A DNA stretch of 64,000 bases from an uncultured Gemmatimonadota bacterium. Its GTDB lineage: Bacteria; GCA-2686955. Positions 1 to 64,000 of the stretch are shown piece by piece. A program made the position numbers and the translations under genes. The notes beneath the pieces are model-generated. The model was not told the origin of the DNA. It searched no databases and saw nothing but the letters and a program-made list of their open reading frames with translations. How positions within the stretch are numbered: position 1 is the first letter of the stretch; each line of letters opens with the position of its first letter. The stretch spans positions 1-64,000 of the forward strand of contig CAZBBK010000007.1 in assembly GCA_964490075.1 (NCBI GenBank), written 5' to 3'.

Positions 1-52
1 CAAGTGGGTCAATTCTCGTGAGCGGACCCGGGTCAATTCTGGCGAGCGTCTA
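1..52. mobile_element. Probable terminal end of an IS21-family insertion sequence (element extends left of the window)
   Basis: Two tandem 19-nt copies, GGGTCAATTCTCGTGAGCG (6-24) and GGGTCAATTCTGGCGAGCG (30-48), 17/19 identical with a 24-nt period. Internally repeated ends are typical of IS21-family elements. Coding-like sequence starts abruptly at 53-54. No transposase is inside the window. Confidence 0.55.
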
Positions 53-53
53 A

Positions 54-224
54 GAGATGCTGGCCTGGGAGGTGCTGGACGGATGCGACAACCCCGACGC
101 CGACCAGATCTGCGGCAGCACCTGCGCGGAGAATACGGCCGGTCTCGTCTATCGCGTCGAAGTGCCGATGAAGGACGAGGGCCTGGTCTCCGCGGTCGTC
201 GCGATCCCGAGGGTCGGCCTGTGA
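54..224 (+). pseudogene. 3' remnant of a gene, probably interrupted by the IS
   Basis: Open frame EMLAWEVLDGCDNPDADQICGSTCAENTAGLVYRVEVPMKDEGLVSAVVAIPRVGL* with genome-like codon usage. Its TGA (222-224) overlaps the GTG start of the next gene (GTGA coupling). Confidence 0.5.
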
Positions 225-2173
225 GGAGCCGAGTTGGGCTCCTGGCTCTTGCCTTCGGGCTCTCGAGCAACGCGTGGGGCGGCGAGGCCGTCCTGCGCCT
301 CGAGGAGCTGTGGCCGCGGCCGATGGTATGGGACATCGCGGCGGTCAATGACTCCACGGTCGCTTTTCTTGCGACGGGCCTGGTGGGGGCGTTGGAGATT
401 GGGAACGACTGGCGTTTGTCTCCGATCTGGGTGCGCGCATTGCCGACCAATCCTCTGGGCATAGCAGCCAATGGTCAGGCGCTGTTCACAGGTGGCCGAG
501 ACAACACGATCCTCGCTCTCACGCATGACGGAAAGACACTCACCCGCTTCTCTGTGGACGGAAGTCCCCGCGGGTTCGCCGCCGATGAAACATCTCTCTT
601 TTTCGTCACGGGTGCTCCGTCGCGAGGAGTGTGGAGCTACGACGTCGGGGATCCGGCCAATCCGCGGCTGATCTCGCACATACCGCATCTCCCGAGCAAG
701 TGGGACCTCGCCATCGACACCACTTCCGTCGTCGTCGGCACCGAAGATGGAATCGAGCTCTACGCCCGCCTGGCCGGCGACAGTCTGCAGTGGATCGACA
801 GCGACCACCGCGGCTGCGACACTCGCGATCTGGCGCTCGATCCACCCTGGCTGCTGGGAAGCTCGGGGATTTTCGGGTCGCCCGATTGTGTGCATGGCTA
901 CAGACTCCGGGACGGGACGCTCGAGCACCTGCGCGGCAGCACGGCCAGCGGCCATGTCTTCGAAGCAGCAAAGCTCGAGATCACCGGCCCCCTCGTCTAC
1001 GCCTCCGGGAAACCCGGAGGGGTTGGCGACGGGGGCGTGGCCGCGATTCGTGTGCTCGGCCCCAAGTCGTGGGACGTGATCGACTTCGACGTCGCCCCAG
1101 CCGACGACATCGTGCTCCTCGGCGACAACGCGCTGGTCACCGAAGACGACCGCGACGGCATCACCCTCTTCGAGCGCGACGCCGCCGGCGCCCTCACCGA
1201 GCGCGATCATCTGTCGCTTCCGGGTAAGATGTTCACCTTCGATCTCTCCCCCACCTTGCTGGTCTCCGCCGAGGGCGAGTACGGCCTGCGCTGGCGGCGG
1301 CACCCGCTGAGCCGACCTCACTCCGATGGCCATCTGCCGATCGAATCGGAGGATGAAGTCTGGAAGCTGGCGACACTGATTCCCGAAACCGCGCTCATGG
1401 TCGCCATGCGTTTCGAGCGACTGGTCGAGCTCTTCGAGCTCGCGCCGGAGCCACGCCGCGTGGCCACCGCTCCCAGCACCTTCACTCGAGCGGATCGCGG
1501 CGCGGCGACCGACTCCCACATCGCCCTCACCGGCAACGGCGAGATCGATCTATTCGGGCTCCGGCCGGGGCCGAAGCTGGAGCTTCTCACGTTGATCGAG
1601 GGCGACGACATCTGGGCGCGGTCGGAGCTCGACATCGCCGAGTGGAATGCCGAGCTGGCGATCGCCTGGCCCTGGATGGACCACCTACGGCTCTACACCT
1701 ACACCGAAGGCGACACCGGAGCGGTGCTGCGCGAGGCCTGGTACCTGGTCGAGAGCTCTCCGACCGACGTAGCGCTCCTCGACCGCACGCTGACCGTGGC
1801 GACCTACGAAGGCGTTCAGGCCTACGACCTCTCCAATCCGGACAGCCCAGTGCCGATCGACTCGTGGAACGACGCGCACGAAAACGTGCGGGCGGCCACA
1901 GCCGATTCCACCCACACCTTCGCCGCCACCTCCGAGACGCTCTACGTACTGACCTCGCCCCTCTGCGAGCCCTACCGGGTGCTCGACACGGCGCCGATCG
2001 GCAGCACCCCGGTCGACATCCGAAGCGCGCAAGGCACGGACGACCGCACGCATATCTTCGTCGGAATGGCCTCGGCCGGCTACGCCCACTTCAGCCTGGT
2101 GGAGGGCGCTCTGCGTCCCGGGCCGGGTCAGCGCGGCAAGGCACCGGTGCCGATGCACGAGTGCGAGTGGTGA
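221..2173 (+). CDS. Secreted beta-propeller protein with LVIVD-like repeats
   Basis: GTG at 221 gives a signal peptide (VRSRVGLLALAFGLSSNAWG). Repeated motifs YDVGDPANPRLI and YDLSNPDSPVPI. The upstream ORF extension from 83 is low-complexity and overlaps the remnant gene. Confidence 0.7.
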   Translation: MRSRVGLLALAFGLSSNAWGGEAVLRLEELWPRPMVWDIAAVNDSTVAFLATGLVGALEIGNDWRLSPIWVRALPTNPLGIAANGQALFTGGRDNTILALTHDGKTLTRFSVDGSPRGFAADETSLFFVTGAPSRGVWSYDVGDPANPRLISHIPHLPSKWDLAIDTTSVVVGTEDGIELYARLAGDSLQWIDSDHRGCDTRDLALDPPWLLGSSGIFGSPDCVHGYRLRDGTLEHLRGSTASGHVFEAAKLEITGPLVYASGKPGGVGDGGVAAIRVLGPKSWDVIDFDVAPADDIVLLGDNALVTEDDRDGITLFERDAAGALTERDHLSLPGKMFTFDLSPTLLVSAEGEYGLRWRRHPLSRPHSDGHLPIESEDEVWKLATLIPETALMVAMRFERLVELFELAPEPRRVATAPSTFTRADRGAATDSHIALTGNGEIDLFGLRPGPKLELLTLIEGDDIWARSELDIAEWNAELAIAWPWMDHLRLYTYTEGDTGAVLREAWYLVESSPTDVALLDRTLTVATYEGVQAYDLSNPDSPVPIDSWNDAHENVRAATADSTHTFAATSETLYVLTSPLCEPYRVLDTAPIGSTPVDIRSAQGTDDRTHIFVGMASAGYAHFSLVEGALRPGPGQRGKAPVPMHECEW

Positions 2174-2206
2174 GAGAGGCGCGTCGACCCAGCAAGGGGC
2201 CGACCG

Positions 2207-2236
2207 GGCCCGAAGCCCGAAGCCGGGCTTCGGGCC
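2207..2236. terminator. Hairpin between convergent genes (likely terminator)
   Basis: Perfect 13-bp stem GGCCCGAAGCCCG / CGGGCTTCGGGCC with a 4-nt loop and no U-tract. Confidence 0.55.
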
Positions 2237-3181
2237 TCAGACACTCCCCCCGCGCAGCTTGCGCCGCTCCGCGAGCGAGACGCTGACCGAACGTGCCACG
2301 AAACCCACCAGCGGCAGGGCCTGATCGGCGAAACGCGCCAGGAAGAGCAGAAAGGCGGGGGCGGCGCGGGGGCCGCGCACGCAGCGGTCAAAGGCCTGAA
2401 GCACGATGCCGTAGGCGAAGCGGATGCGGCGATTCACCCCGAGGCGCTCGAGGGCGTGCTGGGCGCGGGCGCGGTGGATGAGGTAGTCGGACTCGAGCTC
2501 GGCGAGGATCAGACGCCTCGAGGAGCGCTCGCCTGCTCGCTCGGGGTCGATGCCCAGGCGCGCGCAGGCCTCGCGTGAGATCGGCACGATGCCGGCTTCC
2601 AGGTCCTCGTCGAGATCGACGAAGACGTCGGCGTAGCGGGTCACCTGGCCGAAGCTCCTGCCGAACTCTTCCACCAGCTCGCGTCCATGGCCCAGAGGCT
2701 CGAAGAGCAGCCGGCAATGGAGCAGCACGGGCAGCACCGCGTTGGTGTCGATGATGCGCTCCAGCTCCTGCTGGCTGGGGGGGCCGTGCAGCTGGCTCTT
2801 CTCGTGCTCGGCGGCCGCGGTGACGCGAAAGAAGAGCTCCACGTGCTCGGGGCAGGCGCCGCGCAGGAAGCGCAAGAGCGCTTGTTCGCGCACGTTCTCG
2901 GGATCGCCGCCGGCGGCCAGAGCCCGCAGCCGCGCCATGCCCCAGGCCAGGGTGTCGGCGAAGTCCTCGGTCGATCGGTCGAGCAGGTTGTCGGCCCAGC
3001 GGATGTAGGACCAGGCGCAGAGCCAGTGCAGCGCCGCCCGCGGGTGGTGGCGCCCGATCAGCCGATACCAGTGGCGCCACATGTCGGGATGCCCCGCCGG
3101 GTGGTCGCCGAAGCTCTCGATGCAGTTGTCGATCAGCTCGGAATCGCTCACCGGCTCGGGCAGCGGCGGCGCGGCCTTCAA
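2237..3181 (-). CDS. Divergent squalene/phytoene synthase-like (class I isoprenoid synthase fold) protein
   Basis: Two Asp-rich motifs in the expected context: YIRWADNLLD and FGQVTRYADVFVDLDEDLEAGIVPI. TTG start overlaps the sppA stop. Confidence 0.65.
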   Translation of the reverse strand: MKAAPPLPEPVSDSELIDNCIESFGDHPAGHPDMWRHWYRLIGRHHPRAALHWLCAWSYIRWADNLLDRSTEDFADTLAWGMARLRALAAGGDPENVREQALLRFLRGACPEHVELFFRVTAAAEHEKSQLHGPPSQQELERIIDTNAVLPVLLHCRLLFEPLGHGRELVEEFGRSFGQVTRYADVFVDLDEDLEAGIVPISREACARLGIDPERAGERSSRRLILAELESDYLIHRARAQHALERLGVNRRIRFAYGIVLQAFDRCVRGPRAAPAFLLFLARFADQALPLVGFVARSVSVSLAERRKLRGGSV

Positions 3182-4926
3182 GGGTCGAGCTCGACCGAGT
3201 AGGGCATCAGCGCTAGCGGCTCACCGGGCCGACTGCTCTCGAAGAGGCGGCGATGGCGCAGGAGGGGCGAGCCCCCGAGCAGGCCGTCGAGAGGATCCAG
3301 CTCCAGCGAAGAGCCGAAGAGCTCGCCCGAAAGCAGCCGCTCCAGGAAGGGCTTCTCCTCCGGCAGGATGCGCAGCCGCACCAGCTTCTCGGGGTCGATG
3401 CCGAGCAGCGTCTTGGTGCGCAGGATGGCCTCTCTCAGACCGCCCAGGTGATCGACCAGTCCCAGCGCATGCGCATCGGTGCCGATCCAGACCCGCCCCT
3501 GCGCCACCGCGTGGATCGACTCCCAGTCGCTCTCGCGGGCCGCGGCCACCTTGGTCACGAAGCCGTCGTAGAAGACCTCCATGCTGCGGCGAACCCGCTC
3601 CCGCTCCTCGACGGTCCACGGGCGGGTCTCGGAGAAGAGGTCCGAATGGCGCCCGCGGCGCAGCGTCTCGTGGCTCACCCCGATCTTCTCGTAGAGCCCG
3701 GCCAGGTTGAACTTGCCCCCGAGCACGCCGATCGAGCCGGTGATCGTGCCGGGGTCGAGGAAGATCTCGTCGGCCGGTGCCGAGATGTAGTAGCCGCCCG
3801 ATGCAGCCACGCCGCCCATCGAAACGATGACGGGCATGCGCTCCGACGCCAGCGAGACCTCGCGCCAAATCACGTCGGAGGCGATGCCCGACCCGCCCGG
3901 GCTGTCGACGCGCAGCACCAGGGCGTCGATCTCCTCGTCGAGACGAGCGTCGCGAATCGCCGCCGCCATGGTGGCCGATCCGATCCCCTGGTCGTCGCGC
4001 AGCGGGTTCGACTCGCTCTCTCCCGAGTGGATGCTGCCCACGCCGTAGATCAGCGCGATGGTCTCCTCGGCCAGCTCCTCGTCGTCGGGACGCGCCGCAC
4101 GCACGTAGTCCTGCACGTCGACCAGCGGCAGATCCTGCTCGTCGACACCGTCCAGGAAGTCGAAGAGCTGTGCCCACTGATCCTCGTAGACGAGTTGATC
4201 GACCAGCTCCGATTCGAAGGCCTGCTGGGCCTCGTAGGGACCCTCGTCGACGGCCGCGCGCGCCTCCTCGACCGTCCAGCCGCGACCCGCGGCGATCCCC
4301 TCCAGGAGCTGCCCGAAGATGCCGTCCAGGATGGCGTCGATCGATTCCCGGGCCGGGTCGCTCATCTTCTTCTCGGTGAAGGTCTCCCCAGCACTCTTGT
4401 ACTTCCCGACATGCTCGAACTCCGGCTCCACTCCGAGCTTGTCGAGGGTGCCGCGCAGGAAGAGCGAGCTCACGGCGATCCCGCGCAGATCGACGATTCC
4501 GGTCGGCAGCAGCGCGATCCGGTCGCAGGCCGAGGCCAGGTAGTAGCCGCCGTTGCCGTAAAGCTCGGCGTAGGCCACCACCGGGCGCGCGTCGCTCCCG
4601 ACGTCCTCGAGGGCCGCGCGTAGCTCCTGGACTTGGGCCAGGTTGAGCCCCGATGCGCCCAGCTTGAGCAGCACGCCGGCGATCCGCTCGTCGTCCGCCG
4701 CCCGGTGCAGGGCGAAGATCACTTCGCGCAGGGTCACGCTCGGGCGCTCCAGGAAGGGGATCGGCATCGTCCCCTCGACCTCGCCCACCCCGCCATCGAG
4801 CTCCAGCACCAGTACCGACTCCGGCTCGATCTCGACCTCCTCCTCGCCGGCCAGCAGCACCACCGCGACCATCGCCGCCACGAAGAAGGCGCCGAGCAAG
4901 ACGAGGAACACGATCCATTTTTTCAT
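3178..4926 (-). CDS. sppA: Signal peptide peptidase SppA (protease IV, S49, 67K type)
   Basis: N-terminal TM (MKKWIVFLVLLG), GKYKSAGE, LRVDSPGGSG, AASGGYY, TITGSIGV, QGRVWIG. Confidence 0.93.
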   Translation of the reverse strand: MKKWIVFLVLLGAFFVAAMVAVVLLAGEEEVEIEPESVLVLELDGGVGEVEGTMPIPFLERPSVTLREVIFALHRAADDERIAGVLLKLGASGLNLAQVQELRAALEDVGSDARPVVAYAELYGNGGYYLASACDRIALLPTGIVDLRGIAVSSLFLRGTLDKLGVEPEFEHVGKYKSAGETFTEKKMSDPARESIDAILDGIFGQLLEGIAAGRGWTVEEARAAVDEGPYEAQQAFESELVDQLVYEDQWAQLFDFLDGVDEQDLPLVDVQDYVRAARPDDEELAEETIALIYGVGSIHSGESESNPLRDDQGIGSATMAAAIRDARLDEEIDALVLRVDSPGGSGIASDVIWREVSLASERMPVIVSMGGVAASGGYYISAPADEIFLDPGTITGSIGVLGGKFNLAGLYEKIGVSHETLRRGRHSDLFSETRPWTVEERERVRRSMEVFYDGFVTKVAAARESDWESIHAVAQGRVWIGTDAHALGLVDHLGGLREAILRTKTLLGIDPEKLVRLRILPEEKPFLERLLSGELFGSSLELDPLDGLLGGSPLLRHRRLFESSRPGEPLALMPYSVELDP

Positions 4927-4982
4927 GAGGCTCTCCGGTGGATGAGACGGCGCTGAGCCTACAACGCCCGGCACGTCCTCGA

Positions 4983-6344
4983 TCAGCTTTTGCGCGACTC
5001 GAGCATCTCCGCCAGACCATGGGACCGGAGCTTGCGCTCCAGCGTCGGCCGGCTGATGCCCAGCGCCGCGCAGAGTCGGCCCTTGTTGGCGCCGAGCGCC
5101 CGAATGGCCCGCTCGATCGCCAGCCGCTCGGCCTCCTTCAGGGAGCGCACCGGCTCCACCACTCCGTCGAGCTCGGCCTGCGCGTCGGGAACCGGAATCA
5201 GCAGCTCGTCCAGCACCTCGCCGCTGGAGAGCGCGACCGCGCTGGTCAAGAGGTTCTCGAGCTCGCGCACATTGCCACGCCACGGCAACGCCATCAGTCG
5301 ATCCATAGCACGCCGGGGGACGACGGTGACGCGCCGGCCCAGCGCCTGGTTGACGCGGTGCAAGAGATGCTCCACGAGCAAGGGGATGTCCTCCGCTCGC
5401 TCGCGCAGAGGCGGAACGTGCAGCGAGACGACCTTCAGCCGATAGTAGAGGTCTTCTCTCATCTCGCCTTTATGCACCATTGCTTCCACGTCTCGATTCG
5501 TGGCTGTGATGACCCGCGCCAGGACCGGCTTGGGCACCGAGCCGCCGACTGGAAGCACCTCGCGCTCCTGCAGCACCCGCAGCAGCTTGGCCTGCAGGGG
5601 CAGCGAGAGCTCGCCGATCTCGTCGAGGAAGATGGTGCCCTCGCCGGCCGCCACGAACTTGCCTTCGGCGTGGGCCACGGCCCCGGTGAAGGCGCCGCGC
5701 ACATGGCCGAAGAGCTCCGACTCGAGCAGCGTGCCGACGATCGCCGAGCAATTGACCGCCACGAAGGGCTGGTCCGGGTCGGAATGCTCGTGCACGGCGC
5801 GCGCGATCAGCTCCTTGCCGGTCCCGCTCTCGCCCAGGATCAGCACCGTCGCCCGCGACTGCGAGGCCAGCCCGATGGTCTTGTAGATCTCGCGCATGCC
5901 CCGCGAATCGCCCACCAGGCCGCGCTCCACGAAGAGCTCGCCGGCCATGGTGACGTTGTCGGAGCGGCGGCGGGTCTTGATCGTCGCCAGCGCCTTGTCG
6001 ATGGCCGCGCCCAGTTCTTCGATGTCGATCGGCTTGTGGATGTAGTCGACCGCTCCCCATTTCATCGCCTGAACCGTGGTCTGCATGTCGGAAAAGGCGG
6101 TCACCATGATCACCGCGAGACCCGGCTGGCGCTCCTGGAGCACGGTCAGAAGATCGAGCCCGGAGGCGTCGCCGAGTCGAATATCGAGCACCACGACATC
6201 GGGATGCAGCTGATCGACTCGGTGCAGCGCCTCGACGGTGTCCTTGGCCAGGCCGACCAGGAAACCCTCCTCTTCGAGATAGAGCTCCAGGCTCTCGCGG
6301 ATCGAACGATCGTCGTCGACCACCAGCACGGTGCCGCGTTTCAT
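4983..6344 (-). CDS. Sigma54-dependent response regulator (NtrC/AtoC family: REC-AAA+-HTH)
   Basis: VLVVDDD and DIRL receiver motifs, [32 protein letters not shown], Fis-type HTH (LGISRPTL). ATG at 6344 overlaps the kinase stop. Confidence 0.93.
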
Positions 6345-8335
6345 GCCGCCTCCTCGCGCAGCGGGAGCACGATCGACATCTCGGTGCCCTGGCCCGGCGC
6401 GCTCACCACCTCCAGGCGCCCCTTGTGCGCCTCCACGATCTTCCAGACGATCGCCAGCCCCAGTCCGGTGCCGTCGGCGCGCGTGGTGAAGAAGGGCGCG
6501 AAGATGTGCTTGCGGGTCTGCTCGTCCATCCCGGCACCGGAGTCCTTGACCCGCACCCAGACCTGGGTCGCGCCGTCGCCGCCCACCGTCACCTCCAGAT
6601 TGCGCGTCTCGCGGCCGGCCATCGCGTCGAAGGAGTTCAGGTAGAGATTCATCAGCACCCGTCTCATGCGCTCCGGATCGACCGCGGCGGTCGCCGGCCC
6701 TTCTTGCCGCACGCTGAGGTCGACGCCGCGCTCGCGCGCCTCGTCCCGGACCACCGCCACGGTCTCGTTGGCCAGCTCCAGGAGCGAGGTGTCGCGTTTG
6801 TCGACCTGCGAGGCACGCGCGAAGTCGAGCATCTCGTTCAGCAGCTCTTCCAGACGCGCGATCTCGCGCCCGGCGATCTCGAGGCGGCGGGCATCGTTGG
6901 ATTCCAGCTTCAACCGCCGCCCCAGGATCTGCAAGCTCATCTTGATCGAGGAGAGGGGGTTGCGGATCTCGTGAGCGATCGAGGTCGCCATCTGCCCCAG
7001 GCCCGCCATGCGTGCCGACTCCTCGAGCTGGCTTTCCAGCCGGCGCCGCTCGGTCACGCACTTGGTGTACTCCACCACCCCCACGGTCTGGCCCCCGGCA
7101 TCCTGGATCGGGTAGGTGTGGTGCTCGTAGATCTGCCCGGAGCGCTCGTCGACCTGCTCCATCCATCCGGCCGTGCCCTTGGCCAGGGTGCCGATCGCCG
7201 GGCAGCACTCGCAGCGCGTTTCGCGGCCGAAGAGCACCTCGTGGCATCGCCTGCCGACCAGCTCTCCGCGAGTCAGCCCGGTGGCCTGCGCCAACCCCCG
7301 ATTCGCCTCGCCGATCACCAGCTCGCGGTCCTGGATCGAGAGCAGGTCGGAGATCCCCTGAAACACACCCTCGAAGCGCCGCCGGGCGCGGTCGATGGCG
7401 GAGGCCTGTGCCTCCAGCGAGGTCTCGCGATCGCGAATCGCCAGAGCCATGCGGTTCACCGCGGCGGCCAGAATGCCGAGCTCGTCGCGCGAGCGCACCA
7501 CCAGCCGTTGCGCATAATCCCCGCGCCCGATCGTCTCGATAACGCCCACCAGCTCGCGCAGGGGCGAGAGGAAGGCGATCACCATCACCAGAAGTATCCC
7601 CCCCGCCACGAACGACATCGACCACAGGCCGCGGGCCAAGGCATTGGCCTGCGCGTGCTGCTCCAGGCCGGTCGACATGCCGCTTTCCGCCAGCCGGTAG
7701 ACCCTGTTCTGATAGCCGATCAGCTCGTTCACGAAAGCGTCGAGCTGGGCCGAGAAGCGGTCGCGCTCCACCCTGAGCTGCTCGTTGCTCAAGGCCTCGT
7801 TGCGCATCGCCATGGCCCCCTTGTGGACGCAGAGCGTGCACTTGGTCTGGAGCTGGTTCAGCTCTCGCTCCAATGCCAGCAAGGTATCGCGCTGAGCCGC
7901 CGTGGGGGCCCGCGGAGCGCCGATCTCGATGCGCCGCGTCGCCGCTCGCAACACCTCCCCCAGCGCCTGGCCCAGATCGGCGTAACCCTCCTGGTGCCTT
8001 GGGTCGCGCCCGCCGTCCAGGTATTCGAAGAAGGCCATCTTCTGCTGGATGTGCAGGCGCTGCATCTCCTGGACGTCGCCGTAGAGCCCCAGGTAGACAT
8101 CGACCGCGGTCTGGAAGTGGTCCTGCATCCGCCCCATGCGGTGCAGGGTCATCGACGAGACGACGCTGAGGATGGCGAGCAGCAGCACCATGCCGGCGAT
8201 GATCCGGGTGGTCAGCGATCGATGCAGGGGCAGCGTCGATGCCGAAGGCGATGCAGCGGCGGAAGGCCGGCGGCGCGCCGATCCGGGGCGCTCCTCCGGT
8301 TGTTCTCGCGGTACTTCTCGGTCGCTGTAAGGCAT
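6341..8335 (-). CDS. Membrane sensor histidine kinase (2 TM, periplasmic helical domain, HAMP, Cys-rich PAS, HisKA, HATPase)
   Basis: HAMP ([15 protein letters not shown]), H-box AHEIRNPL, N-box NLYLNS, DSGAGM, GTGLGL. Exact start is uncertain. Confidence 0.9.
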
Positions 8336-8442
8336 TATTTTGAAGGGAGTTGCACTCGGTCTTCCCAGTCGCTGACATGCTAGGCTGACGGCCGATCAGC
8401 GTCAAGAAGGGGCGGCGCAGCGCGCCGGACACTTTGCGAATT

Positions 8443-8458
8443 GGGCACGCGCCTTGCA
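8443..8458 (+). promoter_or_regulatory. Sigma54 (-24/-12) promoter
   Basis: GGGCACGCGCCTTGCA matches TGGCACG-N4-TTGCW with exact GG-N10-GC spacing. It is divergent from a sigma54 activator operon. An inverted repeat TGACG-N9-CGTCA lies upstream at 8386-8404. Confidence 0.75.
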
Positions 8459-8482
8459 AAAAGCAGAGCAGCGCCGCTGACT

Positions 8483-8661
8483 CCCCGGAGTCTCGGGCGC
8501 CAGAGGGGGCTCCGGCCCGCCCCCTCGCCCCCCCACGATGTTGGGGAATGGACCCGATCTCACCGCGAGCAACGAAGGTAAGAGAAGGCAAACCGACCCC
8601 TAGGGTCCATTCCCCCGTGTTGTGGCCGCGTGCCGAACGAGAGAGCCCCCCGTCCCCCGGG
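8483..8661 (+). ncRNA. Candidate structured RNA (long irregular rod), family unassigned
   Basis: Nested pairings 8505-8512/8643-8650, 8513-8520/8628-8635, 8533-8541/8617-8625 (several G-U pairs) and a perfect 13-bp stem 8543-8555/8603-8615. It lies just downstream of the sigma54 promoter. Confidence 0.45.
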
Positions 8662-8679
8662 TGGTTCGGTCGCGAGCCA

Positions 8680-8715
8680 GGCGACGCCGGTCCATCCTCC
8701 CGGACCGGCGTCGCC
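8680..8715 (+). terminator. Strong hairpin (possible terminator or processing stem)
   Basis: Perfect 14-bp stem GGCGACGCCGGTCC / GGACCGGCGTCGCC with an 8-nt loop and no U-tract. Confidence 0.5.
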
Positions 8716-8811
8716 ATGTACGCGCGGGCCCCGCGCTCGACAGAGCGCGCTGCGCCTCTTAAGATTCCCCCTCCCGCGCCACCGCACAACCGACCCATTT
8801 GGAATCGATCC

Positions 8812-9996
8812 ATGCTCTCTAGCACTCCGCCCATCATCAGCGGACGCGGCATGCGCTTGCCGGACGAGGCCCTCAGCAACGCCGACGTGGCCGCGCTCGC
8901 CGATCCTCGGCAGCTGCGCCTCTGGGCGGAGCGCAACCAGTGGTGCCGCCGGCAGCTCGACAGCGAGGCTCCCGGGGCCTGGTCGGAGGGAGAGATCCGC
9001 GGGATCTTCGAGCGCTATGTCGCCGAGCGCATCGGGATCAACGCCCGCCGTGTGATCGACCGCCAGGCCCTGATCGATGGGCGCCCTTCCCGGCGTGGCG
9101 TGCACGCCTCCGACCTGGGTGCCGGCGCCTGCCGCGCTGCCCTGGACGCCGCCGCGGTCGACCCGGAAGAGGTCGATGCGCTGATCTGCGGCACCTCCTC
9201 TCCCGAACGGATCTACCCCACCACGGCGATCGAGATCCAGTCCAAGATCGGGGCCCGGCGTGCCCATGCTTTCGATCTGCTGGCGGCCTGCTCGAGCTTC
9301 GTCTACGGGCTGCATATGGCGCGCGGGTTGATCGAGGCCGGCATCCATCGACGGATCCTGGTGGTCGCCGCCGAATACTTCACCTCGGCGGTCGACTATG
9401 CCGATCCGAACAACTCCTTTTTCTGGGGGGACGGCGCCGCCGCCGCGCTGGTGGAGTCGCAAGAATCGGCGCGCCGCCCCGAGGGCTACCTGCTGGTCGA
9501 CACCCACTGCCTCTCGATCCCGAGCCAGAACATCCGCACCGGACTGGGCGGCACCAAACCCTTCCTGGCCCGCATGGCATGCGCCGCGCCCGAGCCGCCG
9601 CGCCAGGAGCCGGGTGAATCGGGCGCCACCGACGAGGCCGCCTATCCCTATTTCTGGCAGGACGGGCCGCAGGTGGTCAAGGATGTGGTGCCGGTGGTGG
9701 TCCGCGAAACGCGTTCCATCGTCGAGCGCAACGGTCTCGCGCTCGACGACGTCCGCCAGTTCATGTTCCACCAGCCGAGCGCGCTCTTTCTCGGCTCGCT
9801 GGCGAAGCGGCTCTTGGGCGTGAGACTGCCCTGCGAGCGGGTCCCGACCAGCTTTCTCGAGTACGGCAACACCAGCAGCGCCGGAGCGCCGATCTGCCTG
9901 GCCGAGGAGGCGACCATGGCGGCCGGAGAGCACGCCTGCATGACGGTTTTCGGCGCCGGCTACACGGTGGCCTGCGCGCTGCTGCGCAAGAGCTGA
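8812..9996 (+). CDS. 3-oxoacyl-ACP synthase III (FabH-like condensing enzyme)
   Basis: Cys-His-Asn triad in AACSSFVYGL, FHQPS and YGNTSSAG; also WGDGAAA and VFGAGYT. ATG at 8812. Confidence 0.88.
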   Translation: MLSSTPPIISGRGMRLPDEALSNADVAALADPRQLRLWAERNQWCRRQLDSEAPGAWSEGEIRGIFERYVAERIGINARRVIDRQALIDGRPSRRGVHASDLGAGACRAALDAAAVDPEEVDALICGTSSPERIYPTTAIEIQSKIGARRAHAFDLLAACSSFVYGLHMARGLIEAGIHRRILVVAAEYFTSAVDYADPNNSFFWGDGAAAALVESQESARRPEGYLLVDTHCLSIPSQNIRTGLGGTKPFLARMACAAPEPPRQEPGESGATDEAAYPYFWQDGPQVVKDVVPVVVRETRSIVERNGLALDDVRQFMFHQPSALFLGSLAKRLLGVRLPCERVPTSFLEYGNTSSAGAPICLAEEATMAAGEHACMTVFGAGYTVACALLRKS

Positions 9997-10011
9997 GCGC
10001 GCCGATCTCCG

Positions 10012-12771
10012 CTACGGCTTCGGAGCTGGATCGGCCTCGCGTGCGCCCTCGAAGCTGCCCGCGCGCACCAGGTGCATCCGCTCGGGGTCGATGTGGCGCG
10101 CCAGGGCGCGTCCGAGATCGGCAGCCTCGAGCTCCCCCACGCGCGCCTCCAGCTCCGCGTCCCAGATCAGCGTGCGGCCTTCGTGGCCGCGCAGGGTCAA
10201 CCGCCGCGCCAGCTCCGCGTCGCGCCCGCGGGAAACCTGCCGCTGCTGCAGCCAGCCGGAGACCGCGGTGCGCACCTCCTCCTCGCTGAATCCCTGGTCG
10301 ACCACCTTGCGCAGCTCCTCCTGGAAGGCGCTCAAGAGCCGCACCTCGTTCTGCGGGGCATACATCGCCCAGGCGCCGAAGTCGCCGCGCTGCTGCCAAT
10401 CGCTGGCCCAGTACCAGGAGCCGATGCTGTAGCTGATCCCCTCCTCGTCGCGCAGCCGCTCCGACAGGCGCGAGCCAGCGCCGCCGCCGATGATGTGGTC
10501 GGCCAGCGTCAGCGCCGCATGGTCGGCGTGGTCGTCGCGCAGCGGCAAGGGCAGCGACGCCATCATGCTCGAGCTCTCCTTGCCCGGGATCTCGATCCGG
10601 GTGCGCAGCACCGGCCGCTCCCGGTAGGGATCGGGGATTCGCTGATGGGGGGTGGCGCAGTCCCAATCCCCGAAGGCATCTTCGATCAGCGCCTCGACCT
10701 GCCGGGGATCGAAGTCGCCGACCACCGCCAGCTGCGCGGCGCAGGCCCCGTAGAACGAGCGGTGGAAATCGCGCAGATCCTGGAGCTCGGCGCCGCGCAC
10801 CCGCTCCAGGCTCTCCTCCAGAGTGGGGGTGTAGTCGACGTGGTCGGGGGGACGCGGCACCGTGTGGCGCTTCAGAGCCTGATCGACCCGCGCCCATGGC
10901 TCGTGCCGCGAATCCTCGATCTCAACCAGGCGCTCGCGCTTCAGGGCCGCGAGCTCCGCCTCGTCGAAGGCCGGCTCGCGCAGGATCTCGGCCACCAGGC
11001 GCAGGGCATCGGCCAGGTTGGGCCGCTCCACGTCGATCGACGCCCTGACCGACCCGGGGTCGCCCTCGACCCGAATCCGGGCCGCCAGGCGGTCGATCTC
11101 GTCCGCGATCTCCTGCCGTGACCGGTGGGCGGTGCCGCGCATCAGCATGGCGGCGGTCAGCTCGCCCGCGGCGGCTTTCCCGCGCAGGCTCTGCTCGGAT
11201 CCCAGGTAGAGGCGCAGATGGACCGAAACCTGCTCGCCGCGGGTCTTCTTCGGCAAGAGCGCGAGCGCCAGCCCGGAGTCCAGGGTGGAGCGCAGCACCC
11301 GCGCCTCGATGGCGCGCGGCGAAGGGTCGAAGGCCTCGCCGAGAGCCAGCGCCCGGCCACCGACGTAGCCGGCGAGCAAGGAATCGAGGTCGGGCGCGGG
11401 CGGAATCTCCACATGCTCCGGGGCGGCGCTGGGGATGAAGCGCGCCACCGTCCGGTTGGTCTCCCGCAGATAGTAGGCGGCCGTCCTTCGAACCTCCTCC
11501 GGCGTGACCCGGCGCAGGCGATCGCGGTGCAGAAAGGCCAGCCGCCAGTCGCCAATGGCGGCCCACTCGCTGAGCTCGACCGCCATCTGCGCGCTGTTGC
11601 GAAAGGTCGACTTCCAGGAGCGTTCCAGGCTCCCTTTGGCGCGCTCCACCTCTTCCTCGGTGGGCGGCGCGGCGGGGAACGACTCGCTGACCTGCAGAAG
11701 CGAATCGCGCACCGCGTCGAGCGAGCCCTCGGCCGCCAGCTGGACAGCGAGAACGAGCAGGGAGGCATGTCGCAAGCGATTGGCGCCGCCGAAGATGCCG
11801 GTGGCGAGGCCGCTCTCGACCAGCGCCCGGTGCAGGCGCCCGCGCGGCGAATCGGTCAGGATCTGCGCCAGCACCTCCAGCGGCGCGGAATCGCCGTGGC
11901 TGCCGGGAGGAATGTGGTAGCCGACCATCACCAGCTGGGTGTCGCCCACCCGCCGCAGAGTCACCGTACGTTCGCCGTCCTGGGGCGGTTCGGTGGTGTA
12001 GAAGGCGGGCATGGGCGCATCGGGGGGCTGGAGCGGACCGAACTTGTCGGCCACCAGCGCCAGCGTCCGCTTCGGCTCGATGGCCCCGGCCACCACCAGC
12101 AGCGCGTTGTCGGGGCGGTACCAGGCGCGGTAGAAATCGCGCAGCCGCTCGATCGGCACGCCCTCGATGTCGGAGCGGGCGCCGATGGTCTCGTTGCCGT
12201 AGTTGTGCCAGTCGAAGGCGCAAGCCTGGAGGCGCTTGTAGAGCACCGCGGGGGGGGAGTTCTCGCGCCCCTCGAACTCGTTGCGCACCACGGTCATCTC
12301 CGAGCGCAGGTCGGCCTCGCGAAGGAAGCTGTTCATCATCCGGTCGGCCTCCAGGTCGAGCGCCCAGGCGAGATTCTCGTCGGATGCGTGGAAGCTCTCG
12401 TAGAAGTTGGTGCGGTCGAAGAAGGTGGTGGCGGCGTAGCGGCAGCCGTGGGCGTCCAGCTCGTCCTTCACCTCGAGATGCCGGGGCGTGCCCATGAAGA
12501 GCATGTGCTCCAGCAGATGGGCCATGCCGGTCTCGCCGTAGCCTTCGCTGGCCGAGCCGACCTCGTAGGTGATGTTGACCGTGATCGTCTCTTGCGAGGG
12601 ATCGGGGAAGAGCAGGAGCTCGAGGCCGTTGTCGAGTCGATACTCGTGGATGCCCTCGATGCTGCGCAGATAGGCGATGCCCGGGGGCGGATCCGGCAGT
12701 TGCGTCTGAGCGGCCGCGGCATGGGTGGCGAGGGCGAAGAAGAGGCTTGTACGCAGGAAGCTCGCGCTCAT
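10012..12771 (-). CDS. Secreted M16 family zinc peptidase (pitrilysin/PqqL-like, two-module)
   Basis: Signal peptide; inverted zincin motif GMAHLLEHMLF; EMTVVRNE; second module with RL..RLRDEEGISY. Confidence 0.92.
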   Translation of the reverse strand: MSASFLRTSLFFALATHAAAAQTQLPDPPPGIAYLRSIEGIHEYRLDNGLELLLFPDPSQETITVNITYEVGSASEGYGETGMAHLLEHMLFMGTPRHLEVKDELDAHGCRYAATTFFDRTNFYESFHASDENLAWALDLEADRMMNSFLREADLRSEMTVVRNEFEGRENSPPAVLYKRLQACAFDWHNYGNETIGARSDIEGVPIERLRDFYRAWYRPDNALLVVAGAIEPKRTLALVADKFGPLQPPDAPMPAFYTTEPPQDGERTVTLRRVGDTQLVMVGYHIPPGSHGDSAPLEVLAQILTDSPRGRLHRALVESGLATGIFGGANRLRHASLLVLAVQLAAEGSLDAVRDSLLQVSESFPAAPPTEEEVERAKGSLERSWKSTFRNSAQMAVELSEWAAIGDWRLAFLHRDRLRRVTPEEVRRTAAYYLRETNRTVARFIPSAAPEHVEIPPAPDLDSLLAGYVGGRALALGEAFDPSPRAIEARVLRSTLDSGLALALLPKKTRGEQVSVHLRLYLGSEQSLRGKAAAGELTAAMLMRGTAHRSRQEIADEIDRLAARIRVEGDPGSVRASIDVERPNLADALRLVAEILREPAFDEAELAALKRERLVEIEDSRHEPWARVDQALKRHTVPRPPDHVDYTPTLEESLERVRGAELQDLRDFHRSFYGACAAQLAVVGDFDPRQVEALIEDAFGDWDCATPHQRIPDPYRERPVLRTRIEIPGKESSSMMASLPLPLRDDHADHAALTLADHIIGGGAGSRLSERLRDEEGISYSIGSWYWASDWQQRGDFGAWAMYAPQNEVRLLSAFQEELRKVVDQGFSEEEVRTAVSGWLQQRQVSRGRDAELARRLTLRGHEGRTLIWDAELEARVGELEAADLGRALARHIDPERMHLVRAGSFEGAREADPAPKP

Positions 12772-12809
12772 CGATGACTCCGTCTCGAGGATGCTGTTCG
12801 TTGGGTGGC

Positions 12810-14240
12810 TCAGCCGCCGGGCACCCGTTCCAGGGCGACCACCGTCTCGCTGTGCGGCGTGTGCGGAAAAAGGTCGACCGGGTGCGCGGAGGCGACGCGG
12901 AATCCCCCTTGGGCCAGGATCGCCAGATCACGCGCCAGAGTGCTGGGATTGCAGGAGACGTAGACGATCCTCGCGGGACGCAGATCGAGCAGCTCGGCCA
13001 GCACCTTGGGATGGTTCCCGGCGCGCGGCGGATCGAGGATCACCACGTCGGGTGCGCCATGCCGGCGCACCGCGCCCGCCAAGGTGCCGCGCACATCTCC
13101 GGCGCTGAAGGCGACGTTGGCGATGCGGTTGCGCTGCGCATTGCGGCGTGCGTTGGCGATCGCCGACTCGACCAGCTCGAGTCCGACCACTTTGGCGGCC
13201 TCGCGGGCCAGGAAGAGGGCGATGGTGCCGGTGCCGCAGTAGAGATCGAACACCCGCTTGCCACGCAGATCCCCCGCCTCTCGCGCGATGATCCGGTAGA
13301 GCTGCTCCGCGGCGGCGGTATTGGGCTGAAAGAACGAGCCGGGAGAGATCTCGAACTCGAGATCGCCGATTCGGTCGACGATCGATCCCTCGCCGTGCAA
13401 GAGGTGCAGCTCGTCGAGGATCACCGCCGAGGCCGGGCGCGGCGCGATGCCGTTCACGCAGGTGGTCAGCTCGCCGAAGCGCGAAAGCAGCGCGGCGGCC
13501 CACACGCCGGCCACATCGGGCTCGTTCCAGGCGGTCACCAGGTTGGCCATCACCTGGCCGGTGTTGCGTCCCCTGCGCAACACCAGGAAGCGCCAGAAGC
13601 CCTCACGGTCGCGGGTGTCGTAGGCGCGCAGGCTGGAGGCGCGGGCCACCTCGCGCGTCAGGGCCAGGATCTGGTTCATGCGCGAGTCCTGGATGGTGCA
13701 GTCGGCCACCTCGACCACCTTGTCGAAGATCCGCGGCACGTGCAGCCCGAGCGCGGCGCCGGAAGCGCCATCCACGCCAGCCTCGAGCTCTTCCGGCAAG
13801 AGCCAGCGCCGGCGCGCGAACGAGAACTCCATCTTGTTGCGATAGGCCCAGACATCCGGCGAGGGCTCGACCGGCGCCACCTCGATTCCCCGCAAGCCGC
13901 CGATTCGGCTCAGGGCGTCGGCGATGAGTCGGCGCTTGCCCACGAGCTGTGCGTCGTAGCTGAGGTTCTGAAAGCTGCACCCCCCGCAGGTGCCGAAGTG
14001 GGCACAGGGCGGCTCCGGAACGCGGTCCGGCGAGGGCTCCAAGAGCTCGATCACCCGTCCCTCGCCGTGGCTGCCGCGAGCCCGGTGCAGGCGGATCCGC
14101 GCGCGGTCGCCCGGCACCCCTCCGCGCACGAAGATCACGTAGCCGCCAGCCTTGGCGACGGTGCGTCCGCCCTCGGCGATCGGTCCCAGCAGCACCTCGA
14201 TCTCGTCGCCCTTGCGGGGGCGCCCGGCGCGCGACTCCAT
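12810..14240 (-). CDS. rlmD: 23S rRNA (uracil-C5)-methyltransferase RlmD/RumA
   Basis: TRAM domain, Fe-S motif CAHFGTCGGC, SFFQPN, DLYCGTGTI, DPPRAG, YVSCNPSTLARD, DLFPHTPHSE. Confidence 0.93.
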   Translation of the reverse strand: MESRAGRPRKGDEIEVLLGPIAEGGRTVAKAGGYVIFVRGGVPGDRARIRLHRARGSHGEGRVIELLEPSPDRVPEPPCAHFGTCGGCSFQNLSYDAQLVGKRRLIADALSRIGGLRGIEVAPVEPSPDVWAYRNKMEFSFARRRWLLPEELEAGVDGASGAALGLHVPRIFDKVVEVADCTIQDSRMNQILALTREVARASSLRAYDTRDREGFWRFLVLRRGRNTGQVMANLVTAWNEPDVAGVWAAALLSRFGELTTCVNGIAPRPASAVILDELHLLHGEGSIVDRIGDLEFEISPGSFFQPNTAAAEQLYRIIAREAGDLRGKRVFDLYCGTGTIALFLAREAAKVVGLELVESAIANARRNAQRNRIANVAFSAGDVRGTLAGAVRRHGAPDVVILDPPRAGNHPKVLAELLDLRPARIVYVSCNPSTLARDLAILAQGGFRVASAHPVDLFPHTPHSETVVALERVPGG

Positions 14241-17200
14241 CAGTTCCAGCTCTCCAGGTCGATCCAGTCCCCATCACGATGTGCCTGGTGCGTGCAGCGT
14301 CCCGCCGCGCACTCCCGGGCGTCGATCTCCGCCGATCGCTCGCGCCCGCTCAGGTCGCCACGCTCGGCCGCGGCGTCCACTTCCGGCTCCCCGATCGCTT
14401 CCAGCATCCGCTCGATCGCTCGCTGCAGCTGGGGATCACGCCCGGCTGCTTCGTCGGCCGGCGTCAGCTCGACCGGCACATCGGGAGCCACCCCGCGGTT
14501 CTCGAGGTTCTGTCCCCTCAGGGTGAACCAGCCCACGGTCGGAAGCCTGAGCCAGGAGCCGTCCAGCAGCTTCATCCCTCCGGTGCCGATCACCGAGCCG
14601 GCGGTCGCCACCCCCACCAGCGGACCCAGCCCCAGCGCCCGGAAGGCCTCAGGAAAAATCTCGGCGTCGGAGCCCGAGCGCTCGTTGATCAGCACCGCGG
14701 CCGGCCGCCGGCGCCAATTCGCCGGCTGCAGGGTGCGCTCGCCGCCGCGCGGATGGCGCAACGCGTAGGGGCCGCGGTCGAGCGCTTGCAGGAGCTCTTC
14801 GTGGATGTAGCCGCCGCCGTTGTCGCGCACGTCGATGATCAGCGCCTCGGCCTGGTAGGCGTCTCCCAGCAGGGTCTGGCGAAAACGCCGCAGATTGCTC
14901 CGGTCCATCGCCGAGAGGTAGACGTAGGCGATCCGCCCGGCGCTGGCCCGCGCCACCCGCGCGGCACGCTCCTCGACTCGGGCCTCGGTGCGCAGGCGGC
15001 GCAGCGCGCCCCAGGCCACCGGCCGCGCGGTGAAGAGGGAGGCGGCCTTGCGCCGGGCGTGGCGGGCCAGCCCCAGCTCCAGGGGACGGTCGACGCACTC
15101 CAGCAGCAGGGTGTCGAGCAGGGCCCCCGGCGGCTGGTGGACGCCCTCCCAGGTGACCACGTGATCACCCACCCGCGGCCGCTCCTGCCCCGGCTCCAGG
15201 CGCGGCGGATCGAGCGGCCCGTTGGCGACGATCGAGGCGATACGCCAGGCACGGAAATCGCCGTCCACGGGCACCAGCTGGGCGCCGAGGTAGCCGAAGG
15301 GGGTTCGCTCCCGCCCCCCGCCGCCCCAGATCCCCAGGTGCGAGGCGTTCAGCGCGCCCATCATCTCCGAAATCAGGCGCTGCAGATCGGTCCGGTCCCA
15401 AACCCCGCGCAAGCGCTCGGAGTGACGGCGCCGCACCGCCTCCCAATCGGCGCCGTGCAGCTCGGGGTCGTAGAACTGCTCGCGCAGGGCACGCCAGGCC
15501 TCGTCGAAGACCGCCTCGTGCAAGCTGCGGCGGTCGAGGGTGAAACGCGCCTCGAGCTCGACCGCGGTGCGCGCCGTGCCGCTCTCGGGCGCGGTGTAGA
15601 CGCGTCCCCCGGAGGCGTAGGCGATTCGATCGCCGGCGATCCAGCGCGGCCGGCTCTCGTTGGCCCCGTCGTGGGTGAGCTGGGAGGGCGTCCCCCCCTT
15701 CGAATCGCCGCTCCACAGATCCCAGGAGCCGAGCACGTTGGAACGGAAGAGCACCCGCTCGGCGTCTTCCGACCACGCGGCATCCTGGTCGTCGCCGGCG
15801 GTCGAGGCGATCTTCTCGGGCTCGAAGCGGCCCCGCTCCAGGAAGCGCCGCAGCTCGGCATCCAGCGCGCGGCGCTCGGCCTCTTCCTCTTCGCCGTCCT
15901 GCGAATCGCTCCCCCCCTCCTCCGAGCCCGCCTTCGCGTCCTCTTCCTCCGCCTCCAGCTCCGCCATGGTGAGCACGAAGAGATCCCAGGAGCCGTCCCG
16001 ATCGGACTCGAAGAGCAGTCGGCGCCCGTCCGGAGACCAGCGCGGCCGCTGGTCGTGCGCCGGATCGGGAGAGACGTTCCACTCCTCGCCGCTGGCCAGA
16101 TCGACCACGAAGATATCGCCCACGTCCGCGGCGTTGTGGCGCTCGTAGGCGGCCCAGTCGCCGGCCGGCGATCGGTGCGGGGTGTGGACCTGCGGACCCG
16201 AGACCACCTTGCGCGCGGGGCCGCCGGCCGCCGGCACCAGGTAGAGGTCGCCGCGGCCGCGCTCGAAGAGGATCTCGACGCCCTCGGCCGACCATTGCGG
16301 GTCGCCCTCCTCTTGGGGGTCGTCGGTCAGCTGCCGGGGCGGCTGGCGGCCCTCGGCATCGATCACCCAGATGTCGCGGTCGCCGCCGGCGTCGGAGACG
16401 AAGACGATCTGCTCGCCATCGGGCGAGTAGCGCGGCTGATCGTCGCGCCCCGCGCTGCGGGTGAGACGCCGGGGACGGTCGTCATCGCCCGGGGCGATCT
16501 TGCCGGCGAAGAGCTCGCCTCGAAAGGCGGCGACCAGGTGCTCCCCGGCGGCGTCGATATCCCATCCACCATCCACTTTGCGGGTCTTCACCCGTTCCAG
16601 GGGGGTCTCCTTGTCGTCGGAGCGCACGCGCACCGGCAGAGGCCGCGCGGCTCCGCCCCGCGCCTCGAGATCGACCGCGAAGAGCCTCCCCTCGCGCACG
16701 AAGACCGCGCGCCTCCCGCCCGCGTCGAGGGTCGGGAAGGAGACTCCGGGAGCCGGCTGATCGGTGAGCCGGCGGGGCTCGCCGCCGGCCACCGGCGCCC
16801 GGTAGAGGTTCGGGATCCCACCCTCGCGCGAGGAGACGAAGAGCAGCTCTTCCCCTCCGCTCAGCCACAAGGGCCAGCGATCGTGGGTTTCGCTGGGAAG
16901 CAGCACGCGCGGATCCCGGCCCGGGGCGTCGAGGACGATGCGCGCCGCCGCCGAGCCGCGATAGCCCCAGCGGTACCAACGCGACGAACCGGCACTGGCG
17001 AGCAGCGCCCCGCCGCCCCCCCGCAGCGCCCCGTCGAAAGCCTGGTAGTCGCTGCGCCGCCGCGCATCGCCGCCCGCCGCCGGCAGCGCCCAGAGATGGG
17101 GGCGTTCGCTGCCGCGCGCGGCGGCGAAGAGCACTTCGCTTCCGTCGGCGCTCCAGTCGCAGACCCACTCGTCGGCCTCGTGATAGCTCAGACGCCGCGC

Positions 17201-17509
17201 CGCGCCTCCCGCTGCCGGCATCACGAAGAGGTCGGCGTTCCCCCAACGGTCGGAGCTGAACGCCAGCCGAGTGCCATCGGGAGAGAAGCACGGCGAGCTC
17301 TCGCGGTCGACGTGGGTGGTGAGTCGCAGGGCCTCGCCGCCGCTCGCCGGCACCGACCACAAGTCCCCCAGGTAGACGAAGACCAGGGTCTCCCCGTCGG
17401 GCGAGAGAGCCGGATCGGAGAAGCCGATCGCGGGCGGATCGCCCGTCGGCTGGGGAGCCGCCTTCGCGCCGCCGACACAAATCTGCAGAGCCAAGAGGGA
17501 ACAGATCAT
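14240..17509 (-). CDS. Tricorn-like S41 peptidase with PD40/TolB-type propeller repeats
   Basis: Repeated SPDG motifs, LNASHLG, IDVRDNGGG, SGSDAEIF, ENRGVAPD, DPQL..AI. Alternative start at 17548. Confidence 0.9.
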   Translation of the reverse strand: MICSLLALQICVGGAKAAPQPTGDPPAIGFSDPALSPDGETLVFVYLGDLWSVPASGGEALRLTTHVDRESSPCFSPDGTRLAFSSDRWGNADLFVMPAAGGAARRLSYHEADEWVCDWSADGSEVLFAAARGSERPHLWALPAAGGDARRRSDYQAFDGALRGGGGALLASAGSSRWYRWGYRGSAAARIVLDAPGRDPRVLLPSETHDRWPLWLSGGEELLFVSSREGGIPNLYRAPVAGGEPRRLTDQPAPGVSFPTLDAGGRRAVFVREGRLFAVDLEARGGAARPLPVRVRSDDKETPLERVKTRKVDGGWDIDAAGEHLVAAFRGELFAGKIAPGDDDRPRRLTRSAGRDDQPRYSPDGEQIVFVSDAGGDRDIWVIDAEGRQPPRQLTDDPQEEGDPQWSAEGVEILFERGRGDLYLVPAAGGPARKVVSGPQVHTPHRSPAGDWAAYERHNAADVGDIFVVDLASGEEWNVSPDPAHDQRPRWSPDGRRLLFESDRDGSWDLFVLTMAELEAEEEDAKAGSEEGGSDSQDGEEEEAERRALDAELRRFLERGRFEPEKIASTAGDDQDAAWSEDAERVLFRSNVLGSWDLWSGDSKGGTPSQLTHDGANESRPRWIAGDRIAYASGGRVYTAPESGTARTAVELEARFTLDRRSLHEAVFDEAWRALREQFYDPELHGADWEAVRRRHSERLRGVWDRTDLQRLISEMMGALNASHLGIWGGGGRERTPFGYLGAQLVPVDGDFRAWRIASIVANGPLDPPRLEPGQERPRVGDHVVTWEGVHQPPGALLDTLLLECVDRPLELGLARHARRKAASLFTARPVAWGALRRLRTEARVEERAARVARASAGRIAYVYLSAMDRSNLRRFRQTLLGDAYQAEALIIDVRDNGGGYIHEELLQALDRGPYALRHPRGGERTLQPANWRRRPAAVLINERSGSDAEIFPEAFRALGLGPLVGVATAGSVIGTGGMKLLDGSWLRLPTVGWFTLRGQNLENRGVAPDVPVELTPADEAAGRDPQLQRAIERMLEAIGEPEVDAAAERGDLSGRERSAEIDARECAAGRCTHQAHRDGDWIDLESWN

Positions 17510-17598
17510 CGATCGAGGTCTCGTTTCCTGCGGGGGGCCGGCAAGCATACTCAAGCGACCTGCGCCGGTTGCGCTGCAATCGACCTGAATTCCTGACG

Positions 17599-19632
17599 AT
17601 GGGCGAAAGAGCGGCACGCCCTCGGGGACCTCCATTGCAACCACACGCCAGAATCGACGAGCTCAAGGCCACCGGTCGTCTGCCCTCGCCCACCGGCGTC
17701 GGCCTGGCGATCATGCGCCTGACGCACGACGAGGACAGCTCCAGCGCCGAGATCGCCAAGGTCATCCAGTCCGACCCGGCCCTGACCGGCCGCCTGCTCC
17801 AACGCGCCAACTCCGTCTCGCACGCGTCGCGCCATGCCGTCGCATCGGTACCCGATGCCCTGGTCCGCCTGGGGCTGCGCGCCGTGGGCCAGCTCGCGCT
17901 CGGCTTCTCGTTGCTCTCCGGCCATCGCCAGGGACGCTGCGAAGCCTTCGATTACGCCGCCTTCTGGTCGTGCTCCCTGGCGGTCGCGGTGGCCGCGGAG
18001 CAGATCGCCCGCGACCGGCGGCTGCGCCGTCACGACGAGCTCTTCGCCTGCGGCCTGCTCGGCCAGATCGGCCGCCTCGGCCTGGCCTGCGTACATCCCG
18101 AGCGCTACTCCAAGCTCCTGGATTCGCGCCCCGACGGCCGTCCCTCGACGCTGCTGCGGCTGGAGCGCGAGCACTTCGGGATCGATCACAACGACCTGGG
18201 GGCGGCCCTGCTCGACGACTGGGGAATCCCCGAAGCGCTGGTGGCGGCGGTGCGCTGCCACGAGACCCTGGCCCCCGCGCCCTCGTCGAGCTCCCCGCCC
18301 GCCGAGAGCGCCGCCGAGATCCTCCACCTGGCACGGGCGCTCGCGAACCACTGCGCGGCGCCCGAGGATCTGCGCAGGCGCCGCACACCGACCCTCTACG
18401 CGCTGGCCGAGCGGCGTGGCATCGGCTCCGAGCGGCTGGCGGCGCTCTGCACCGAGATCGTCCGTGCCTGGCGCGACTGGGGGGAGGGCTTCGAGATCCA
18501 GACCCAGGATCCGGGTCCCCTGGTCGCACCCTCCGAGGGCGGCGCGCCGGCCGCCGACCCCGAAGATCTGATCGCCGACCCGATCGCCGCGCCGGCCTCC
18601 CGGGTGGTCGAGAACGAGCCGCCCTCGCATCCCGCCGCAGCGCCGAGCCCCGAAGGCCGGCGCCAGAAGCTCAGGATCCTGGTCATCGACGACGATCCGG
18701 TGTTGCAGAAGATGGTGCGGCTCCACCTGACCCGGGCGGGACACCAGGTGGAGCAGGCGCTCGACGGTCGCCAGGGCCTGGAGATGATCGTCAAGGAGCT
18801 CCCGGATCTGATTCTGACCGACTGGATGATGCCGGCTCTCGACGGCCTGAAACTGTGTCGCGCGCTGCGCCGCGCCGACACTACGCGCGGCATCTACGTG
18901 ATCATGCTGACCAGCCGCGAGGACGAGGAGAGCATTCTCGAGGCCTTCGAGGCGGGCGCCGACGACTACATCATCAAGCCCTTCCGGCCGCGCTCGCTGA
19001 TCGCACGGATCCGCGCCGGTGAGCGAATCGTCGGTCTCCAGGAGCAGGTGCGCCAAGATCGCGAGAAGATCCAGGAGGTCGCGGCGCGTTTGAGCGTGCT
19101 CAATCGGCGCCTGGAGCAAGTGTCGCTTACCGACTCGCTGACCGAGCTGCCGAATCGCCGCGCCGCCATGAAGCAGCTCGAGCACGCGAGCCGGCACGCC
19201 GCGCGCGGCATGGCGGTCTCGTGCATGATCATCGACATCGATCACTTCAAGATCGTCAACGACACCCGCGGCCACGCGGTCGGCGATCTGGTGCTGCGCG
19301 AGGTCGCGACACTTCTCAAGGCCAATCTGCGCGGCAACGACCAGGTGTTCCGATTTGGCGGCGAGGAGTTCCTGGTGATTTGCGAGGGCACCGAGCTCCG
19401 GCAAGCGACACATCTCGCCGAACGGCTGCGCGAAGCCGTCGCCCGCCGCCCGATCGCTCACGAGTCGGGCAGCGAGCTGGTGACGGTCAGCATCGGTCTC
19501 GCGGAGCTGGGAGCGGACGCGGAGAAGATCGACGACCTGCTCAAGACCGCCGACCGCTGTCTCTACCGGGCCAAGGAGCAAGGGCGGAACCGGGTCTGCT
19601 GGGAGTCGGAGGCGTCCCAGCACCAGGCGTGA
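17599..19632 (+). CDS. Diguanylate cyclase with HDOD and receiver domains
   Basis: HDOD (LPSPTGV, DPALTGRLLQRANS), REC (ILVIDDD, DWMMP), GGDEF (DIDHFKIVND, RGND I-site, RFGGEEF). Confidence 0.92.
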   Translation: MGERAARPRGPPLQPHARIDELKATGRLPSPTGVGLAIMRLTHDEDSSSAEIAKVIQSDPALTGRLLQRANSVSHASRHAVASVPDALVRLGLRAVGQLALGFSLLSGHRQGRCEAFDYAAFWSCSLAVAVAAEQIARDRRLRRHDELFACGLLGQIGRLGLACVHPERYSKLLDSRPDGRPSTLLRLEREHFGIDHNDLGAALLDDWGIPEALVAAVRCHETLAPAPSSSSPPAESAAEILHLARALANHCAAPEDLRRRRTPTLYALAERRGIGSERLAALCTEIVRAWRDWGEGFEIQTQDPGPLVAPSEGGAPAADPEDLIADPIAAPASRVVENEPPSHPAAAPSPEGRRQKLRILVIDDDPVLQKMVRLHLTRAGHQVEQALDGRQGLEMIVKELPDLILTDWMMPALDGLKLCRALRRADTTRGIYVIMLTSREDEESILEAFEAGADDYIIKPFRPRSLIARIRAGERIVGLQEQVRQDREKIQEVAARLSVLNRRLEQVSLTDSLTELPNRRAAMKQLEHASRHAARGMAVSCMIIDIDHFKIVNDTRGHAVGDLVLREVATLLKANLRGNDQVFRFGGEEFLVICEGTELRQATHLAERLREAVARRPIAHESGSELVTVSIGLAELGADAEKIDDLLKTADRCLYRAKEQGRNRVCWESEASQHQA

Positions 19633-19647
19633 ACGCAAGCCCCCACC

Positions 19648-20901
19648 CTACTCGTAATGCAGGGCCTCGATCGGATCCTGGGCCGCCGCCTTGATCGCCG
19701 GATAGACGCCGAAGACCACGCCGATCACGGAGCAGAAGCCGAAGGCGCCCGGGATCCAGGGCAGCGGCACCTGCGCCTCGAGCGGTGTGGTGGAGCGCAC
19801 CAGCAGGGCGATGGCGATGCCGAGCGCGATCCCGACCAGCGCCCCCAGCTCGGTCAATACCACCGCTTCGATCAGGAACTGACGCAACAGGTGGGCACGG
19901 GTGGCGCCGAGGGCCTTGCGCAGGCCGATCTCGCGGGTGCGCTCGGTGACCGAGACCAACATGATGTTCATGATGCCGATTCCGGCCACCAGGAGAGAGA
20001 TCGAGGCGATGCCAAGCGCGGCGGCCGCAATCACCGCACTCATCTCGTTGAACTCGGTGATGAGCGACTCCGACGACCAGATCGCGAAGTCGTTGGGCTC
20101 GCCCGGTGCCAGGCGCCGCAGCGCACGCAAGATCCCCACCACCTCGTCCTGCGCTGCGCCGATTCCCGCCGGCGTGGCGGTCTGAACGGTGATGTTCACC
20201 GAGCGCTGGTCGCCGAAGGCGTCCTGAAAGGCGGTGATCGGAACGACCACGAGGTTGTCCTTGGAGCGGCCGAAGGCGCCGCCGCGCGATTCCAGCACAC
20301 CGATCACCCGATGCGGGCGAGCGCGCACCCGAACCGTGCTGCCGAGCGGATCGGAGTGCGGAAAAAGCCGCTCCACCACGTCGGGCCCCAGCACCACCAC
20401 GCGCCGGTGATACCGCACGTCGTCGGCGCTGATGAAGCGGCCGTGCTCGACGAAGATGCCGTTGGCGGCGGCGTAGGGCTCCTCGGCGCCGGCGATCAGA
20501 ACATTCGGATCGGTGTGGGCGTCGCGGGTCTCGATCATCCCGGTCCAGGAGTAGACCTCGGAAGCCACCGCCTGCACCCGCCGGGCGCGGCGGGCGATCC
20601 CCTCGGCGTGCTCCAGGGTAAGGTCGGGACGGTCGCGGTCGTGGCGATGCTGGCCGGCACCGCCGATCGTGACGGCGCTGTACTTCTGCACCTGGAAGGT
20701 GTTGGCACCCAGCATGCTCAGCTCGTCGGTGACCGAGGATTTGAGCCCCGCCACCATCGCCTGCATGGCGATGATGGTGCCGACGCCGATGATCACCCCG
20801 AGGATGGTCAGGGTGGAGCGCAGCTTGTGGGCCGTCAGGCTGCCGGCCGCGGAGCGCAAGGGCTCGCTCCAGGCCTCCAGACGAGCCACGGCGAAACGCA
20901 T
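19648..20901 (-). CDS. MacB-family ABC transporter permease
   Basis: KLRSTLTILGVIIGV and [27 protein letters not shown]. Confidence 0.92.
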   Translation of the reverse strand: MRFAVARLEAWSEPLRSAAGSLTAHKLRSTLTILGVIIGVGTIIAMQAMVAGLKSSVTDELSMLGANTFQVQKYSAVTIGGAGQHRHDRDRPDLTLEHAEGIARRARRVQAVASEVYSWTGMIETRDAHTDPNVLIAGAEEPYAAANGIFVEHGRFISADDVRYHRRVVVLGPDVVERLFPHSDPLGSTVRVRARPHRVIGVLESRGGAFGRSKDNLVVVPITAFQDAFGDQRSVNITVQTATPAGIGAAQDEVVGILRALRRLAPGEPNDFAIWSSESLITEFNEMSAVIAAAALGIASISLLVAGIGIMNIMLVSVTERTREIGLRKALGATRAHLLRQFLIEAVVLTELGALVGIALGIAIALLVRSTTPLEAQVPLPWIPGAFGFCSVIGVVFGVYPAIKAAAQDPIEALHYE

Positions 20902-22124
20902 CAGTCCCCCCCCTCGGCCAGCGCCGCGACCGGATCGAGCGCCGCGGCCCGGGCCGCCGGGTAGACCCCGAAAATCAGCCCCACCGCCGCCGAGAAGCCG
21001 AGTCCCAGCGACACTCCCTGCAGTGTGACCACGGGGGTCAAGGGGGTGGCCGACTCGAGTCCCCACGCCGCCAGGAACCCGAGCAGCACGCCGATCGCGC
21101 CGCCCACCCCGCTCACCACCACCGATTCGAGCAAGAACTGGCCCAGGATGTGGGCGCGGCGGGCGCCCACCGCCTTCCGGATGCCGATCTCCTTCACCCG
21201 CTCGGTCACCGCCACCAGCATGATGTTCATGATGCCGATGCCGCCGACCAGGAGCGAGATGCCACCGACCACGGTCGCGGTGGTGTAGAGGGCGGCGGTC
21301 AGCGAGCGGTAGAGATTGGTCAAGAGCGACTGCTCGTTGATCGCGAAATCGTCGTCGTCGCCGGGCGCCAGATGACGCACGCGTCGCACGATGCCGCGCA
21401 GCTCGTCGCGCGCCGCCTCGAGGCGGTCGGTGGAGGCGACCTTGACCGCGAGATCGAGCGACCGGCGGCTGCCGAAGTGGCGGGCGAAGGCGCCGATCGG
21501 AACGAATACCTGGGCGTCGCGATCCCAGCCGAGGATCTCGCCCTGCTCCGGGAGCACCCCGACCACGCGGTAGGAGAGCCCGCCGATCTTGATGCGCTCG
21601 CCGAGCGGATCGCGGCCCTCGAAGAGCTGCTGGGCGACATCGGCGCCCACTACACAATTCGACTTGCGGTAGTGCACGTCGCCCGGCATCAGGAAGCGGC
21701 CGCGCTGCGGGTCGGCGTCGAAGACATCGCGGTAGCGCTCGGTGGTGCCGGTGACCGCCACCCCGTCGAGCCAACGGTTGCCGAGGGTGATGCGCGCTTC
21801 GCGGGAGATCAAGGGAGCGAGCGCCTCGATGCTGCGCGCCCGGGCCGCGACCGCGTCGTGCTCGCGCCAGCCCAGGTTTTTGCGGTTGCGTAGGTTCCAC
21901 CAGTCGGCGTCGGGAATCCAGGGGTACTTCTGCACGTAGAGCACGCTCGATCCGATGCCCTCGATCTGCTGCGAAAAGGCGCGGTCGAGACCGGCGATCA
22001 CGGCGCTGATCGCCATCACGGTGGTCACTCCGATCACCACGCCGGTGGTGGTGAGGCTGGCGCGCAGCTTGTTGGCGAAAAGGGCGGCGAGCGCCAGGCG
22101 CAGAGCTTCGACCAGGCCGGTCAA
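20901..22124 (-). CDS. MacB-family ABC transporter permease (second paralog)
   Basis: [16 protein letters not shown] and [28 protein letters not shown]. Confidence 0.92.
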
Positions 22125-22810
22125 GCCACCAGTCCGTCGACGATGCGCACCACCCGCTGGGCGCGCTCGGCCACGCTCGCCTCGTGGGTCACCAGCACGA
22201 TGGTGTTGTCGTCCGCGTGCAGGCGGCCGAAGAGCTCGAGGATCTCCTCGCCGGTCTTGGTGTCGAGGTTGCCGGTCGGCTCGTCGGCCAGGATGATCGA
22301 GGGGCGGGTGACCAGGGCGCGGGCCACCGCCACGCGCTGGCGCTGCCCGCCGGAGAGCTGATTCGGGCGGTGGTCGGCGCGGTCGCCCAGGCCGACCTGC
22401 TCGAGGGCCTCGCGGGCCCGCGCGCGGCGCTCTTTGAGGGCGATGCCGGCATAGACCAGAGGCAGCTCGACGTTGCGCAAAGCGGATGCCCGCGGCAGCA
22501 AGTTGAAAGTCTGGAAGACGAAGCCGATGCGCCGATTGCGAATCGACGCGAGCTGATCGCCCTGGAGCGCCGAAACATCCTCGCCGTCGAGCAAATAGCG
22601 CCCGGAGCTCGGCGTATCGAGGCAGCCGATCAGGTTCATCAGGGTCGACTTTCCCGACCCCGAGGGCCCCATGATCGCCACGAACTCGCCGGCGCGGATC
22701 TCCAGATCGACCCCGCGCAGCGCCTCGACCTGGACCGAGCCCATGTCGTAGATCCGCTCGATGCCGCGGAGCGCGATCATGACCGCGTCGGGACCGGCGT
22801 CAACGGTCAT
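22121..22810 (-). CDS. ABC transporter ATP-binding protein (MacB/LolD type)
   Basis: [33 protein letters not shown]. Confidence 0.95.
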
Positions 22811-24071
22811 CGTCTTGCTCCTGCTCTTGGTCCTGCTCGGAGTCGTCGACCCGCACCCGCTCGCCGTCGTCCAGCGTTCGCGACAAGGTGCGGTAGGGGC
22901 CGGTGATCACCTGCTCCCCCTCCTCCAGGCCGCCGAGGATCTCGAGGTGGGTGTCGCCGGAGATCCCGGTCTCGACCCGGCGTGCTCGGGCCACCCCCTC
23001 CTCGACCACGAAGGCGATCTCGATCAGCTCCTCCAGGTCCTCCTCGCCCTCGCGCTCCGACTCGTCCGCCGGCGGCTCTTCCCAGCGCGCCAGGGTCTCG
23101 GCGGAGCGCGCCGTGATGGCCTGGATCGGCACCGCCAGCGCGGCGTCGCGGCGTTCGCTGTAGACATCGACGGTGGCGCTCATGCCGGGGCGCAGGCCGG
23201 GCTCGCGGGCGCTCAGGTCGGCCCGCACCTCGAACACCGTCGCCGACTCCTGTGTGCCGGCGCCACGGCTCGAGGCCGAGGTGGCGATCTCCCGCACCCG
23301 GCCGGGGAAGACGGTGTCGGGGAAGGCGTCGACCTCCACGCCCACCGAGTCGTCCAGGGAGACGTTGACGATATCGTTCTCGTCGACCTCGAAACGCACC
23401 TCCATGCGGTCGAGATCGGCGACCACCAGCAGCACGTCCTCCTGGAAGTCGGCGCCGAGCGCGATCTCGCCCTGCTCCTTGCGCAGCTCGGTGACGGTGC
23501 CGGTCAAGGGCGACTCGATGGTGGTCTTGGCCAGATCGTCGCTCGCCTGGTCGACGCTTGCCCGGGCGCGGCGCACGTCGTTGCGGGACGCCTCCAGGGT
23601 CGCCGCGCGCACGTCGTGGGTGGCGTGGGCGCTCTCCAAATCGGCGGTCGCCACCAGGCCCCGGCGGGAGAGCTCGGACACCCGGCGGTACTCGGCCTCG
23701 GCCTGGCGCAGATTCGCCCGCGCCAGCTCGACCTGCGTCTCGGCCGACGCCAGGGCGGCCTGAGCCTGCGCCAAGGCGGCCTGATAGCGGGTCGGATCGA
23801 GGCGCACCAACCACTGCCCCGCCGCGACGGAATCGCCGGAGCGCACCGCCAGGCCGACGATGCGTCCGGAGACGTTGGCGCTGATCGAAACCTCGCTGAC
23901 CGGGCGAACCCGTCCGGTGCCGCTGACGATCTGCACCAGGTCGTCGCGCTCGATGGCCTCGGCGTGGACCGGCGTGCCGCGGCGTTCGGCGCGCCGCGTG
24001 CTGGTGAAAGCGGCGGCGGCGATCACCGCGACGCCGGTGATGATCAGTGTCGTGACCAGCCCTTTTTTCAC
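22800..24071 (-). CDS. Periplasmic adaptor / membrane fusion protein (MacA/HlyD family)
   Basis: N-terminal TM, lipoyl halves ([24 protein letters not shown]), coiled hairpin, LRPGMSA. Confidence 0.92.
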
Positions 24072-25405
24072 CCTTCGCCATCCTGTTCCGCAGCGGACGC
24101 CCAGCTCGCGATCGGCTCCGCGGCCGCCGCCGCCAGCGCGATGCGCGCAAAGAGAAGATCGTAGAGCGCGGTGATGCGATGGGTCTCGGCCGCGCTCCAG
24201 GACGCGGCCGCGACATTACGCTCCAGCAGCGTGCCGGCGCCCACACTGTAGCGCTCCTCGGCCAGGCGCAGCTCCTCTTCCGCGGCGGCCAGGTTGGCGC
24301 CCGACAAGCTCACCCGTTCGGCGGCGTTGGCGAGCGCGAGCCGGGTCCCCGCCACCTCGCGAGCGATCGCACGCTCCAGGCTCTGCACCTGGGCGCGGCG
24401 ATAGACCACCTCGGCCGCGGCGCGCTGCACGCTCGCGGGAGTCGCCAGGCGATCGAAAAGCGGCACCGCCAGCGACAGGCCGACCGAGTAGGAGTCTCCG
24501 GCCCGCAGGTCGTCGATCCCGCCCGGCGGATCGGCGCCGTTCCAGTTGTAGCTGGCGTTCAAATCGAGCGAGGGCGAGTAGCCGGCCAGGGAGATGCGCC
24601 GGCCCGCCTCGGCGGCCCGCACGTCGTCGCGCGCGGCGCGCAGGTCGGCGCGCGTGCGCAGCGCCCGGTCGACCAGGTCGGGGAGCGTGGCGCTCTGCGA
24701 GCCGATCGACTCGACCTCGATCGGAGCCAGCAACCGGCGATCCTGGACCGGCAGCCCGAGGGTGATGTTCAAGGTGTTGCGGGCGTTCTCCAGGGCGTCG
24801 CGCGCATCGAGCTCGGCCAGGCGGTCGGCGCCCAGCTCGCCGCGCTGGCGAAACACATCGACCGGAGGCACACTGCCGACCTCGAGCAGAGCCTGGACCC
24901 GCTCCAACTGCTGCTCGGAGCGCTGCACATCGGTGCGGGCCACGCCGAGCAGCGCCTGCGCCTTGAGCGCGTCGATGAAGTCCCGCGCCGCGACCAGCGC
25001 GACGCTCTGCTGAGCTCGGTCGAGGGCGGCTCCGGCGGCGGACCGACTGGCGTCGCTCTGTGCCAGACCCGCCACGTTGCGAAAGCCGGCGAAGAGCGGC
25101 AGGCTGGCCGAAGCACCGAGAGTGTAGTTCTCGCTCGGCGACGAAAAGGTCTGCCCCATGACCGAGAACGATTGGCTCGGGATGCGCGAATAGCCGGCGC
25201 TGGCGCTCAGGGCGGGCAAGAAAGCGCCGATCGCACCGAGGCGGCCGGCGTTGGCCGCCGCCACCGATTGCCGGTAGCCGGCCAGCTCCGGGCTGCGGGC
25301 GCGCGCCAGCTCGATCGCCGCGTCGAGATCGAGCGGCTCGGCGGACGCGCCGGCGGCGGCGCTGAGAGCGCCGGCCAGGAGCGCCCGCGCGACGATTCCC
25401 TTCAT
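24068..25405 (-). CDS. TolC-family outer membrane efflux protein
   Basis: Signal peptide; two OEP repeats (FLPALSASAGY, YSPSLDLNASY, ERYSVGAGTLLE); operon context. Confidence 0.88.
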   Translation of the reverse strand: MKGIVARALLAGALSAAAGASAEPLDLDAAIELARARSPELAGYRQSVAAANAGRLGAIGAFLPALSASAGYSRIPSQSFSVMGQTFSSPSENYTLGASASLPLFAGFRNVAGLAQSDASRSAAGAALDRAQQSVALVAARDFIDALKAQALLGVARTDVQRSEQQLERVQALLEVGSVPPVDVFRQRGELGADRLAELDARDALENARNTLNITLGLPVQDRRLLAPIEVESIGSQSATLPDLVDRALRTRADLRAARDDVRAAEAGRRISLAGYSPSLDLNASYNWNGADPPGGIDDLRAGDSYSVGLSLAVPLFDRLATPASVQRAAAEVVYRRAQVQSLERAIAREVAGTRLALANAAERVSLSGANLAAAEEELRLAEERYSVGAGTLLERNVAAASWSAAETHRITALYDLLFARIALAAAAAEPIASWASAAEQDGEG

Positions 25406-25424
25406 CGAAGTGCCCTTCTCTCGG

Positions 25425-26129
25425 TCACGCGCCGAGTCCGGAAAAGTACATCGCCGGCACGCCGACGGCGGCGATCCCCAGGAGCCAGACGCCGATGGCC
25501 ACAGCGGCGGCGCGCCCGGTCTCGACACGGTAGATGCGCGACAAGCCGATCGTGACCAGAAACACGGCCCAGATCGCGAAGGGATCGATCGGCGCCAGCA
25601 GGGCCTGGTAGCGGGAGCCCGAATCGACGAAGGCGCCCAGCCCGATCGAGGCGAAGGCGTCGCCGGTGCTCAGCACCAGGGGCACGCGCACCAATCCGCC
25701 GACGACCTTGACCAGAGCCGCCACCGCGCTCATCTCCAGCAGCGCCAGGTAGGGCGGACGGCTGCCGAAGAGCAGGTTGGCCACACCCCAGTAGACCAGC
25801 GCCGCGAGAGCGGCGGTGGCGAGCACCGCGAGCGGCCCGAAGACCAGCCCGGCGCTGCGCTGCACGCCGCGGCTCTGCTCGTAGGCCCGCTCCGCCTCGG
25901 CGACCGACATGCCGGCGCTCTCCATCGTCTGGAGCGCGGCGTCGCGGCCGGCTTCCAGGCTGATGTCCATCGTCAGCACGGTGATCAACACGGTCAAGGC
26001 CATCGCCAGGACGAGGGCCAGCCAGGGCCGTGGCCGGGCGGCGGTGGCGGCGAAGGCCGCGCGCGGATCGCCCACCACCTTCAGCAGGCGGTCGGCGGGG
26101 CTGAGCTGTAGCTGTTCGGAATGGTCCAT
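25425..26129 (-). CDS. Yip1-family membrane protein (YknW-like)
   Basis: VVGDPRAAFAATAARP..W start, about 5 hydrophobic segments, DPFAIW motif; sits upstream of the exporter genes. Confidence 0.75.
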   Translation of the reverse strand: MDHSEQLQLSPADRLLKVVGDPRAAFAATAARPRPWLALVLAMALTVLITVLTMDISLEAGRDAALQTMESAGMSVAEAERAYEQSRGVQRSAGLVFGPLAVLATAALAALVYWGVANLLFGSRPPYLALLEMSAVAALVKVVGGLVRVPLVLSTGDAFASIGLGAFVDSGSRYQALLAPIDPFAIWAVFLVTIGLSRIYRVETGRAAAVAIGVWLLGIAAVGVPAMYFSGLGA

Positions 26130-26213
26130 GTCGTCTCCCAGACCCCTACGCCGAAGGGTCACACGGGGGTTCATCAGATACTGTGCCTGCTACTCCGGCC
26201 GGGGCACGTCGAT

Positions 26214-27071
26214 TCAGTCGACCGGATCGAGAAGCAGCGAGAGATCGAGGGCGGGTGCGGAGTGGGTGAGCGATCCGACCGAGACGAAATCGACGCCAGT
26301 CGCGGCCACGCCGCCCACGGTGCAGAGATCGATCCCGCCGGAGGCTTCCAGGGGCACGCCGCCGGCCGTCAACGCCACCGCATCTCGCAGCAGCTCCAGG
26401 TCGAAGTTGTCCAACATGATGCGTTCCACGCCGAGCGGCAACGCCTCGCGCAGCTCCTCCAGGTTGCGCACCTCGACTTCGATCGCCAGATCCGGCACGT
26501 GGGCGCGGGCCGCCTCGACGGCGGCGCCGATCCCGCCGGCGGCGGCGATGTGGTTCTCTTTCAGGAGCACCATGTCGTGCAATCCGATGCGGTGGTTGGA
26601 TGCGCCGCCGCAGCGCACCGCGTATTTCGCCAGGTGGCGCAGCCCCGGGACGGTCTTGCGGGTATCGAGCACGCGGCAGGCGTGGCCCTCGACGGCCTCC
26701 ACGAAGCGCGCCGCGAGGGTGGCGATGCCGCCGAGGTGGCCGAGCAGGTTGAGGGCCGTTCGCTCGCGAGCGAGCAGCTCCGAGAGCGGGCCGCGCAGCA
26801 GCAGCAAGACCTGCCCCCGGGCGACCGCTTCGCCGTCGGCGCAGCGCGGCTCGGCGACCAGCCCCCCCTCTTCGAAGAAGGGCGCGGCCCCTTGCATCCC
26901 CGCCACCACGCCCGCCGCACGCGCCACCACGCGGCCCCGGCCGCGGGCATCAGGCGCCAGTACGGCGTCGCTGGTGACGTCGCCCCGCTCTCCCAGGTCG
27001 CGCACCAGCGCGGCGTTCATCAAGGCCAAGGCCTCGGCTTCGAGGTCGGGATTCCAGGTCGGGTGGCTCAT
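26214..27071 (-). CDS. nadC: Quinolinate phosphoribosyltransferase
   Basis: ERTALNLL, DTRKTVPGLR, HRIGLHDMVLLKENH, IMLDNF, EASGGI, SVGSLTHSA. Confidence 0.96.
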   Translation of the reverse strand: MSHPTWNPDLEAEALALMNAALVRDLGERGDVTSDAVLAPDARGRGRVVARAAGVVAGMQGAAPFFEEGGLVAEPRCADGEAVARGQVLLLLRGPLSELLARERTALNLLGHLGGIATLAARFVEAVEGHACRVLDTRKTVPGLRHLAKYAVRCGGASNHRIGLHDMVLLKENHIAAAGGIGAAVEAARAHVPDLAIEVEVRNLEELREALPLGVERIMLDNFDLELLRDAVALTAGGVPLEASGGIDLCTVGGVAATGVDFVSVGSLTHSAPALDLSLLLDPVD

Positions 27072-27237
27072 CGTTTGTCTCTGGTGACTTCGAGCTGTCG
27101 CCCCGCAGCGCGGGCCGCGTTATCCTGCGAAGGTGGGAGCTTTGGCGCGCGGGTCGCGAGCCGGGGGCGGCGCGACCGGCTCGGGGGACCCATGCGCGGG
27201 CGCCGCTCTCAGCTTCGATCGAATCGAGAGGTCAAGG

Positions 27238-28518
27238 ATGCAACAACGGAGCGGAACGCTCTACACCTACGAAGCACCGGTCCAAAGCCGGCGGCGACTC
27301 TCGCGGATCGCGGTAGAGTCGCTCGAGGGGGCGCCCTGGGAGGGTTCCTTCCGCCTATTCTTGAACTGCCGGACCGAGTGCGAGGGGCACCTGGTGGTGC
27401 GAGTGGGGACGTGGGAGGAGCGGATTCCGCTCGATGCCGGGACGCAGCGGCGGGTGGTGACGATTCCGGGACGGGCTCCGCAGGGCCGCGATGCCGTGCG
27501 GCTGCGTTTCTCGATCGAGCGCTCGAGCCTGCTGCGGCCCTGGGCATCGGAATCGAAGCTGAAGTGGGTCTTTGACGAGACCTGGGAGCTGCAGGCGGTT
27601 GCGCCGGTCGAGGACGACGCAGTGGAGGAGCGCTTGCACGCGGCGGCCAACACCGGCATCGCGCCCGACACCGAGCCCGGGCTCTTGCCGGCGCGGCGCC
27701 AACCGCCGCCGGTGGAGACCTTGCTCGCGGAATGGCGCACCCGCGCCGACGATGCCGAGGGCGAGACGGCACCCTCGCCCTTCGAGGCCTTCATGCCGGA
27801 GGAGGCGGAGGACCAGGGGACGGGACCGGATCAGGCAGCGGCCGCGGCGGCGGTGGCGAATCCCGCGGACGCGGAGAGCGTTCCTTCCGGCGGCGCCACG
27901 ACCAGTGTCAAGAACACGCCGCCGGCGCCCTCTCCCTGGGTGATGGATGAGCTCGACGAGGCGCAGCTGGAGGAGCTGGAGGCGGTCGCCGAGGCGGCGG
28001 TCGTCGCGGAGGAGGTGGGCGAGACTCCTTTGGCGATCGAAAAAGCCGGGCAGATCGAGCCGCTCGAGTTCTTCGCGGTCGAGAACGACGAGGCGGCGGC
28101 GGTCGGCATCTTCGACGCGGACCCGCCCCGAACCGACCTCGAGGCCAGCGGCGAGACGCTGCCGCGGGAGCAGGAGACCGACCCGAGCGAGCCGCCGGTG
28201 TCGATCGAAGCAGAGATCGAGCCGATCGAGGAGGCGCTCGCCAAGGTGCTGGGCGGCAGCGAACCGAGCCCCCTCGTGGCGGCCGAGCCCAACTCCGGGA
28301 GCGCGCCGCAAGAGGCCGCGGAAGCGGCGCGGCTCTCGCAGAGCGAGGGTCTCCGCGGCGAGCTCGAGCACTTGGTCCGCGAGGGAGGGCTGGTCCTGGA
28401 GCAGGCCGACGCCAGGCTCGATCGCATCGAGAGCCAGGTGCGCCGAGAGCTGGGCGAAATGCGCGCGGAGATGGCGCGCTTGCGCGAGCTGCTGGAGACG
28501 CTGCGGGAGCGCGTCTAG
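27238..28518 (+). CDS. Hypothetical protein: N-terminal globular domain, acidic Pro/Ala/Glu-rich linker, C-terminal coiled coil
   Basis: Genome-like codon usage, fills the gap between flanking genes, ATG at 27238 after AAGG. No family recognised. Confidence 0.7.
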   Translation: MQQRSGTLYTYEAPVQSRRRLSRIAVESLEGAPWEGSFRLFLNCRTECEGHLVVRVGTWEERIPLDAGTQRRVVTIPGRAPQGRDAVRLRFSIERSSLLRPWASESKLKWVFDETWELQAVAPVEDDAVEERLHAAANTGIAPDTEPGLLPARRQPPPVETLLAEWRTRADDAEGETAPSPFEAFMPEEAEDQGTGPDQAAAAAAVANPADAESVPSGGATTSVKNTPPAPSPWVMDELDEAQLEELEAVAEAAVVAEEVGETPLAIEKAGQIEPLEFFAVENDEAAAVGIFDADPPRTDLEASGETLPREQETDPSEPPVSIEAEIEPIEEALAKVLGGSEPSPLVAAEPNSGSAPQEAAEAARLSQSEGLRGELEHLVREGGLVLEQADARLDRIESQVRRELGEMRAEMARLRELLETLRERV

Positions 28519-28528
28519 TGGCCCACTA

Positions 28529-29956
28529 CTAGAGTCCGCGCGAGCAGGCCGGCCGGCCGGCCAGATCGCGCCCCAGCGTTAGGGCTGGCAGCGCGTGGGG
28601 CTCCACGGCACGCAGCTCGACCTGCTGCCGCGAGCCACCAGACCCCCAGAAGTTGCGAGTCAGATCGAGCGTCACGTCGTTGCCTCCGCCGAACTCACCG
28701 CTGGAAGCGACGACCGTCGGTCCGGGCCCATCGGCCGCATCCATGTCGTTGCCGCGCACGATCAGATCTTGCCAATCGGAGGCGTGCAGCAGCGCCGCCT
28801 CGCCCGCCACCAGGGCCAGATTCTCGACGAAGCGGTTGCAGGCGACGATCGCGGGCCGCTTGCCCGCGTCGTTGCGGTGCGTGAACGCGATGGCGGCGCC
28901 GCGCGGTGCCCGGTTGGCGCCGAAGAACGACTGCGCGATGACCGGCGAGCCGTTGCCGTGGACCGCGATCGCGCCGCCGCCCATGGGTGCGGCGAAGTCG
29001 AGCTCGTTGGACTCGAAGCTCGAGCGGCGGATCGAGGGATCGCTGCGGTGGGCGATGAAGAGCGCGCCCCCGGCGGTGATGGCGAAGTTGTCGTGGAAGA
29101 GGCAGTCCGTGGTCTCGAAGTGGGCGCCGTAGGAGGCGTGCATGGCGCCGCCGCGCTCGGCGAGATTGGCCGCGAAGAGACAGTCCTCGAAGAGCGGAGA
29201 TGCCCCGAGCAGACGCACCGCCCCGCCCCCCTTCGCAACCGCCTCGTTGGCGCGGAACTCACACCCCACGATCTCGACCTCGATCCCTTCCGCCTCGGCG
29301 ATGGCCAGCGCGCCGCCGACGTGAATGGAGCGATTGTCGGAGAACACCGAATCGACGATCCGCACCCGATCGAGGAGGCGATAGAGATAGATCGCGCCGC
29401 CCATCACCACCTCGTCGGGCAACTGCTGGGGATCGACCACGATCTCCTCGCCCTTGTCGTAGAGGGCGGCGTTCGACTCGAAGTGCACAGCTTCGATGTA
29501 GGGCGCGACACTTTCCCCGAAGAGCGCGGAGCCGCCGGCGTGGCGGATCTCGGCATGGCGGATGATGCTGCCCGAGAGGTAGCGATCGTCGACGTCGAAG
29601 CGGGCCCCTTCGGCCGAGGGCGAGAAATGGATGCCGCCCCAGTCGTCGGTCGAGCCGTCGAGACCTTCGAAGCGCAGCGGAAGTCCGGGCGCGCCTTGCG
29701 CCACCAGGGCGCCGTGGATGACCAGACTCGGCCCGGGCATCACGCCGCGATCCGCGGGATCGAGACGTCCCATGAGGATTCGGGCGCCGGGATCGATGGT
29801 CAAGGTCGCTCCCGAAAGCACCACGACATCCTCGGTGAAGGTGTAGGGAGAGCCCATCTGGGTCCATCGTGTGTCGTCGTCGATCCACAGGACGGCGTTC
29901 GCGGTCGAAGTCCAGAGGGCGAGAATCGTTGCCGTGCGTCGCGTCTGGTGCAGCAT
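28529..29956 (-). CDS. Secreted right-handed beta-helix protein with Pmp-like GGA(I/L/V) and FxxN repeats
   Basis: Signal peptide, GSPY...GATLTIDPG start, WGGI, about 7 FxxN..GGA repeats, terminal NFWG. Confidence 0.8.
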   Translation of the reverse strand: MLHQTRRTATILALWTSTANAVLWIDDDTRWTQMGSPYTFTEDVVVLSGATLTIDPGARILMGRLDPADRGVMPGPSLVIHGALVAQGAPGLPLRFEGLDGSTDDWGGIHFSPSAEGARFDVDDRYLSGSIIRHAEIRHAGGSALFGESVAPYIEAVHFESNAALYDKGEEIVVDPQQLPDEVVMGGAIYLYRLLDRVRIVDSVFSDNRSIHVGGALAIAEAEGIEVEIVGCEFRANEAVAKGGGAVRLLGASPLFEDCLFAANLAERGGAMHASYGAHFETTDCLFHDNFAITAGGALFIAHRSDPSIRRSSFESNELDFAAPMGGGAIAVHGNGSPVIAQSFFGANRAPRGAAIAFTHRNDAGKRPAIVACNRFVENLALVAGEAALLHASDWQDLIVRGNDMDAADGPGPTVVASSGEFGGGNDVTLDLTRNFWGSGGSRQQVELRAVEPHALPALTLGRDLAGRPACSRGL

Positions 29957-29992
29957 GATTCCGGCCTTTCGTGCAATGCCGGATCCCCTGTT

Positions 29993-30008
29993 TGCATCAC
30001 CAGTGCCA
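29993..30008 (-). promoter_or_regulatory. Sigma54 (-24/-12) promoter for the beta-helix gene
   Basis: Minus strand reads TGGCACTGGTGATGCA (GG-N10-GC), ending 36 nt before the ATG at 29956. Confidence 0.7.
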
Positions 30009-30130
30009 TTCTTGGACACGACGCCCAACGCGTTGCAGTACAACGACTCGATCCAGAGCGCCCGAAGCCCCTCCGTCGCCCGGCATTACATCGCGCCGTA
30101 CGGTCTGTAAGGGTTCGCGCCAGCAAAGGC

Positions 30131-32446
30131 TCAGAAGAGGTCGCGCAACGTGTCGCCCGCCACCACCGCCGACTGCGGGATCACCAGTTCTCCACCGGAT
30201 CCCATGAAGCTCCAGCGCGCCGCGACCACCCGGGCGTCGCCGTTGGGCGCGGTGGTGCCGTAGGGGATTCGTATGCGGGCGATCCCGTCGGCGCCGACCG
30301 GCGCCAGGGCGCGCCAGGGGAGTCGGTAGTCGGCCTCTTCGTACTCGATCTCCAGTTCGACTCGAAGCTGCGCTCCGGTCGTTCCGGCGGCCGCCACCAC
30401 CGCACCCGGGACGCGCTCCCAAACCTGGCCCACGGGGAAGGGCTTGCCGGTCACCGGACCGACAGTGCCGCCCGCGTACTGCGGGGTCGCGTAAACCAAG
30501 CGCAGGTAGTCGATCGATCCGGCCTCGGCACCGACCACGCGGCGCTCGAGATCGATCGGCACGCCGCCGACCAGCAGCCGCCCGGCCATGGTCGCGAACC
30601 AGCGCGACGAGACCGGCAAGGGCGAGCGCTGCGCCCGAGCGACGTAGCGCTCCCAGCTCGGCTCCCCGACCACCTTGCAGAGCGAGCGGGTGAGAGAGAT
30701 GATCTGCACCGGCAAGTAGACGAATCGGACCTGGCGCCGCTCGAGCATGCGCTCCGCGGCGGCCGGCGACTCCTCGAGAAAGAAGAGGGCCGGTGCGCGG
30801 TAGCTGTCGATGCCGATGTAACTGCCGAAATTGTTGGCCACGCTGGGGGCAGCCGCGGCCCACTCGATCAGGTGCCCGCGGTCCCAGTGCGAGAGCACCG
30901 CCTCCTCGGCGGCGGCGCCACGGTAGGCGCGAATCCACTCGAAGGCGCGTCGCTCGCCGATCACCGGATCGGCCTCGGTGCCGACCCAGTCGTGCTCAGC
31001 AGCGCTGAGCCATTGGCGGGTGTTCTGGATGCTGGGCCACTGCGCCGCCAGCGCCGCCAGCAGGATGGCCGGGGCCCAGAGCTTGGCGGGGCCGCGGCGC
31101 ACCAGAAGGGCCGCGCCCCAGCCGAGCAGGACCGCCATCGGCACCGCCAGGGGATCGGCGAAGCGCCGCTGCAAGAGCGCCTGCGGCAGCAGGGTGGCCA
31201 CGGCCACGACCCAGGGCAGCAGTGGGTCGTCGCGGCGGCACAGCGCGCGCCAGGCGGCCAGCAAAAGCACCGCGGGCAGCACCACCACCCCGTAGCCGAG
31301 CGCGAAGAAGAGCACCCCTGGCTCGGACCCCGGGCCGACCAGCGGCAGCGATTCGCCGACCCGGCTCATGAACGCGTCGGCACGCGACACCCAGGCGATG
31401 CCCTCGGCAATGCCGCGCGCCGGCGCCAGGGAGAGCCGCCACGAGATCAGGGCGAACGCAGCGAGCACGGCCGCCACCGCGAAGGGATAGGCTCGCGCGG
31501 CGCGCCTTCCGGCGGCCAGGCGCCCGCTCTCCAGCAGCAGGGGCGGCACGAACACGCACGCGCCCAGGGCCAGCTGCGCCGGATGCAGCCAAGACAGATT
31601 GACCACCATCCACGGCAGCTCATGCCGCCACGGGCTGTCCCAGACCGCCGGAAAGAGTGTCGCCGCGGCGACCAGGTGCAGCGTCAGCCCAAGTGTCGCG
31701 ACCCCCGGAAGTGTATCTTGCGAGCGCCGCACGAGCATCCAGCCGAGCACGATCTGCAGGTTGACGACGTAGAGAATCGCCGCCACCCAGGAGCCGATCA
31801 TCAGCCCGCAGAGCAAACCGAGCAAGGTGCCCCACAGCGCGCTCTTGGCCCGCGACATGATTGCATCAGGGCGCAAAGCCTCGCTGGCGACCAGCAAGAG
31901 CGCGGCGTTGAGCAGGGCAATCCAGGCGTGGTGATCGCCGTTGCCGAGCGACGAGTAGTTGATGGTGCCGCGACACAAGGCGACGCTGACCCCGGCGACC
32001 GCCGCGCCGGTGAGGCCGGCGACCGCTGCGCCGATGCGCCACGCCGCCAGGACCGCGACCAGCACCGCCGCGATGCCGAAGACGACCGGCGCCGACGCCG
32101 TGGCGTGCTCGATCCAGCGCCGGCGCTCCGGCTCGGCGTCGGGCACGAAGGGTCCGAAGACCCGGGCGAGCAGCCCGTCGTAGTAGGGAGGCCAGGGGAT
32201 CTTCGCGCCCTGGGGGTGGTTCATCCACGGGTCTTGCTGGGCGACGCGGCCTTCGCGCAGCGCTCGCTCCACCCGGCGAGCATGGTAGAGACCGTCGGGA
32301 TCGCGCGAAAACCACCCCCCCCGACCATCGGGATGGGCATCACTACGAATCCCGAATCGCGGAATCGAGGCCAGGGCGCCGGCCGCCACCAGGACAGCGA
32401 GGAGTGCCAGCGCGCGGGCGCGGAAGGGGCGCCGTGGCGATCCCAC
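30131..32446 (-). CDS. STT3/AglB/PglB-family oligosaccharyltransferase-like membrane protein
   Basis: DPDGLYHARR, WPPYYD, GNGDHH, RVGE (TIXE-like), VLSHWDRGHLI (WWDYG-equivalent), about 13 TM segments, C-terminal RIPYGT. Confidence 0.82.
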   Translation of the reverse strand: MGSPRRPFRARALALLAVLVAAGALASIPRFGIRSDAHPDGRGGWFSRDPDGLYHARRVERALREGRVAQQDPWMNHPQGAKIPWPPYYDGLLARVFGPFVPDAEPERRRWIEHATASAPVVFGIAAVLVAVLAAWRIGAAVAGLTGAAVAGVSVALCRGTINYSSLGNGDHHAWIALLNAALLLVASEALRPDAIMSRAKSALWGTLLGLLCGLMIGSWVAAILYVVNLQIVLGWMLVRRSQDTLPGVATLGLTLHLVAAATLFPAVWDSPWRHELPWMVVNLSWLHPAQLALGACVFVPPLLLESGRLAAGRRAARAYPFAVAAVLAAFALISWRLSLAPARGIAEGIAWVSRADAFMSRVGESLPLVGPGSEPGVLFFALGYGVVVLPAVLLLAAWRALCRRDDPLLPWVVAVATLLPQALLQRRFADPLAVPMAVLLGWGAALLVRRGPAKLWAPAILLAALAAQWPSIQNTRQWLSAAEHDWVGTEADPVIGERRAFEWIRAYRGAAAEEAVLSHWDRGHLIEWAAAAPSVANNFGSYIGIDSYRAPALFFLEESPAAAERMLERRQVRFVYLPVQIISLTRSLCKVVGEPSWERYVARAQRSPLPVSSRWFATMAGRLLVGGVPIDLERRVVGAEAGSIDYLRLVYATPQYAGGTVGPVTGKPFPVGQVWERVPGAVVAAAGTTGAQLRVELEIEYEEADYRLPWRALAPVGADGIARIRIPYGTTAPNGDARVVAARWSFMGSGGELVIPQSAVVAGDTLRDLF

Positions 32447-32447
32447 T

Positions 32448-33878
32448 TCAGTCCTGAATGCCGTAGCGATCGAGGCGTGAGTAGAGCGCCGGACGGGACA
32501 GTCCCAGGCGACTGGCGGCTGCCGACTTGTTGCCTCGACAGGCGATCATCGCGCGCCGCACCAGCACCTTCTCGAGCTGCTCCACGCAATCGGCGAGGGT
32601 GCCTTCGAGCGGCGGGAAAGGGTCGTCCGCGGGGCCGGCGGCCGCCCCCTTCGGTGCTTGCGTTCCCGGCCGGCGCTCCTCCAGCGCCGCCTCCAGATCG
32701 TCGATCCCGATCAGCGTGTCGTCCTCGACGAGGTTCGCCAGGCGCTCGACCAGGTTCTTGAGCTGGCGCACGTTGCCCGGCCAGCGCTCGGCCACCAGGC
32801 GCTCCAGGGCGGCATCCTCGAAGCCGGCCACCCGGGTGCCCAGCTCGCGGTTGAAGCGGGTCAGGAAATGCCGGGCCAGGAGGGGAATATCCTGGGCGCG
32901 CCCGCGCAGCGGCGGGATCGTGATCGGGACCACGTTGAGCCGGTAGTAGAGATCGCGCCGGAAGCCGCCACTCTCGACGGCGCCCTCCAGATCCTGGTGG
33001 GTGGCGGCGACGATGCGCACCTCGGCCGCGATCGGCACCGAGGCGCCGAGGGGCTGGAACTCGCGTTCCTCGATCACCCGCAGCACCTTGGCCTGCAGCT
33101 CCAGTCCCATGTCGCCGATTTCGTCGAGGAAGATCGTGCCCCCGCGCGCCAGCTCGAACTTCCCCTTGCGGTCGGCGCGCGCGCCGGTGAAGGCCCCTCT
33201 GAGGTGCCCGAAGAGCTCGCTCTCCAGCAGCGTGGAGGGGATCGCGGGGGTGTCGACGACCACGAAGGGGCCCTCGCGGCGCGGGCTGGCGAAATGCAGG
33301 GTGCGGGCGATCAGCTCCTTGCCGGTCCCGGTTTCGCCCCGCACCAGCACCGTCGACGCGGTGCGTGCCACCTTGCGAGCCTGGCGCAGCACCGCCTCCA
33401 TCTGCGGCGCTTCGAACACCACCGCGTCGAGGCCGGAGGCCCGCTCCACGACCTCGCGCAGCGCCCGCAGGTCGTCGCGATTGGCCCGCGCCGCCAACGC
33501 GTTGGTCAGGCGGCGGCGCAGCTCCACGGCGTCGAAGGGCTTCTGCAGGTAGTCGATGGCGCCGCGCTTCATCGCCTCGACGGCGATCTCGACCGAGGCC
33601 TCGGCCGTGACCACCAGTACGTCGGGGCCGGCGCCGGGGTCGGCGGCGATCTCGTCGAGCAGAGTCAGGCCGGCGTCGGGGCTGGGAAGGGGATCGTCGC
33701 CGCCCGGCGGCAGGCCGAGATCGAGCAGCACCAGGTCGTAGCGCCCGCCGCGCAACATGGCGCGCGCCGATTCCAGGTCGGCCGCCTCGTGCGCCTGCCC
33801 CAGCTCGGCCGCCTCGATGCCCGCGACCAGCTTCCAGCGCACCGCGCGCTCGTCGTCCACGACCAGGAACTGGGTCAT
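32448..33878 (-). CDS. Sigma54-dependent response regulator, PrsR-like
   Basis: REC with LLDLGLPP...DAGLTLLDEI, GETGTGKE, GAFTGA, FLDEIGDM, WPGNVRQL, LGLSRPALY. Confidence 0.92.
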   Translation of the reverse strand: MTQFLVVDDERAVRWKLVAGIEAAELGQAHEAADLESARAMLRGGRYDLVLLDLGLPPGGDDPLPSPDAGLTLLDEIAADPGAGPDVLVVTAEASVEIAVEAMKRGAIDYLQKPFDAVELRRRLTNALAARANRDDLRALREVVERASGLDAVVFEAPQMEAVLRQARKVARTASTVLVRGETGTGKELIARTLHFASPRREGPFVVVDTPAIPSTLLESELFGHLRGAFTGARADRKGKFELARGGTIFLDEIGDMGLELQAKVLRVIEEREFQPLGASVPIAAEVRIVAATHQDLEGAVESGGFRRDLYYRLNVVPITIPPLRGRAQDIPLLARHFLTRFNRELGTRVAGFEDAALERLVAERWPGNVRQLKNLVERLANLVEDDTLIGIDDLEAALEERRPGTQAPKGAAAGPADDPFPPLEGTLADCVEQLEKVLVRRAMIACRGNKSAAASRLGLSRPALYSRLDRYGIQD

Positions 33879-36433
33879 TCTCGTATCCCTCGCTCGGCCG
33901 GAAGCGTGATCCGGAAGGTCGCCCCCTCTCCCGGCTCGTTGTGCAGGTCGATCCGCCCGCCGTGGGCGCTGACCGTGTCGAGCACGAAGGCCAGACCGAG
34001 CCCCTGTCCGCCGGGGCGCGAGCTGGCGAAGGGCTCGAAGAGATCGGCGGTCCACTCGGGCGGGACTCCGGGTCCGGTGTCGGCGACCTCCAGTGTTACA
34101 GAGCCCGCCCTCGAGGTCGACACTCCGAGGCGCAGGATGCCCCGGCCCTCCATCGCCTGGATGGCGTTCTTGGCCAGGTTCTCGACCACGCGGCGCAGCT
34201 TCGCGGCGTCGCCGCGCACCGGCGGCACCTCGTCCCAGGGCCGGCGCACGATCTCGAGGCGGGCGTCCCGGGGGACCGATCCGAGCGCCGCCAGCGCCAG
34301 CTCACGAAGATCGAGCGGCTCCACGGGCCCACTGCGCCCGCGCACGAACTCGCCCTGGGAGCGGACCAGCTCGTGGATTCGGCGCACCCGCAGCTGGCAC
34401 TCTCGCAGCGCCTCGGCCAGCTCGGGCGAGTCGCCGGAGCCGGGCCCGATGCGCAGCAGTGCGCCCTCCAGCTCCTCGGCCAGGTTGCCGACATCGTGCA
34501 CCACGAAGCCGGAGAAGCGGCCCAGCGTCTCCAGCTTGCTGCGCAGCGTCGCGGCCCGCTCCAGGCGGCGCTGCTCGGTGACGTCGTCGAGCAAGAGCTG
34601 GGTGCCCAGCTCCTTTCCTTCCGAATCCGGCGCCAGCAGGCGCTGGACGATGTAACGCACCTGGCGCCGGCCACCCGCGCCCGCCGGCAGATCCAGCTCA
34701 CCGCGCAGCGGGGGATCCTCCGGCCCCGCGTGATCGAGCGCCGCGCCGAAAGGTGCCAGCGCTTCGACCGAATCCGCTTCCGCACCGATCCAGGCCGCGG
34801 CGTCGATGCCGAGCAAGGTGGCCGCGGCACGGTTCAACGACTCCAGGCGCCCGGCGGCGTCGATCACCACGACTCCCGTGGCGATGCCCGCCAGCACCTC
34901 GCGGTGGTGGGTCGCGGTGCGCCGCTCGACCTCCACCAGGCGGCCGTTCTGCAACGCCACGGCGGCCTGTGCCGCCACCGTTCGCAGCAGCGCGCAGTCC
35001 TCGGCGTCGAGCGCTCTGCCGCCGGCGGGGGCGCCGACCAGGAGCAGCGCAAAAGTGCTTTCGGCGCAGACCACCGGCACCACGCCGGCCACGCGATCGC
35101 GGCGCAGCAGGAGCTGCTCGGCCCGGGGCAGGGCGGCGAGATCGGGTCCGCCGTCGTCTTCCAGGCGCCGCAGCACGGCACGGGTGCGCGAGGCGCGCGC
35201 GACCAGCCCGGCGGCGCCGGCATCGATCCGGCGGGTCGCGTCGAGCGGGTCGACGAAGCCCTTCTCCTGCTCGATGCGCACCAGCAGGGTGGCGTGGCTC
35301 AGGCCGAGCGCGACGGGGAGCTGGTTGCGCAGTGCGGCACCGAGCTCGGCCGCCGTGGGCAGGGTCGGTAGATGGGTCGCCAGGTGCTCGAGCAGGTCCC
35401 GGTCGCGCTGCCGCCGCCGGTCGAAAAGCTGGTCGATCCAGCGGATCGCCTCGACTCCGGCGCGCAGCAGCAGGCTGGCGGCGATCGCCGTGGCGAGCAT
35501 CCCGCCGAAGAGGGTGAGAGGCGAGGCGCGCGCGGCGAGCCAGTAGGCCGCGACCCCGGCCGCGGCGACGAAGCATCCGCCGAGGGCCAGGGTGCCGGCC
35601 AGGCTGGCCAGCGAGCGGCGCAGCAGGTGGTCGGACTCGAGGGCGTGATCGAAGAGGATGGCCACGGCGAAGCCCAGGGGCAGCAGCACGATCGCCAGCA
35701 ACGGCAAGGCTCCGAAAGGGAGGGCGGCGCCGAGGATGGGTCCGGGAATCAACACGCACGCGATCACCGGCAGCAGCGCCCCGAGGGCCAGTGCGCGCAC
35801 CACCCAGACCAGGCGCCGGCCGCGGTGCCAGGAGCGCAGGCGCCGGGTGCGCGCGATCAGCAAGATGGCGACCCCCGCCAGCAAGGCCGCCCCGCTGATC
35901 TGCGCCGCGCGATCGACCAGGGCGGCGGCGCCGTGCAGGCCGAAGGGAGCGAGCAGATCGTCGGCGAGGTAGAGCGCGGCCTGCAGATAGACCAGGCTCA
36001 GCGTCGCGCGTGGATGGGTGCGCAGCAGACCGTGGCGCTCGGGGAAGACCAGCGCCGTATGGGCCACCAGCGAGACCGTCAGACCGCTCAGCAGGCCGCG
36101 CAGCGCGACCGCGGCGTCGAAGAGCTCGATCCCGAGCGGAGCCGGCCACGGCCAGGCGATGCGGTTGACCATCAGCCAAGCGCCGAGCACCGCCGACGTG
36201 CGCGCGAAGACCGGCGAGGCGCCGTGCGAGGAGGTGCTCTGCCCGACCACCGACCCGACCGCCACCAGCAGCACTCCGGCCGCCGCGAAGGCCAGCACCG
36301 AGCGCGGCGAGGCGGCGCCCGCTTGGAGCTCCGCATAGGCCCTGCCGAGCACGAAGAGGAGCACGCAGGCCGACTCCGCCGCTCCGCCCCAGCGCCGCAG
36401 CCCGGTCCCCTCCCCGGTCGCATTCGCGCTCAC
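33875..36433 (-). CDS. Multi-TM sensor histidine kinase with GAF and PAS domains, PrsK-like H-box
   Basis: About 9 TM segments, GAF (AAQAAVALQNGRL), PAS, GRFSGFVVHDVGNL, ENLAKNA, DTGPGV, GQGLGL. GTG at 36433 overlaps the CHAT stop. Confidence 0.88.
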   Translation of the reverse strand: MSANATGEGTGLRRWGGAAESACVLLFVLGRAYAELQAGAASPRSVLAFAAAGVLLVAVGSVVGQSTSSHGASPVFARTSAVLGAWLMVNRIAWPWPAPLGIELFDAAVALRGLLSGLTVSLVAHTALVFPERHGLLRTHPRATLSLVYLQAALYLADDLLAPFGLHGAAALVDRAAQISGAALLAGVAILLIARTRRLRSWHRGRRLVWVVRALALGALLPVIACVLIPGPILGAALPFGALPLLAIVLLPLGFAVAILFDHALESDHLLRRSLASLAGTLALGGCFVAAAGVAAYWLAARASPLTLFGGMLATAIAASLLLRAGVEAIRWIDQLFDRRRQRDRDLLEHLATHLPTLPTAAELGAALRNQLPVALGLSHATLLVRIEQEKGFVDPLDATRRIDAGAAGLVARASRTRAVLRRLEDDGGPDLAALPRAEQLLLRRDRVAGVVPVVCAESTFALLLVGAPAGGRALDAEDCALLRTVAAQAAVALQNGRLVEVERRTATHHREVLAGIATGVVVIDAAGRLESLNRAAATLLGIDAAAWIGAEADSVEALAPFGAALDHAGPEDPPLRGELDLPAGAGGRRQVRYIVQRLLAPDSEGKELGTQLLLDDVTEQRRLERAATLRSKLETLGRFSGFVVHDVGNLAEELEGALLRIGPGSGDSPELAEALRECQLRVRRIHELVRSQGEFVRGRSGPVEPLDLRELALAALGSVPRDARLEIVRRPWDEVPPVRGDAAKLRRVVENLAKNAIQAMEGRGILRLGVSTSRAGSVTLEVADTGPGVPPEWTADLFEPFASSRPGGQGLGLAFVLDTVSAHGGRIDLHNEPGEGATFRITLPAERGIRE

Positions 36434-39306
36434 TTCCGCTCCATTCGGGTCTGACCCACGAAGGGCACCACATCGCCCCGCCCGAAGAGCGCGAAGGGCG
36501 CCCAGTCGAAGGGATGAGGGCGCTGCGTGCGCAGCTCGAGCTGGGCGCCACGCAATGCGCCGGCCGCCGAGGCGCCGGCCTGTAGACGGCGATAGAAGGC
36601 TCCCATCAGCTCGGCCGCCGCCTGGTCGTCGACGCGCCACAGGCTGGCCACCACCGCGTCGGCCCCGGCGAAGAGGATCCCGCGCAGCAGACCCAAGAGC
36701 TCGTCTCCCGGGCGCACACGCGAGCGACCGGTTTCGCAGCCGGAGAGCACCACCAGGGGACAGGCGATCCGGGCGCGGTAGAAATCGGCCGCCCGGAGCC
36801 GATCCCCGGCCAGGGTCAGCGCGGAAGCCATTGGGCTGTCGTGGTCGAACTCGCCGTGACAGGCGAAGTGCAGATGGCAGGCCTCGCGTGCCGCCGCCAG
36901 CACCGCCTCCACGCCGGCGGCGTCGCCCTGAAGGAGCATGCTGCGCTCCCCGAGCACCCGGCGCACCTCGCCTGCCTCGCGGCGGAAATGCGGCGCCCGC
37001 TCGTCGTCCACGGCGCAGATCAGCGCCGGGCCGAGCGGGCGCGGCCGTGCCGGCCGCAGCGCCAACGAGCGCAACACCGACGCGCTCGGCACCACGACGG
37101 TCTCGGTGCGCATCAGCAGCGGCTCCCCCCCTGCCCTCAAGGCGCAGAAGGGCAGCGCGTGCAGCACGCCGTGGGGCGCCACGTAGAGCGTGTCGGCGCG
37201 CGTGAGCTCCTCCTCGAAGGGGCCCAGCAAGGCGTCCCCGAGCGCGTCCAGGCAAACGCGCGCCGAGCTTTCCAAGCTCGGCGCGAGAGAGCGCCGCAGC
37301 TCCGGTCCGAGACTGGCCATCTCGGCGACCTCGGCCTTCCAGTCGCACATCACCCAGCTGCGGATTTCATCCCATCCGGCGCGCCGCTCGATCCGCACCC
37401 GCCCCTCGGGATCGACCAGAAAGGCCGCCAGCTCCCCGCCCTGCGCGTAGAGATCGAGGAAGAGCTCGCGGGGCGCCAGCAGCGCCGCGATCTCGGCGGC
37501 GCCGAGCGGCGTCGCGCGCTGCAGATCGATCAGCTCGCCGTGGCCGCTGCGTGTGAGCCGCGCGCGCAGGGCGTCGAAACGCTCCGCCAGCTCGCGGGTG
37601 CGCGCCGCCGCCCGCACCAGGGCTCCCTCGCCGGCACCGCCGCTCCCCGTCCCCCCCGCACCGGCCTCCTCCGCCGCCGCCAGCGCCGAGACGCGTGCGC
37701 TGTGCTCCTTGCGGGTGCGCAGCATCGCCCGCCAGTCGGCCGCCACCTGCTGCGGCAGATCCTCCGCGGCGTTCTCCAGCTCGCCGCCGGCATCCAAGAG
37801 GTCGGCCAGCACCGCCGACTTGGCGGCCTGGGCGGCTCGCAGCGCCGCATCCGTGTCGCCAGCCGCGAGCTGCAGGCGCACCGCGGTGTCGAAGAGCTCG
37901 CGCTTGTCCTCCACGAAGGCGCTCTTGGCCAGGTCGCCGGCCAGCGCCAGGCGCGCGTCCTCCACCAGATGCAGCGCCTCTTCGGCGGCGCGGCGCGCCG
38001 GGTCGAGCGTGCCGCGCCGCTCGTGCAAGAGCGCGGCGCGTTGCCGTGCCCGCAACGAGAGCCAGCCGATGCGGTGGGCGTCGCCGAGCGCGCGAGCGCG
38101 CTCGTAGAGCCCCAGCGCTGTCTCCTCCTCGCTTCCCTCGCTCGCCCGCGCCTCGACCAGCAGCGCATAGGCGGCGTAGAGCGGCGCGCCCGCCGCCTCC
38201 AGGGCCGCGCGGGCGCGCGCCGCCCGGGTGCGTGCCGCCGATGCCAGCCCCGCCGTCAGCTCCAGCGCCGCGAGATCGACGTCGACCTGGGCCTCCCAGA
38301 CCTCCGCCCCGGCCTCACGGAACACCGCGCCCGCGCGGGCCAGCACCGCGCGGGCCTCGCCCTCGTGCCCGCAGCGCGCATATGCCCGCCCCAGGTTGAT
38401 CGCCAGGATCGCGTCGTCGTAGGCCAGCCCCTCGGCTTGCAGATGCGCGTGCGCGGAGCGGGCCAGCCGCAGCGCCTCCTCGGCGCGGTTCAGATCGAGC
38501 AGGAGCTGGCAGAGATTCACCTCGGTGAGGGCCGCGTAGGTCTCCATGCCCAGACGCCGGTACTCGTCACGGGCCCGCGTCGCTCGCTGCACCGCCGCCT
38601 GCAGCTCACCGTGCAGCACATCGATGTTGGCCAGGTTGGCCTCGCAAGTGGCGAGCGCGGCGGCATCGCCGTGGCGGCCGAAGACCTCGCCCGCCCACCG
38701 ATAGCGCCGGGCCGCCTCCTCCAGCTCTCCGGCCTGCGCCTCGCCCCCCGCCAACGCCACCTCGGCGCGCGCCGCCAGGCGCTCCCGGCCGTGTTTGCGA
38801 AACACCGCCACGGCCCGCTCCAGGCTGCGCCGCCGCCCCTCGAGATCGAGGTCGTGGTGCAGCATCTCGGCCAGCGCCAGGTCGACCTCGGCCTCGCCCA
38901 GCTCATCGCCCAGGCGACGGAAGCCCCGCCGCGCCTCCGCCCCCGCACGGCGCGCCGCCCGGTGATCACCGGCCTGCCACAGTGCACGCGCCCGCTCCAG
39001 CTCGATCTCGGCCGCCAGCGCTGTCTCGCCGGGGTCATCCTCGTCCTCCGAAGGCAGCGCCCGCGCCTCGTCGAGCGCGGCACCGGCCTCGCGATAGCGC
39101 CCCAGCGAGCGCAACGCCCGCCCCAGGGCGAGCCGCGCCCGCGCCCGCTCGGTGTTGGCTGCGCCCTCCGGCAGCGCCGCCAGGTGCGCCCGCGCCGCCT
39201 CCAGCTCCACCTCGGGGTCGGCTTCGAGACGGCCTCCGTCCGACGCGCGCGCCTGCCCCGGACTCACGCCCGGCGGCCGCTTCTCGCCGTGGTCTGTGCG
39301 CGCCAT
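36430..39306 (-). CDS. TPR-repeat CHAT-domain (caspase HetF-associated) protease
   Basis: Long TPR-like array, APHGVLHALPF, catalytic His in HFACHG and Cys in VLSGCETG, VVASLWRVDD, HPFDWAPF. Confidence 0.92.
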   Translation of the reverse strand: MARTDHGEKRPPGVSPGQARASDGGRLEADPEVELEAARAHLAALPEGAANTERARARLALGRALRSLGRYREAGAALDEARALPSEDEDDPGETALAAEIELERARALWQAGDHRAARRAGAEARRGFRRLGDELGEAEVDLALAEMLHHDLDLEGRRRSLERAVAVFRKHGRERLAARAEVALAGGEAQAGELEEAARRYRWAGEVFGRHGDAAALATCEANLANIDVLHGELQAAVQRATRARDEYRRLGMETYAALTEVNLCQLLLDLNRAEEALRLARSAHAHLQAEGLAYDDAILAINLGRAYARCGHEGEARAVLARAGAVFREAGAEVWEAQVDVDLAALELTAGLASAARTRAARARAALEAAGAPLYAAYALLVEARASEGSEEETALGLYERARALGDAHRIGWLSLRARQRAALLHERRGTLDPARRAAEEALHLVEDARLALAGDLAKSAFVEDKRELFDTAVRLQLAAGDTDAALRAAQAAKSAVLADLLDAGGELENAAEDLPQQVAADWRAMLRTRKEHSARVSALAAAEEAGAGGTGSGGAGEGALVRAAARTRELAERFDALRARLTRSGHGELIDLQRATPLGAAEIAALLAPRELFLDLYAQGGELAAFLVDPEGRVRIERRAGWDEIRSWVMCDWKAEVAEMASLGPELRRSLAPSLESSARVCLDALGDALLGPFEEELTRADTLYVAPHGVLHALPFCALRAGGEPLLMRTETVVVPSASVLRSLALRPARPRPLGPALICAVDDERAPHFRREAGEVRRVLGERSMLLQGDAAGVEAVLAAAREACHLHFACHGEFDHDSPMASALTLAGDRLRAADFYRARIACPLVVLSGCETGRSRVRPGDELLGLLRGILFAGADAVVASLWRVDDQAAAELMGAFYRRLQAGASAAGALRGAQLELRTQRPHPFDWAPFALFGRGDVVPFVGQTRMERK

Positions 39307-39423
39307 CGAGCGCCTTCTCGGCCTGGGCCGCGTGAGAGGGGAGCTGGAAGAAAAGGCGGCCGCACTCGCCGCCTGGGCCGCGCGGCGGCACAGCGCCGCC
39401 TTCGCTCCGATTCTACGCTCTGA

Positions 39424-40065
39424 TCACTCCAACGAGGTCGACCCCAAGCGGATCGCCACGCCCCGGCAGCCGGCGAAGGGGGCCAGCTCGATCCGCGCCC
39501 TCCCCGACTCGTCGGTGGCGATCGTCAACCCGATCGCCTGCTCGCCCGCCGCGGCCGGCTCCTCCGCCTCGCCGGCCGCCGATCCCTCCAGCACCAGGCG
39601 CACCCCCTGCTGCGGTGCCCCCTCTCTGAGGGCACGCACCGTCAGCACTCCCTCCACGATCACGAACACCAGGCGCAATCCGCCGTTGATCGCTAGCTCC
39701 GCGACCGTCTGCCCCTCCTCCTCGTCGCCGCCGCGCAGCCCTGCCACCGCCGCCTCGCGAAGATCCTCTCCCCGGCCCGAGTCGACGAAGCTCGGCTTCG
39801 GCTGCAGCCGCATGCTCAGCACCACCGCATCCCGGGCCGGCCGATGGCCTAGGTGCAGCGCGTCCCAGAGCGCCCCGGGCAGCGCCGCCCCTTCCTCCTC
39901 GCGCTCCAAGGAGCTCCATTGGTCGAAACGCTTGAACAGATCGATCACCTCTCGCGAGCACTCCAGGCACTCGCCGATGTGGGAGCTGATTTCGTCGCAG
40001 GGCCCGTCGAGCACGTAGTCGACCAGCCGCTCGGGAGCCGGGCAGAGGGAGTGCAGAGCTTTCAC
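39424..40065 (-). CDS. Putative zinc-finger anti-sigma factor-like protein
   Basis: CP...HIGECLEC (HxxxCxxC, ZAS/zf-HC2-like) at the N-terminus; start overlaps the ECF sigma stop; no obvious TM helix. Confidence 0.7.
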   Translation of the reverse strand: MKALHSLCPAPERLVDYVLDGPCDEISSHIGECLECSREVIDLFKRFDQWSSLEREEEGAALPGALWDALHLGHRPARDAVVLSMRLQPKPSFVDSGRGEDLREAAVAGLRGGDEEEGQTVAELAINGGLRLVFVIVEGVLTVRALREGAPQQGVRLVLEGSAAGEAEEPAAAGEQAIGLTIATDESGRARIELAPFAGCRGVAIRLGSTSLE

Positions 40066-40811
40066 GGCTTCTTCCCCTCGCGCCCCTTCGGGCGCTCTTC
40101 GGCCGGCGTCGCATCGCCACTCGAGCTCAGACGCCAGGCCTCTTCGAGGCGGGCCTGGGCGCGATGTCGCCGCCAGGTCACGGTGTTGATCGAAACTCCC
40201 ATGGCGGCACCGATCTCGCGGTCGGTGCGCCGCTCCCAGAAATAGTCGCGCAAGACTCGCCGGTCGCGCGGATCATCGAGGGCATCCACCAGCGCATTGA
40301 TCTGTTGCAGACGCTCGCGCTCTTCCAACAGCTCATCGGCCGGCCGGCCAAACTGTGAGCACCACATCCCCAGACTGTGCGGTAGCGAGTCGTCGGCCCC
40401 GATGCGACCTTTCCAGGACTCTCCGCGCTCCTCGTCCCCGCTCCGCCCATCCAACGACACTTCGCTTCGCACATCGCGACACTTGCGCGTCAAGCGGCGA
40501 TTTTCGCTGATTCGCACCCGCTCGGCGATCCGCAGCAGATAAGCACGCAACGAGGTCTCTCCCCGGTAGCGCGCCAGCGCTCCCTGGGAACAGAGCAGGA
40601 AAACCTGTTGCAGCAGATCTTCTATGCCCTCGTCGGAACCCAGGCGCCGCCCGCGCCTTAGCCACTGCCGCACCCCGGCCGCGTGCAGCGCGTAGAGCTG
40701 CTCCCAGGCCCCGCGTTCCGGTGGCGACGTCGCGCAACGGCGCGCCAGGCGCCGATCGGCCCCGCGCCCATCGTTGCCCTGGGTGGCGCCCGTGGCGGCG
40801 GCGGCGATCAC
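40062..40811 (-). CDS. ECF-type sigma-70 factor
   Basis: Region 2 (AWEQLY, IEDLLQQVF, YRGETSLRAYLLRIA) and region 4 (DREIGAAMGVSINTVTWRRHRA). Confidence 0.88.
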   Translation of the reverse strand: MIAAAATGATQGNDGRGADRRLARRCATSPPERGAWEQLYALHAAGVRQWLRRGRRLGSDEGIEDLLQQVFLLCSQGALARYRGETSLRAYLLRIAERVRISENRRLTRKCRDVRSEVSLDGRSGDEERGESWKGRIGADDSLPHSLGMWCSQFGRPADELLEERERLQQINALVDALDDPRDRRVLRDYFWERRTDREIGAAMGVSINTVTWRRHRAQARLEEAWRLSSSGDATPAEERPKGREGKKP

Positions 40812-42334
40812 GATCCATCCTCCGCGCCCGCCACCAGGGTGTCGAGCACCGCCAGCGCCGCCTCCACGTCGAGGCGCCCGTAGCCGAAGTAGTCGTGGTG
40901 CCCCTGCGCGCCCTCCGGCGGCAGCGCCGAGTCGCGCAGCGCCCGGGCCAGCCGGTCGGCGCTGGCGTCCGGCTCCAGCGCGCGCATCAGCGCCACCGCC
41001 CCGGCCACCTGCGGCGCCGCGAAGGAGGTGCCGCGACCCTTGTCATCGGACGTGAAGATGTCGACTCCGGGGGCCGCCAGATCGGGCTTCACCAGGCCGT
41101 AGATGCCGCCGCCGTGGCTCGACCAGTCGAGCGAGCTGTCCGGGTACGCGGCGTCGTAGGCTCCGACCGTGATCGCCCGCGCCGCCGCCGCCAAGCCCCC
41201 GAATCCGGCCCCGAGCGCACCCTCGTTGCCGGCTCCCACCACCACCGGCAGAGCGCCGTTGACCACCAAGCTGTCGACCGCGCGCGAGAGCTGGTCCGAG
41301 CCGTTCGAAAGCGCCGGCGCCGAGGTCGGGATCGGCAGAAAGCGCAGCGCGATCGGTCCGCGGTCGCTGTAGGAGAGGTTGACCGCATCGATGCGGTCGA
41401 TCTCGATGCTCGGCGCACCGACCGGCGACCAGGTGCGATCGCGGTTGGCCAGGAGCCAGTCGAAGGCGGCCAGGATCCGATCCGAGGTGGTGTGCCCCTC
41501 GGGCAGCGTATCGCTGTCGGGATAGGCGATGTTGACGTCGATCAGGGCGGCGAAGGGGGCCACACCGTAGGCCCGGTCGAGCCCCAGGGCCACATGCCCG
41601 ACCCGCGTCCCGTGCCAGAGGTTGTTGGACCCGGCCGGACCGGTTTGATCGGCCGGATCGTCCTCCTCTCCGCTCACCGCGTCGAAAGCGCCGGCGATCT
41701 TCAGCGGATCGTAGGGACCGTAGCCGTCGACCCCGGCGTCGACCACGGCGCAGGTGGTGTTGAGCCCGGTGGTCCCGCAGGGCCACTCGCCCCCCGTGGT
41801 GTCCCAGACCGAGGGCAGCACCATGCTGTCGAAGAGGAAAGCGCTGTCGAAGGCGGGGTCGAGCGCGGTCGGCCCGCAGGGCACCACCGGCGACGCGGCC
41901 CCCGGAGCGGCCGCCTGAATCGCCTCGACCATCACCACCGGCAGGTTCGCGTGCACCACCAGGAGCTCGAACATCAGGGGATCGAGGTAGAAGGGAAAGG
42001 AGTTTTGCCAGAGCGGATAGATCAGCTCCGACCCGACCACCAGCGCGGTCGGCAAGATCTCGAATCCCTGCTCCACATGCCCCCCGAAGGGGATCACGAT
42101 CGCCTCCAGCTCGGCCAGGAGCGAGTCGCGATCGGCGGCGTAGGGGCCACGCTCGAAGGTCACCATGAAATCGACCAGCTCCGGCCCCCCGACGCCAAAT
42201 GCCTCGATCTCGTCGTCGATCCGGTTGTTGTTCTGATCGCGAAACCACCCCAGATACCAGGGCGCTTCGTCGTTGGCGGCGGCCTCTCCCGCACCCAGAG
42301 CGAGGAGCAAGGCGATTGCTGGAATGGCGTGCAT
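40808..42334 (-). CDS. Secreted S8 subtilisin-like serine peptidase
   Basis: Signal peptide; triad in AVVDAGVD, WHGTRVG and GTSFAAPQVAG; oxyanion AGNEG; KPDLAAPG; GYGRLD. Confidence 0.92.
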   Translation of the reverse strand: MHAIPAIALLLALGAGEAAANDEAPWYLGWFRDQNNNRIDDEIEAFGVGGPELVDFMVTFERGPYAADRDSLLAELEAIVIPFGGHVEQGFEILPTALVVGSELIYPLWQNSFPFYLDPLMFELLVVHANLPVVMVEAIQAAAPGAASPVVPCGPTALDPAFDSAFLFDSMVLPSVWDTTGGEWPCGTTGLNTTCAVVDAGVDGYGPYDPLKIAGAFDAVSGEEDDPADQTGPAGSNNLWHGTRVGHVALGLDRAYGVAPFAALIDVNIAYPDSDTLPEGHTTSDRILAAFDWLLANRDRTWSPVGAPSIEIDRIDAVNLSYSDRGPIALRFLPIPTSAPALSNGSDQLSRAVDSLVVNGALPVVVGAGNEGALGAGFGGLAAAARAITVGAYDAAYPDSSLDWSSHGGGIYGLVKPDLAAPGVDIFTSDDKGRGTSFAAPQVAGAVALMRALEPDASADRLARALRDSALPPEGAQGHHDYFGYGRLDVEAALAVLDTLVAGAEDGS

Positions 42335-42501
42335 GGTCTGCGTCTCCGACCGTCCGACAGCTCGGTCCCATTCTAACCGTCGCCCGCTCGGCGGGAATTC
42401 TTGGCGACGCCCACCATACTGCCGGCCCCTGCCCGCCATGGCATGATCGGTCTCGATCGATCCCACCGCGATGGAAGCCGTGCGCGGCAAGAGAGACCAG
42501 C

Positions 42502-43473
42502 ATGACCGAATCCCGCGCAGCCACGCCGGCGCGATTCTCGGGTCCCCCTCCGCCGCCGCGCCACCTCACGGTCTCGATCGCCGATCGCTGCAATCTGCGC
42601 TGCACGATGTGCCCGGCGGAGTTCGGGGAGGGCTGGCCGCACGGCCTAGAACGCTCCGATCTGACGCCGTAACGGGCTCGGCGCGTGGTCGACTCGTTTC
42701 GGGCGTTGAACATTTCCCTCGAGTCGGTGGAGCCGGAGATCTACCGCTCTATCCGCATCGGGGCGACCTTCGAGCGCTGGCTCGCCAACGTGCGCCGCCT
42801 CGCGGAGCTCTAGCGCGCCGCCGGCCGCGGGATCGACGATCCGCCGATCATCCACTTCAACTGCGTCGTCCATCGCAAAGCCGTGCCGGGGCTGCCGAAG
42901 CTCGTGGAGCTGGCGGGGCAGCTCGGCGTGCAGGCCGTCGCCTTCCCCGAGCTGCTGCTCTTCGACCGGCGGCAGAAGGCCGAGCTCGAGTCCCAGACCT
43001 TCCCCGTGGACGCCGCCGACCGTGGGCTGTGGAAGTCCACGGTCGAGGAGATGACACGGATCGGGGCGCGCCATGGCCTCGGAATCGTCGACCGCACCGC
43101 GACCCAGGTGCCGCGCTCGCGGCAACATCTCCGGTGGCGCGCAAGCGCGTTGGAAGGCACGCAGACCTGTCCCGATCCCTGGTCGGCGCTCTTCATCCGA
43201 CTCGACGGCTCGTGCGGATTCTGTCCTTCGTCGGAGCTCAATATCGGCAACATCCACCACGATCCCTTCGACGAGATCTGGTACGGCCCACGCGCCCGCC
43301 GGCTCTTTCTGGAGCGGCGCGTTCCGGACTGCATCCAGATCTGCTCCCGGGGCCTGGTGGCGGAGCCGCGCCACCCCACCCTCGAGCTCTGGTCACGGCG
43401 CTTGCGCATGCGCTGGCGGCGCTTGCACCCCCGTGGAATCGTCAGCGGGCGGAGAGGGGCGGCCTATTTCTAG
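42502..43473 (+). pseudogene. Radical SAM/SPASM-twitch domain pseudogene
   Basis: CNLRCTMC motif and C-terminal CPDPW...DG..C...IGNI...EIW lie in one frame, broken by TAA (42670-42672) and TAG (42811-42813). The GGE and TNG segments are missing. Confidence 0.8.
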
Positions 43474-44534
43474 GATCCGCCCAACACGAGCTCCAGCGGC
43501 TGCGGCTCTTCGCCCACCTCCATGGGCGGAAGCACCAGGGAGCTGGTGAGGTCGTCCGGCCCCGGCAGCCCCGGTCCCGGCTCGCCGTCGGCGTCCCAAC
43601 GCGCCCCCAGGTAGACCCGGCGCAACGCCGGCACGCCGCGGAACACGAACTCCCCGCCGGGCTCGATGAGGAGCTTGTCGACCACATCGGCGCTGTGTGG
43701 ATCGAGAGTCGGGACCGCCGAGAGGAAGACCGCCAGCACTCCGGTACAGCCCGGGCATTCAACGGTCCCCTGCACGGTGCGCAGCGGGCGCCGCGCCACC
43801 GGCGGCGGCTGGTAGCTCTCGTCGGCGTGTCCCTTGACACGGGTCCCCGCGGGTGGCGGCCCGCCCTCGCGCGCCCCGGGCGCGGGCGGGCCCCGGGGGG
43901 GATCGGCGACCCCGCTGTAGCCCGGTCCTCCCGGTGGTCCACCCGGCGGCGGTCCCCCACCAGGGCCCCCACCGGGGCCTCCGCCCGGCCCCCCCGGCCC
44001 CCCCGGCGGCCCGACGCTGGGGCCACCCCCCGGGCCCTCGCCCGGGCCCGGCCCGCCCTGCGGCTCCGCGGGAAGCGGCAAGAGGTTGCCTCCGGCGCCG
44101 GTCAGGTCGAGCACGATCCCGGTGTCGGACTGCGCCGACGCCGGGATGATCGTGGGGCGGGAGATGCGAGTGCCGGCGATCGGTCGACCGCGGATCACCG
44201 TACCGCCCGGATCCCAGCGCGCCGAGATCGACAGCGCGACGCTCTCCGGCAGGCCGTCGATTCGAAAGCGCCAGGGCTCGATGACCCAGGCGATGCCGCG
44301 AATCTCGGTCGAGTCCGGCATTGCGTCGAGCCGTTCGGAAACTGTGACCTGGATCTCCCCTTCACAGGCTTCACAGAGCACCTGGCCGTTCAGCACCCGG
44401 CTGCCGGTCGCTTCGAAGCCGGCGCGGCGCTGCAGAGGCCGGGGCTCTTCTGGACTGTCGGAGCACGAGAGCGCCAGAGCGGCGAGCGCTCCCGAGAGCA
44501 GGATCGCCGGAGCGCTGCTGCGTCCGCGGCTCAT
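43470..44534 (-). CDS. Putative lipoprotein with two related beta-rich CxxC domains separated by a Gly/Pro-rich linker
   Basis: Lipobox LALSC; paired segments LNGQVLCEACEG / VQGTVECPGCTG and ISARWD / LGARWD. Confidence 0.75.
   Translation of the reverse strand: MSRGRSSAPAILLSGALAALALSCSDSPEEPRPLQRRAGFEATGSRVLNGQVLCEACEGEIQVTVSERLDAMPDSTEIRGIAWVIEPWRFRIDGLPESVALSISARWDPGGTVIRGRPIAGTRISRPTIIPASAQSDTGIVLDLTGAGGNLLPLPAEPQGGPGPGEGPGGGPSVGPPGGPGGPGGGPGGGPGGGPPPGGPPGGPGYSGVADPPRGPPAPGAREGGPPPAGTRVKGHADESYQPPPVARRPLRTVQGTVECPGCTGVLAVFLSAVPTLDPHSADVVDKLLIEPGGEFVFRGVPALRRVYLGARWDADGEPGPGLPGPDDLTSSLVLPPMEVGEEPQPLELVLGGS
43850..44070 (-). repeat. Low-complexity coding repeat (GGP/GPGG)n
   Basis: Encodes PQGGPGPGEGPGGGPSVGPPGGPGGPGGGPGGGPGGGPPPGGPPGGPG. 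Confidence 0.8.
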
Positions 44535-44601
44535 GGTCGATTCTCCTTCGGATGGCGTTGGGGCGATCTTGGGGTGGGATGAAACGGGACTCTAGCAAAC
44601 A

Positions 44602-45357
44602 TCAAGGGCGACGCATCAGACCCCCGAGTACCAGCAACGCCAAAGGCACGACCCACACCAGGCGCAGCGCCGCACGCTCGAAGAGGGCATCGCCGGGACG
44701 GTAGGCGGTCGCGCTCGGGAAAGGGGTGTTGTCCTCGGCGCTGGTGAAGACCGCCCGCCAGCGGCGCGCCTCGTCGACCGAGAGGCCGGCCGCCCGGTAG
44801 GCGCGAAAGACCGTCTCGGGGCTCCGCTCCAGCTCATCCAGCGAGCAGTCGAAGACCACGCCGTAGTCCGGATCGCAGACTCGCCAGGCGCGGTCGATCC
44901 GCACTTCGTTGACCACGTGTCCGCTCAGGGCCAGGATGCGCGACTCGATCCCCTCTTCCTCGAGAATGTTGTCGAGCACGATCGCGTGCTGAGAGCAGAA
45001 GCCGCCGCCGAGGCGCACGGCGCGCGCGCTGTCGATCCACTCGTGGCGTCCGCGGGAGCGTGCGCGCGCCCACAAGAGCCAGTTCTCGAAGAAGGTCGGC
45101 CGGGCGTTGCGCGAATCGATCAAGAGGAAGCGATCGCTGATCAGCTCGGTCAGGCGGCGGACGAAGGACTCGGTGGATTCGTCCGGCCGGCGCTCGGCGC
45201 GGCGCCAGAACTCGCCAACCGTCACGCTGCGCGGGCGGACGTCGAGGACGTACCAGTCGTCGGCGTCGATCTCGGTGAAGAAGAAGAAACCGATCAGGTT
45301 CGCGGCCAGCAAGGCGGCCCCGAGCGCCAGCAACGCGGTGCCCATGCCTCTCGTCAC
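44602..45357 (-). CDS. Membrane-anchored transglutaminase-like (Cys-His-Asp) protein
   Basis: GGFCSQHA, GHVVNEV, WRVCDPDYG; N- and C-terminal TM helices. GTG at 45357 overlaps the upstream stop; alternative ATG at 45345. Confidence 0.72.
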   Translation of the reverse strand: MTRGMGTALLALGAALLAANLIGFFFFTEIDADDWYVLDVRPRSVTVGEFWRRAERRPDESTESFVRRLTELISDRFLLIDSRNARPTFFENWLLWARARSRGRHEWIDSARAVRLGGGFCSQHAIVLDNILEEEGIESRILALSGHVVNEVRIDRAWRVCDPDYGVVFDCSLDELERSPETVFRAYRAAGLSVDEARRWRAVFTSAEDNTPFPSATAYRPGDALFERAALRLVWVVPLALLVLGGLMRRP

Positions 45358-48128
45358 GACCCGCGCCCGCCCGGCCACTCCGGCGTGGGGTTCAGCACCA
45401 CCTCGCGCACCACCGCCAGACCGCGGGCGCCGGGCGTCGCGGCGTACTGCGGCCAGAGCCGGATCACCAGGTCGCCGGGGGTCTCCAAGGGCATTCCCGG
45501 CGGTAGATCGAGGACCACGCGGCGCCAGGCCGCGCGCGCTTGCACGGCGCCCGCCCGCTGTCCGTCGACCCAGATCTCGCAGAGCGGAGCGACTCCGGCG
45601 GCACCGGCATGTCCCAGCTCCAGACCGAGGCGGCGCGGACGCGGACCCACCCAGGGAAGACGAATTTCGGCCCCCGACAGGGCGGCCCTGCCCTCCGACA
45701 CCACGTGGGAGGGCGGGACGAAGCCGCGGACGAAGGGCCCGTCGCCCTCGCCCAGGCGCAGCGCCAGGCTCTGACGATCTGTCCCCGGCGTCCCGGCCCG
45801 GGCCCGGGCGCCCGACAGGTGGTGCACCCGCACGCCGCCGGCGAAGCGCGTCGATGCGCGCTCCGCGAAGGACCCCAGCAGGGCGTCGCAGGCCGAGTCG
45901 GCGCGCGCGAAGGAGAACTCGGGACGGCCGAAGAGCACGGGCCGCACGTCGACCACCCAGACCTCGTTCACGAAGCGGCTCTCGGCCGCCGCGGCGGTGC
46001 TGCCGAAGAGATCGGTGACCGGCTCCCAGAGCAGCACCCGCCCGGCGCCGCCGGGACGTTTCAGCTCGCGCCACTCCGGGCTCTGAGTCAGGCCGCTGCC
46101 GTCGGCGATCGACTCCGGCGCCAGGTAGGGCTGCAAGGGCAGGGCGAAGTAGGCGGCCGGGGTGACGACCACGGCGTCGCCGTCGCGCGCGTGGCCGAGG
46201 ATGTGCCGGGCGGCACCGCGCAGATCGGTCTTGTCGAGGCGCCCCTGCTGCCGCGCCAGGGCGTTCAGGGTCGCCACGCAGAGGAGCAGGGCCGCCGCCG
46301 CGCGCACTCGACCCAGCGCACGCCGGCCGCTTCCGGCGTCGCTCTCCGGCGGCGCCAGGAGCCCGCCCCAGACCAGCAGCAAGAGCAGCGGCACGAAGTG
46401 CAGCCAGTAGCGCGCGGCTACGTAGTAGCCGCCGTAGAGCTCGGCCCGCAACGTCGCCGTCAGCAAGGTCTCGACGGCGGCCAGGTAGAGGATGCAGAGC
46501 CCGAGACCGCTCAGGGCCGGGCGCCCGCGCAAGCCGGTCAGCGCCAGTGCGGCCAGCGTCAGGGCCCCCCAGCCGTAGATCCGCCCGCCGAAGCCCACCC
46601 CCAGCGATGTGCTCAAGAGATAGTTCAAGGCACCGCCATAATCCCAATCCAAAAAATAAGTTCCAACTCTCTGCTGATAGCCGAGGGAGAGCTCGGTCGC
46701 CTGCCCGGAGCTGATCCAGGAGAGGCCGCCGACCGGCAGCAGGAGGAGCAGCGCGAGGGCCAGAGCGAGGGCCAGGGCGGCGCCGAAGTGCGTCCTCGAG
46801 CGCGACCCGGGGAGCCCCGGCAGGAGCGCCGCGCCGAAGAGGATCAGGCAGGGCACGAGGTGGACGGCGTAGTAATGGGTGGCGCCCGCGAGGCCCAGGC
46901 AGGTGCCGAGGGCGAGCGCCCGGGCGCGGCTCGGCCGGCGTGCGATCTCGACCAGGAGCCAGAGCGAGGCGGGGCCGAGGGCGGTCAGGAGGCCGTAGGG
47001 CGAGACGTCCTGCGAGTAGTAGACCGCCAGCGGGGAGAGGGCCACGGCGGCCGCGGCGGCGAGTGCCGCCGGGCGTGGAAGCAGGCGTCGCCCGAGCAGG
47101 TAGGTGAAGGGGACGGCGAGCGAGCCAGCCAGCGCCCCCGGCAGGCGAGCCGACACCTCGGCGACGCCGAAGGGGGCGACCGTGGCCTTGAGCAGCAACC
47201 GCCAGAGCGGCGCGTGCCACTGGGCGCTGCCGCCGGTCTCCAGCAGGGTATGCCAGAAGTCGCGCCGATCGAGACCGGCGATCAGGTAGGTGAGCTCGTT
47301 GAGCTCCAATGACTCGCGGCCGAGAGCGAGGAGCCTTGGCAGCAGGCCGAGGAGCAGGAGCATGGCCAGGGTCGGAAGCTCGCGGCGATCGATCAGGGGC
47401 GGCGGGCGGTCGGGGATCGGCGCCGCTCCGATCGCCGCGACGCGCGCAGCTCGGTCGTGGGCGATCCAGGCGGCGGCCAGCAGCAGCAGGGCCAGCGCGA
47501 CCGCCCAGGCGGCCTGGGGGCCGGCGGCGCGCGCCAGCTCCCGGGGCGAAAACTGGGTCGCCTCGAAGTCGAAGACCGGTTGGGAGGCGGCTTCGCCCGC
47601 GAGGGTGGCGCTCAGCGGCGCCCGCCCGGGCCGGCGCTGCAGGGGCGGCCGCAGGGTGGTGGTGGCGATCCGCCAGGCTTCGAGGAAGGAGTCGCGGTCG
47701 GCGATGGAGGCCGGTGCCAGCCTGAGATCTACGGTCCAACCCGGACGGGCCCGGATCGGCTCGCGCGCCGGGGCGAAGAGATCGCCCGGGCTCGGCCCGC
47801 CGCTGTCGTCGGCGTCGACCAGGGCGGCCACCCACAGCGGCATGCCGGCCGGGATCGCTTCGACCCGGAAGCGACCCCCGGCGTCGACCGGGGCGCGCAC
47901 CAGCGGCTCCTGGTCTGGGAAGGGGCGGCGCAGGTCGGTCGCCGGGTAGACCCAGAGCTCGGCGCCCTCGACGGCGGCGCCGCCTTCCATCCGGCCCTGC
48001 AACATCGCGCCGGCCGCGGCGGCGTCGCCGCGGATCCACGCAATCGCCCCCACGATCGCCAGGCCCAACGCCAGCGCGACGAGAAGGCCCGGGACCACCG
48101 TCCGAAGCCTGGGAGATGCTGTGCTCAT
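45354..48128 (-). CDS. GT-C fold (GT39/PMT-2/ArnT-like) membrane glycosyltransferase with N- and C-terminal extensions
   Basis: LGRESLELNE, HAPLW, GVAEVSARLPGAL, ALSPLAVYYSQ, THYYA, ARYW; many TM helices. ATG at 48128. Confidence 0.8.
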   Translation of the reverse strand: MSTASPRLRTVVPGLLVALALGLAIVGAIAWIRGDAAAAGAMLQGRMEGGAAVEGAELWVYPATDLRRPFPDQEPLVRAPVDAGGRFRVEAIPAGMPLWVAALVDADDSGGPSPGDLFAPAREPIRARPGWTVDLRLAPASIADRDSFLEAWRIATTTLRPPLQRRPGRAPLSATLAGEAASQPVFDFEATQFSPRELARAAGPQAAWAVALALLLLAAAWIAHDRAARVAAIGAAPIPDRPPPLIDRRELPTLAMLLLLGLLPRLLALGRESLELNELTYLIAGLDRRDFWHTLLETGGSAQWHAPLWRLLLKATVAPFGVAEVSARLPGALAGSLAVPFTYLLGRRLLPRPAALAAAAAVALSPLAVYYSQDVSPYGLLTALGPASLWLLVEIARRPSRARALALGTCLGLAGATHYYAVHLVPCLILFGAALLPGLPGSRSRTHFGAALALALALALLLLLPVGGLSWISSGQATELSLGYQQRVGTYFLDWDYGGALNYLLSTSLGVGFGGRIYGWGALTLAALALTGLRGRPALSGLGLCILYLAAVETLLTATLRAELYGGYYVAARYWLHFVPLLLLLVWGGLLAPPESDAGSGRRALGRVRAAAALLLCVATLNALARQQGRLDKTDLRGAARHILGHARDGDAVVVTPAAYFALPLQPYLAPESIADGSGLTQSPEWRELKRPGGAGRVLLWEPVTDLFGSTAAAAESRFVNEVWVVDVRPVLFGRPEFSFARADSACDALLGSFAERASTRFAGGVRVHHLSGARARAGTPGTDRQSLALRLGEGDGPFVRGFVPPSHVVSEGRAALSGAEIRLPWVGPRPRRLGLELGHAGAAGVAPLCEIWVDGQRAGAVQARAAWRRVVLDLPPGMPLETPGDLVIRLWPQYAATPGARGLAVVREVVLNPTPEWPGGRGS

Positions 48129-48255
48129 GCGGGGGCTTGGGGTCCGGACCCTCTTCGGGTGGTGGCTCCACCTTCCGGGCACGGGGGCGCTCGAGACGCG
48201 GGCGATGCTACTCCGGCCGCGCGGGGGGTGTCGAGGTGGCGGGGATCGGCTACCT

Positions 48256-48281
48256 GGGTCCCGGCAAAGTCGCCGGGACCC
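48256..48281. terminator. Hairpin just after the dehydrogenase stop
   Basis: 10-bp stem GGGTCCCGGC / GCCGGGACCC with a 6-nt loop. Confidence 0.45.
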
Positions 48282-48289
48282 TGGATCGG

Positions 48290-49750
48290 CTACTGCACCA
48301 CCCGGCTCACCACCTCGGAGACCGCACCCTGCTCGACGGCCTGGATCAGGACCTCGGCTCCGGAGGCGGCCGGCGGGATGGTGCCGCTGATGCCGGCGAC
48401 TCCATCGGCGTCGGCGAGCGCGCTGCCGGCGGGCCGCGGCGCCGCCAGTTCCAGGCTGACACCGAGCGGCGGCAGCGGCGTCTCTCCGGGTCCGGCGACG
48501 CTGTAGGCGAAGTAGACCCTGCCGCCGGGCGTGGCACTGCCGACCTCGGCCGAGGCCGATTGCCCGCCCACCAGTGGATCGACATCGAGCTCCATGCGTG
48601 GCACCACGCGGAAGAGCTCCCCCCCCCGATCGCAGAGGTAGAGATTGCCTGCGGCGTCCTCGCCGAAAGAGGAGATATCGTCGATCGATCGGCCGCCGCC
48701 GGGATCCATCTCGGCGCTGCGCTCGACGTGCTCCACCACCTGGCCGTTCTGGTAGCGGAAGGTCCAGATCTGGGCGCTGCAGTAGTCGGCGTAGAAGTAG
48801 GTGCCCTGGAGGGCGGTCATGGGGCCGCGGTAGACGTAGCCGCCGGTGACCGAGCAGCGGAAGGGGTTGCCGCCGTGGCCGTATTCGTGGATCGGCAGCG
48901 CCAGGCTGCCGTCGTTGCAGTCGCTCGGCGGGTTGAAGCAGTGGGCGCCTTCCATGAGGCGCCAGCCGTAGTTCTCCCCGCCCTGGCTGGCGGCGCTCTG
49001 GAAGTCGATCTCCTCCCAGAGGTTCTGGCCCACATCGCCGATCCACAGATCTCCGGTGGCGGAATCGAAGCTGTAGCGCCAGGGATTGCGCAGTCCGAAG
49101 GCCCAGATCTCGTCGCGCGGGGCCTCGCCCAGATATGGGTTGTCGGGCGGGATGGCGTAGGGAGGGGCGCGGTTCACGTCGATGCGCAGCATCTTGCCGA
49201 GCAGGGTGGCGCCGGATTGGGCGCGGTCGCCGGGATCGCCGCCGGCACCGCCGTCTCCGGTGCCGATGTAGAGGTAGCCATCTCCCGGGCCGAAGGCCAG
49301 GTGGCCGCCGTTGTGGTTGGCGAAGGGTTGGTCGATCGAGAGGACCGCCGAGGCGCTGGCGGGGTCGGCGAGGTTCGAATCGGCTGAGACCTGGTAGCGC
49401 TCGATGACCGTATCGCCGCCCAGGTCGGTGTAGTTGACGAAGAAGAGGCCGTTCTGGTCGTAGTCGGGATGAAAGGCCAGGCCCAGCAACCCGCGCTCGC
49501 CGCCACTGCTCACCTTGGCGGCGATGTCGAGGAAGGGGGCGAGGTCGATCTGGCCGGCTCGTACGATGCGGATCCGGGCGCTGTTCTGCTCGACCACGAA
49601 GAGCCGTGCCTGGTCGCCCGGCGGGGCGCCGACGAAGACCGGCGCATCGAGCCCGGCGGTGACCAGCTCGGAGCCGATCACCAGCGCCGCGGAGGGAGAG
49701 GCGCTGGCGAGCAGAGCGAGGGCGAGGACGAGGGGATGGAAGCTACGCAT
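48290..49750 (-). CDS. PQQ-dependent glucose/sorbosone dehydrogenase-family protein with a C-terminal extra domain
   Basis: Signal peptide; GERGLLGLAFHP, NHNGG, GDGG, GKMLRID, GLRNPWR, DVGQNLWEEID, NYGW, SVTGGYVYRG, SSFGED. Confidence 0.9.
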   Translation of the reverse strand: MRSFHPLVLALALLASASPSAALVIGSELVTAGLDAPVFVGAPPGDQARLFVVEQNSARIRIVRAGQIDLAPFLDIAAKVSSGGERGLLGLAFHPDYDQNGLFFVNYTDLGGDTVIERYQVSADSNLADPASASAVLSIDQPFANHNGGHLAFGPGDGYLYIGTGDGGAGGDPGDRAQSGATLLGKMLRIDVNRAPPYAIPPDNPYLGEAPRDEIWAFGLRNPWRYSFDSATGDLWIGDVGQNLWEEIDFQSAASQGGENYGWRLMEGAHCFNPPSDCNDGSLALPIHEYGHGGNPFRCSVTGGYVYRGPMTALQGTYFYADYCSAQIWTFRYQNGQVVEHVERSAEMDPGGGRSIDDISSFGEDAAGNLYLCDRGGELFRVVPRMELDVDPLVGGQSASAEVGSATPGGRVYFAYSVAGPGETPLPPLGVSLELAAPRPAGSALADADGVAGISGTIPPAASGAEVLIQAVEQGAVSEVVSRVVQ

Positions 49751-49818
49751 GGGAAGGCAAAGGAAGGCCGCGCGGGGGTTCTTCGCAAGGGATGGGGGGG
49801 CGGCGCCCAGGATCGCGG

Positions 49819-50733
49819 TCAGCGCAGCTCCGGCGTTCCCGCCGCCGGCCGACTGGCCTCCGGCAGCAGCTCGGCGATGCGCCGCCAGACCTCGGCCAGT
49901 GCCTGCGCCGGGTCGCGGTCGCCGACTTCGACCGCGCCGCCGATCGTGAGCCGGATCGGCGCGGCGTGGAGCTTGCGCTGGTGCATCGGGAAGGCTCGCT
50001 GGGTGCCCGAGAGCGCGAAGGGGACCAGCAGCGTGGCGGGCTCGGGATAGCGGGCCACGCCGCGCAGGAAGGACCCCAGTCGGCCCGAGCGCGAACGCCC
50101 GCCTTCGGCGTAGAGGAGCGGCAGTTGCCCGCCGCGGCCCAGCGAGCGGGCTTCGCGCAGCGTGGCGATCGCGATGCGCGCGATCTGGCGCGGCGGCAGC
50201 GCCTCCTCGTTTTGGGCGAGCCGCCCGGACTGGGCGGTCTGCAGGGTGTTGAGTCCGATCGCCGCCATGCGTCGCAGCGGCTCGGTATAGACCTTGGGTC
50301 CGGCGACGAAGACCAGGCGCGCCGCCAGCTCGGCGTCGCTTCCGGCCGCCAGCAAGTGGTCGGTGAACTGGCTGTCGGCGTAGGAGAGGTGGTTGCAGAC
50401 CGCCAGACAGGGTCCGCGGTCGAGCGCTTCTCGGAGCCGCGCCCCTCCCTCGACCTGCCACTCCGCCACCACCTCGGCCAAGAAGACGCGCCCGATCCGT
50501 CGCGCCAGGGCGACCGCCGGATAGAGGCGATACTCCTCGCCGACCTCGGAATAGCGGTCGCGGGTCTTGAGCAGGTCGGCGTCGGACGCCGCGGCGAGAG
50601 CCTCGTCGACCGCCTGTCGCAGCCCGCGCAAACGGGACTCGTCGAACGCGACGTGATCGGCCAGCCACTGGGGGATGTTGCGCCGCAGGCACGACGCGTC
50701 CATCGCGCTGATTTCTTCGATGGTGGGGGGCAT
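49819..50733 (-). CDS. Lysophospholipid/glycerolipid acyltransferase (PlsC superfamily)
   Basis: NHLSYAD (HxxxxD) and YAEGGRSRSG motifs. Confidence 0.85.
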   Translation of the reverse strand: MPPTIEEISAMDASCLRRNIPQWLADHVAFDESRLRGLRQAVDEALAAASDADLLKTRDRYSEVGEEYRLYPAVALARRIGRVFLAEVVAEWQVEGGARLREALDRGPCLAVCNHLSYADSQFTDHLLAAGSDAELAARLVFVAGPKVYTEPLRRMAAIGLNTLQTAQSGRLAQNEEALPPRQIARIAIATLREARSLGRGGQLPLLYAEGGRSRSGRLGSFLRGVARYPEPATLLVPFALSGTQRAFPMHQRKLHAAPIRLTIGGAVEVGDRDPAQALAEVWRRIAELLPEASRPAAGTPELR

Positions 50734-50762
50734 GGCTTCCTTTCGGCTTCGCCCTCCGACCC

Positions 50763-52988
50763 CTACAGCGCGTCGATGACCGCGTTGAAGCAGGCGCTGG
50801 GCCGCATCACCGCGCGCGCGCGCTCGGCGTCGGGAAGGTAATAACCGCCCAGATCGACCGGCTCTCCCTGGGCCGCCAGCAGCTCCTCGGTGATCGTCGT
50901 CTCTTGCTCCGCGAGGGCACGCGCCACGCTGGTGAAGCGCTCTTTGAGCTCGGCATCCTCCGACTGCTCGGCCAAGGCCTGTGCCCAGTAGAGCGCCAGG
51001 TAGAAAGTGCTGCCGCGGTTGTCGATCTCGTTCACCTTGCGCGAGGGGTAGCGGGCGTGCTCCAGGTAGCGTCCGACCCCCTGGTCGAGGGTGCGCGCCA
51101 GCAGCGCCGCCCGGGAGCCACCGCTCTGCGCGGCCGCCAGCTCCAGCGCGGGCACCAGGGCGCAGTACTCGCCCAGCGAGTCCCAGCGCAGATGCCCTTC
51201 CTTCAGCAGCTGCTGCACGTGCTTGGGCGCCGAACCGCCGGCGCCGGTCTCGAAAAGTCCGCCGCCCTTCAGGAGCGGCACGATCGAGAGCATGCGCGCG
51301 CTGGTGCCCAGCTCCAGGATCGGGAACAGATCGGTCAGGTAGTCTCGCAACACATTTCCGGTGACGGCGATGGTGTCGGCACCGCGCCGTACCCGCTCCA
51401 GGCTGAAGCGCATCGCATCCTGGGGACGCAGGATACGGATATCGAGCCCCTCGGTGTCGTACTCCGGCAGGTACTGCTGCACTTTCTTGATGATCTCGGC
51501 GTCATGGCCACGCCGCTCGTCGAGCCAGAAGATCGCCGGGCTGCCGCTGGCCCGGGCGCGGGTCACCGCCAGCTTCACCCAGTCGCGGATCGGCTCGTCC
51601 TTGGCCTGGCACATGCGGAAAATGTCGCCTGGTTCCACCGCCTGCTCGAGCAGCGTTCGCGCCTGGGCGTCGACCACTCGAATGATGCCTGCGGCCGGGG
51701 CCTCGAAGGTCTTGTCGTGGGAGCCGTACTCTTCCGCTTTCTGCGCCATCAGTCCGACGTTGGCCACATTGCCCATGGTCGCCGGATCGAACTGCCCGTG
51801 CTCTTTGGCGTTCTCCAGGATCTCCGAGTACATCGTCGCATAGCTGCGATCGGGCACCATGGCAATGCAATCCTGCAGCTCGTCGGCTGAGTTCCACATC
51901 CGCCCGCCGTCGCGCACCACGTTCGGCATCGACGCGTCGACAATGATGTTGTTGGGAACGTGCAGATTGGTGATGCCTTTACGCGAGTCGACCATCGCCA
52001 ACGCCGGACGGCGCTCGTAGACCGCCGCGATATCGGCCTCGATCTCCGCCTTCTTCTCGGCCGGCAGTCGGTCGAGCTTCTCGAGCACGTCGGCCAGGCC
52101 GTTGTTGACGCATGCGCCGATCTCGCGCAACAGATCGGCGTGCTTGTCGAGGGCCTCGCTGTAATAGACCGAGACACAATGGCCGAACATGATCGGATCG
52201 GAGATCTTCATCATGGTCGCCTTCAGGTGCAGCGAAAGCACAACGCCCTCGCGCTTCGCGGTCTCGATCTGCTCGGCGAAGAAGCGACGCAGCGCCCTCA
52301 CGTTCATCACCGCCGAGTCGATCACCTCGCCCGCCTGCAGCACGATTCCCTCCTTCAGCAAGCGCGTCTCGCCGCCCGCGCCGACGAACTCGATGCGCGC
52401 CTCGCGGGGTTCTGTCATCGTGGTGGAGGTTTCGGAGGCGAAGAAATCGTTGTCGCTCATATGCGCCACGCGCGCCCTGGAACCCGACTCCGGCCACGGC
52501 TGCATCATGCGATGGGGGTGCTTCTGCGCGAAACGTTTCACCGACGCCGCCGGACGCCGATCGGAGTTGCCTTCACGCAGCACCGGATTGACCGCCGAGC
52601 CGAGCACCACGGCGAAGCGCCGCTGCAGCGCCCGCTCTTCGTCGCTCTTCGGCTCCTCTGGATAGTCCGGGACGTCGTGATCCTTCTCTTGCAGCTCCTT
52701 GATCGCCGCCTGCAGCTGCGGCACCGTGGCGCTGATATTCGGCAGCTTGACGATGTTGGCCGCCGGAGTCTTGGCCAGCTCGCCGAGTTCGGTCAAGCAA
52801 TCGGGGACCTTTTGATCGTCTCTCAGGCCCTCCGGGAAGTTGGCCAGGATGCGTCCGGTCAGCGAAATGTCCCTGGTCTCTACCTCCACCCCGGCCCCGC
52901 GCGTGAATGCCTGAACGATGGGAAGCAGCGCGTGGGTCGCCAGAGCGGGTGCTTCATCGATCTTCGTCCAGATGATTTTGGCAGTCAT
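50763..52988 (-). CDS. icd: Monomeric NADP-dependent isocitrate dehydrogenase
   Basis: [69 protein letters not shown] before the ATG at 52988. Confidence 0.96.
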
Positions 52989-53066
52989 TTTCTCTCCTCG
53001 GGGTCGTCGAATCAGGCTCCGAGCGCAGCGCGGTCGGGGTGAAAGGGGACATTCGCCAAACGTTCG

Positions 53067-53095
53067 TTTATACCGGTCCGGGCAGTGGAGTTCAA
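53067..53095 (-). promoter_or_regulatory. Putative sigma70 promoter of icd
   Basis: Minus strand TTGAAC-N17-TATAAA. Imperfect palindrome AAACGTTCGTTT (53058-53069) overlaps the -10/+1 region. Confidence 0.55.
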
Positions 53096-53177
53096 CGCTG
53101 GGGGAGCGGGACGACCCCGGCGCGTCGCCATCGTCCCTGCCCGGGACAGAGCGCCCCCGGCCCGCTACCATCCTCCG

Positions 53178-54503
53178 ATGCTCACCAATCCCAACAAGAC
53201 CCCGAGCGGAGCCCTGCTCTGCGTGGGAGATATCCATCTCGGACGCCGCCCTTCGCGGCTGCCGGAAGGGATCGGCGATTGGCTGCGCCCCGAAGAGCTG
53301 GCGCCGAGCGCCGCCTGGGCCGCGGCGGTAGAGGCGGCGATCGCGCGCCGGGTCGACGCGCTCCTTTTGGCCGGCGATGTGGTAGACGCCGAGGACGATT
53401 TTTTCGAGGCCTACACCCACCTGCGGCGCGGCGTCGACCGCCTGCTCGAGGCCGGAATCCGGGTGCTCGGCGTGGCCGGCAACCACGACGTACGGGTGCT
53501 GCCGCGGCTGGCGGCCGAGATCGAAGGCTTCGTGCTGCTGGGGGCCGGCGGCGAGTGGCGCATCGAGGCGCTGCGCGACCGCGCCGGGCATGAGATCGCG
53601 CGCGTGCTGGGCTGGTCCTTCGCTGAACGCGAGCAGCGCGCTTCGCCCCTCGACGGCCTGCCGGGCGGACTGGGCGGCGAGACCCCCCTGCTGGGACTGC
53701 TGCACTGCGACCTGGGCGCGACGCGAAGCCGCTACGCCCCGGTGGCGAGGGGGGCGCTGGCAGACTCCGCACCCGACGCCTGGCTCCTGGGGCACGTTCA
53801 CAAGCCCGACTCGATGCAGGGACCGCGGCCGATCGGCTATCTGGGTTCGCTGGTAGGGCTCGATCCCGGCGAGACCGGGGCCCGCGGGCCCTGGCTCCTG
53901 CGCCTCGGCGACGGGCCGGGCGGCATCGAGATGAGTCAGCTGCCGCTGGCGCCGCTGCGCTGGGAGATCCAGGAGCTGAGGGTGGACGATCTAGAGCGAA
54001 GCGAGCGGCTCGAAGAGGGCGTGGTGGGCGCGCTCGAGGCGTTGCACGGGCGGCTCGCCGACGGCCTAGGGAAGACGAGCGCGGTCGGCTGCCGGATCCG
54101 GGTGGTCGGAGAGTGCGAGCGCTTCCTGGAGCTCGATGCAGCGATCGCGGCCGCCGATCCCGGCGCGCTGCTGCGGCGCTTCGAAGGCGTGGTCTACTTC
54201 GTGGAAGGGATCGAGAACCGGGCGCGTCCGGCGCGCGACCTGGCGGCGATGGCCCGCGGCGACGATCCCGCCGCCCTGCTGGCGCGGCGCCTGCTGTTGC
54301 TGGAGGCCGACCCCGACGACGCCGAGCGGGCGGAGCTGATCAGACGGGCGCGCGCGGCGCTGGAGGCGGAGGCGCGGGCACCGGCTTGGGGAGTGCTGGA
54401 CACGGCGGCGGCGCTCGACGACCGGGCGCTGGCCGAGCGCTTGCGCAGCGCCGGCCGACGGGCGCTGGAGCGGCTGCTGGAGCAGAGAGGGAGCGGCGGA
54501 TGA
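53178..54503 (+). CDS. Metallophosphoesterase / DNA repair exonuclease (YhaO/SbcD/Mre11-like)
   Basis: GDIHLG, AGDVVD, GNHD, LLH, LGHVH motifs; coupled to the downstream ATPase. Confidence 0.88.
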
Positions 54504-57500
54504 GGCTCGAGCGGCTGGAGATTGGGCGCCTGCCGGGCATTCCGAAGGGCTTCACCTTGAGCGAGCTCGGAGCGGGGCTGAACGTGGTGCTGGGACCGAA
54601 TGCGTCGGGCAAGACCAGCATCTGCCGGGCGATCCGTGGGCTGCTCTGGCCGGCGCGAGAGGCGCTCGAGGCGGCGTCGATCGGCGGCCGCTTCGATGCC
54701 GAGGGCGTGAGCTGGGAGGCGCGACGCGAAGGGCCTCGGGTGACCTGGCGGCGCGAGGGAGAGCCCAGCGAGGCGCCGCCGATTCCGGAGCAGCGGCTGG
54801 CTCACTGCTACCTGCTCGGAGTCGAGGAGCTGCTCGCGCTGGCGAACGACGAGGACGAGCTGGCCGGACGGATCTTGACCGAGATGGCGGGTGGCTTCGA
54901 CGTGCCGGGGCTGCTGGATGAGCTCGTCAAGCAGAAGCCCCGCGGCAGGAGCGAGGGAGAGCGGGTGCGCAAGACGCGCGGCGAGCTGGCCAGGGTGCGC
55001 CGCGAGCAGGAGGATCTGGCGCGCCGCGAGCAGGAGCTCGACGATCTTCGCGCGGACTTGGCGGAGGCCGGCGAGGCAGCGATCGAGGCCGCGGCGCTGG
55101 AGCAGGCCCGGCGGCTGGAGGCGGCGCGGCGGGCGCGCGAAGAGGCTCAGCAAGGACTGAGGGAATTCCCCGCGGAAATGGAGCGGCTGGCCGGCAACGA
55201 GCCGCAGCGGCTGGACGGACTGCGCAAGGAGCAGGAGGCCCAGCGGCAGCGCCTCAGGGAGCAGCAGAGCAAGGCGCGGCGGGCGCGGGAGGCGATCGAG
55301 GCCGCCGCCCTGGCGGAAGGAGCGGTCGATCGCTCGCGCCTCGACGCGCTGGAGCAGGCAATCGAGGAGCTGCTGCGGCGGGAGAACGATCTGCAGACGC
55401 TGGACCAGAGGATCGACGAGGCCGTCGCGCGTCTCGACCGAGCGCGCCAGGCACTGGCGGGGCGCGACTGGTCGGGCGAGATGGCGCTCGACGGCGACGC
55501 GGTGAGCGAGGCGGAGGCCTGCCTCGTGGAGCTCCAGGCGCTGCGCGCCGAACGCTCCCGCCTGGAAGCCGAGCTCGAAGCGCGGACCGCCGATGAGCCG
55601 CAGACCGATCCCGACGCGTTGCGGGCGGCAACCGACGAGCTGACGCGCTGGCTAGAGGCCGGTACGGCCCCGGAAGGCGCCCAGGACTCGGGGCCGGCGA
55701 TCTGGATGGTTCTCGCATCGGCGCTACTGGCGGTGGGCGGCGCCGCGGCCCTGGGTTGGACGCTGCACTGGACGGCGGCGTTGGCGGCGCTTCCCGCGCT
55801 CGCGCTGGCGTGGCTGGCGCTGCGGCGTGGGCCGGCGGCGGCTCCCCCGGTCGACCCGCGGCCGGGCTTCGTCGCGCGCTTTCGCGAGACCGGCTGCATC
55901 GAGCCGGAGCATTGGAACCGTGATTCGGTCGCGGTGCACCTGGAGAAGCTGGAGGAAGAGCGAGCGGCGGCGCTGGCGGCGCGCGCGCACGCACAGGAGC
56001 GGCAGCGGGCGGAATCCGAGCTGGAGCGGCTGCGGCCTCGGGAGGAGAAGAATGCCCGGCGCCGCGAGCGGCTGGCCAGCGACTGCGGTCTGGCACCCTC
56101 GATCGCGGGTCTCGACCTGGTCGGCATGGCGCACCGCATCCGCGACCACGGACAGGCCGAGCAGGACCACGACGATGCGCTGCGGGCGCGGCGGCGAGCC
56201 GACGAGCGGAGCGGGGAGCTGGGAGCGGAGATCAGCGCGTTCCTGGAAGCGCACGGGGAGTCGCCGGACGGAGACGGGTCGCGGAACCTGCGGGCGGCGC
56301 TGGTCCGGCTGCGGCATCGCAGCGCCACCGTGCTCGGCGAGACCCGGGCGCTGCAAGAGTCCGAACAGGCGTGCGCGCAGCTGGGCGACGCGTTGGAGGC
56401 CAAGGCGGAGGAAGAGAGAGCGCTGTTCCGCGAGGCCGCCCTGACGCCGGACGACGAAGCCGAGCTGCGGCGGCGCTGCGAGCTGCTCGCGACCTATCGC
56501 ACGGCGCGCCAGGACCTGGCCAGGAAAGAAGCCGTCGAGCAGAACGAGGCGAAGAGCCTGAAAGGACACGAGGAGCTCGCCGCGCTGGACACCGAGGAGC
56601 TCCAGCGGCGCGCCGCCGACGCCCGGCAGCGCGCCGGGGGGGTGCAAGACCTGACTCAACGGATCGCCGGAATCGTGGCGGAGCTCGCTCAGGCGCGCGG
56701 CGGCGCCCGACTCGGCGACGCGGCGGCGGCCCACGACGAAGCGCTGCGATGCGCGGCGGATGCGCGCGAGCAGGCGCTGGAGATCGCCGCCGGTTGCTTC
56801 CTCCTGGAGGACGTGACCCGCGAGCACCTGCGCGAGGGCAGCCCGGTGGTGCTCACCCGAGCCCAGGACTGGTTCCAGCGCTTCACCGGCCACGCCTGGT
56901 CGCTGGGCGTCGAGGGCGGTGGCCTGGACGGCGCCGCTCCCCGCTTCCACGCCCGCGACCACAGCGCCGGAGAGCATCGAGCGCTGGCACAGCTCTCGAG
57001 CGGTACCCGCATGCAGCTCCTGATCGCGGTGCGCCTGGCCTTTGCCACCGAGGCGGAACCCGCTGGACCGATTCCGCTTCTGCTCGACGAGGCGCTGACC
57101 ACCAGCGACCCCGAGCGCTACTCCGCGGTGGTGGGCTGTTTGAAGGTGCTGGCCGCGGATGACCAACGGCAGATCATCTACTTGACCTCGCAGCCCTGGG
57201 ACGCGGCGCAATGGGGCACCGAGGGGGTCGACGGAGCCGGGTCTGCCGCGCTGAAGCGGATCGACCTGGCGGAAGTGCGGCGCCTCGCCACCGGCGCCAC
57301 CGCGCCCGCGGAGCTGCACCTGCCGCCGGCGCGAGAGATCCCCGATCCGACCGGCATGACGCCGGAGCACTTCGGAGCGGCGATCGGAGCTCGACGTTTC
57401 GACCCCTTCGAAGAGGCCGGCGCGCTACATCTCTTCCACCTGCTGCGCGACGACCTGGTCCTGGTGACGAGGCTGCTGCGCCAGGGCTACGAGCATTGCG

Positions 57501-57997
57501 GCCAGGTGCAAGCACTGCTGGAGAGCGACGCGGCGGCGACCCTGCTCGATGCGACCCAGGCCGAAACGCTGAACGCGCGCATCGACGTGGTGGACGCCTT
57601 CCTGGAGAGCTGGAGAATCGGCCGCGGCGCTCCGCTCGACCGCGACCGACTGAGCCAGGCCGGGGTGCCCGACTCCTTCATCGACCGCATCGCCGAGCTG
57701 GCGGACGAGCTGCACGGCGATGCGGCGGCATTGCTGGCGGCGATCGAAGATCGCGTCGATCCGCGGGTGAAGCGCTTCCAGCGGAAGACCCTCACCAAAC
57801 TGCGCGAGAACCTGGAGCGCGCCGGCCATCTCGACACGCGGCCGGTGCTGGAGCCCTGCGAGCTGAAGAGCCGTGTGCTGGGCGCGGCCGCCGCAGCGAT
57901 CGAGGCGGGCCGGCTGAGAGCCGAGCAGGTCGGCCGCCTGGTCGATGAGCTGTCGGAGCTGGCGGCCCGCGAGCATGGGACCGCCGCAACGCCCTGA
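54500..57997 (+). CDS. SMC/Rad50-like coiled-coil ATPase (YhaN/AAA_27-like) with central hydrophobic segments
   Basis: Walker A GPNASGKT, long coiled coils, signature LSSGTRMQL, Walker B LLLDEAL, YLTSQ. ATG at 54500 overlaps the nuclease stop. Confidence 0.88.
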   Translation: MRLERLEIGRLPGIPKGFTLSELGAGLNVVLGPNASGKTSICRAIRGLLWPAREALEAASIGGRFDAEGVSWEARREGPRVTWRREGEPSEAPPIPEQRLAHCYLLGVEELLALANDEDELAGRILTEMAGGFDVPGLLDELVKQKPRGRSEGERVRKTRGELARVRREQEDLARREQELDDLRADLAEAGEAAIEAAALEQARRLEAARRAREEAQQGLREFPAEMERLAGNEPQRLDGLRKEQEAQRQRLREQQSKARRAREAIEAAALAEGAVDRSRLDALEQAIEELLRRENDLQTLDQRIDEAVARLDRARQALAGRDWSGEMALDGDAVSEAEACLVELQALRAERSRLEAELEARTADEPQTDPDALRAATDELTRWLEAGTAPEGAQDSGPAIWMVLASALLAVGGAAALGWTLHWTAALAALPALALAWLALRRGPAAAPPVDPRPGFVARFRETGCIEPEHWNRDSVAVHLEKLEEERAAALAARAHAQERQRAESELERLRPREEKNARRRERLASDCGLAPSIAGLDLVGMAHRIRDHGQAEQDHDDALRARRRADERSGELGAEISAFLEAHGESPDGDGSRNLRAALVRLRHRSATVLGETRALQESEQACAQLGDALEAKAEEERALFREAALTPDDEAELRRRCELLATYRTARQDLARKEAVEQNEAKSLKGHEELAALDTEELQRRAADARQRAGGVQDLTQRIAGIVAELAQARGGARLGDAAAAHDEALRCAADAREQALEIAAGCFLLEDVTREHLREGSPVVLTRAQDWFQRFTGHAWSLGVEGGGLDGAAPRFHARDHSAGEHRALAQLSSGTRMQLLIAVRLAFATEAEPAGPIPLLLDEALTTSDPERYSAVVGCLKVLAADDQRQIIYLTSQPWDAAQWGTEGVDGAGSAALKRIDLAEVRRLATGATAPAELHLPPAREIPDPTGMTPEHFGAAIGARRFDPFEEAGALHLFHLLRDDLVLVTRLLRQGYEHCGQVQALLESDAAATLLDATQAETLNARIDVVDAFLESWRIGRGAPLDRDRLSQAGVPDSFIDRIAELADELHGDAAALLAAIEDRVDPRVKRFQRKTLTKLRENLERAGHLDTRPVLEPCELKSRVLGAAAAAIEAGRLRAEQVGRLVDELSELAAREHGTAATP

Positions 57998-58486
57998 TCA
58001 GAACATCATCCCCACGATCTCCCCGCTGCAGACCAGGCCGCCGTCCTCCTTCAAGAGCTCGCCACGCCACCGGAACAGGTTGCGCGACTCGTTGAAGGCG
58101 GTGATCTGCCCGGCCACCCAGAGCTTCTCTCCGGGTCCCACCGAGCGCCGGAATCGCACCCGGTCGACCCCGGCGAAGCCCAGGAAGCTGCCGGGCGGGT
58201 TACCGGCGTCGAGGTGGACGTGCATCGATCCGGCCTGGGCGAGCGTCTCGACCATCAGCACTCCGGGGAGCAGGGGGCGCCCGGGCAGATGGCCGGCGCA
58301 CCACCACTCTTCCTCGCCGACCTCGCGGCTGCCGACCAGCAGGTTGGCGTCGCGGTCGTGGTGCAGGATGTTGGTGAGCTGCAGGAACTCGTGCCGCTGC
58401 GGGTTGTAGCGGCCGAACTCTTCCGGCCCCATGAGGACCCGGTCGAGCGGGTAGTCCTGGGGGGAGATGAGGGTCTTCTTGGCCAT
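57998..58486 (-). CDS. 3-hydroxyacyl-ACP dehydratase (FabZ/FabA hotdog fold)
   Basis: PQRHEF, GHLPGRPLLPGVLMVETLAQ, VRFRRSVGPG. Confidence 0.85.
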   Translation of the reverse strand: MAKKTLISPQDYPLDRVLMGPEEFGRYNPQRHEFLQLTNILHHDRDANLLVGSREVGEEEWWCAGHLPGRPLLPGVLMVETLAQAGSMHVHLDAGNPPGSFLGFAGVDRVRFRRSVGPGEKLWVAGQITAFNESRNLFRWRGELLKEDGGLVCSGEIVGMMF

Positions 58487-58492
58487 GAGATC

Positions 58493-60049
58493 CTAGGGGA
58501 CTGTGATCCGTTTCATGATTTGCCCGACGTGGCCGCCGGGATAGGCGCCCACCTCGACCACCAGATCGTAATCGCCCGCCGGGGCCGACGCCGGCACGAT
58601 GATCGGAATCACCCTGTCATTGGTCTCCCCCGGGGCGAGGACGAAGCTCTGCACCGGCGCCAGCGGCTGGCGCACATTCGCGCTCTCGACCTCGGCCGAA
58701 GCCCACAGGTCGAGGCTCTGATCGGCCGCGAGGGTATTGGTCACCGACACCTCGATCGTCACGGTGTCGCCGGGGGCTGCCTGCTCCGGCACCCCGCTCA
58801 CGCTCATCTCGTTGCCCAGCACCGCCCAGGGATAGTCGGCGAGCTCGATGAAAAGGCGCTGCGCGTAGCGGTTCTCGTCCACCAAGGCCGGAATCTGGCT
58901 CTCGTTGGGCCAGAAGCTGGAGCCGACCTCGGCGGTGAAGGAGAAGGTCTTGGCCTTGCCGCCGCCGCGCTCGCCGTACATGAAATCGTCCCACTCACCA
59001 TTGGCGGTATAGATGGCGCCCGACTTCGGATTGCCGGCCAGATAGCCGTTGAAGCGCGTGGCCTCCTCGCCGAGGGCCTGGAAAAGGGCGTGGTCGGGGG
59101 TGTCGGCCCGCCGGTAGCTCCAGGTGTAGAGGAAGAGATCGCCGTAAGAGTGGTAAGAGATGCAGAGCGCGAAGTCGTTCTCCTCGACCAGCGGCACCAT
59201 CGCCTGGGCTTCCGGCTCCGAGAGGGGTGCGACTCCCCGATAGGTCTCCATGAACTTCCAGCTGCTCGACCCGATCTCGTCGTAGCCCCACTGGTAGCTC
59301 CAGTTGCGATTCAGGTCGACGCCCCACTTCCACGCCAAGAACGCGCCGTTGCGGTTGCGGTTCTTGCGCCACATGGCGTTGTTCTCGGCCACGGTGTGGT
59401 GGCCGTCGGGATTGAGCATCGGTACCACCCAGATCTCGCGCGAGTCGACCCACTCGGTGATCTGTGGATCCGTGCCATAGGCATCGGTCAGATCGTGGAT
59501 CAGCTCCAGTGGGATTTCGACCGTCAGTACCTCGCGGGCGTGGGTGTTGCCGATGAAGAGCAGGGCCGGCTCGTCCGGCTCTTCGACCTCGGGCTGGTCG
59601 GTGATCTTGACCGCCCAGATGCGTCGATCCTGGCCTTTGTGCAGCGTCTCCCAGGTGGGACCCAGATCGTAGACCCGCAGGATCTCGGAATGATCGAGCA
59701 CCGCCTGGTCGAGCTCGGCGAGCAACTCGTCGTAGGTGTGGTAGGCGCCCATTTCGCCGTCGGCGTTGACCTGGGCGTCGAAGTGGGCCTGGACATCGTC
59801 GATCAAGGTGTAGCCCGAGTAGCCGAGCTGCTCGAGCTGGCGGCGCTCGGCCGGCGTCGCCAACACGTCGAGATCGCCCCAGGCGGTGGGGTGTTCGGTG
59901 GCGATGTCGACTCCGAGCGCGCGCAGGTGCACGACCTCCGAGGCGTGCAAAGCGGGGAGTCGAAGCAGAGCGACCGGTTGGGGAAGGGTCGCCACGGCTG
60001 CGGGTGCGAGTCCGAGCAGGCTCAGCGCGAGAGGAACGAGGCGCTTCAT
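58493..60049 (-). CDS. Secreted M14 zinc carboxypeptidase (carboxypeptidase T-like) with C-terminal Ig-like domain
   Basis: Signal peptide; HARE, NPDG, WRKNR, GVDLNRN, SEPE, SYHSYG, TAEVG. Confidence 0.92.
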   Translation of the reverse strand: MKRLVPLALSLLGLAPAAVATLPQPVALLRLPALHASEVVHLRALGVDIATEHPTAWGDLDVLATPAERRQLEQLGYSGYTLIDDVQAHFDAQVNADGEMGAYHTYDELLAELDQAVLDHSEILRVYDLGPTWETLHKGQDRRIWAVKITDQPEVEEPDEPALLFIGNTHAREVLTVEIPLELIHDLTDAYGTDPQITEWVDSREIWVVPMLNPDGHHTVAENNAMWRKNRNRNGAFLAWKWGVDLNRNWSYQWGYDEIGSSSWKFMETYRGVAPLSEPEAQAMVPLVEENDFALCISYHSYGDLFLYTWSYRRADTPDHALFQALGEEATRFNGYLAGNPKSGAIYTANGEWDDFMYGERGGGKAKTFSFTAEVGSSFWPNESQIPALVDENRYAQRLFIELADYPWAVLGNEMSVSGVPEQAAPGDTVTIEVSVTNTLAADQSLDLWASAEVESANVRQPLAPVQSFVLAPGETNDRVIPIIVPASAPAGDYDLVVEVGAYPGGHVGQIMKRITVP

Positions 60050-60123
60050 GGGATCTCCTGGCTGGAACAGAGTTCCCCCCCGTCGGCCCATCGTAACAAG
60101 GCGACCCGACCCCGGCGCCCCTT

Positions 60124-62106
60124 CTACGAGGGCCTGCCCCGAATCGCCAGCAGCTCGTCGCGCAGCGCCGCGGCACGCTCGAACTCGAGTGCTTCGGCGG
60201 CCCGCCGCATCTCGGCCTCTAGCTCGATCGCCCGCTGGGCCGCGGTCTGGCCGGCGCGTCTGGCTGGCGCCCGCGGCACCGTCTTGCGTCGCTCCTTCTT
60301 CCCGCCCAGCGCCCCCGGGGCCAGCAGATCGTCGACCGAGCGGACGATGCCGCGCGGCTCGATCCCATGCTCTCGGTTGTGCGCCATCTGCTTGGTTCGC
60401 CGCCGGTCCATCTCGTCCAATGCCCTCTGCATCGACTCGGTCACCCGGTCGGCGTACATCACCACGGCGCCGGCCACATTGCGGGCCGCGCGCCCCGCGG
60501 TCTGGATCAGGGAACGAGTGCTGCGTAGGTAGCCCTCCTTGTCGGCGTCGAGGATCGCCACCAGCGAGACCTCCGGCAGATCGAGGCCTTCGCGCAACAG
60601 GTTGATCCCGACCAGCACGTCGAAGGAGCCGAGCCGCAGGTCGCGGATCAGCTCCACCCGGTCGAGCGCGTCGATCTCGGAGTGCAGGTAGCGCGCGTTT
60701 ACGCCGTGTTCGTTCAGGTAGTCGGTCAGATCCTCCGCCATGCGCTTGGTCAGCGTGGTCACCAGGACCCGCTCCTTGCGCTCCACACGCGCCGCGATCT
60801 CGCGCAGCAGGTCATCGATCTGGCCTCGGGTCGAACGCACGCTGACCTCGGGATCGACCAGGCCGGTGGGCCGGATGATCTGTTCGACGATCCGCCCGCC
60901 GCAACGCATCAGCTCGTAATCCGCGGGTGTGGCCGAGATATAGATCACCCGCTTGCGCAGCGCCTCGAATTCCCCGAAACTCTGCGGCCGGTTGTCTAGC
61001 GCGGAAGGCAGCCGGAAGCCGTGTTCCACCAACGTCTCCTTGCGCGATCGGTCCCCCTTGTACATCCCTCCGGCCTGCGGGACCGCCACGTGCGACTCGT
61101 CGATCACCATCAGGTAGTCGTCGGGGAAGAAGTCCAGCAGACAGGCCGGTCGCTCGCCGGCCGCGCGCCCGGTCAGGTGGCGTGAGTAGTTCTCGATGCC
61201 AGAGCAGTAGCCGAGCTCGCGCAGCATCTCCAGGTCGTAGCGCGTGCGCGTGCGCAGGCGCTGCGCTTCGAGCAGCTTGCCCCCGGACTCCAGCTCTTCC
61301 AGGCGCATTCCCAGCTCCGCCTCGATCGCCTCGAGCGCAGCATCCAGCCGTGCCCGGCTGGTCACGAAATGCTTGGCCGGGTAGATCCCGACCTGCTCGG
61401 TTCGTTGCAACACTTTTCCGGTCAGCACCTCGAAGCGGCTGATGCGGTCGATCTCGTCGCCGAAGACCTCGATCCGGACCCCGACCTCATCGTAGATCGG
61501 CACCACCTCCACCACATCGCCGCGCACCCGAAAGGTGCCCGGCCGCAGCTCGGCATCGTTGCGCTCGTACTGGATCTCTACCAGCCTGCGCAGAATATCG
61601 TCGCGATCGATTCGTTCCCCGACTGCAAGGAAGAGCAAGAGCTCGCGGTAGGTGGCCGGGTCGCCCAGTCCGTAGATGCAGGAGACCGACGCCACCACGA
61701 TCACGTCGCGCCGGGTCAGCAGCCCGGCGGTGGCGCGCAGCCGCAGGCGGTCGATCTGCTCGTTGATCGAGGCATCCTTGGCGATGTAGGTATCGGTGGT
61801 GGGGATGTACGCTTCCGGCTGGTAGTAATCGTAGTAGCTGATGAAGTACTCGACCGCGTTGCGCGGGAAGAAGGCCCTGAACTCGCCGTAGAGCTGGGCA
61901 GCCAGGGTCTTGTTGGGCGAGAGCACCAGGGTCGGACGGTTGACCCGGGCAATCACGTTGGCCACGGTGAAGGTCTTGCCGCTGCCGGTCACGCCGAGCA
62001 GCGTCTGATCGCTGCGACCCTCTTCGATGCCCGCGGTGAGCGCCTCAATCGCCGATCCCTGGTCACCGCTGGGAGTAAAGTCCGCCTCCAGCTCGAATCG
62101 ATCCAT
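60124..62106 (-). CDS. uvrB: Excinuclease ABC subunit B
   Basis: [46 protein letters not shown]-terminal UVR motif ([11 protein letters not shown]). Confidence 0.97.
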
Positions 62107-62113
62107 GGCGCGG

Positions 62114-63169
62114 CTACTGGGGATCGAGATTGAAGTCGACCTTGTTGTTCACGTTCGGCAACACCGTCAGCTCCTTGGTCTGCGACTGGTAGCCGGGCGC
62201 CGAGGCGATCAGCTCGATCGTCTGCAACACCTCTTGCGAGCCGGTGATCGCGCCGCTGGAGTCGACCACCCGAATCACCACGCCGGTCGCCAGGCGCTGA
62301 ATATCGTAATTTCCGAGCGAATCGGTGGTCGCGTCGTTGCCTTCGTTGAGGAAGATCGGGCTGCGCAGGGCGCTCGGATCTCCCAGCTCGGGGCTGAGCT
62401 CGATCTGCAGCCGGTGCACGCCACCGGCCGCGCGCCCGTCCAGCGTGTCGCGCCCGCTCCAATGGAAGTGCAGCAGCTCGCCGGCGTCCGCCTCGCCGCT
62501 CCCCAGCGTCGCCAGCAGGTCGCCGCCGGTGCTCTGCATCTCGGCGCTGTACGACGCCGCGCCCACGATGGCGAGAGGAACCGACATCGAATCGACCATC
62601 GGATTCGGAGCGGGAACACCGAGCTGAGTATGGAAAGGAACAGCCAGCGAAAGCGAGTCTCCGGACAGGCCCGGACCCGGCAGCTCGGCGAAGAAGCGAT
62701 AGCGAAAGGTGCCGGCCACGATCGGAATGCTGTCGGTGTAGGAATAGGCGGTGTCGGGTGCGGCGGTAGGCAGCCGCAGCAGCGTTTCGAAAGTGTCGCT
62801 GGCAGGAATGCTGCGCTTGACGTGGAAAGTGTCGATCTGGCCCAGCGAATCGACCGCCCAGTCGAGCTCGATCGCCAGGCCCGCCTGACGGCCCGCCAGG
62901 CTCAGCACCGAATCGGCGGTCGCCGCCAACCACATCCGCGCTGCCCCATCTGGCTGCTCCGCCGGCGCCTCGAGGGTGTCCGAGAGCTGGTAGCGAATCG
63001 ACAACGATGCGCCCTCGATCGCGCCACCCTCGGCGCTGCGCACCTTGCCGCTGAGCAGCGTATCGGCGGAGGAGGAGATCACCGGATCCTCGCCGCAGGC
63101 GGCGACCAGCGCCGCGACGCCGAGAAGGGCGCCGCAAGTCGTTCGGATCATTGTCGTCTTCCGCCTCAT
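62114..63169 (-). CDS. Lipoprotein with carboxypeptidase-regulatory-like and FlgD-like Ig domains
   Basis: Lipobox VAAC; LSGKV...IEGA; PAPNP...WSGRD..G..AGG.H. ATG at 63169 overlaps the upstream stop; alternative start at 63151. Confidence 0.72.
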
Positions 63170-63549
63170 TGCGTCTGTCCCGCTGCGCTGCGCAGCACCG
63201 TGGAGCTGGCGTCGCTCATCTGTTGTTCCATGGTGTCGAGGATCGCGGCGACCTCCGCCGGGGCGATCAGGGTGTCGGTCGCGGCCAGGGCGAGCAACTG
63301 GCGCGTGAGAAAAAGCTCGGAACGCGACACGGTGCGCTCGAAGCCGAGGGCCTGCTCCACGTAGCGCGTCACCGTGCTCTCGGCGCGAATCCGCTCGGGA
63401 CCCTCTGGAAGGTTGCGCAGCAGCTCGCCGCGCAAGGTCTGGATCCCCTGCTCCACCTCACGCCGGTTGGCGAGCTGGTGTTGCACCACCCACGCCACCA
63501 GGGCGCAGGCGGTCGCCGCGAGAAAGGCGGTAAGTAGCTTGGGTCCCAT
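63166..63549 (-). CDS. Hypothetical protein with N-terminal TM helix
   Basis: MGPKLLTAFLAATACALVAWVV; translational coupling to the downstream lipoprotein. Confidence 0.6.
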   Translation of the reverse strand: MGPKLLTAFLAATACALVAWVVQHQLANRREVEQGIQTLRGELLRNLPEGPERIRAESTVTRYVEQALGFERTVSRSELFLTRQLLALAATDTLIAPAEVAAILDTMEQQMSDASSTVLRSAAGQTQ

Positions 63550-63747
63550 GGGGTTCCAGGTGAGAGGCGGGGTTCTTGCGGGACTTTCGACCGTGCTGTG
63601 CGCCAGCGTAGGTAGCGCCACGACGGGCGTCAAGCCGGACTTCGGCGGGTGATGAGGCGCGGATCAAGTCGGGAGCCGCCGCGATCCGATCAGAGGAGTA
63701 GGGGTCCGCGAAGTTGCTACTGCGCTCACCCTGGGGAGAGAACAATC

Positions 63748-64000
63748 ATGGGATCGATCATCTGCGGCCTCTTCGCCGCCCTCGTCTTCAGCGCCTCCGC
63801 CGCCGCCACCGAGATCGCCGCCGATCCGGCGCGGGCCTGGAAGAGGATCGCGCGTCACACCGGATCTGAGGTCGATGCCGCTCTGGGACACGCCGCGTGC
63901 GTCGGCGATTGGAACAGCGACGGTCGGACCGACCTGGCGGTCAGCGCCTTTCGAGGCGCGGAGCTGCGCGGCGCGGTTCTGGTCTACACGGCGGGCGAGT
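63748..64000 (+). CDS. Secreted FG-GAP repeat protein (runs off the window end)
   Basis: SD GGGGAG, ATG at 63748, signal peptide MGSIICGLFAALVFSASAAA, motif LGHAACVGDWNSDGRTDLAVSA...GAVLVY. Not in the supplied ORF track. Confidence 0.78.
   Translation, partial: MGSIICGLFAALVFSASAAATEIAADPARAWKRIARHTGSEVDAALGHAACVGDWNSDGRTDLAVSAFRGAELRGAVLVYTAGE

Follow-up and report, generated by a model that had tools for sequence, protein, structure and literature searches.

A conserved cassette for a proposed protease-gated sigma switch adjoins a kinase-regulator-beta-helix module and an AglB-like OST in an uncultured Gemmatimonadota bacterium

Introduction

The genomic context of ECF54 was reportedly described by Huang et al. 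2015. In later accounts of this group (Casas-Pastor et al. 2021, PMC7826278; review PMC8999054), its members are 100% Actinobacteria, have the predicted promoter GTATCAG / CTCC and share their neighbourhood with a carboxypeptidase-regulatory-like protein (position +1), a subtilase (-1 or +2) and a TPR-CHAT protein (+2 or +3). These sources list no recognised anti-sigma factor for ECF54, and the proteolysis-based regulation proposed in them is drawn from synteny alone.

A related arrangement has been described in Myxococcus xanthus, in which DdvS/DdvA bring together an ECF sigma factor, a zinc-type anti-sigma domain of CHCC form and a TPR-CHAT carrying a His-Cys dyad (PMC11506125). Cutting of the anti-sigma is proposed there as a switch that needs no CRISPR effector. 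In type III-E systems, the cytoplasmic TPR-CHAT protease Csx29 is activated when Cas7-11 binds target RNA and cuts Csx30, a soluble inhibitor of the ECF-like CASP-sigma, thereby relieving the inhibition (PMC10028731). Going by that account, this is the sole experimentally shown case of the logic that we propose below for a bacterial gene cassette.

Here we analysed a window of 64,000 nucleotides (positions 1 to 64,000 of contig CAZBBK010000007.1, assembly GCA_964490075.1) from an uncultured Gemmatimonadota bacterium, in which an initial annotation had grouped eight genes into one candidate signalling-to-glycosylation system. We find instead three modules, mostly familiar, which were found joined in this one genome alone.

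Results

Organization and integrity of the locus

The features of the locus, in the direction of reading, are as follows.

42375..42401, minus strand: candidate ECF-type promoter 5' of the S8 gene, AGAATTCC-N12-GACGGTT
40808-42334, minus strand: S8 subtilase, 508 aa
40062-40811, minus strand: ECF sigma factor, 249 aa; GTG start, with a 4-nt overlap to the S8 stop
39424-40065, minus strand: anti-sigma factor, 213 aa; start with a 4-nt overlap to the sigma stop
39346..39374, minus strand: GC hairpin resembling a terminator, with TTTTCTTCC, in the anti-sigma/CHAT gap, from a consensus scan
36430-39306, minus strand: TPR-CHAT protein, 958 aa
33875-36433, minus strand: histidine kinase, 852 aa; GTG start, with a 4-nt overlap to the CHAT stop
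32448-33878, minus strand: NtrC-type regulator, 476 aa
30131-32446, minus strand: STT3/AglB-like OST, 771 aa; start 1 nt past the regulator stop
29994..30008, minus strand: sigma54-type -24/-12 promoter, TGGCAC-N5-ATGC, 38 nt 5' of the beta-helix ATG
28529-29956, minus strand: beta-helix/PMP-repeat protein, 475 aa

ORF coordinates confirmed the minus-strand orientation of all eight genes. The four 4-nt start/stop overlaps (S8/sigma, sigma/anti-sigma, CHAT/kinase and kinase/regulator), the 1-nt regulator/OST spacing and the intact catalytic residues of both proteases (S8 D199/H241/S437; CHAT H817/C857) were also as first annotated. Gaps of 117 nt and 174 nt separate the anti-sigma from the CHAT gene and the OST from the beta-helix gene, respectively.

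The linkage of the cassette to the kinase block is seen in this metagenome-assembled genome alone, as would be expected of an assembly chimera at their junction. Such a chimera is nevertheless extremely improbable, because independent contigs bridge the CHAT/kinase junction. Logan contigs from run X1, which may be the source sample, extend over 34648-38171, 31711-34646 and 27500-31683, and a contig from a second sample (X3) over 36103-36576; together they span junctions with 0-1 differences, position 36430 being crossed in both samples with 0 differences each. GC content is also uniform across this junction. No cas genes were present among the window ORFs scanned, and the window contains no CRISPR-like repeat array, Rfam match or phage element.

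A conserved cassette of a proposed protease-gated sigma switch type

For comparison, we used three genomes of the same family (83-84% complete, fragmented) and one of the same class (G001-G004). The first gene of the cassette encodes a secreted S8 subtilase (PF00082, E 2e-23) with a signal-peptide-like N-terminus and the catalytic triad within DAGV, HGT and GTSFAAP motifs. It shares 75% identity with its G002 orthologue and 45% with a paralogue on another contig (C6) of the same genome. The block at 42375..42401 is kept between the window and G002. Exact copies of AGAAYTCC-N11-13-GACGGTT occur once each in this genome, G002 and G003, and none were found in G001 or in reversed controls. Within the window, allowing up to three mismatches, no second copy was found except a chance-level match at 9410. 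This pattern suggests that the block may work as an ECF-type promoter.

The sigma factor scores 69.3 bits against TIGR02937 (cut-off 42.9), with Sigma70_r4 above and r2 slightly below the cut-off, and is 67% identical to its G002 counterpart and 51% identical to those of the paralogous cassette and G001. The next protein has no match in Pfam or NCBIfam, and is a soluble, zinc-type (ZAS-like) anti-sigma factor with a C-terminal beta domain, which would bind the sigma factor. Its zinc motif reads C8...H29-x3-C33-x2-C36, and H29, C33, C36, R111, D185 and G188 are invariant in 23/23 family members. R111 belongs to an invariant Gly-x-Arg motif in the linker between the zinc-binding helices and the beta domain, making this linker a candidate CHAT cleavage site. 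Residues 125-146 pass a crude hydropathy cut-off, yet the C-terminal domain is predicted to form beta strands there, and therefore no membrane helix is inferred. The AF2 model (mean pLDDT 67.6) consists of an N-terminal helical bundle and a beta domain; its best Foldseek match is the anti-sigma factor ChrR, a weak one (E 3.9e-3, TM 0.22). The terminator-like hairpin downstream of this gene is no more stably folded than shuffled sequence (z -0.16), and three such sites were found in the region versus 3.6 expected; it may conceivably act as an attenuator.

The TPR-CHAT protein (PF12770, E 4e-55) is a cytoplasmic caspase-like protease. It has neither a signal peptide nor an N-terminal membrane helix, and H817, G818 and C857 are invariant in 6/6 aligned homologues. 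Its similarity to Csx29 is remote: the family profile reaches Csx29 chains at E 3e-5, and the protein scores 35 bits against NF041237, whose cut-off is 300. With a limit of E 0.1, the profile did not reach DdvA chains.

In gene content and order, the cassette matches the published ECF54 context, and the sigma factor is likened to that group through this context. In contrast to ECF54 as described there, the organism is, going by the labels on OST relatives, a marine, Gemmatimonadota-like bacterium, the upstream motif is AGAAYTCC-N12-GACGGTT, and a zinc anti-sigma motif is present in the +1 protein. The combination of ECF sigma, zinc-type anti-sigma and TPR-CHAT is shared with DdvS/DdvA. However, DdvA is reported as a single transmembrane protein with a periplasmic TPR-CHAT (PMC11506125), whereas here two separate proteins serve as anti-sigma and CHAT, neither of them predicted to have a membrane helix or signal peptide, and cleavage would therefore be cytoplasmic; an S8 protease, moreover, belongs to the cassette here. 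Compared with the type III-E system as reported, activation by Cas7-11 has no counterpart in the window: it has no CRISPR-like repeat array, and its scanned ORFs include no cas gene. The 213-aa ZAS-type anti-sigma is not Csx30-like.

The expectation that S8-ECF-CHAT neighbourhoods exist was borne out, as a CRISPR-free sigma/anti-sigma/TPR-CHAT/S8 cassette recurs in other genomes. G002 has the order S8-sigma-anti-CHAT (C187, 58-75% identity), the in-genome paralogue on C6 CHAT-S8-sigma-anti (35-55% identity), G001 CHAT-sigma-anti (C613), and locus L041 sigma-anti-CHAT-S8. Genes for an AAA ATPase and an SNF2 helicase come after the cassette in the C6 and G001 copies. In G002, the genes after CHAT encode HTH, CxxCxxCC, radical SAM and acyltransferase domains; there is no same-strand cargo, and no kinase, regulator or OST was found in the 6.7 kb beyond CHAT.

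A kinase, an NtrC-type regulator and a probably sigma54-dependent beta-helix gene

The second conserved module comprises the kinase, regulator and beta-helix genes. The kinase has GAF, PAS, DHp and HATPase domains (Pfam), a VHDVGNL H-box with N, G1 and G2 boxes, and about eight hydrophobic segments between residues 46 and 466, indicating a polytopic membrane kinase. Orthologues are present in G003 (C160; in two pieces of 54% and 42% identity) and G001 (C688; 37%). The regulator contains Response_reg, Sigma54_activat (E 8e-67) and HTH_8 domains with GETGTGK, GAFTGA and RRDLYYRL motifs, and is 56-64% identical to its G003 orthologue. The beta-helix protein (PF13229, E 1.6e-10, plus Chlam_PMP) has a signal peptide and is a secreted right-handed beta-helix protein and the probable sigma54 target, with orthologues of 42-50% identity in G002, G003 and G004.

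The promoter at 29994..30008 has one mismatch to TGGCAC-N5-TTGC, and four sites that good occur in the 64-kb window. In 4/4 genomes examined (the window genome, G002, G003 and G004), 33-38 nt separate a GG-N10-GC promoter from the start codon of the beta-helix gene; the promoter, its position and the linkage are conserved. With rpoN present in the genome and GAFTGA in the regulator, the proposed control of this gene by the sigma54 pair is very probable. The sensor kinase, the receiver-AAA+(GAFTGA)-HTH_8 regulator and the promoter before a neighbouring gene are typical of NtrC-family two-component systems, which differ from this module in its target, a PMP-repeat beta-helix protein, and in the approximately 330-aa polytopic N-terminal region of its kinase, which has no Pfam family match.

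In G003, kinase, regulator and beta-helix genes are contiguous (C160) and the OST is absent; a divergent ferredoxin-type gene, not CHAT, lies upstream. The beta-helix gene is accompanied by kinase and regulator remnants in G002 (C80) and adjoins a divergent sigma54 activator in G004 (C20).

A bacterial AglB-like OST

The third module is the OST, placed between the regulator and the sigma54 promoter in this genome only. The protein exceeds the Pfam cut-offs of both PF02516 and PF22627 (STT3 N-terminal and AglB core domains), and TIGR04154 (archaeo_STT3) matches with E 6e-47, under its cut-off. As in STT3/AglB/PglB, the EL1 acidic motif (D51), GNGDHH 168-173 (D-x-H) and the EL5 Glu (E365) are conserved, being invariant in 10/10 clade members; we take their catalytic roles to be those assigned from AglB and PglB structures. 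Unlike those enzymes, the WWDYG position is HWDRGH, and the clade has x-W-[D/N/T]-x-G-H with a variable Asp.

At E 1e-10 or better, the clade numbers at least 151 proteins, every one from an uncultured bacterium, and no description of it was found in the literature searched. The closest homologues (72% and 71% identity) lie on 14-kb and 62-kb contigs. Tandem copies occur at 13/72 homologous loci, and the OST loci have no conserved glycan-assembly neighbours. With the window query, the OST was found in one of the five genomes searched, this genome alone, and not in G001-G004. A glycosylated surface protein, as envisaged in the initial annotation, is not supported: the beta-helix protein has only two N-x-S/T sequons, about chance level.

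Discussion

The initial annotation had also proposed a CRISPR-independent proteolytic cascade wired to a sigma54 tier. The CRISPR-free cassette of its first half does recur, but the wiring does not hold: the S8-sigma-CHAT block is linked to the kinase-regulator-OST block in none of the relatives examined, nor in the paralogue. Because only three fragmented same-family genomes and one same-class genome were compared, the statement that the blocks are never linked rests on a thin sample. The modules do meet pairwise elsewhere: in one lineage (L041 and L047, same layout) an OST clade member divergently abuts the sigma-anti-CHAT-S8 cassette, and at L043 the OST lies directly 5' of a PMP-type beta-helix gene. 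A single cassette-OST adjacency of this kind in 46 loci is close to chance expectation (rough estimates, 0.3 within 10 kb and ~0.04 for direct abutment).

A dedicated two-tier cascade of all eight genes, running from a CHAT-gated ECF sigma through a sigma54 tier to an OST-glycosylated beta-helix protein, appears unlikely. It would account for the single strand, the four overlaps, the 1-nt gap and the contiguity of the DNA in two samples; the CHAT/kinase overlap and the regulator/OST gap resemble translational coupling under selection, which speaks against loose adjacency, and the pairwise meetings above, with the kinase-regulator-beta-helix run of G003, point the same way. However, the blocks are unlinked in G001, G002, G003 and the paralogue, all four relatives lack a detectable OST, and neither kinase nor regulator was found at any of the 46 OST loci (among 72, from other sources) with at least 1.5 kb of upstream flank. 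The adjacency of cassette and OST at about chance level, the two sequons and the ECF-type motif upstream of S8 only also weigh against it, as does the position of the OST, which lies upstream of the sigma54 promoter and is therefore not its target.

Alternatively, the cassette might be a threat or phage sensor with interchangeable cargo, envelope-remodelling here and defence-like in the paralogue, which we consider improbable. The genes downstream of the cassette do vary between copies, and the AAA ATPase and SNF2 helicase that follow the C6 and G001 copies match, for C6, the PADLOC IetA (E 1.9e-16) and BrxH/DrmD-type models, although such matches are generic. Precedents are DdvS/DdvA, reported to control a CBASS-CRISPR island (PMC11506125), and the release of an ECF-like sigma through Csx30 cleavage by Csx29 (PMC10028731). 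Against this, G002 carries no same-strand cargo after CHAT, the eight window proteins have no specific defence match, only a generic subtilase and a weak BovA match, and phage and CRISPR elements are absent from the window. The locus is probably a lineage-specific juxtaposition of three separable modules: the cassette and the kinase-regulator-beta-helix module recur separately, and the OST was found in none of the four relatives searched, so that a single eight-gene system is not supported.

For these three modules, the following mechanism can be proposed. The anti-sigma would hold the sigma factor until a cytoplasmic cue leads CHAT to cut it, probably at the invariant Gly-x-Arg111 linker, and the sigma, once free, would fire the conserved promoter 5' of S8 and so increase both expression of its own operon and the amount of secreted subtilase. 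Separately, the kinase and NtrC-type regulator would activate, with sigma54, the -24/-12 promoter of the beta-helix gene, and the OST probably glycosylates exported proteins. Besides the Gly-x-Arg linker motif that is invariant across the anti-sigma family and the candidate site for CHAT cleavage, the bacterial AglB-like clade with its degenerate WWDYG is a useful by-product of this analysis. Because of the CHAT/kinase overlap and the 1-nt regulator/OST spacing, the CHAT, kinase, regulator and OST genes probably form one transcript, and activation of sigma may therefore lead to higher levels of kinase, regulator and OST. This coupling of the cassette to the kinase block reflects an accidental gene order of the lineage rather than a conserved eight-gene machine.

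Organization and integrity of the eight-gene locus

The genome carrying the locus was assembled from a metagenome (5.7 Mb, 136 contigs, GC content ~70%), and the window is its contig C7. The initial annotation described eight genes with named domains on one strand, and a domain search confirmed this layout:

28529-42334, minus strand: eight-gene locus encoding an S8 subtilase, an ECF sigma factor, a 213-aa protein, a TPR-CHAT protease, a histidine kinase, an NtrC-type regulator, an STT3/AglB-like oligosaccharyltransferase (OST) and a beta-helix/PMP protein

A start-codon scan reproduced the four reported overlaps of start and stop codons, each of 4 nt (S8/sigma, sigma/anti-sigma, CHAT/kinase and kinase/regulator), and the 1-nt gap between regulator and OST, with longer gaps between anti-sigma and CHAT (117 nt) and between OST and beta-helix gene (174 nt). 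The catalytic residues, also reported as intact, are present in S8 (D199, H241 and S437) and in CHAT (H817 and C857, invariant in 6/6 homologues). The layout represents real DNA, and an assembly chimera was discarded, because Logan contigs bridge the junctions: CHAT/kinase is spanned by independent contigs from two samples, and regulator/OST and OST/beta-helix by contigs from run X1, possibly the source sample. Rfam and tandem-repeat scans of the window returned nothing relevant, and a search for synteny by tblastn at 1e-5 gave zero matches between the window flanks and those in the same-family relatives G002 and G003. No description of the eight-gene combination was found in a literature search that fell short of many subscription papers.

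Three further features lie near the locus:

19648-25528, minus strand: complete MacB-type tripartite efflux set (outer-membrane factor, HlyD-type adaptor, ABC ATPase and two MacB_PCD/FtsX permeases)
42814-43473, plus strand: 219-aa ORF with a SPASM domain only, divergent from S8
45354-49046, minus strand: long ORF with a PMT_2 (GT-C, dolichyl-phosphate-mannose-type) glycosyltransferase domain

The efflux set, downstream of the locus, appears ordinary. The PMT_2 ORF is 3 kb upstream of the cassette, and a PMT_2 gene also adjoins the OST/beta-helix pair of another extracted locus, L043. No radical-SAM core was detected in the 219-aa ORF; in G002, a gene 3 kb past CHAT encodes a complete radical SAM/SPASM protein, for which tblastn gave no match in the window. 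A 4Fe-4S protein is named as a neighbour in the ECF54 literature.

The protease-sigma cassette and its copies

The S8 sequence begins with a signal peptide. The sigma factor is of ECF type, with sigma2 and sigma4 regions only; it scored 69.3 bits against TIGR02937 (cut-off 42.9), exceeded the cut-off for Sigma70_r4 and fell below it for r2 (22.4, cut-off 24). A crude hydropathy scan found no hydrophobic segment in this protein. In CHAT, sequence reading and the same scan revealed neither a signal peptide nor an N-terminal membrane helix, and the single stretch over the hydropathy cut-off (residues 870-888) is inside the CHAT domain; the only such stretch in the anti-sigma (residues 125-146) is in predicted beta strands. 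Because the flagged stretches sit inside folded domains, we infer that neither protein has a membrane helix, and CHAT and its putative substrate, the anti-sigma, are apparently both cytoplasmic. A phmmer search of CHAT against the PDB gave no match at E 0.01 or better, and with the CHAT family profile the only chains reached were those of Csx29.

Upstream of S8, the block AGAAYTCC-N12-GACGGTT (42375-42401 in the window) is conserved. It has exactly one copy each in the window genome, G002 and G003 and looks like a candidate autoregulated ECF promoter. At up to three mismatches, no second ECF-type promoter was found before CHAT, kinase, OST or beta-helix gene, and the rest of the window contained no other copy of the block save a chance-level match at 9410.

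The cassette recurs in several arrangements. Contig C187 of G002 has S8-sigma-anti-CHAT (identities of 75%, 67%, 58% and 62%, respectively), C613 of the relative G001 has CHAT-sigma-anti, locus L041 has sigma-anti-CHAT-S8, and the window genome itself contains a paralogue with identities of 48% (CHAT), 45% (S8), 51-55% (sigma) and 35% (anti-sigma):

Contig C6, ~80.7-92 kb (L019:14742-19901 and L020:1-9988): paralogous cassette CHAT-S8-sigma-anti-sigma

Next to the C6 copy, downstream on its strand, come genes for an AAA ATPase (PADLOC IetA match, E 1.9e-16), an SNF2 helicase with BrxH/DrmD-type matches and a 721-aa protein without family. The G001 layout equals that of C6 (CHAT-sigma-anti/AAA/SNF2), and in G002 no same-strand genes follow the cassette as cargo, so that downstream cargo varies between copies. 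The AAA/SNF2 pair may be cargo with a defence-like role, controlled by a switch of this kind. A second ECF sigma gene is found just upstream of the C6 cassette. On contig C238 of G003 (L023:1323-2561), a 93-codon fragment of the CHAT C-terminus (75% identical to the window CHAT) and a P-loop AAA_23-like ORF stand immediately upstream of a full-length CHAT orthologue; either this region is rearranged or the contig is misassembled.

The putative anti-sigma factor

The 213-aa protein, whose gene overlaps the sigma stop codon, carries a zinc anti-sigma signature and is predicted to bind the sigma factor. It had no Pfam match at E 0.01 or better; its L041 homologue matched PF13620 at E 8.4e-5, below the cut-off. 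A profile built from five orthologues and searched against 1.84 billion representative proteins gave 160 matches at E 0.001 or better, most covering either the N-terminal zinc motif alone or the C-terminal beta domain alone. It also matched repeated C-terminal beta domains of large proteins, and a T-D-x-x-G motif is conserved in the family. In an alignment of 23 sequences (21 full-length matches of ~200 aa chosen by eye, the window protein and the L041 homologue), identity to the window protein drops to 16%, and H29, C33, C36, R111, D185 and G188 are invariant in 23/23 members. The first zinc-ligand position is C8 in the window protein and His in most members. R111 belongs to a Gly-x-Arg motif, with G109 nearly invariant, in an otherwise variable linker joining the helical zinc domain to the beta domain. 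An AF2 model (mean pLDDT 67.6) has the same two-part shape, and Foldseek returned weak matches only, the best of which, to ChrR (TM 0.22), is suggestive and not evidence.

CHAT would cut the anti-sigma at this linker motif, after Arg111, a candidate cleavage site proposed because separase has Arg specificity according to PMC11506125. The anti-sigma and CHAT genes share a reading frame, separated by one TGA (39424-39426) and 39 stop-free codons (39307-39423), which raised the options of read-through and of a broken DdvA-like fusion. Both were rejected: the intervening codons look non-coding, the gap in G002 is ~550 nt instead, and a family of ~200-aa proteins is explicable without a fused form. 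The shared frame, expected by chance in 1 of 3 cases, is judged coincidental because the gap at the same place in G002 is ~550 nt. The window gap holds a terminator-like hairpin and T-tract; such sites are as numerous as expected by chance and the hairpin folds no better than shuffled sequence, making a terminator here a weak possibility.

Comparison with known sigma switches

According to Casas-Pastor et al. (2021; PMC7826278), ECF54 sigma genes, from Actinobacteria, always have a carboxypeptidase-regulatory-like protein at +1, with a subtilase at +2 or -1 and a CHAT/TPR protein at +2 or +3. That study lists no putative anti-sigma for these sigmas and predicts the promoter GTATCAG (-35)/CTCC (-10); proteolysis is proposed as their control, a proposal repeated in a 2022 review (PMC8999054). 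The window cassette agrees with this context in having S8 at -1 and TPR-CHAT at +2, and its +1 protein may correspond to the carboxypeptidase-regulatory-like one. However, its promoter block differs from GTATCAG/CTCC, relatives of the window genome are labelled Gemmatimonadota-like or Eiseniibacteriota-like rather than Actinobacteria, and its +1 protein has an invariant zinc anti-sigma motif. The likeness to ECF54 is one of gene context.

In the DdvS/DdvA system (PMC11506125), the zinc anti-sigma and a periplasmic TPR-CHAT are fused, with a membrane helix between them. The window cassette resembles this system in having a zinc-binding CHCC-type anti-sigma motif adjoining an ECF sigma, but anti-sigma and CHAT are two genes, a TGA stop and 117 nt apart, with no membrane helix inferred. 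In type III-E systems, Csx29 cuts Csx30 and thereby relieves the inhibition of an ECF-like sigma, as described in PMC10028731; the window cassette, in contrast, has no CRISPR element nearby. The scanned window ORFs contained no cas domains and the window no CRISPR-like repeat array, and the window CHAT scored 35 bits against the Csx29 model (cut-off 300). DdvS/DdvA and type III-E Csx29 are the experimentally studied relatives of the cassette logic. The proposal of a protease/sigma unit independent of CRISPR in the first block was upheld. The cassette, already catalogued, is a candidate caspase-like sigma switch that would work without CRISPR.

The sigma54 tier and the beta-helix protein

The regulator combines a receiver domain, an AAA+ domain with GAFTGA, Walker A and arginine finger, and an HTH_8 domain, and the kinase has H, N and G boxes, so that all features of an NtrC-type sigma54 two-component system are present. 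By sequence and the crude hydropathy scan, kinase and OST are polytopic; the beta-helix protein starts with a signal peptide. A candidate promoter precedes its gene:

29994-30008, minus strand: sigma54-type promoter TGGCAC-N5-ATGC, one mismatch, 38 nt ahead of the beta-helix ATG

The 64-kb window holds only four sites this near to the sigma54 consensus. GG-N10-GC sites (-24/-12) are found 33-38 nt upstream of the beta-helix orthologues in G003, G002 and the same-class genome G004, or in 4/4 genomes with the window, and rpoN is present on contig C3 of the window genome (E 2.6e-63). On contig C160 of G003, the genes for the kinase, the regulator (56-64% identical) and a beta-helix orthologue (50%) follow one another directly on the same strand without an intervening OST, and on contig C20 of G004 the orthologue adjoins a divergent sigma54 activator. 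Because the promoter is kept in 4/4 genomes and rpoN is present, predicted control of the beta-helix gene by the regulator is well supported, in agreement with the initial annotation. On contig C80 of G002 (L119:5808-6273), just kinase residues 28-94 and regulator residues 410-475 remain upstream of the orthologue, with the sigma54-type promoter intact, as if the two-component pair had been deleted recently.

The beta-helix protein had also been cast as a glycosylated surface protein. It contains two N-x-S/T sequons and S8 three; all lack an acidic residue at -2, and the counts do not exceed chance, so that a dedicated glycoprotein substrate finds no support here.

The AglB-like oligosaccharyltransferase

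The OST matched PF02516 (31.7 bits, cut-off 24.5), PF22627 (28.1, cut-off 27) and, under the cut-off, TIGR04154 (E 5.9e-47). It has the STT3 membrane and AglB-type core domains and the acidic/His motifs D49-P-D51, G168-N-G-D-H-H173 and E365, and D51, D171, H173 and E365 are invariant in 10/10 clade members. These correspond to the EL1 D-x-D, EL2 D-x-H or D-x-D and EL5 Glu motifs, which we take to be metal-binding/catalytic after the AglB and PglB structures. The WWDYG motif of these enzymes recognizes the sequon Ser/Thr at +2. In contrast to STT3, AglB and PglB, the window clade lacks a canonical WWDYG: in an alignment with 3vu0, an AglB C-terminal domain, HWDRGH of the window protein falls on this position, and none of ten members has the first Trp, while the Asp position is occupied by D, N or T, giving x-W-[D/N/T]-x-G-H.

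At least 151 protein clusters contain relatives of the OST, every one of them from uncultured bacteria, and no description of this bacterial AglB-like clade was found in literature searches short of many subscription papers. The two closest homologues, 72% and 71% identical, are encoded on contigs of 14 kb and 62 kb, respectively. Among five genomes searched, the OST was found only in the window genome, the completeness of G001-G003 being 83-84%. We screened 72 OST loci (10 from genomes, 62 from metagenomes) by tblastn at 1e-5 with the window proteins and several homologues. Kinase or regulator genes were absent from all 46 loci with at least 1.5 kb upstream (0/46), and the sigma cassette was present at two of them, L041 and L047 (the latter contig ends within the anti-sigma gene), in one layout divergently abutting the OST. 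A PMP-type beta-helix gene was directly downstream in one of 44 loci with at least 1.5 kb downstream (L043), a screen that divergent beta-helix proteins may have escaped. Tandem OST copies (paralogue pairs) were observed in 13/72 loci. Because the OST gene is upstream of the sigma54 promoter, its position assigns it to the predicted kinase-regulator transcript rather than to the sigma54 targets.

One system or a juxtaposition of modules

The suggestion that the eight genes form one system fails in the available relatives, few and fragmented, where the blocks are not linked: the two-component block of G003 has a divergent 4Fe-4S protein gene, not CHAT, as its upstream neighbour, and the cassette copies of G001, G002 and C6 lead elsewhere. 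The OST was probably inserted beside an ancestral regulator/promoter/beta-helix arrangement, and the kinase-regulator block probably landed behind CHAT. Because the CHAT/kinase and regulator/OST junctions are tight, co-transcription across them is likely, and sigma activation may raise kinase, regulator and OST levels; such coupling is regarded as a by-product of local rearrangement.

The same junctions could instead reflect an operon fusion in this lineage, by which a caspase-like, protease-gated ECF sigma switch came to lie directly upstream of the sigma54 two-component genes and the archaeal-type OST. In such a three-layer cascade, one cytoplasmic proteolytic event would set the levels of sensor, regulator and glycosylation enzyme, which would decide production of the beta-helix protein and perhaps its glycosylation. 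If true, this would be a natural cascade from protease to ECF sigma to sigma54, and the pairwise meetings of modules in L041/L047, L043 and G003 would arise not from chance but from a common role in envelope decoration. By rough estimate, one cassette-OST adjacency within 10 kb in 46 loci has a chance of ~0.3 and direct abutment one of ~0.04, only marginally unusual. We consider the cascade improbable and favour rearrangement of separate modules.

As the eight-gene combination was seen in a single genome, it matters little as a "system", and its three pieces are useful. With its zinc motif and Gly-x-Arg linker, the anti-sigma offers a concrete candidate substrate and cleavage site for ECF54-like switches. 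In a poorly known phylum, the kinase-regulator-beta-helix block is a clean example of a secreted PMP-like protein under predicted sigma54 control. The OST represents an undescribed bacterial AglB-like clade whose drifted sequon-reading motif raises the question of which substrates these enzymes glycosylate.
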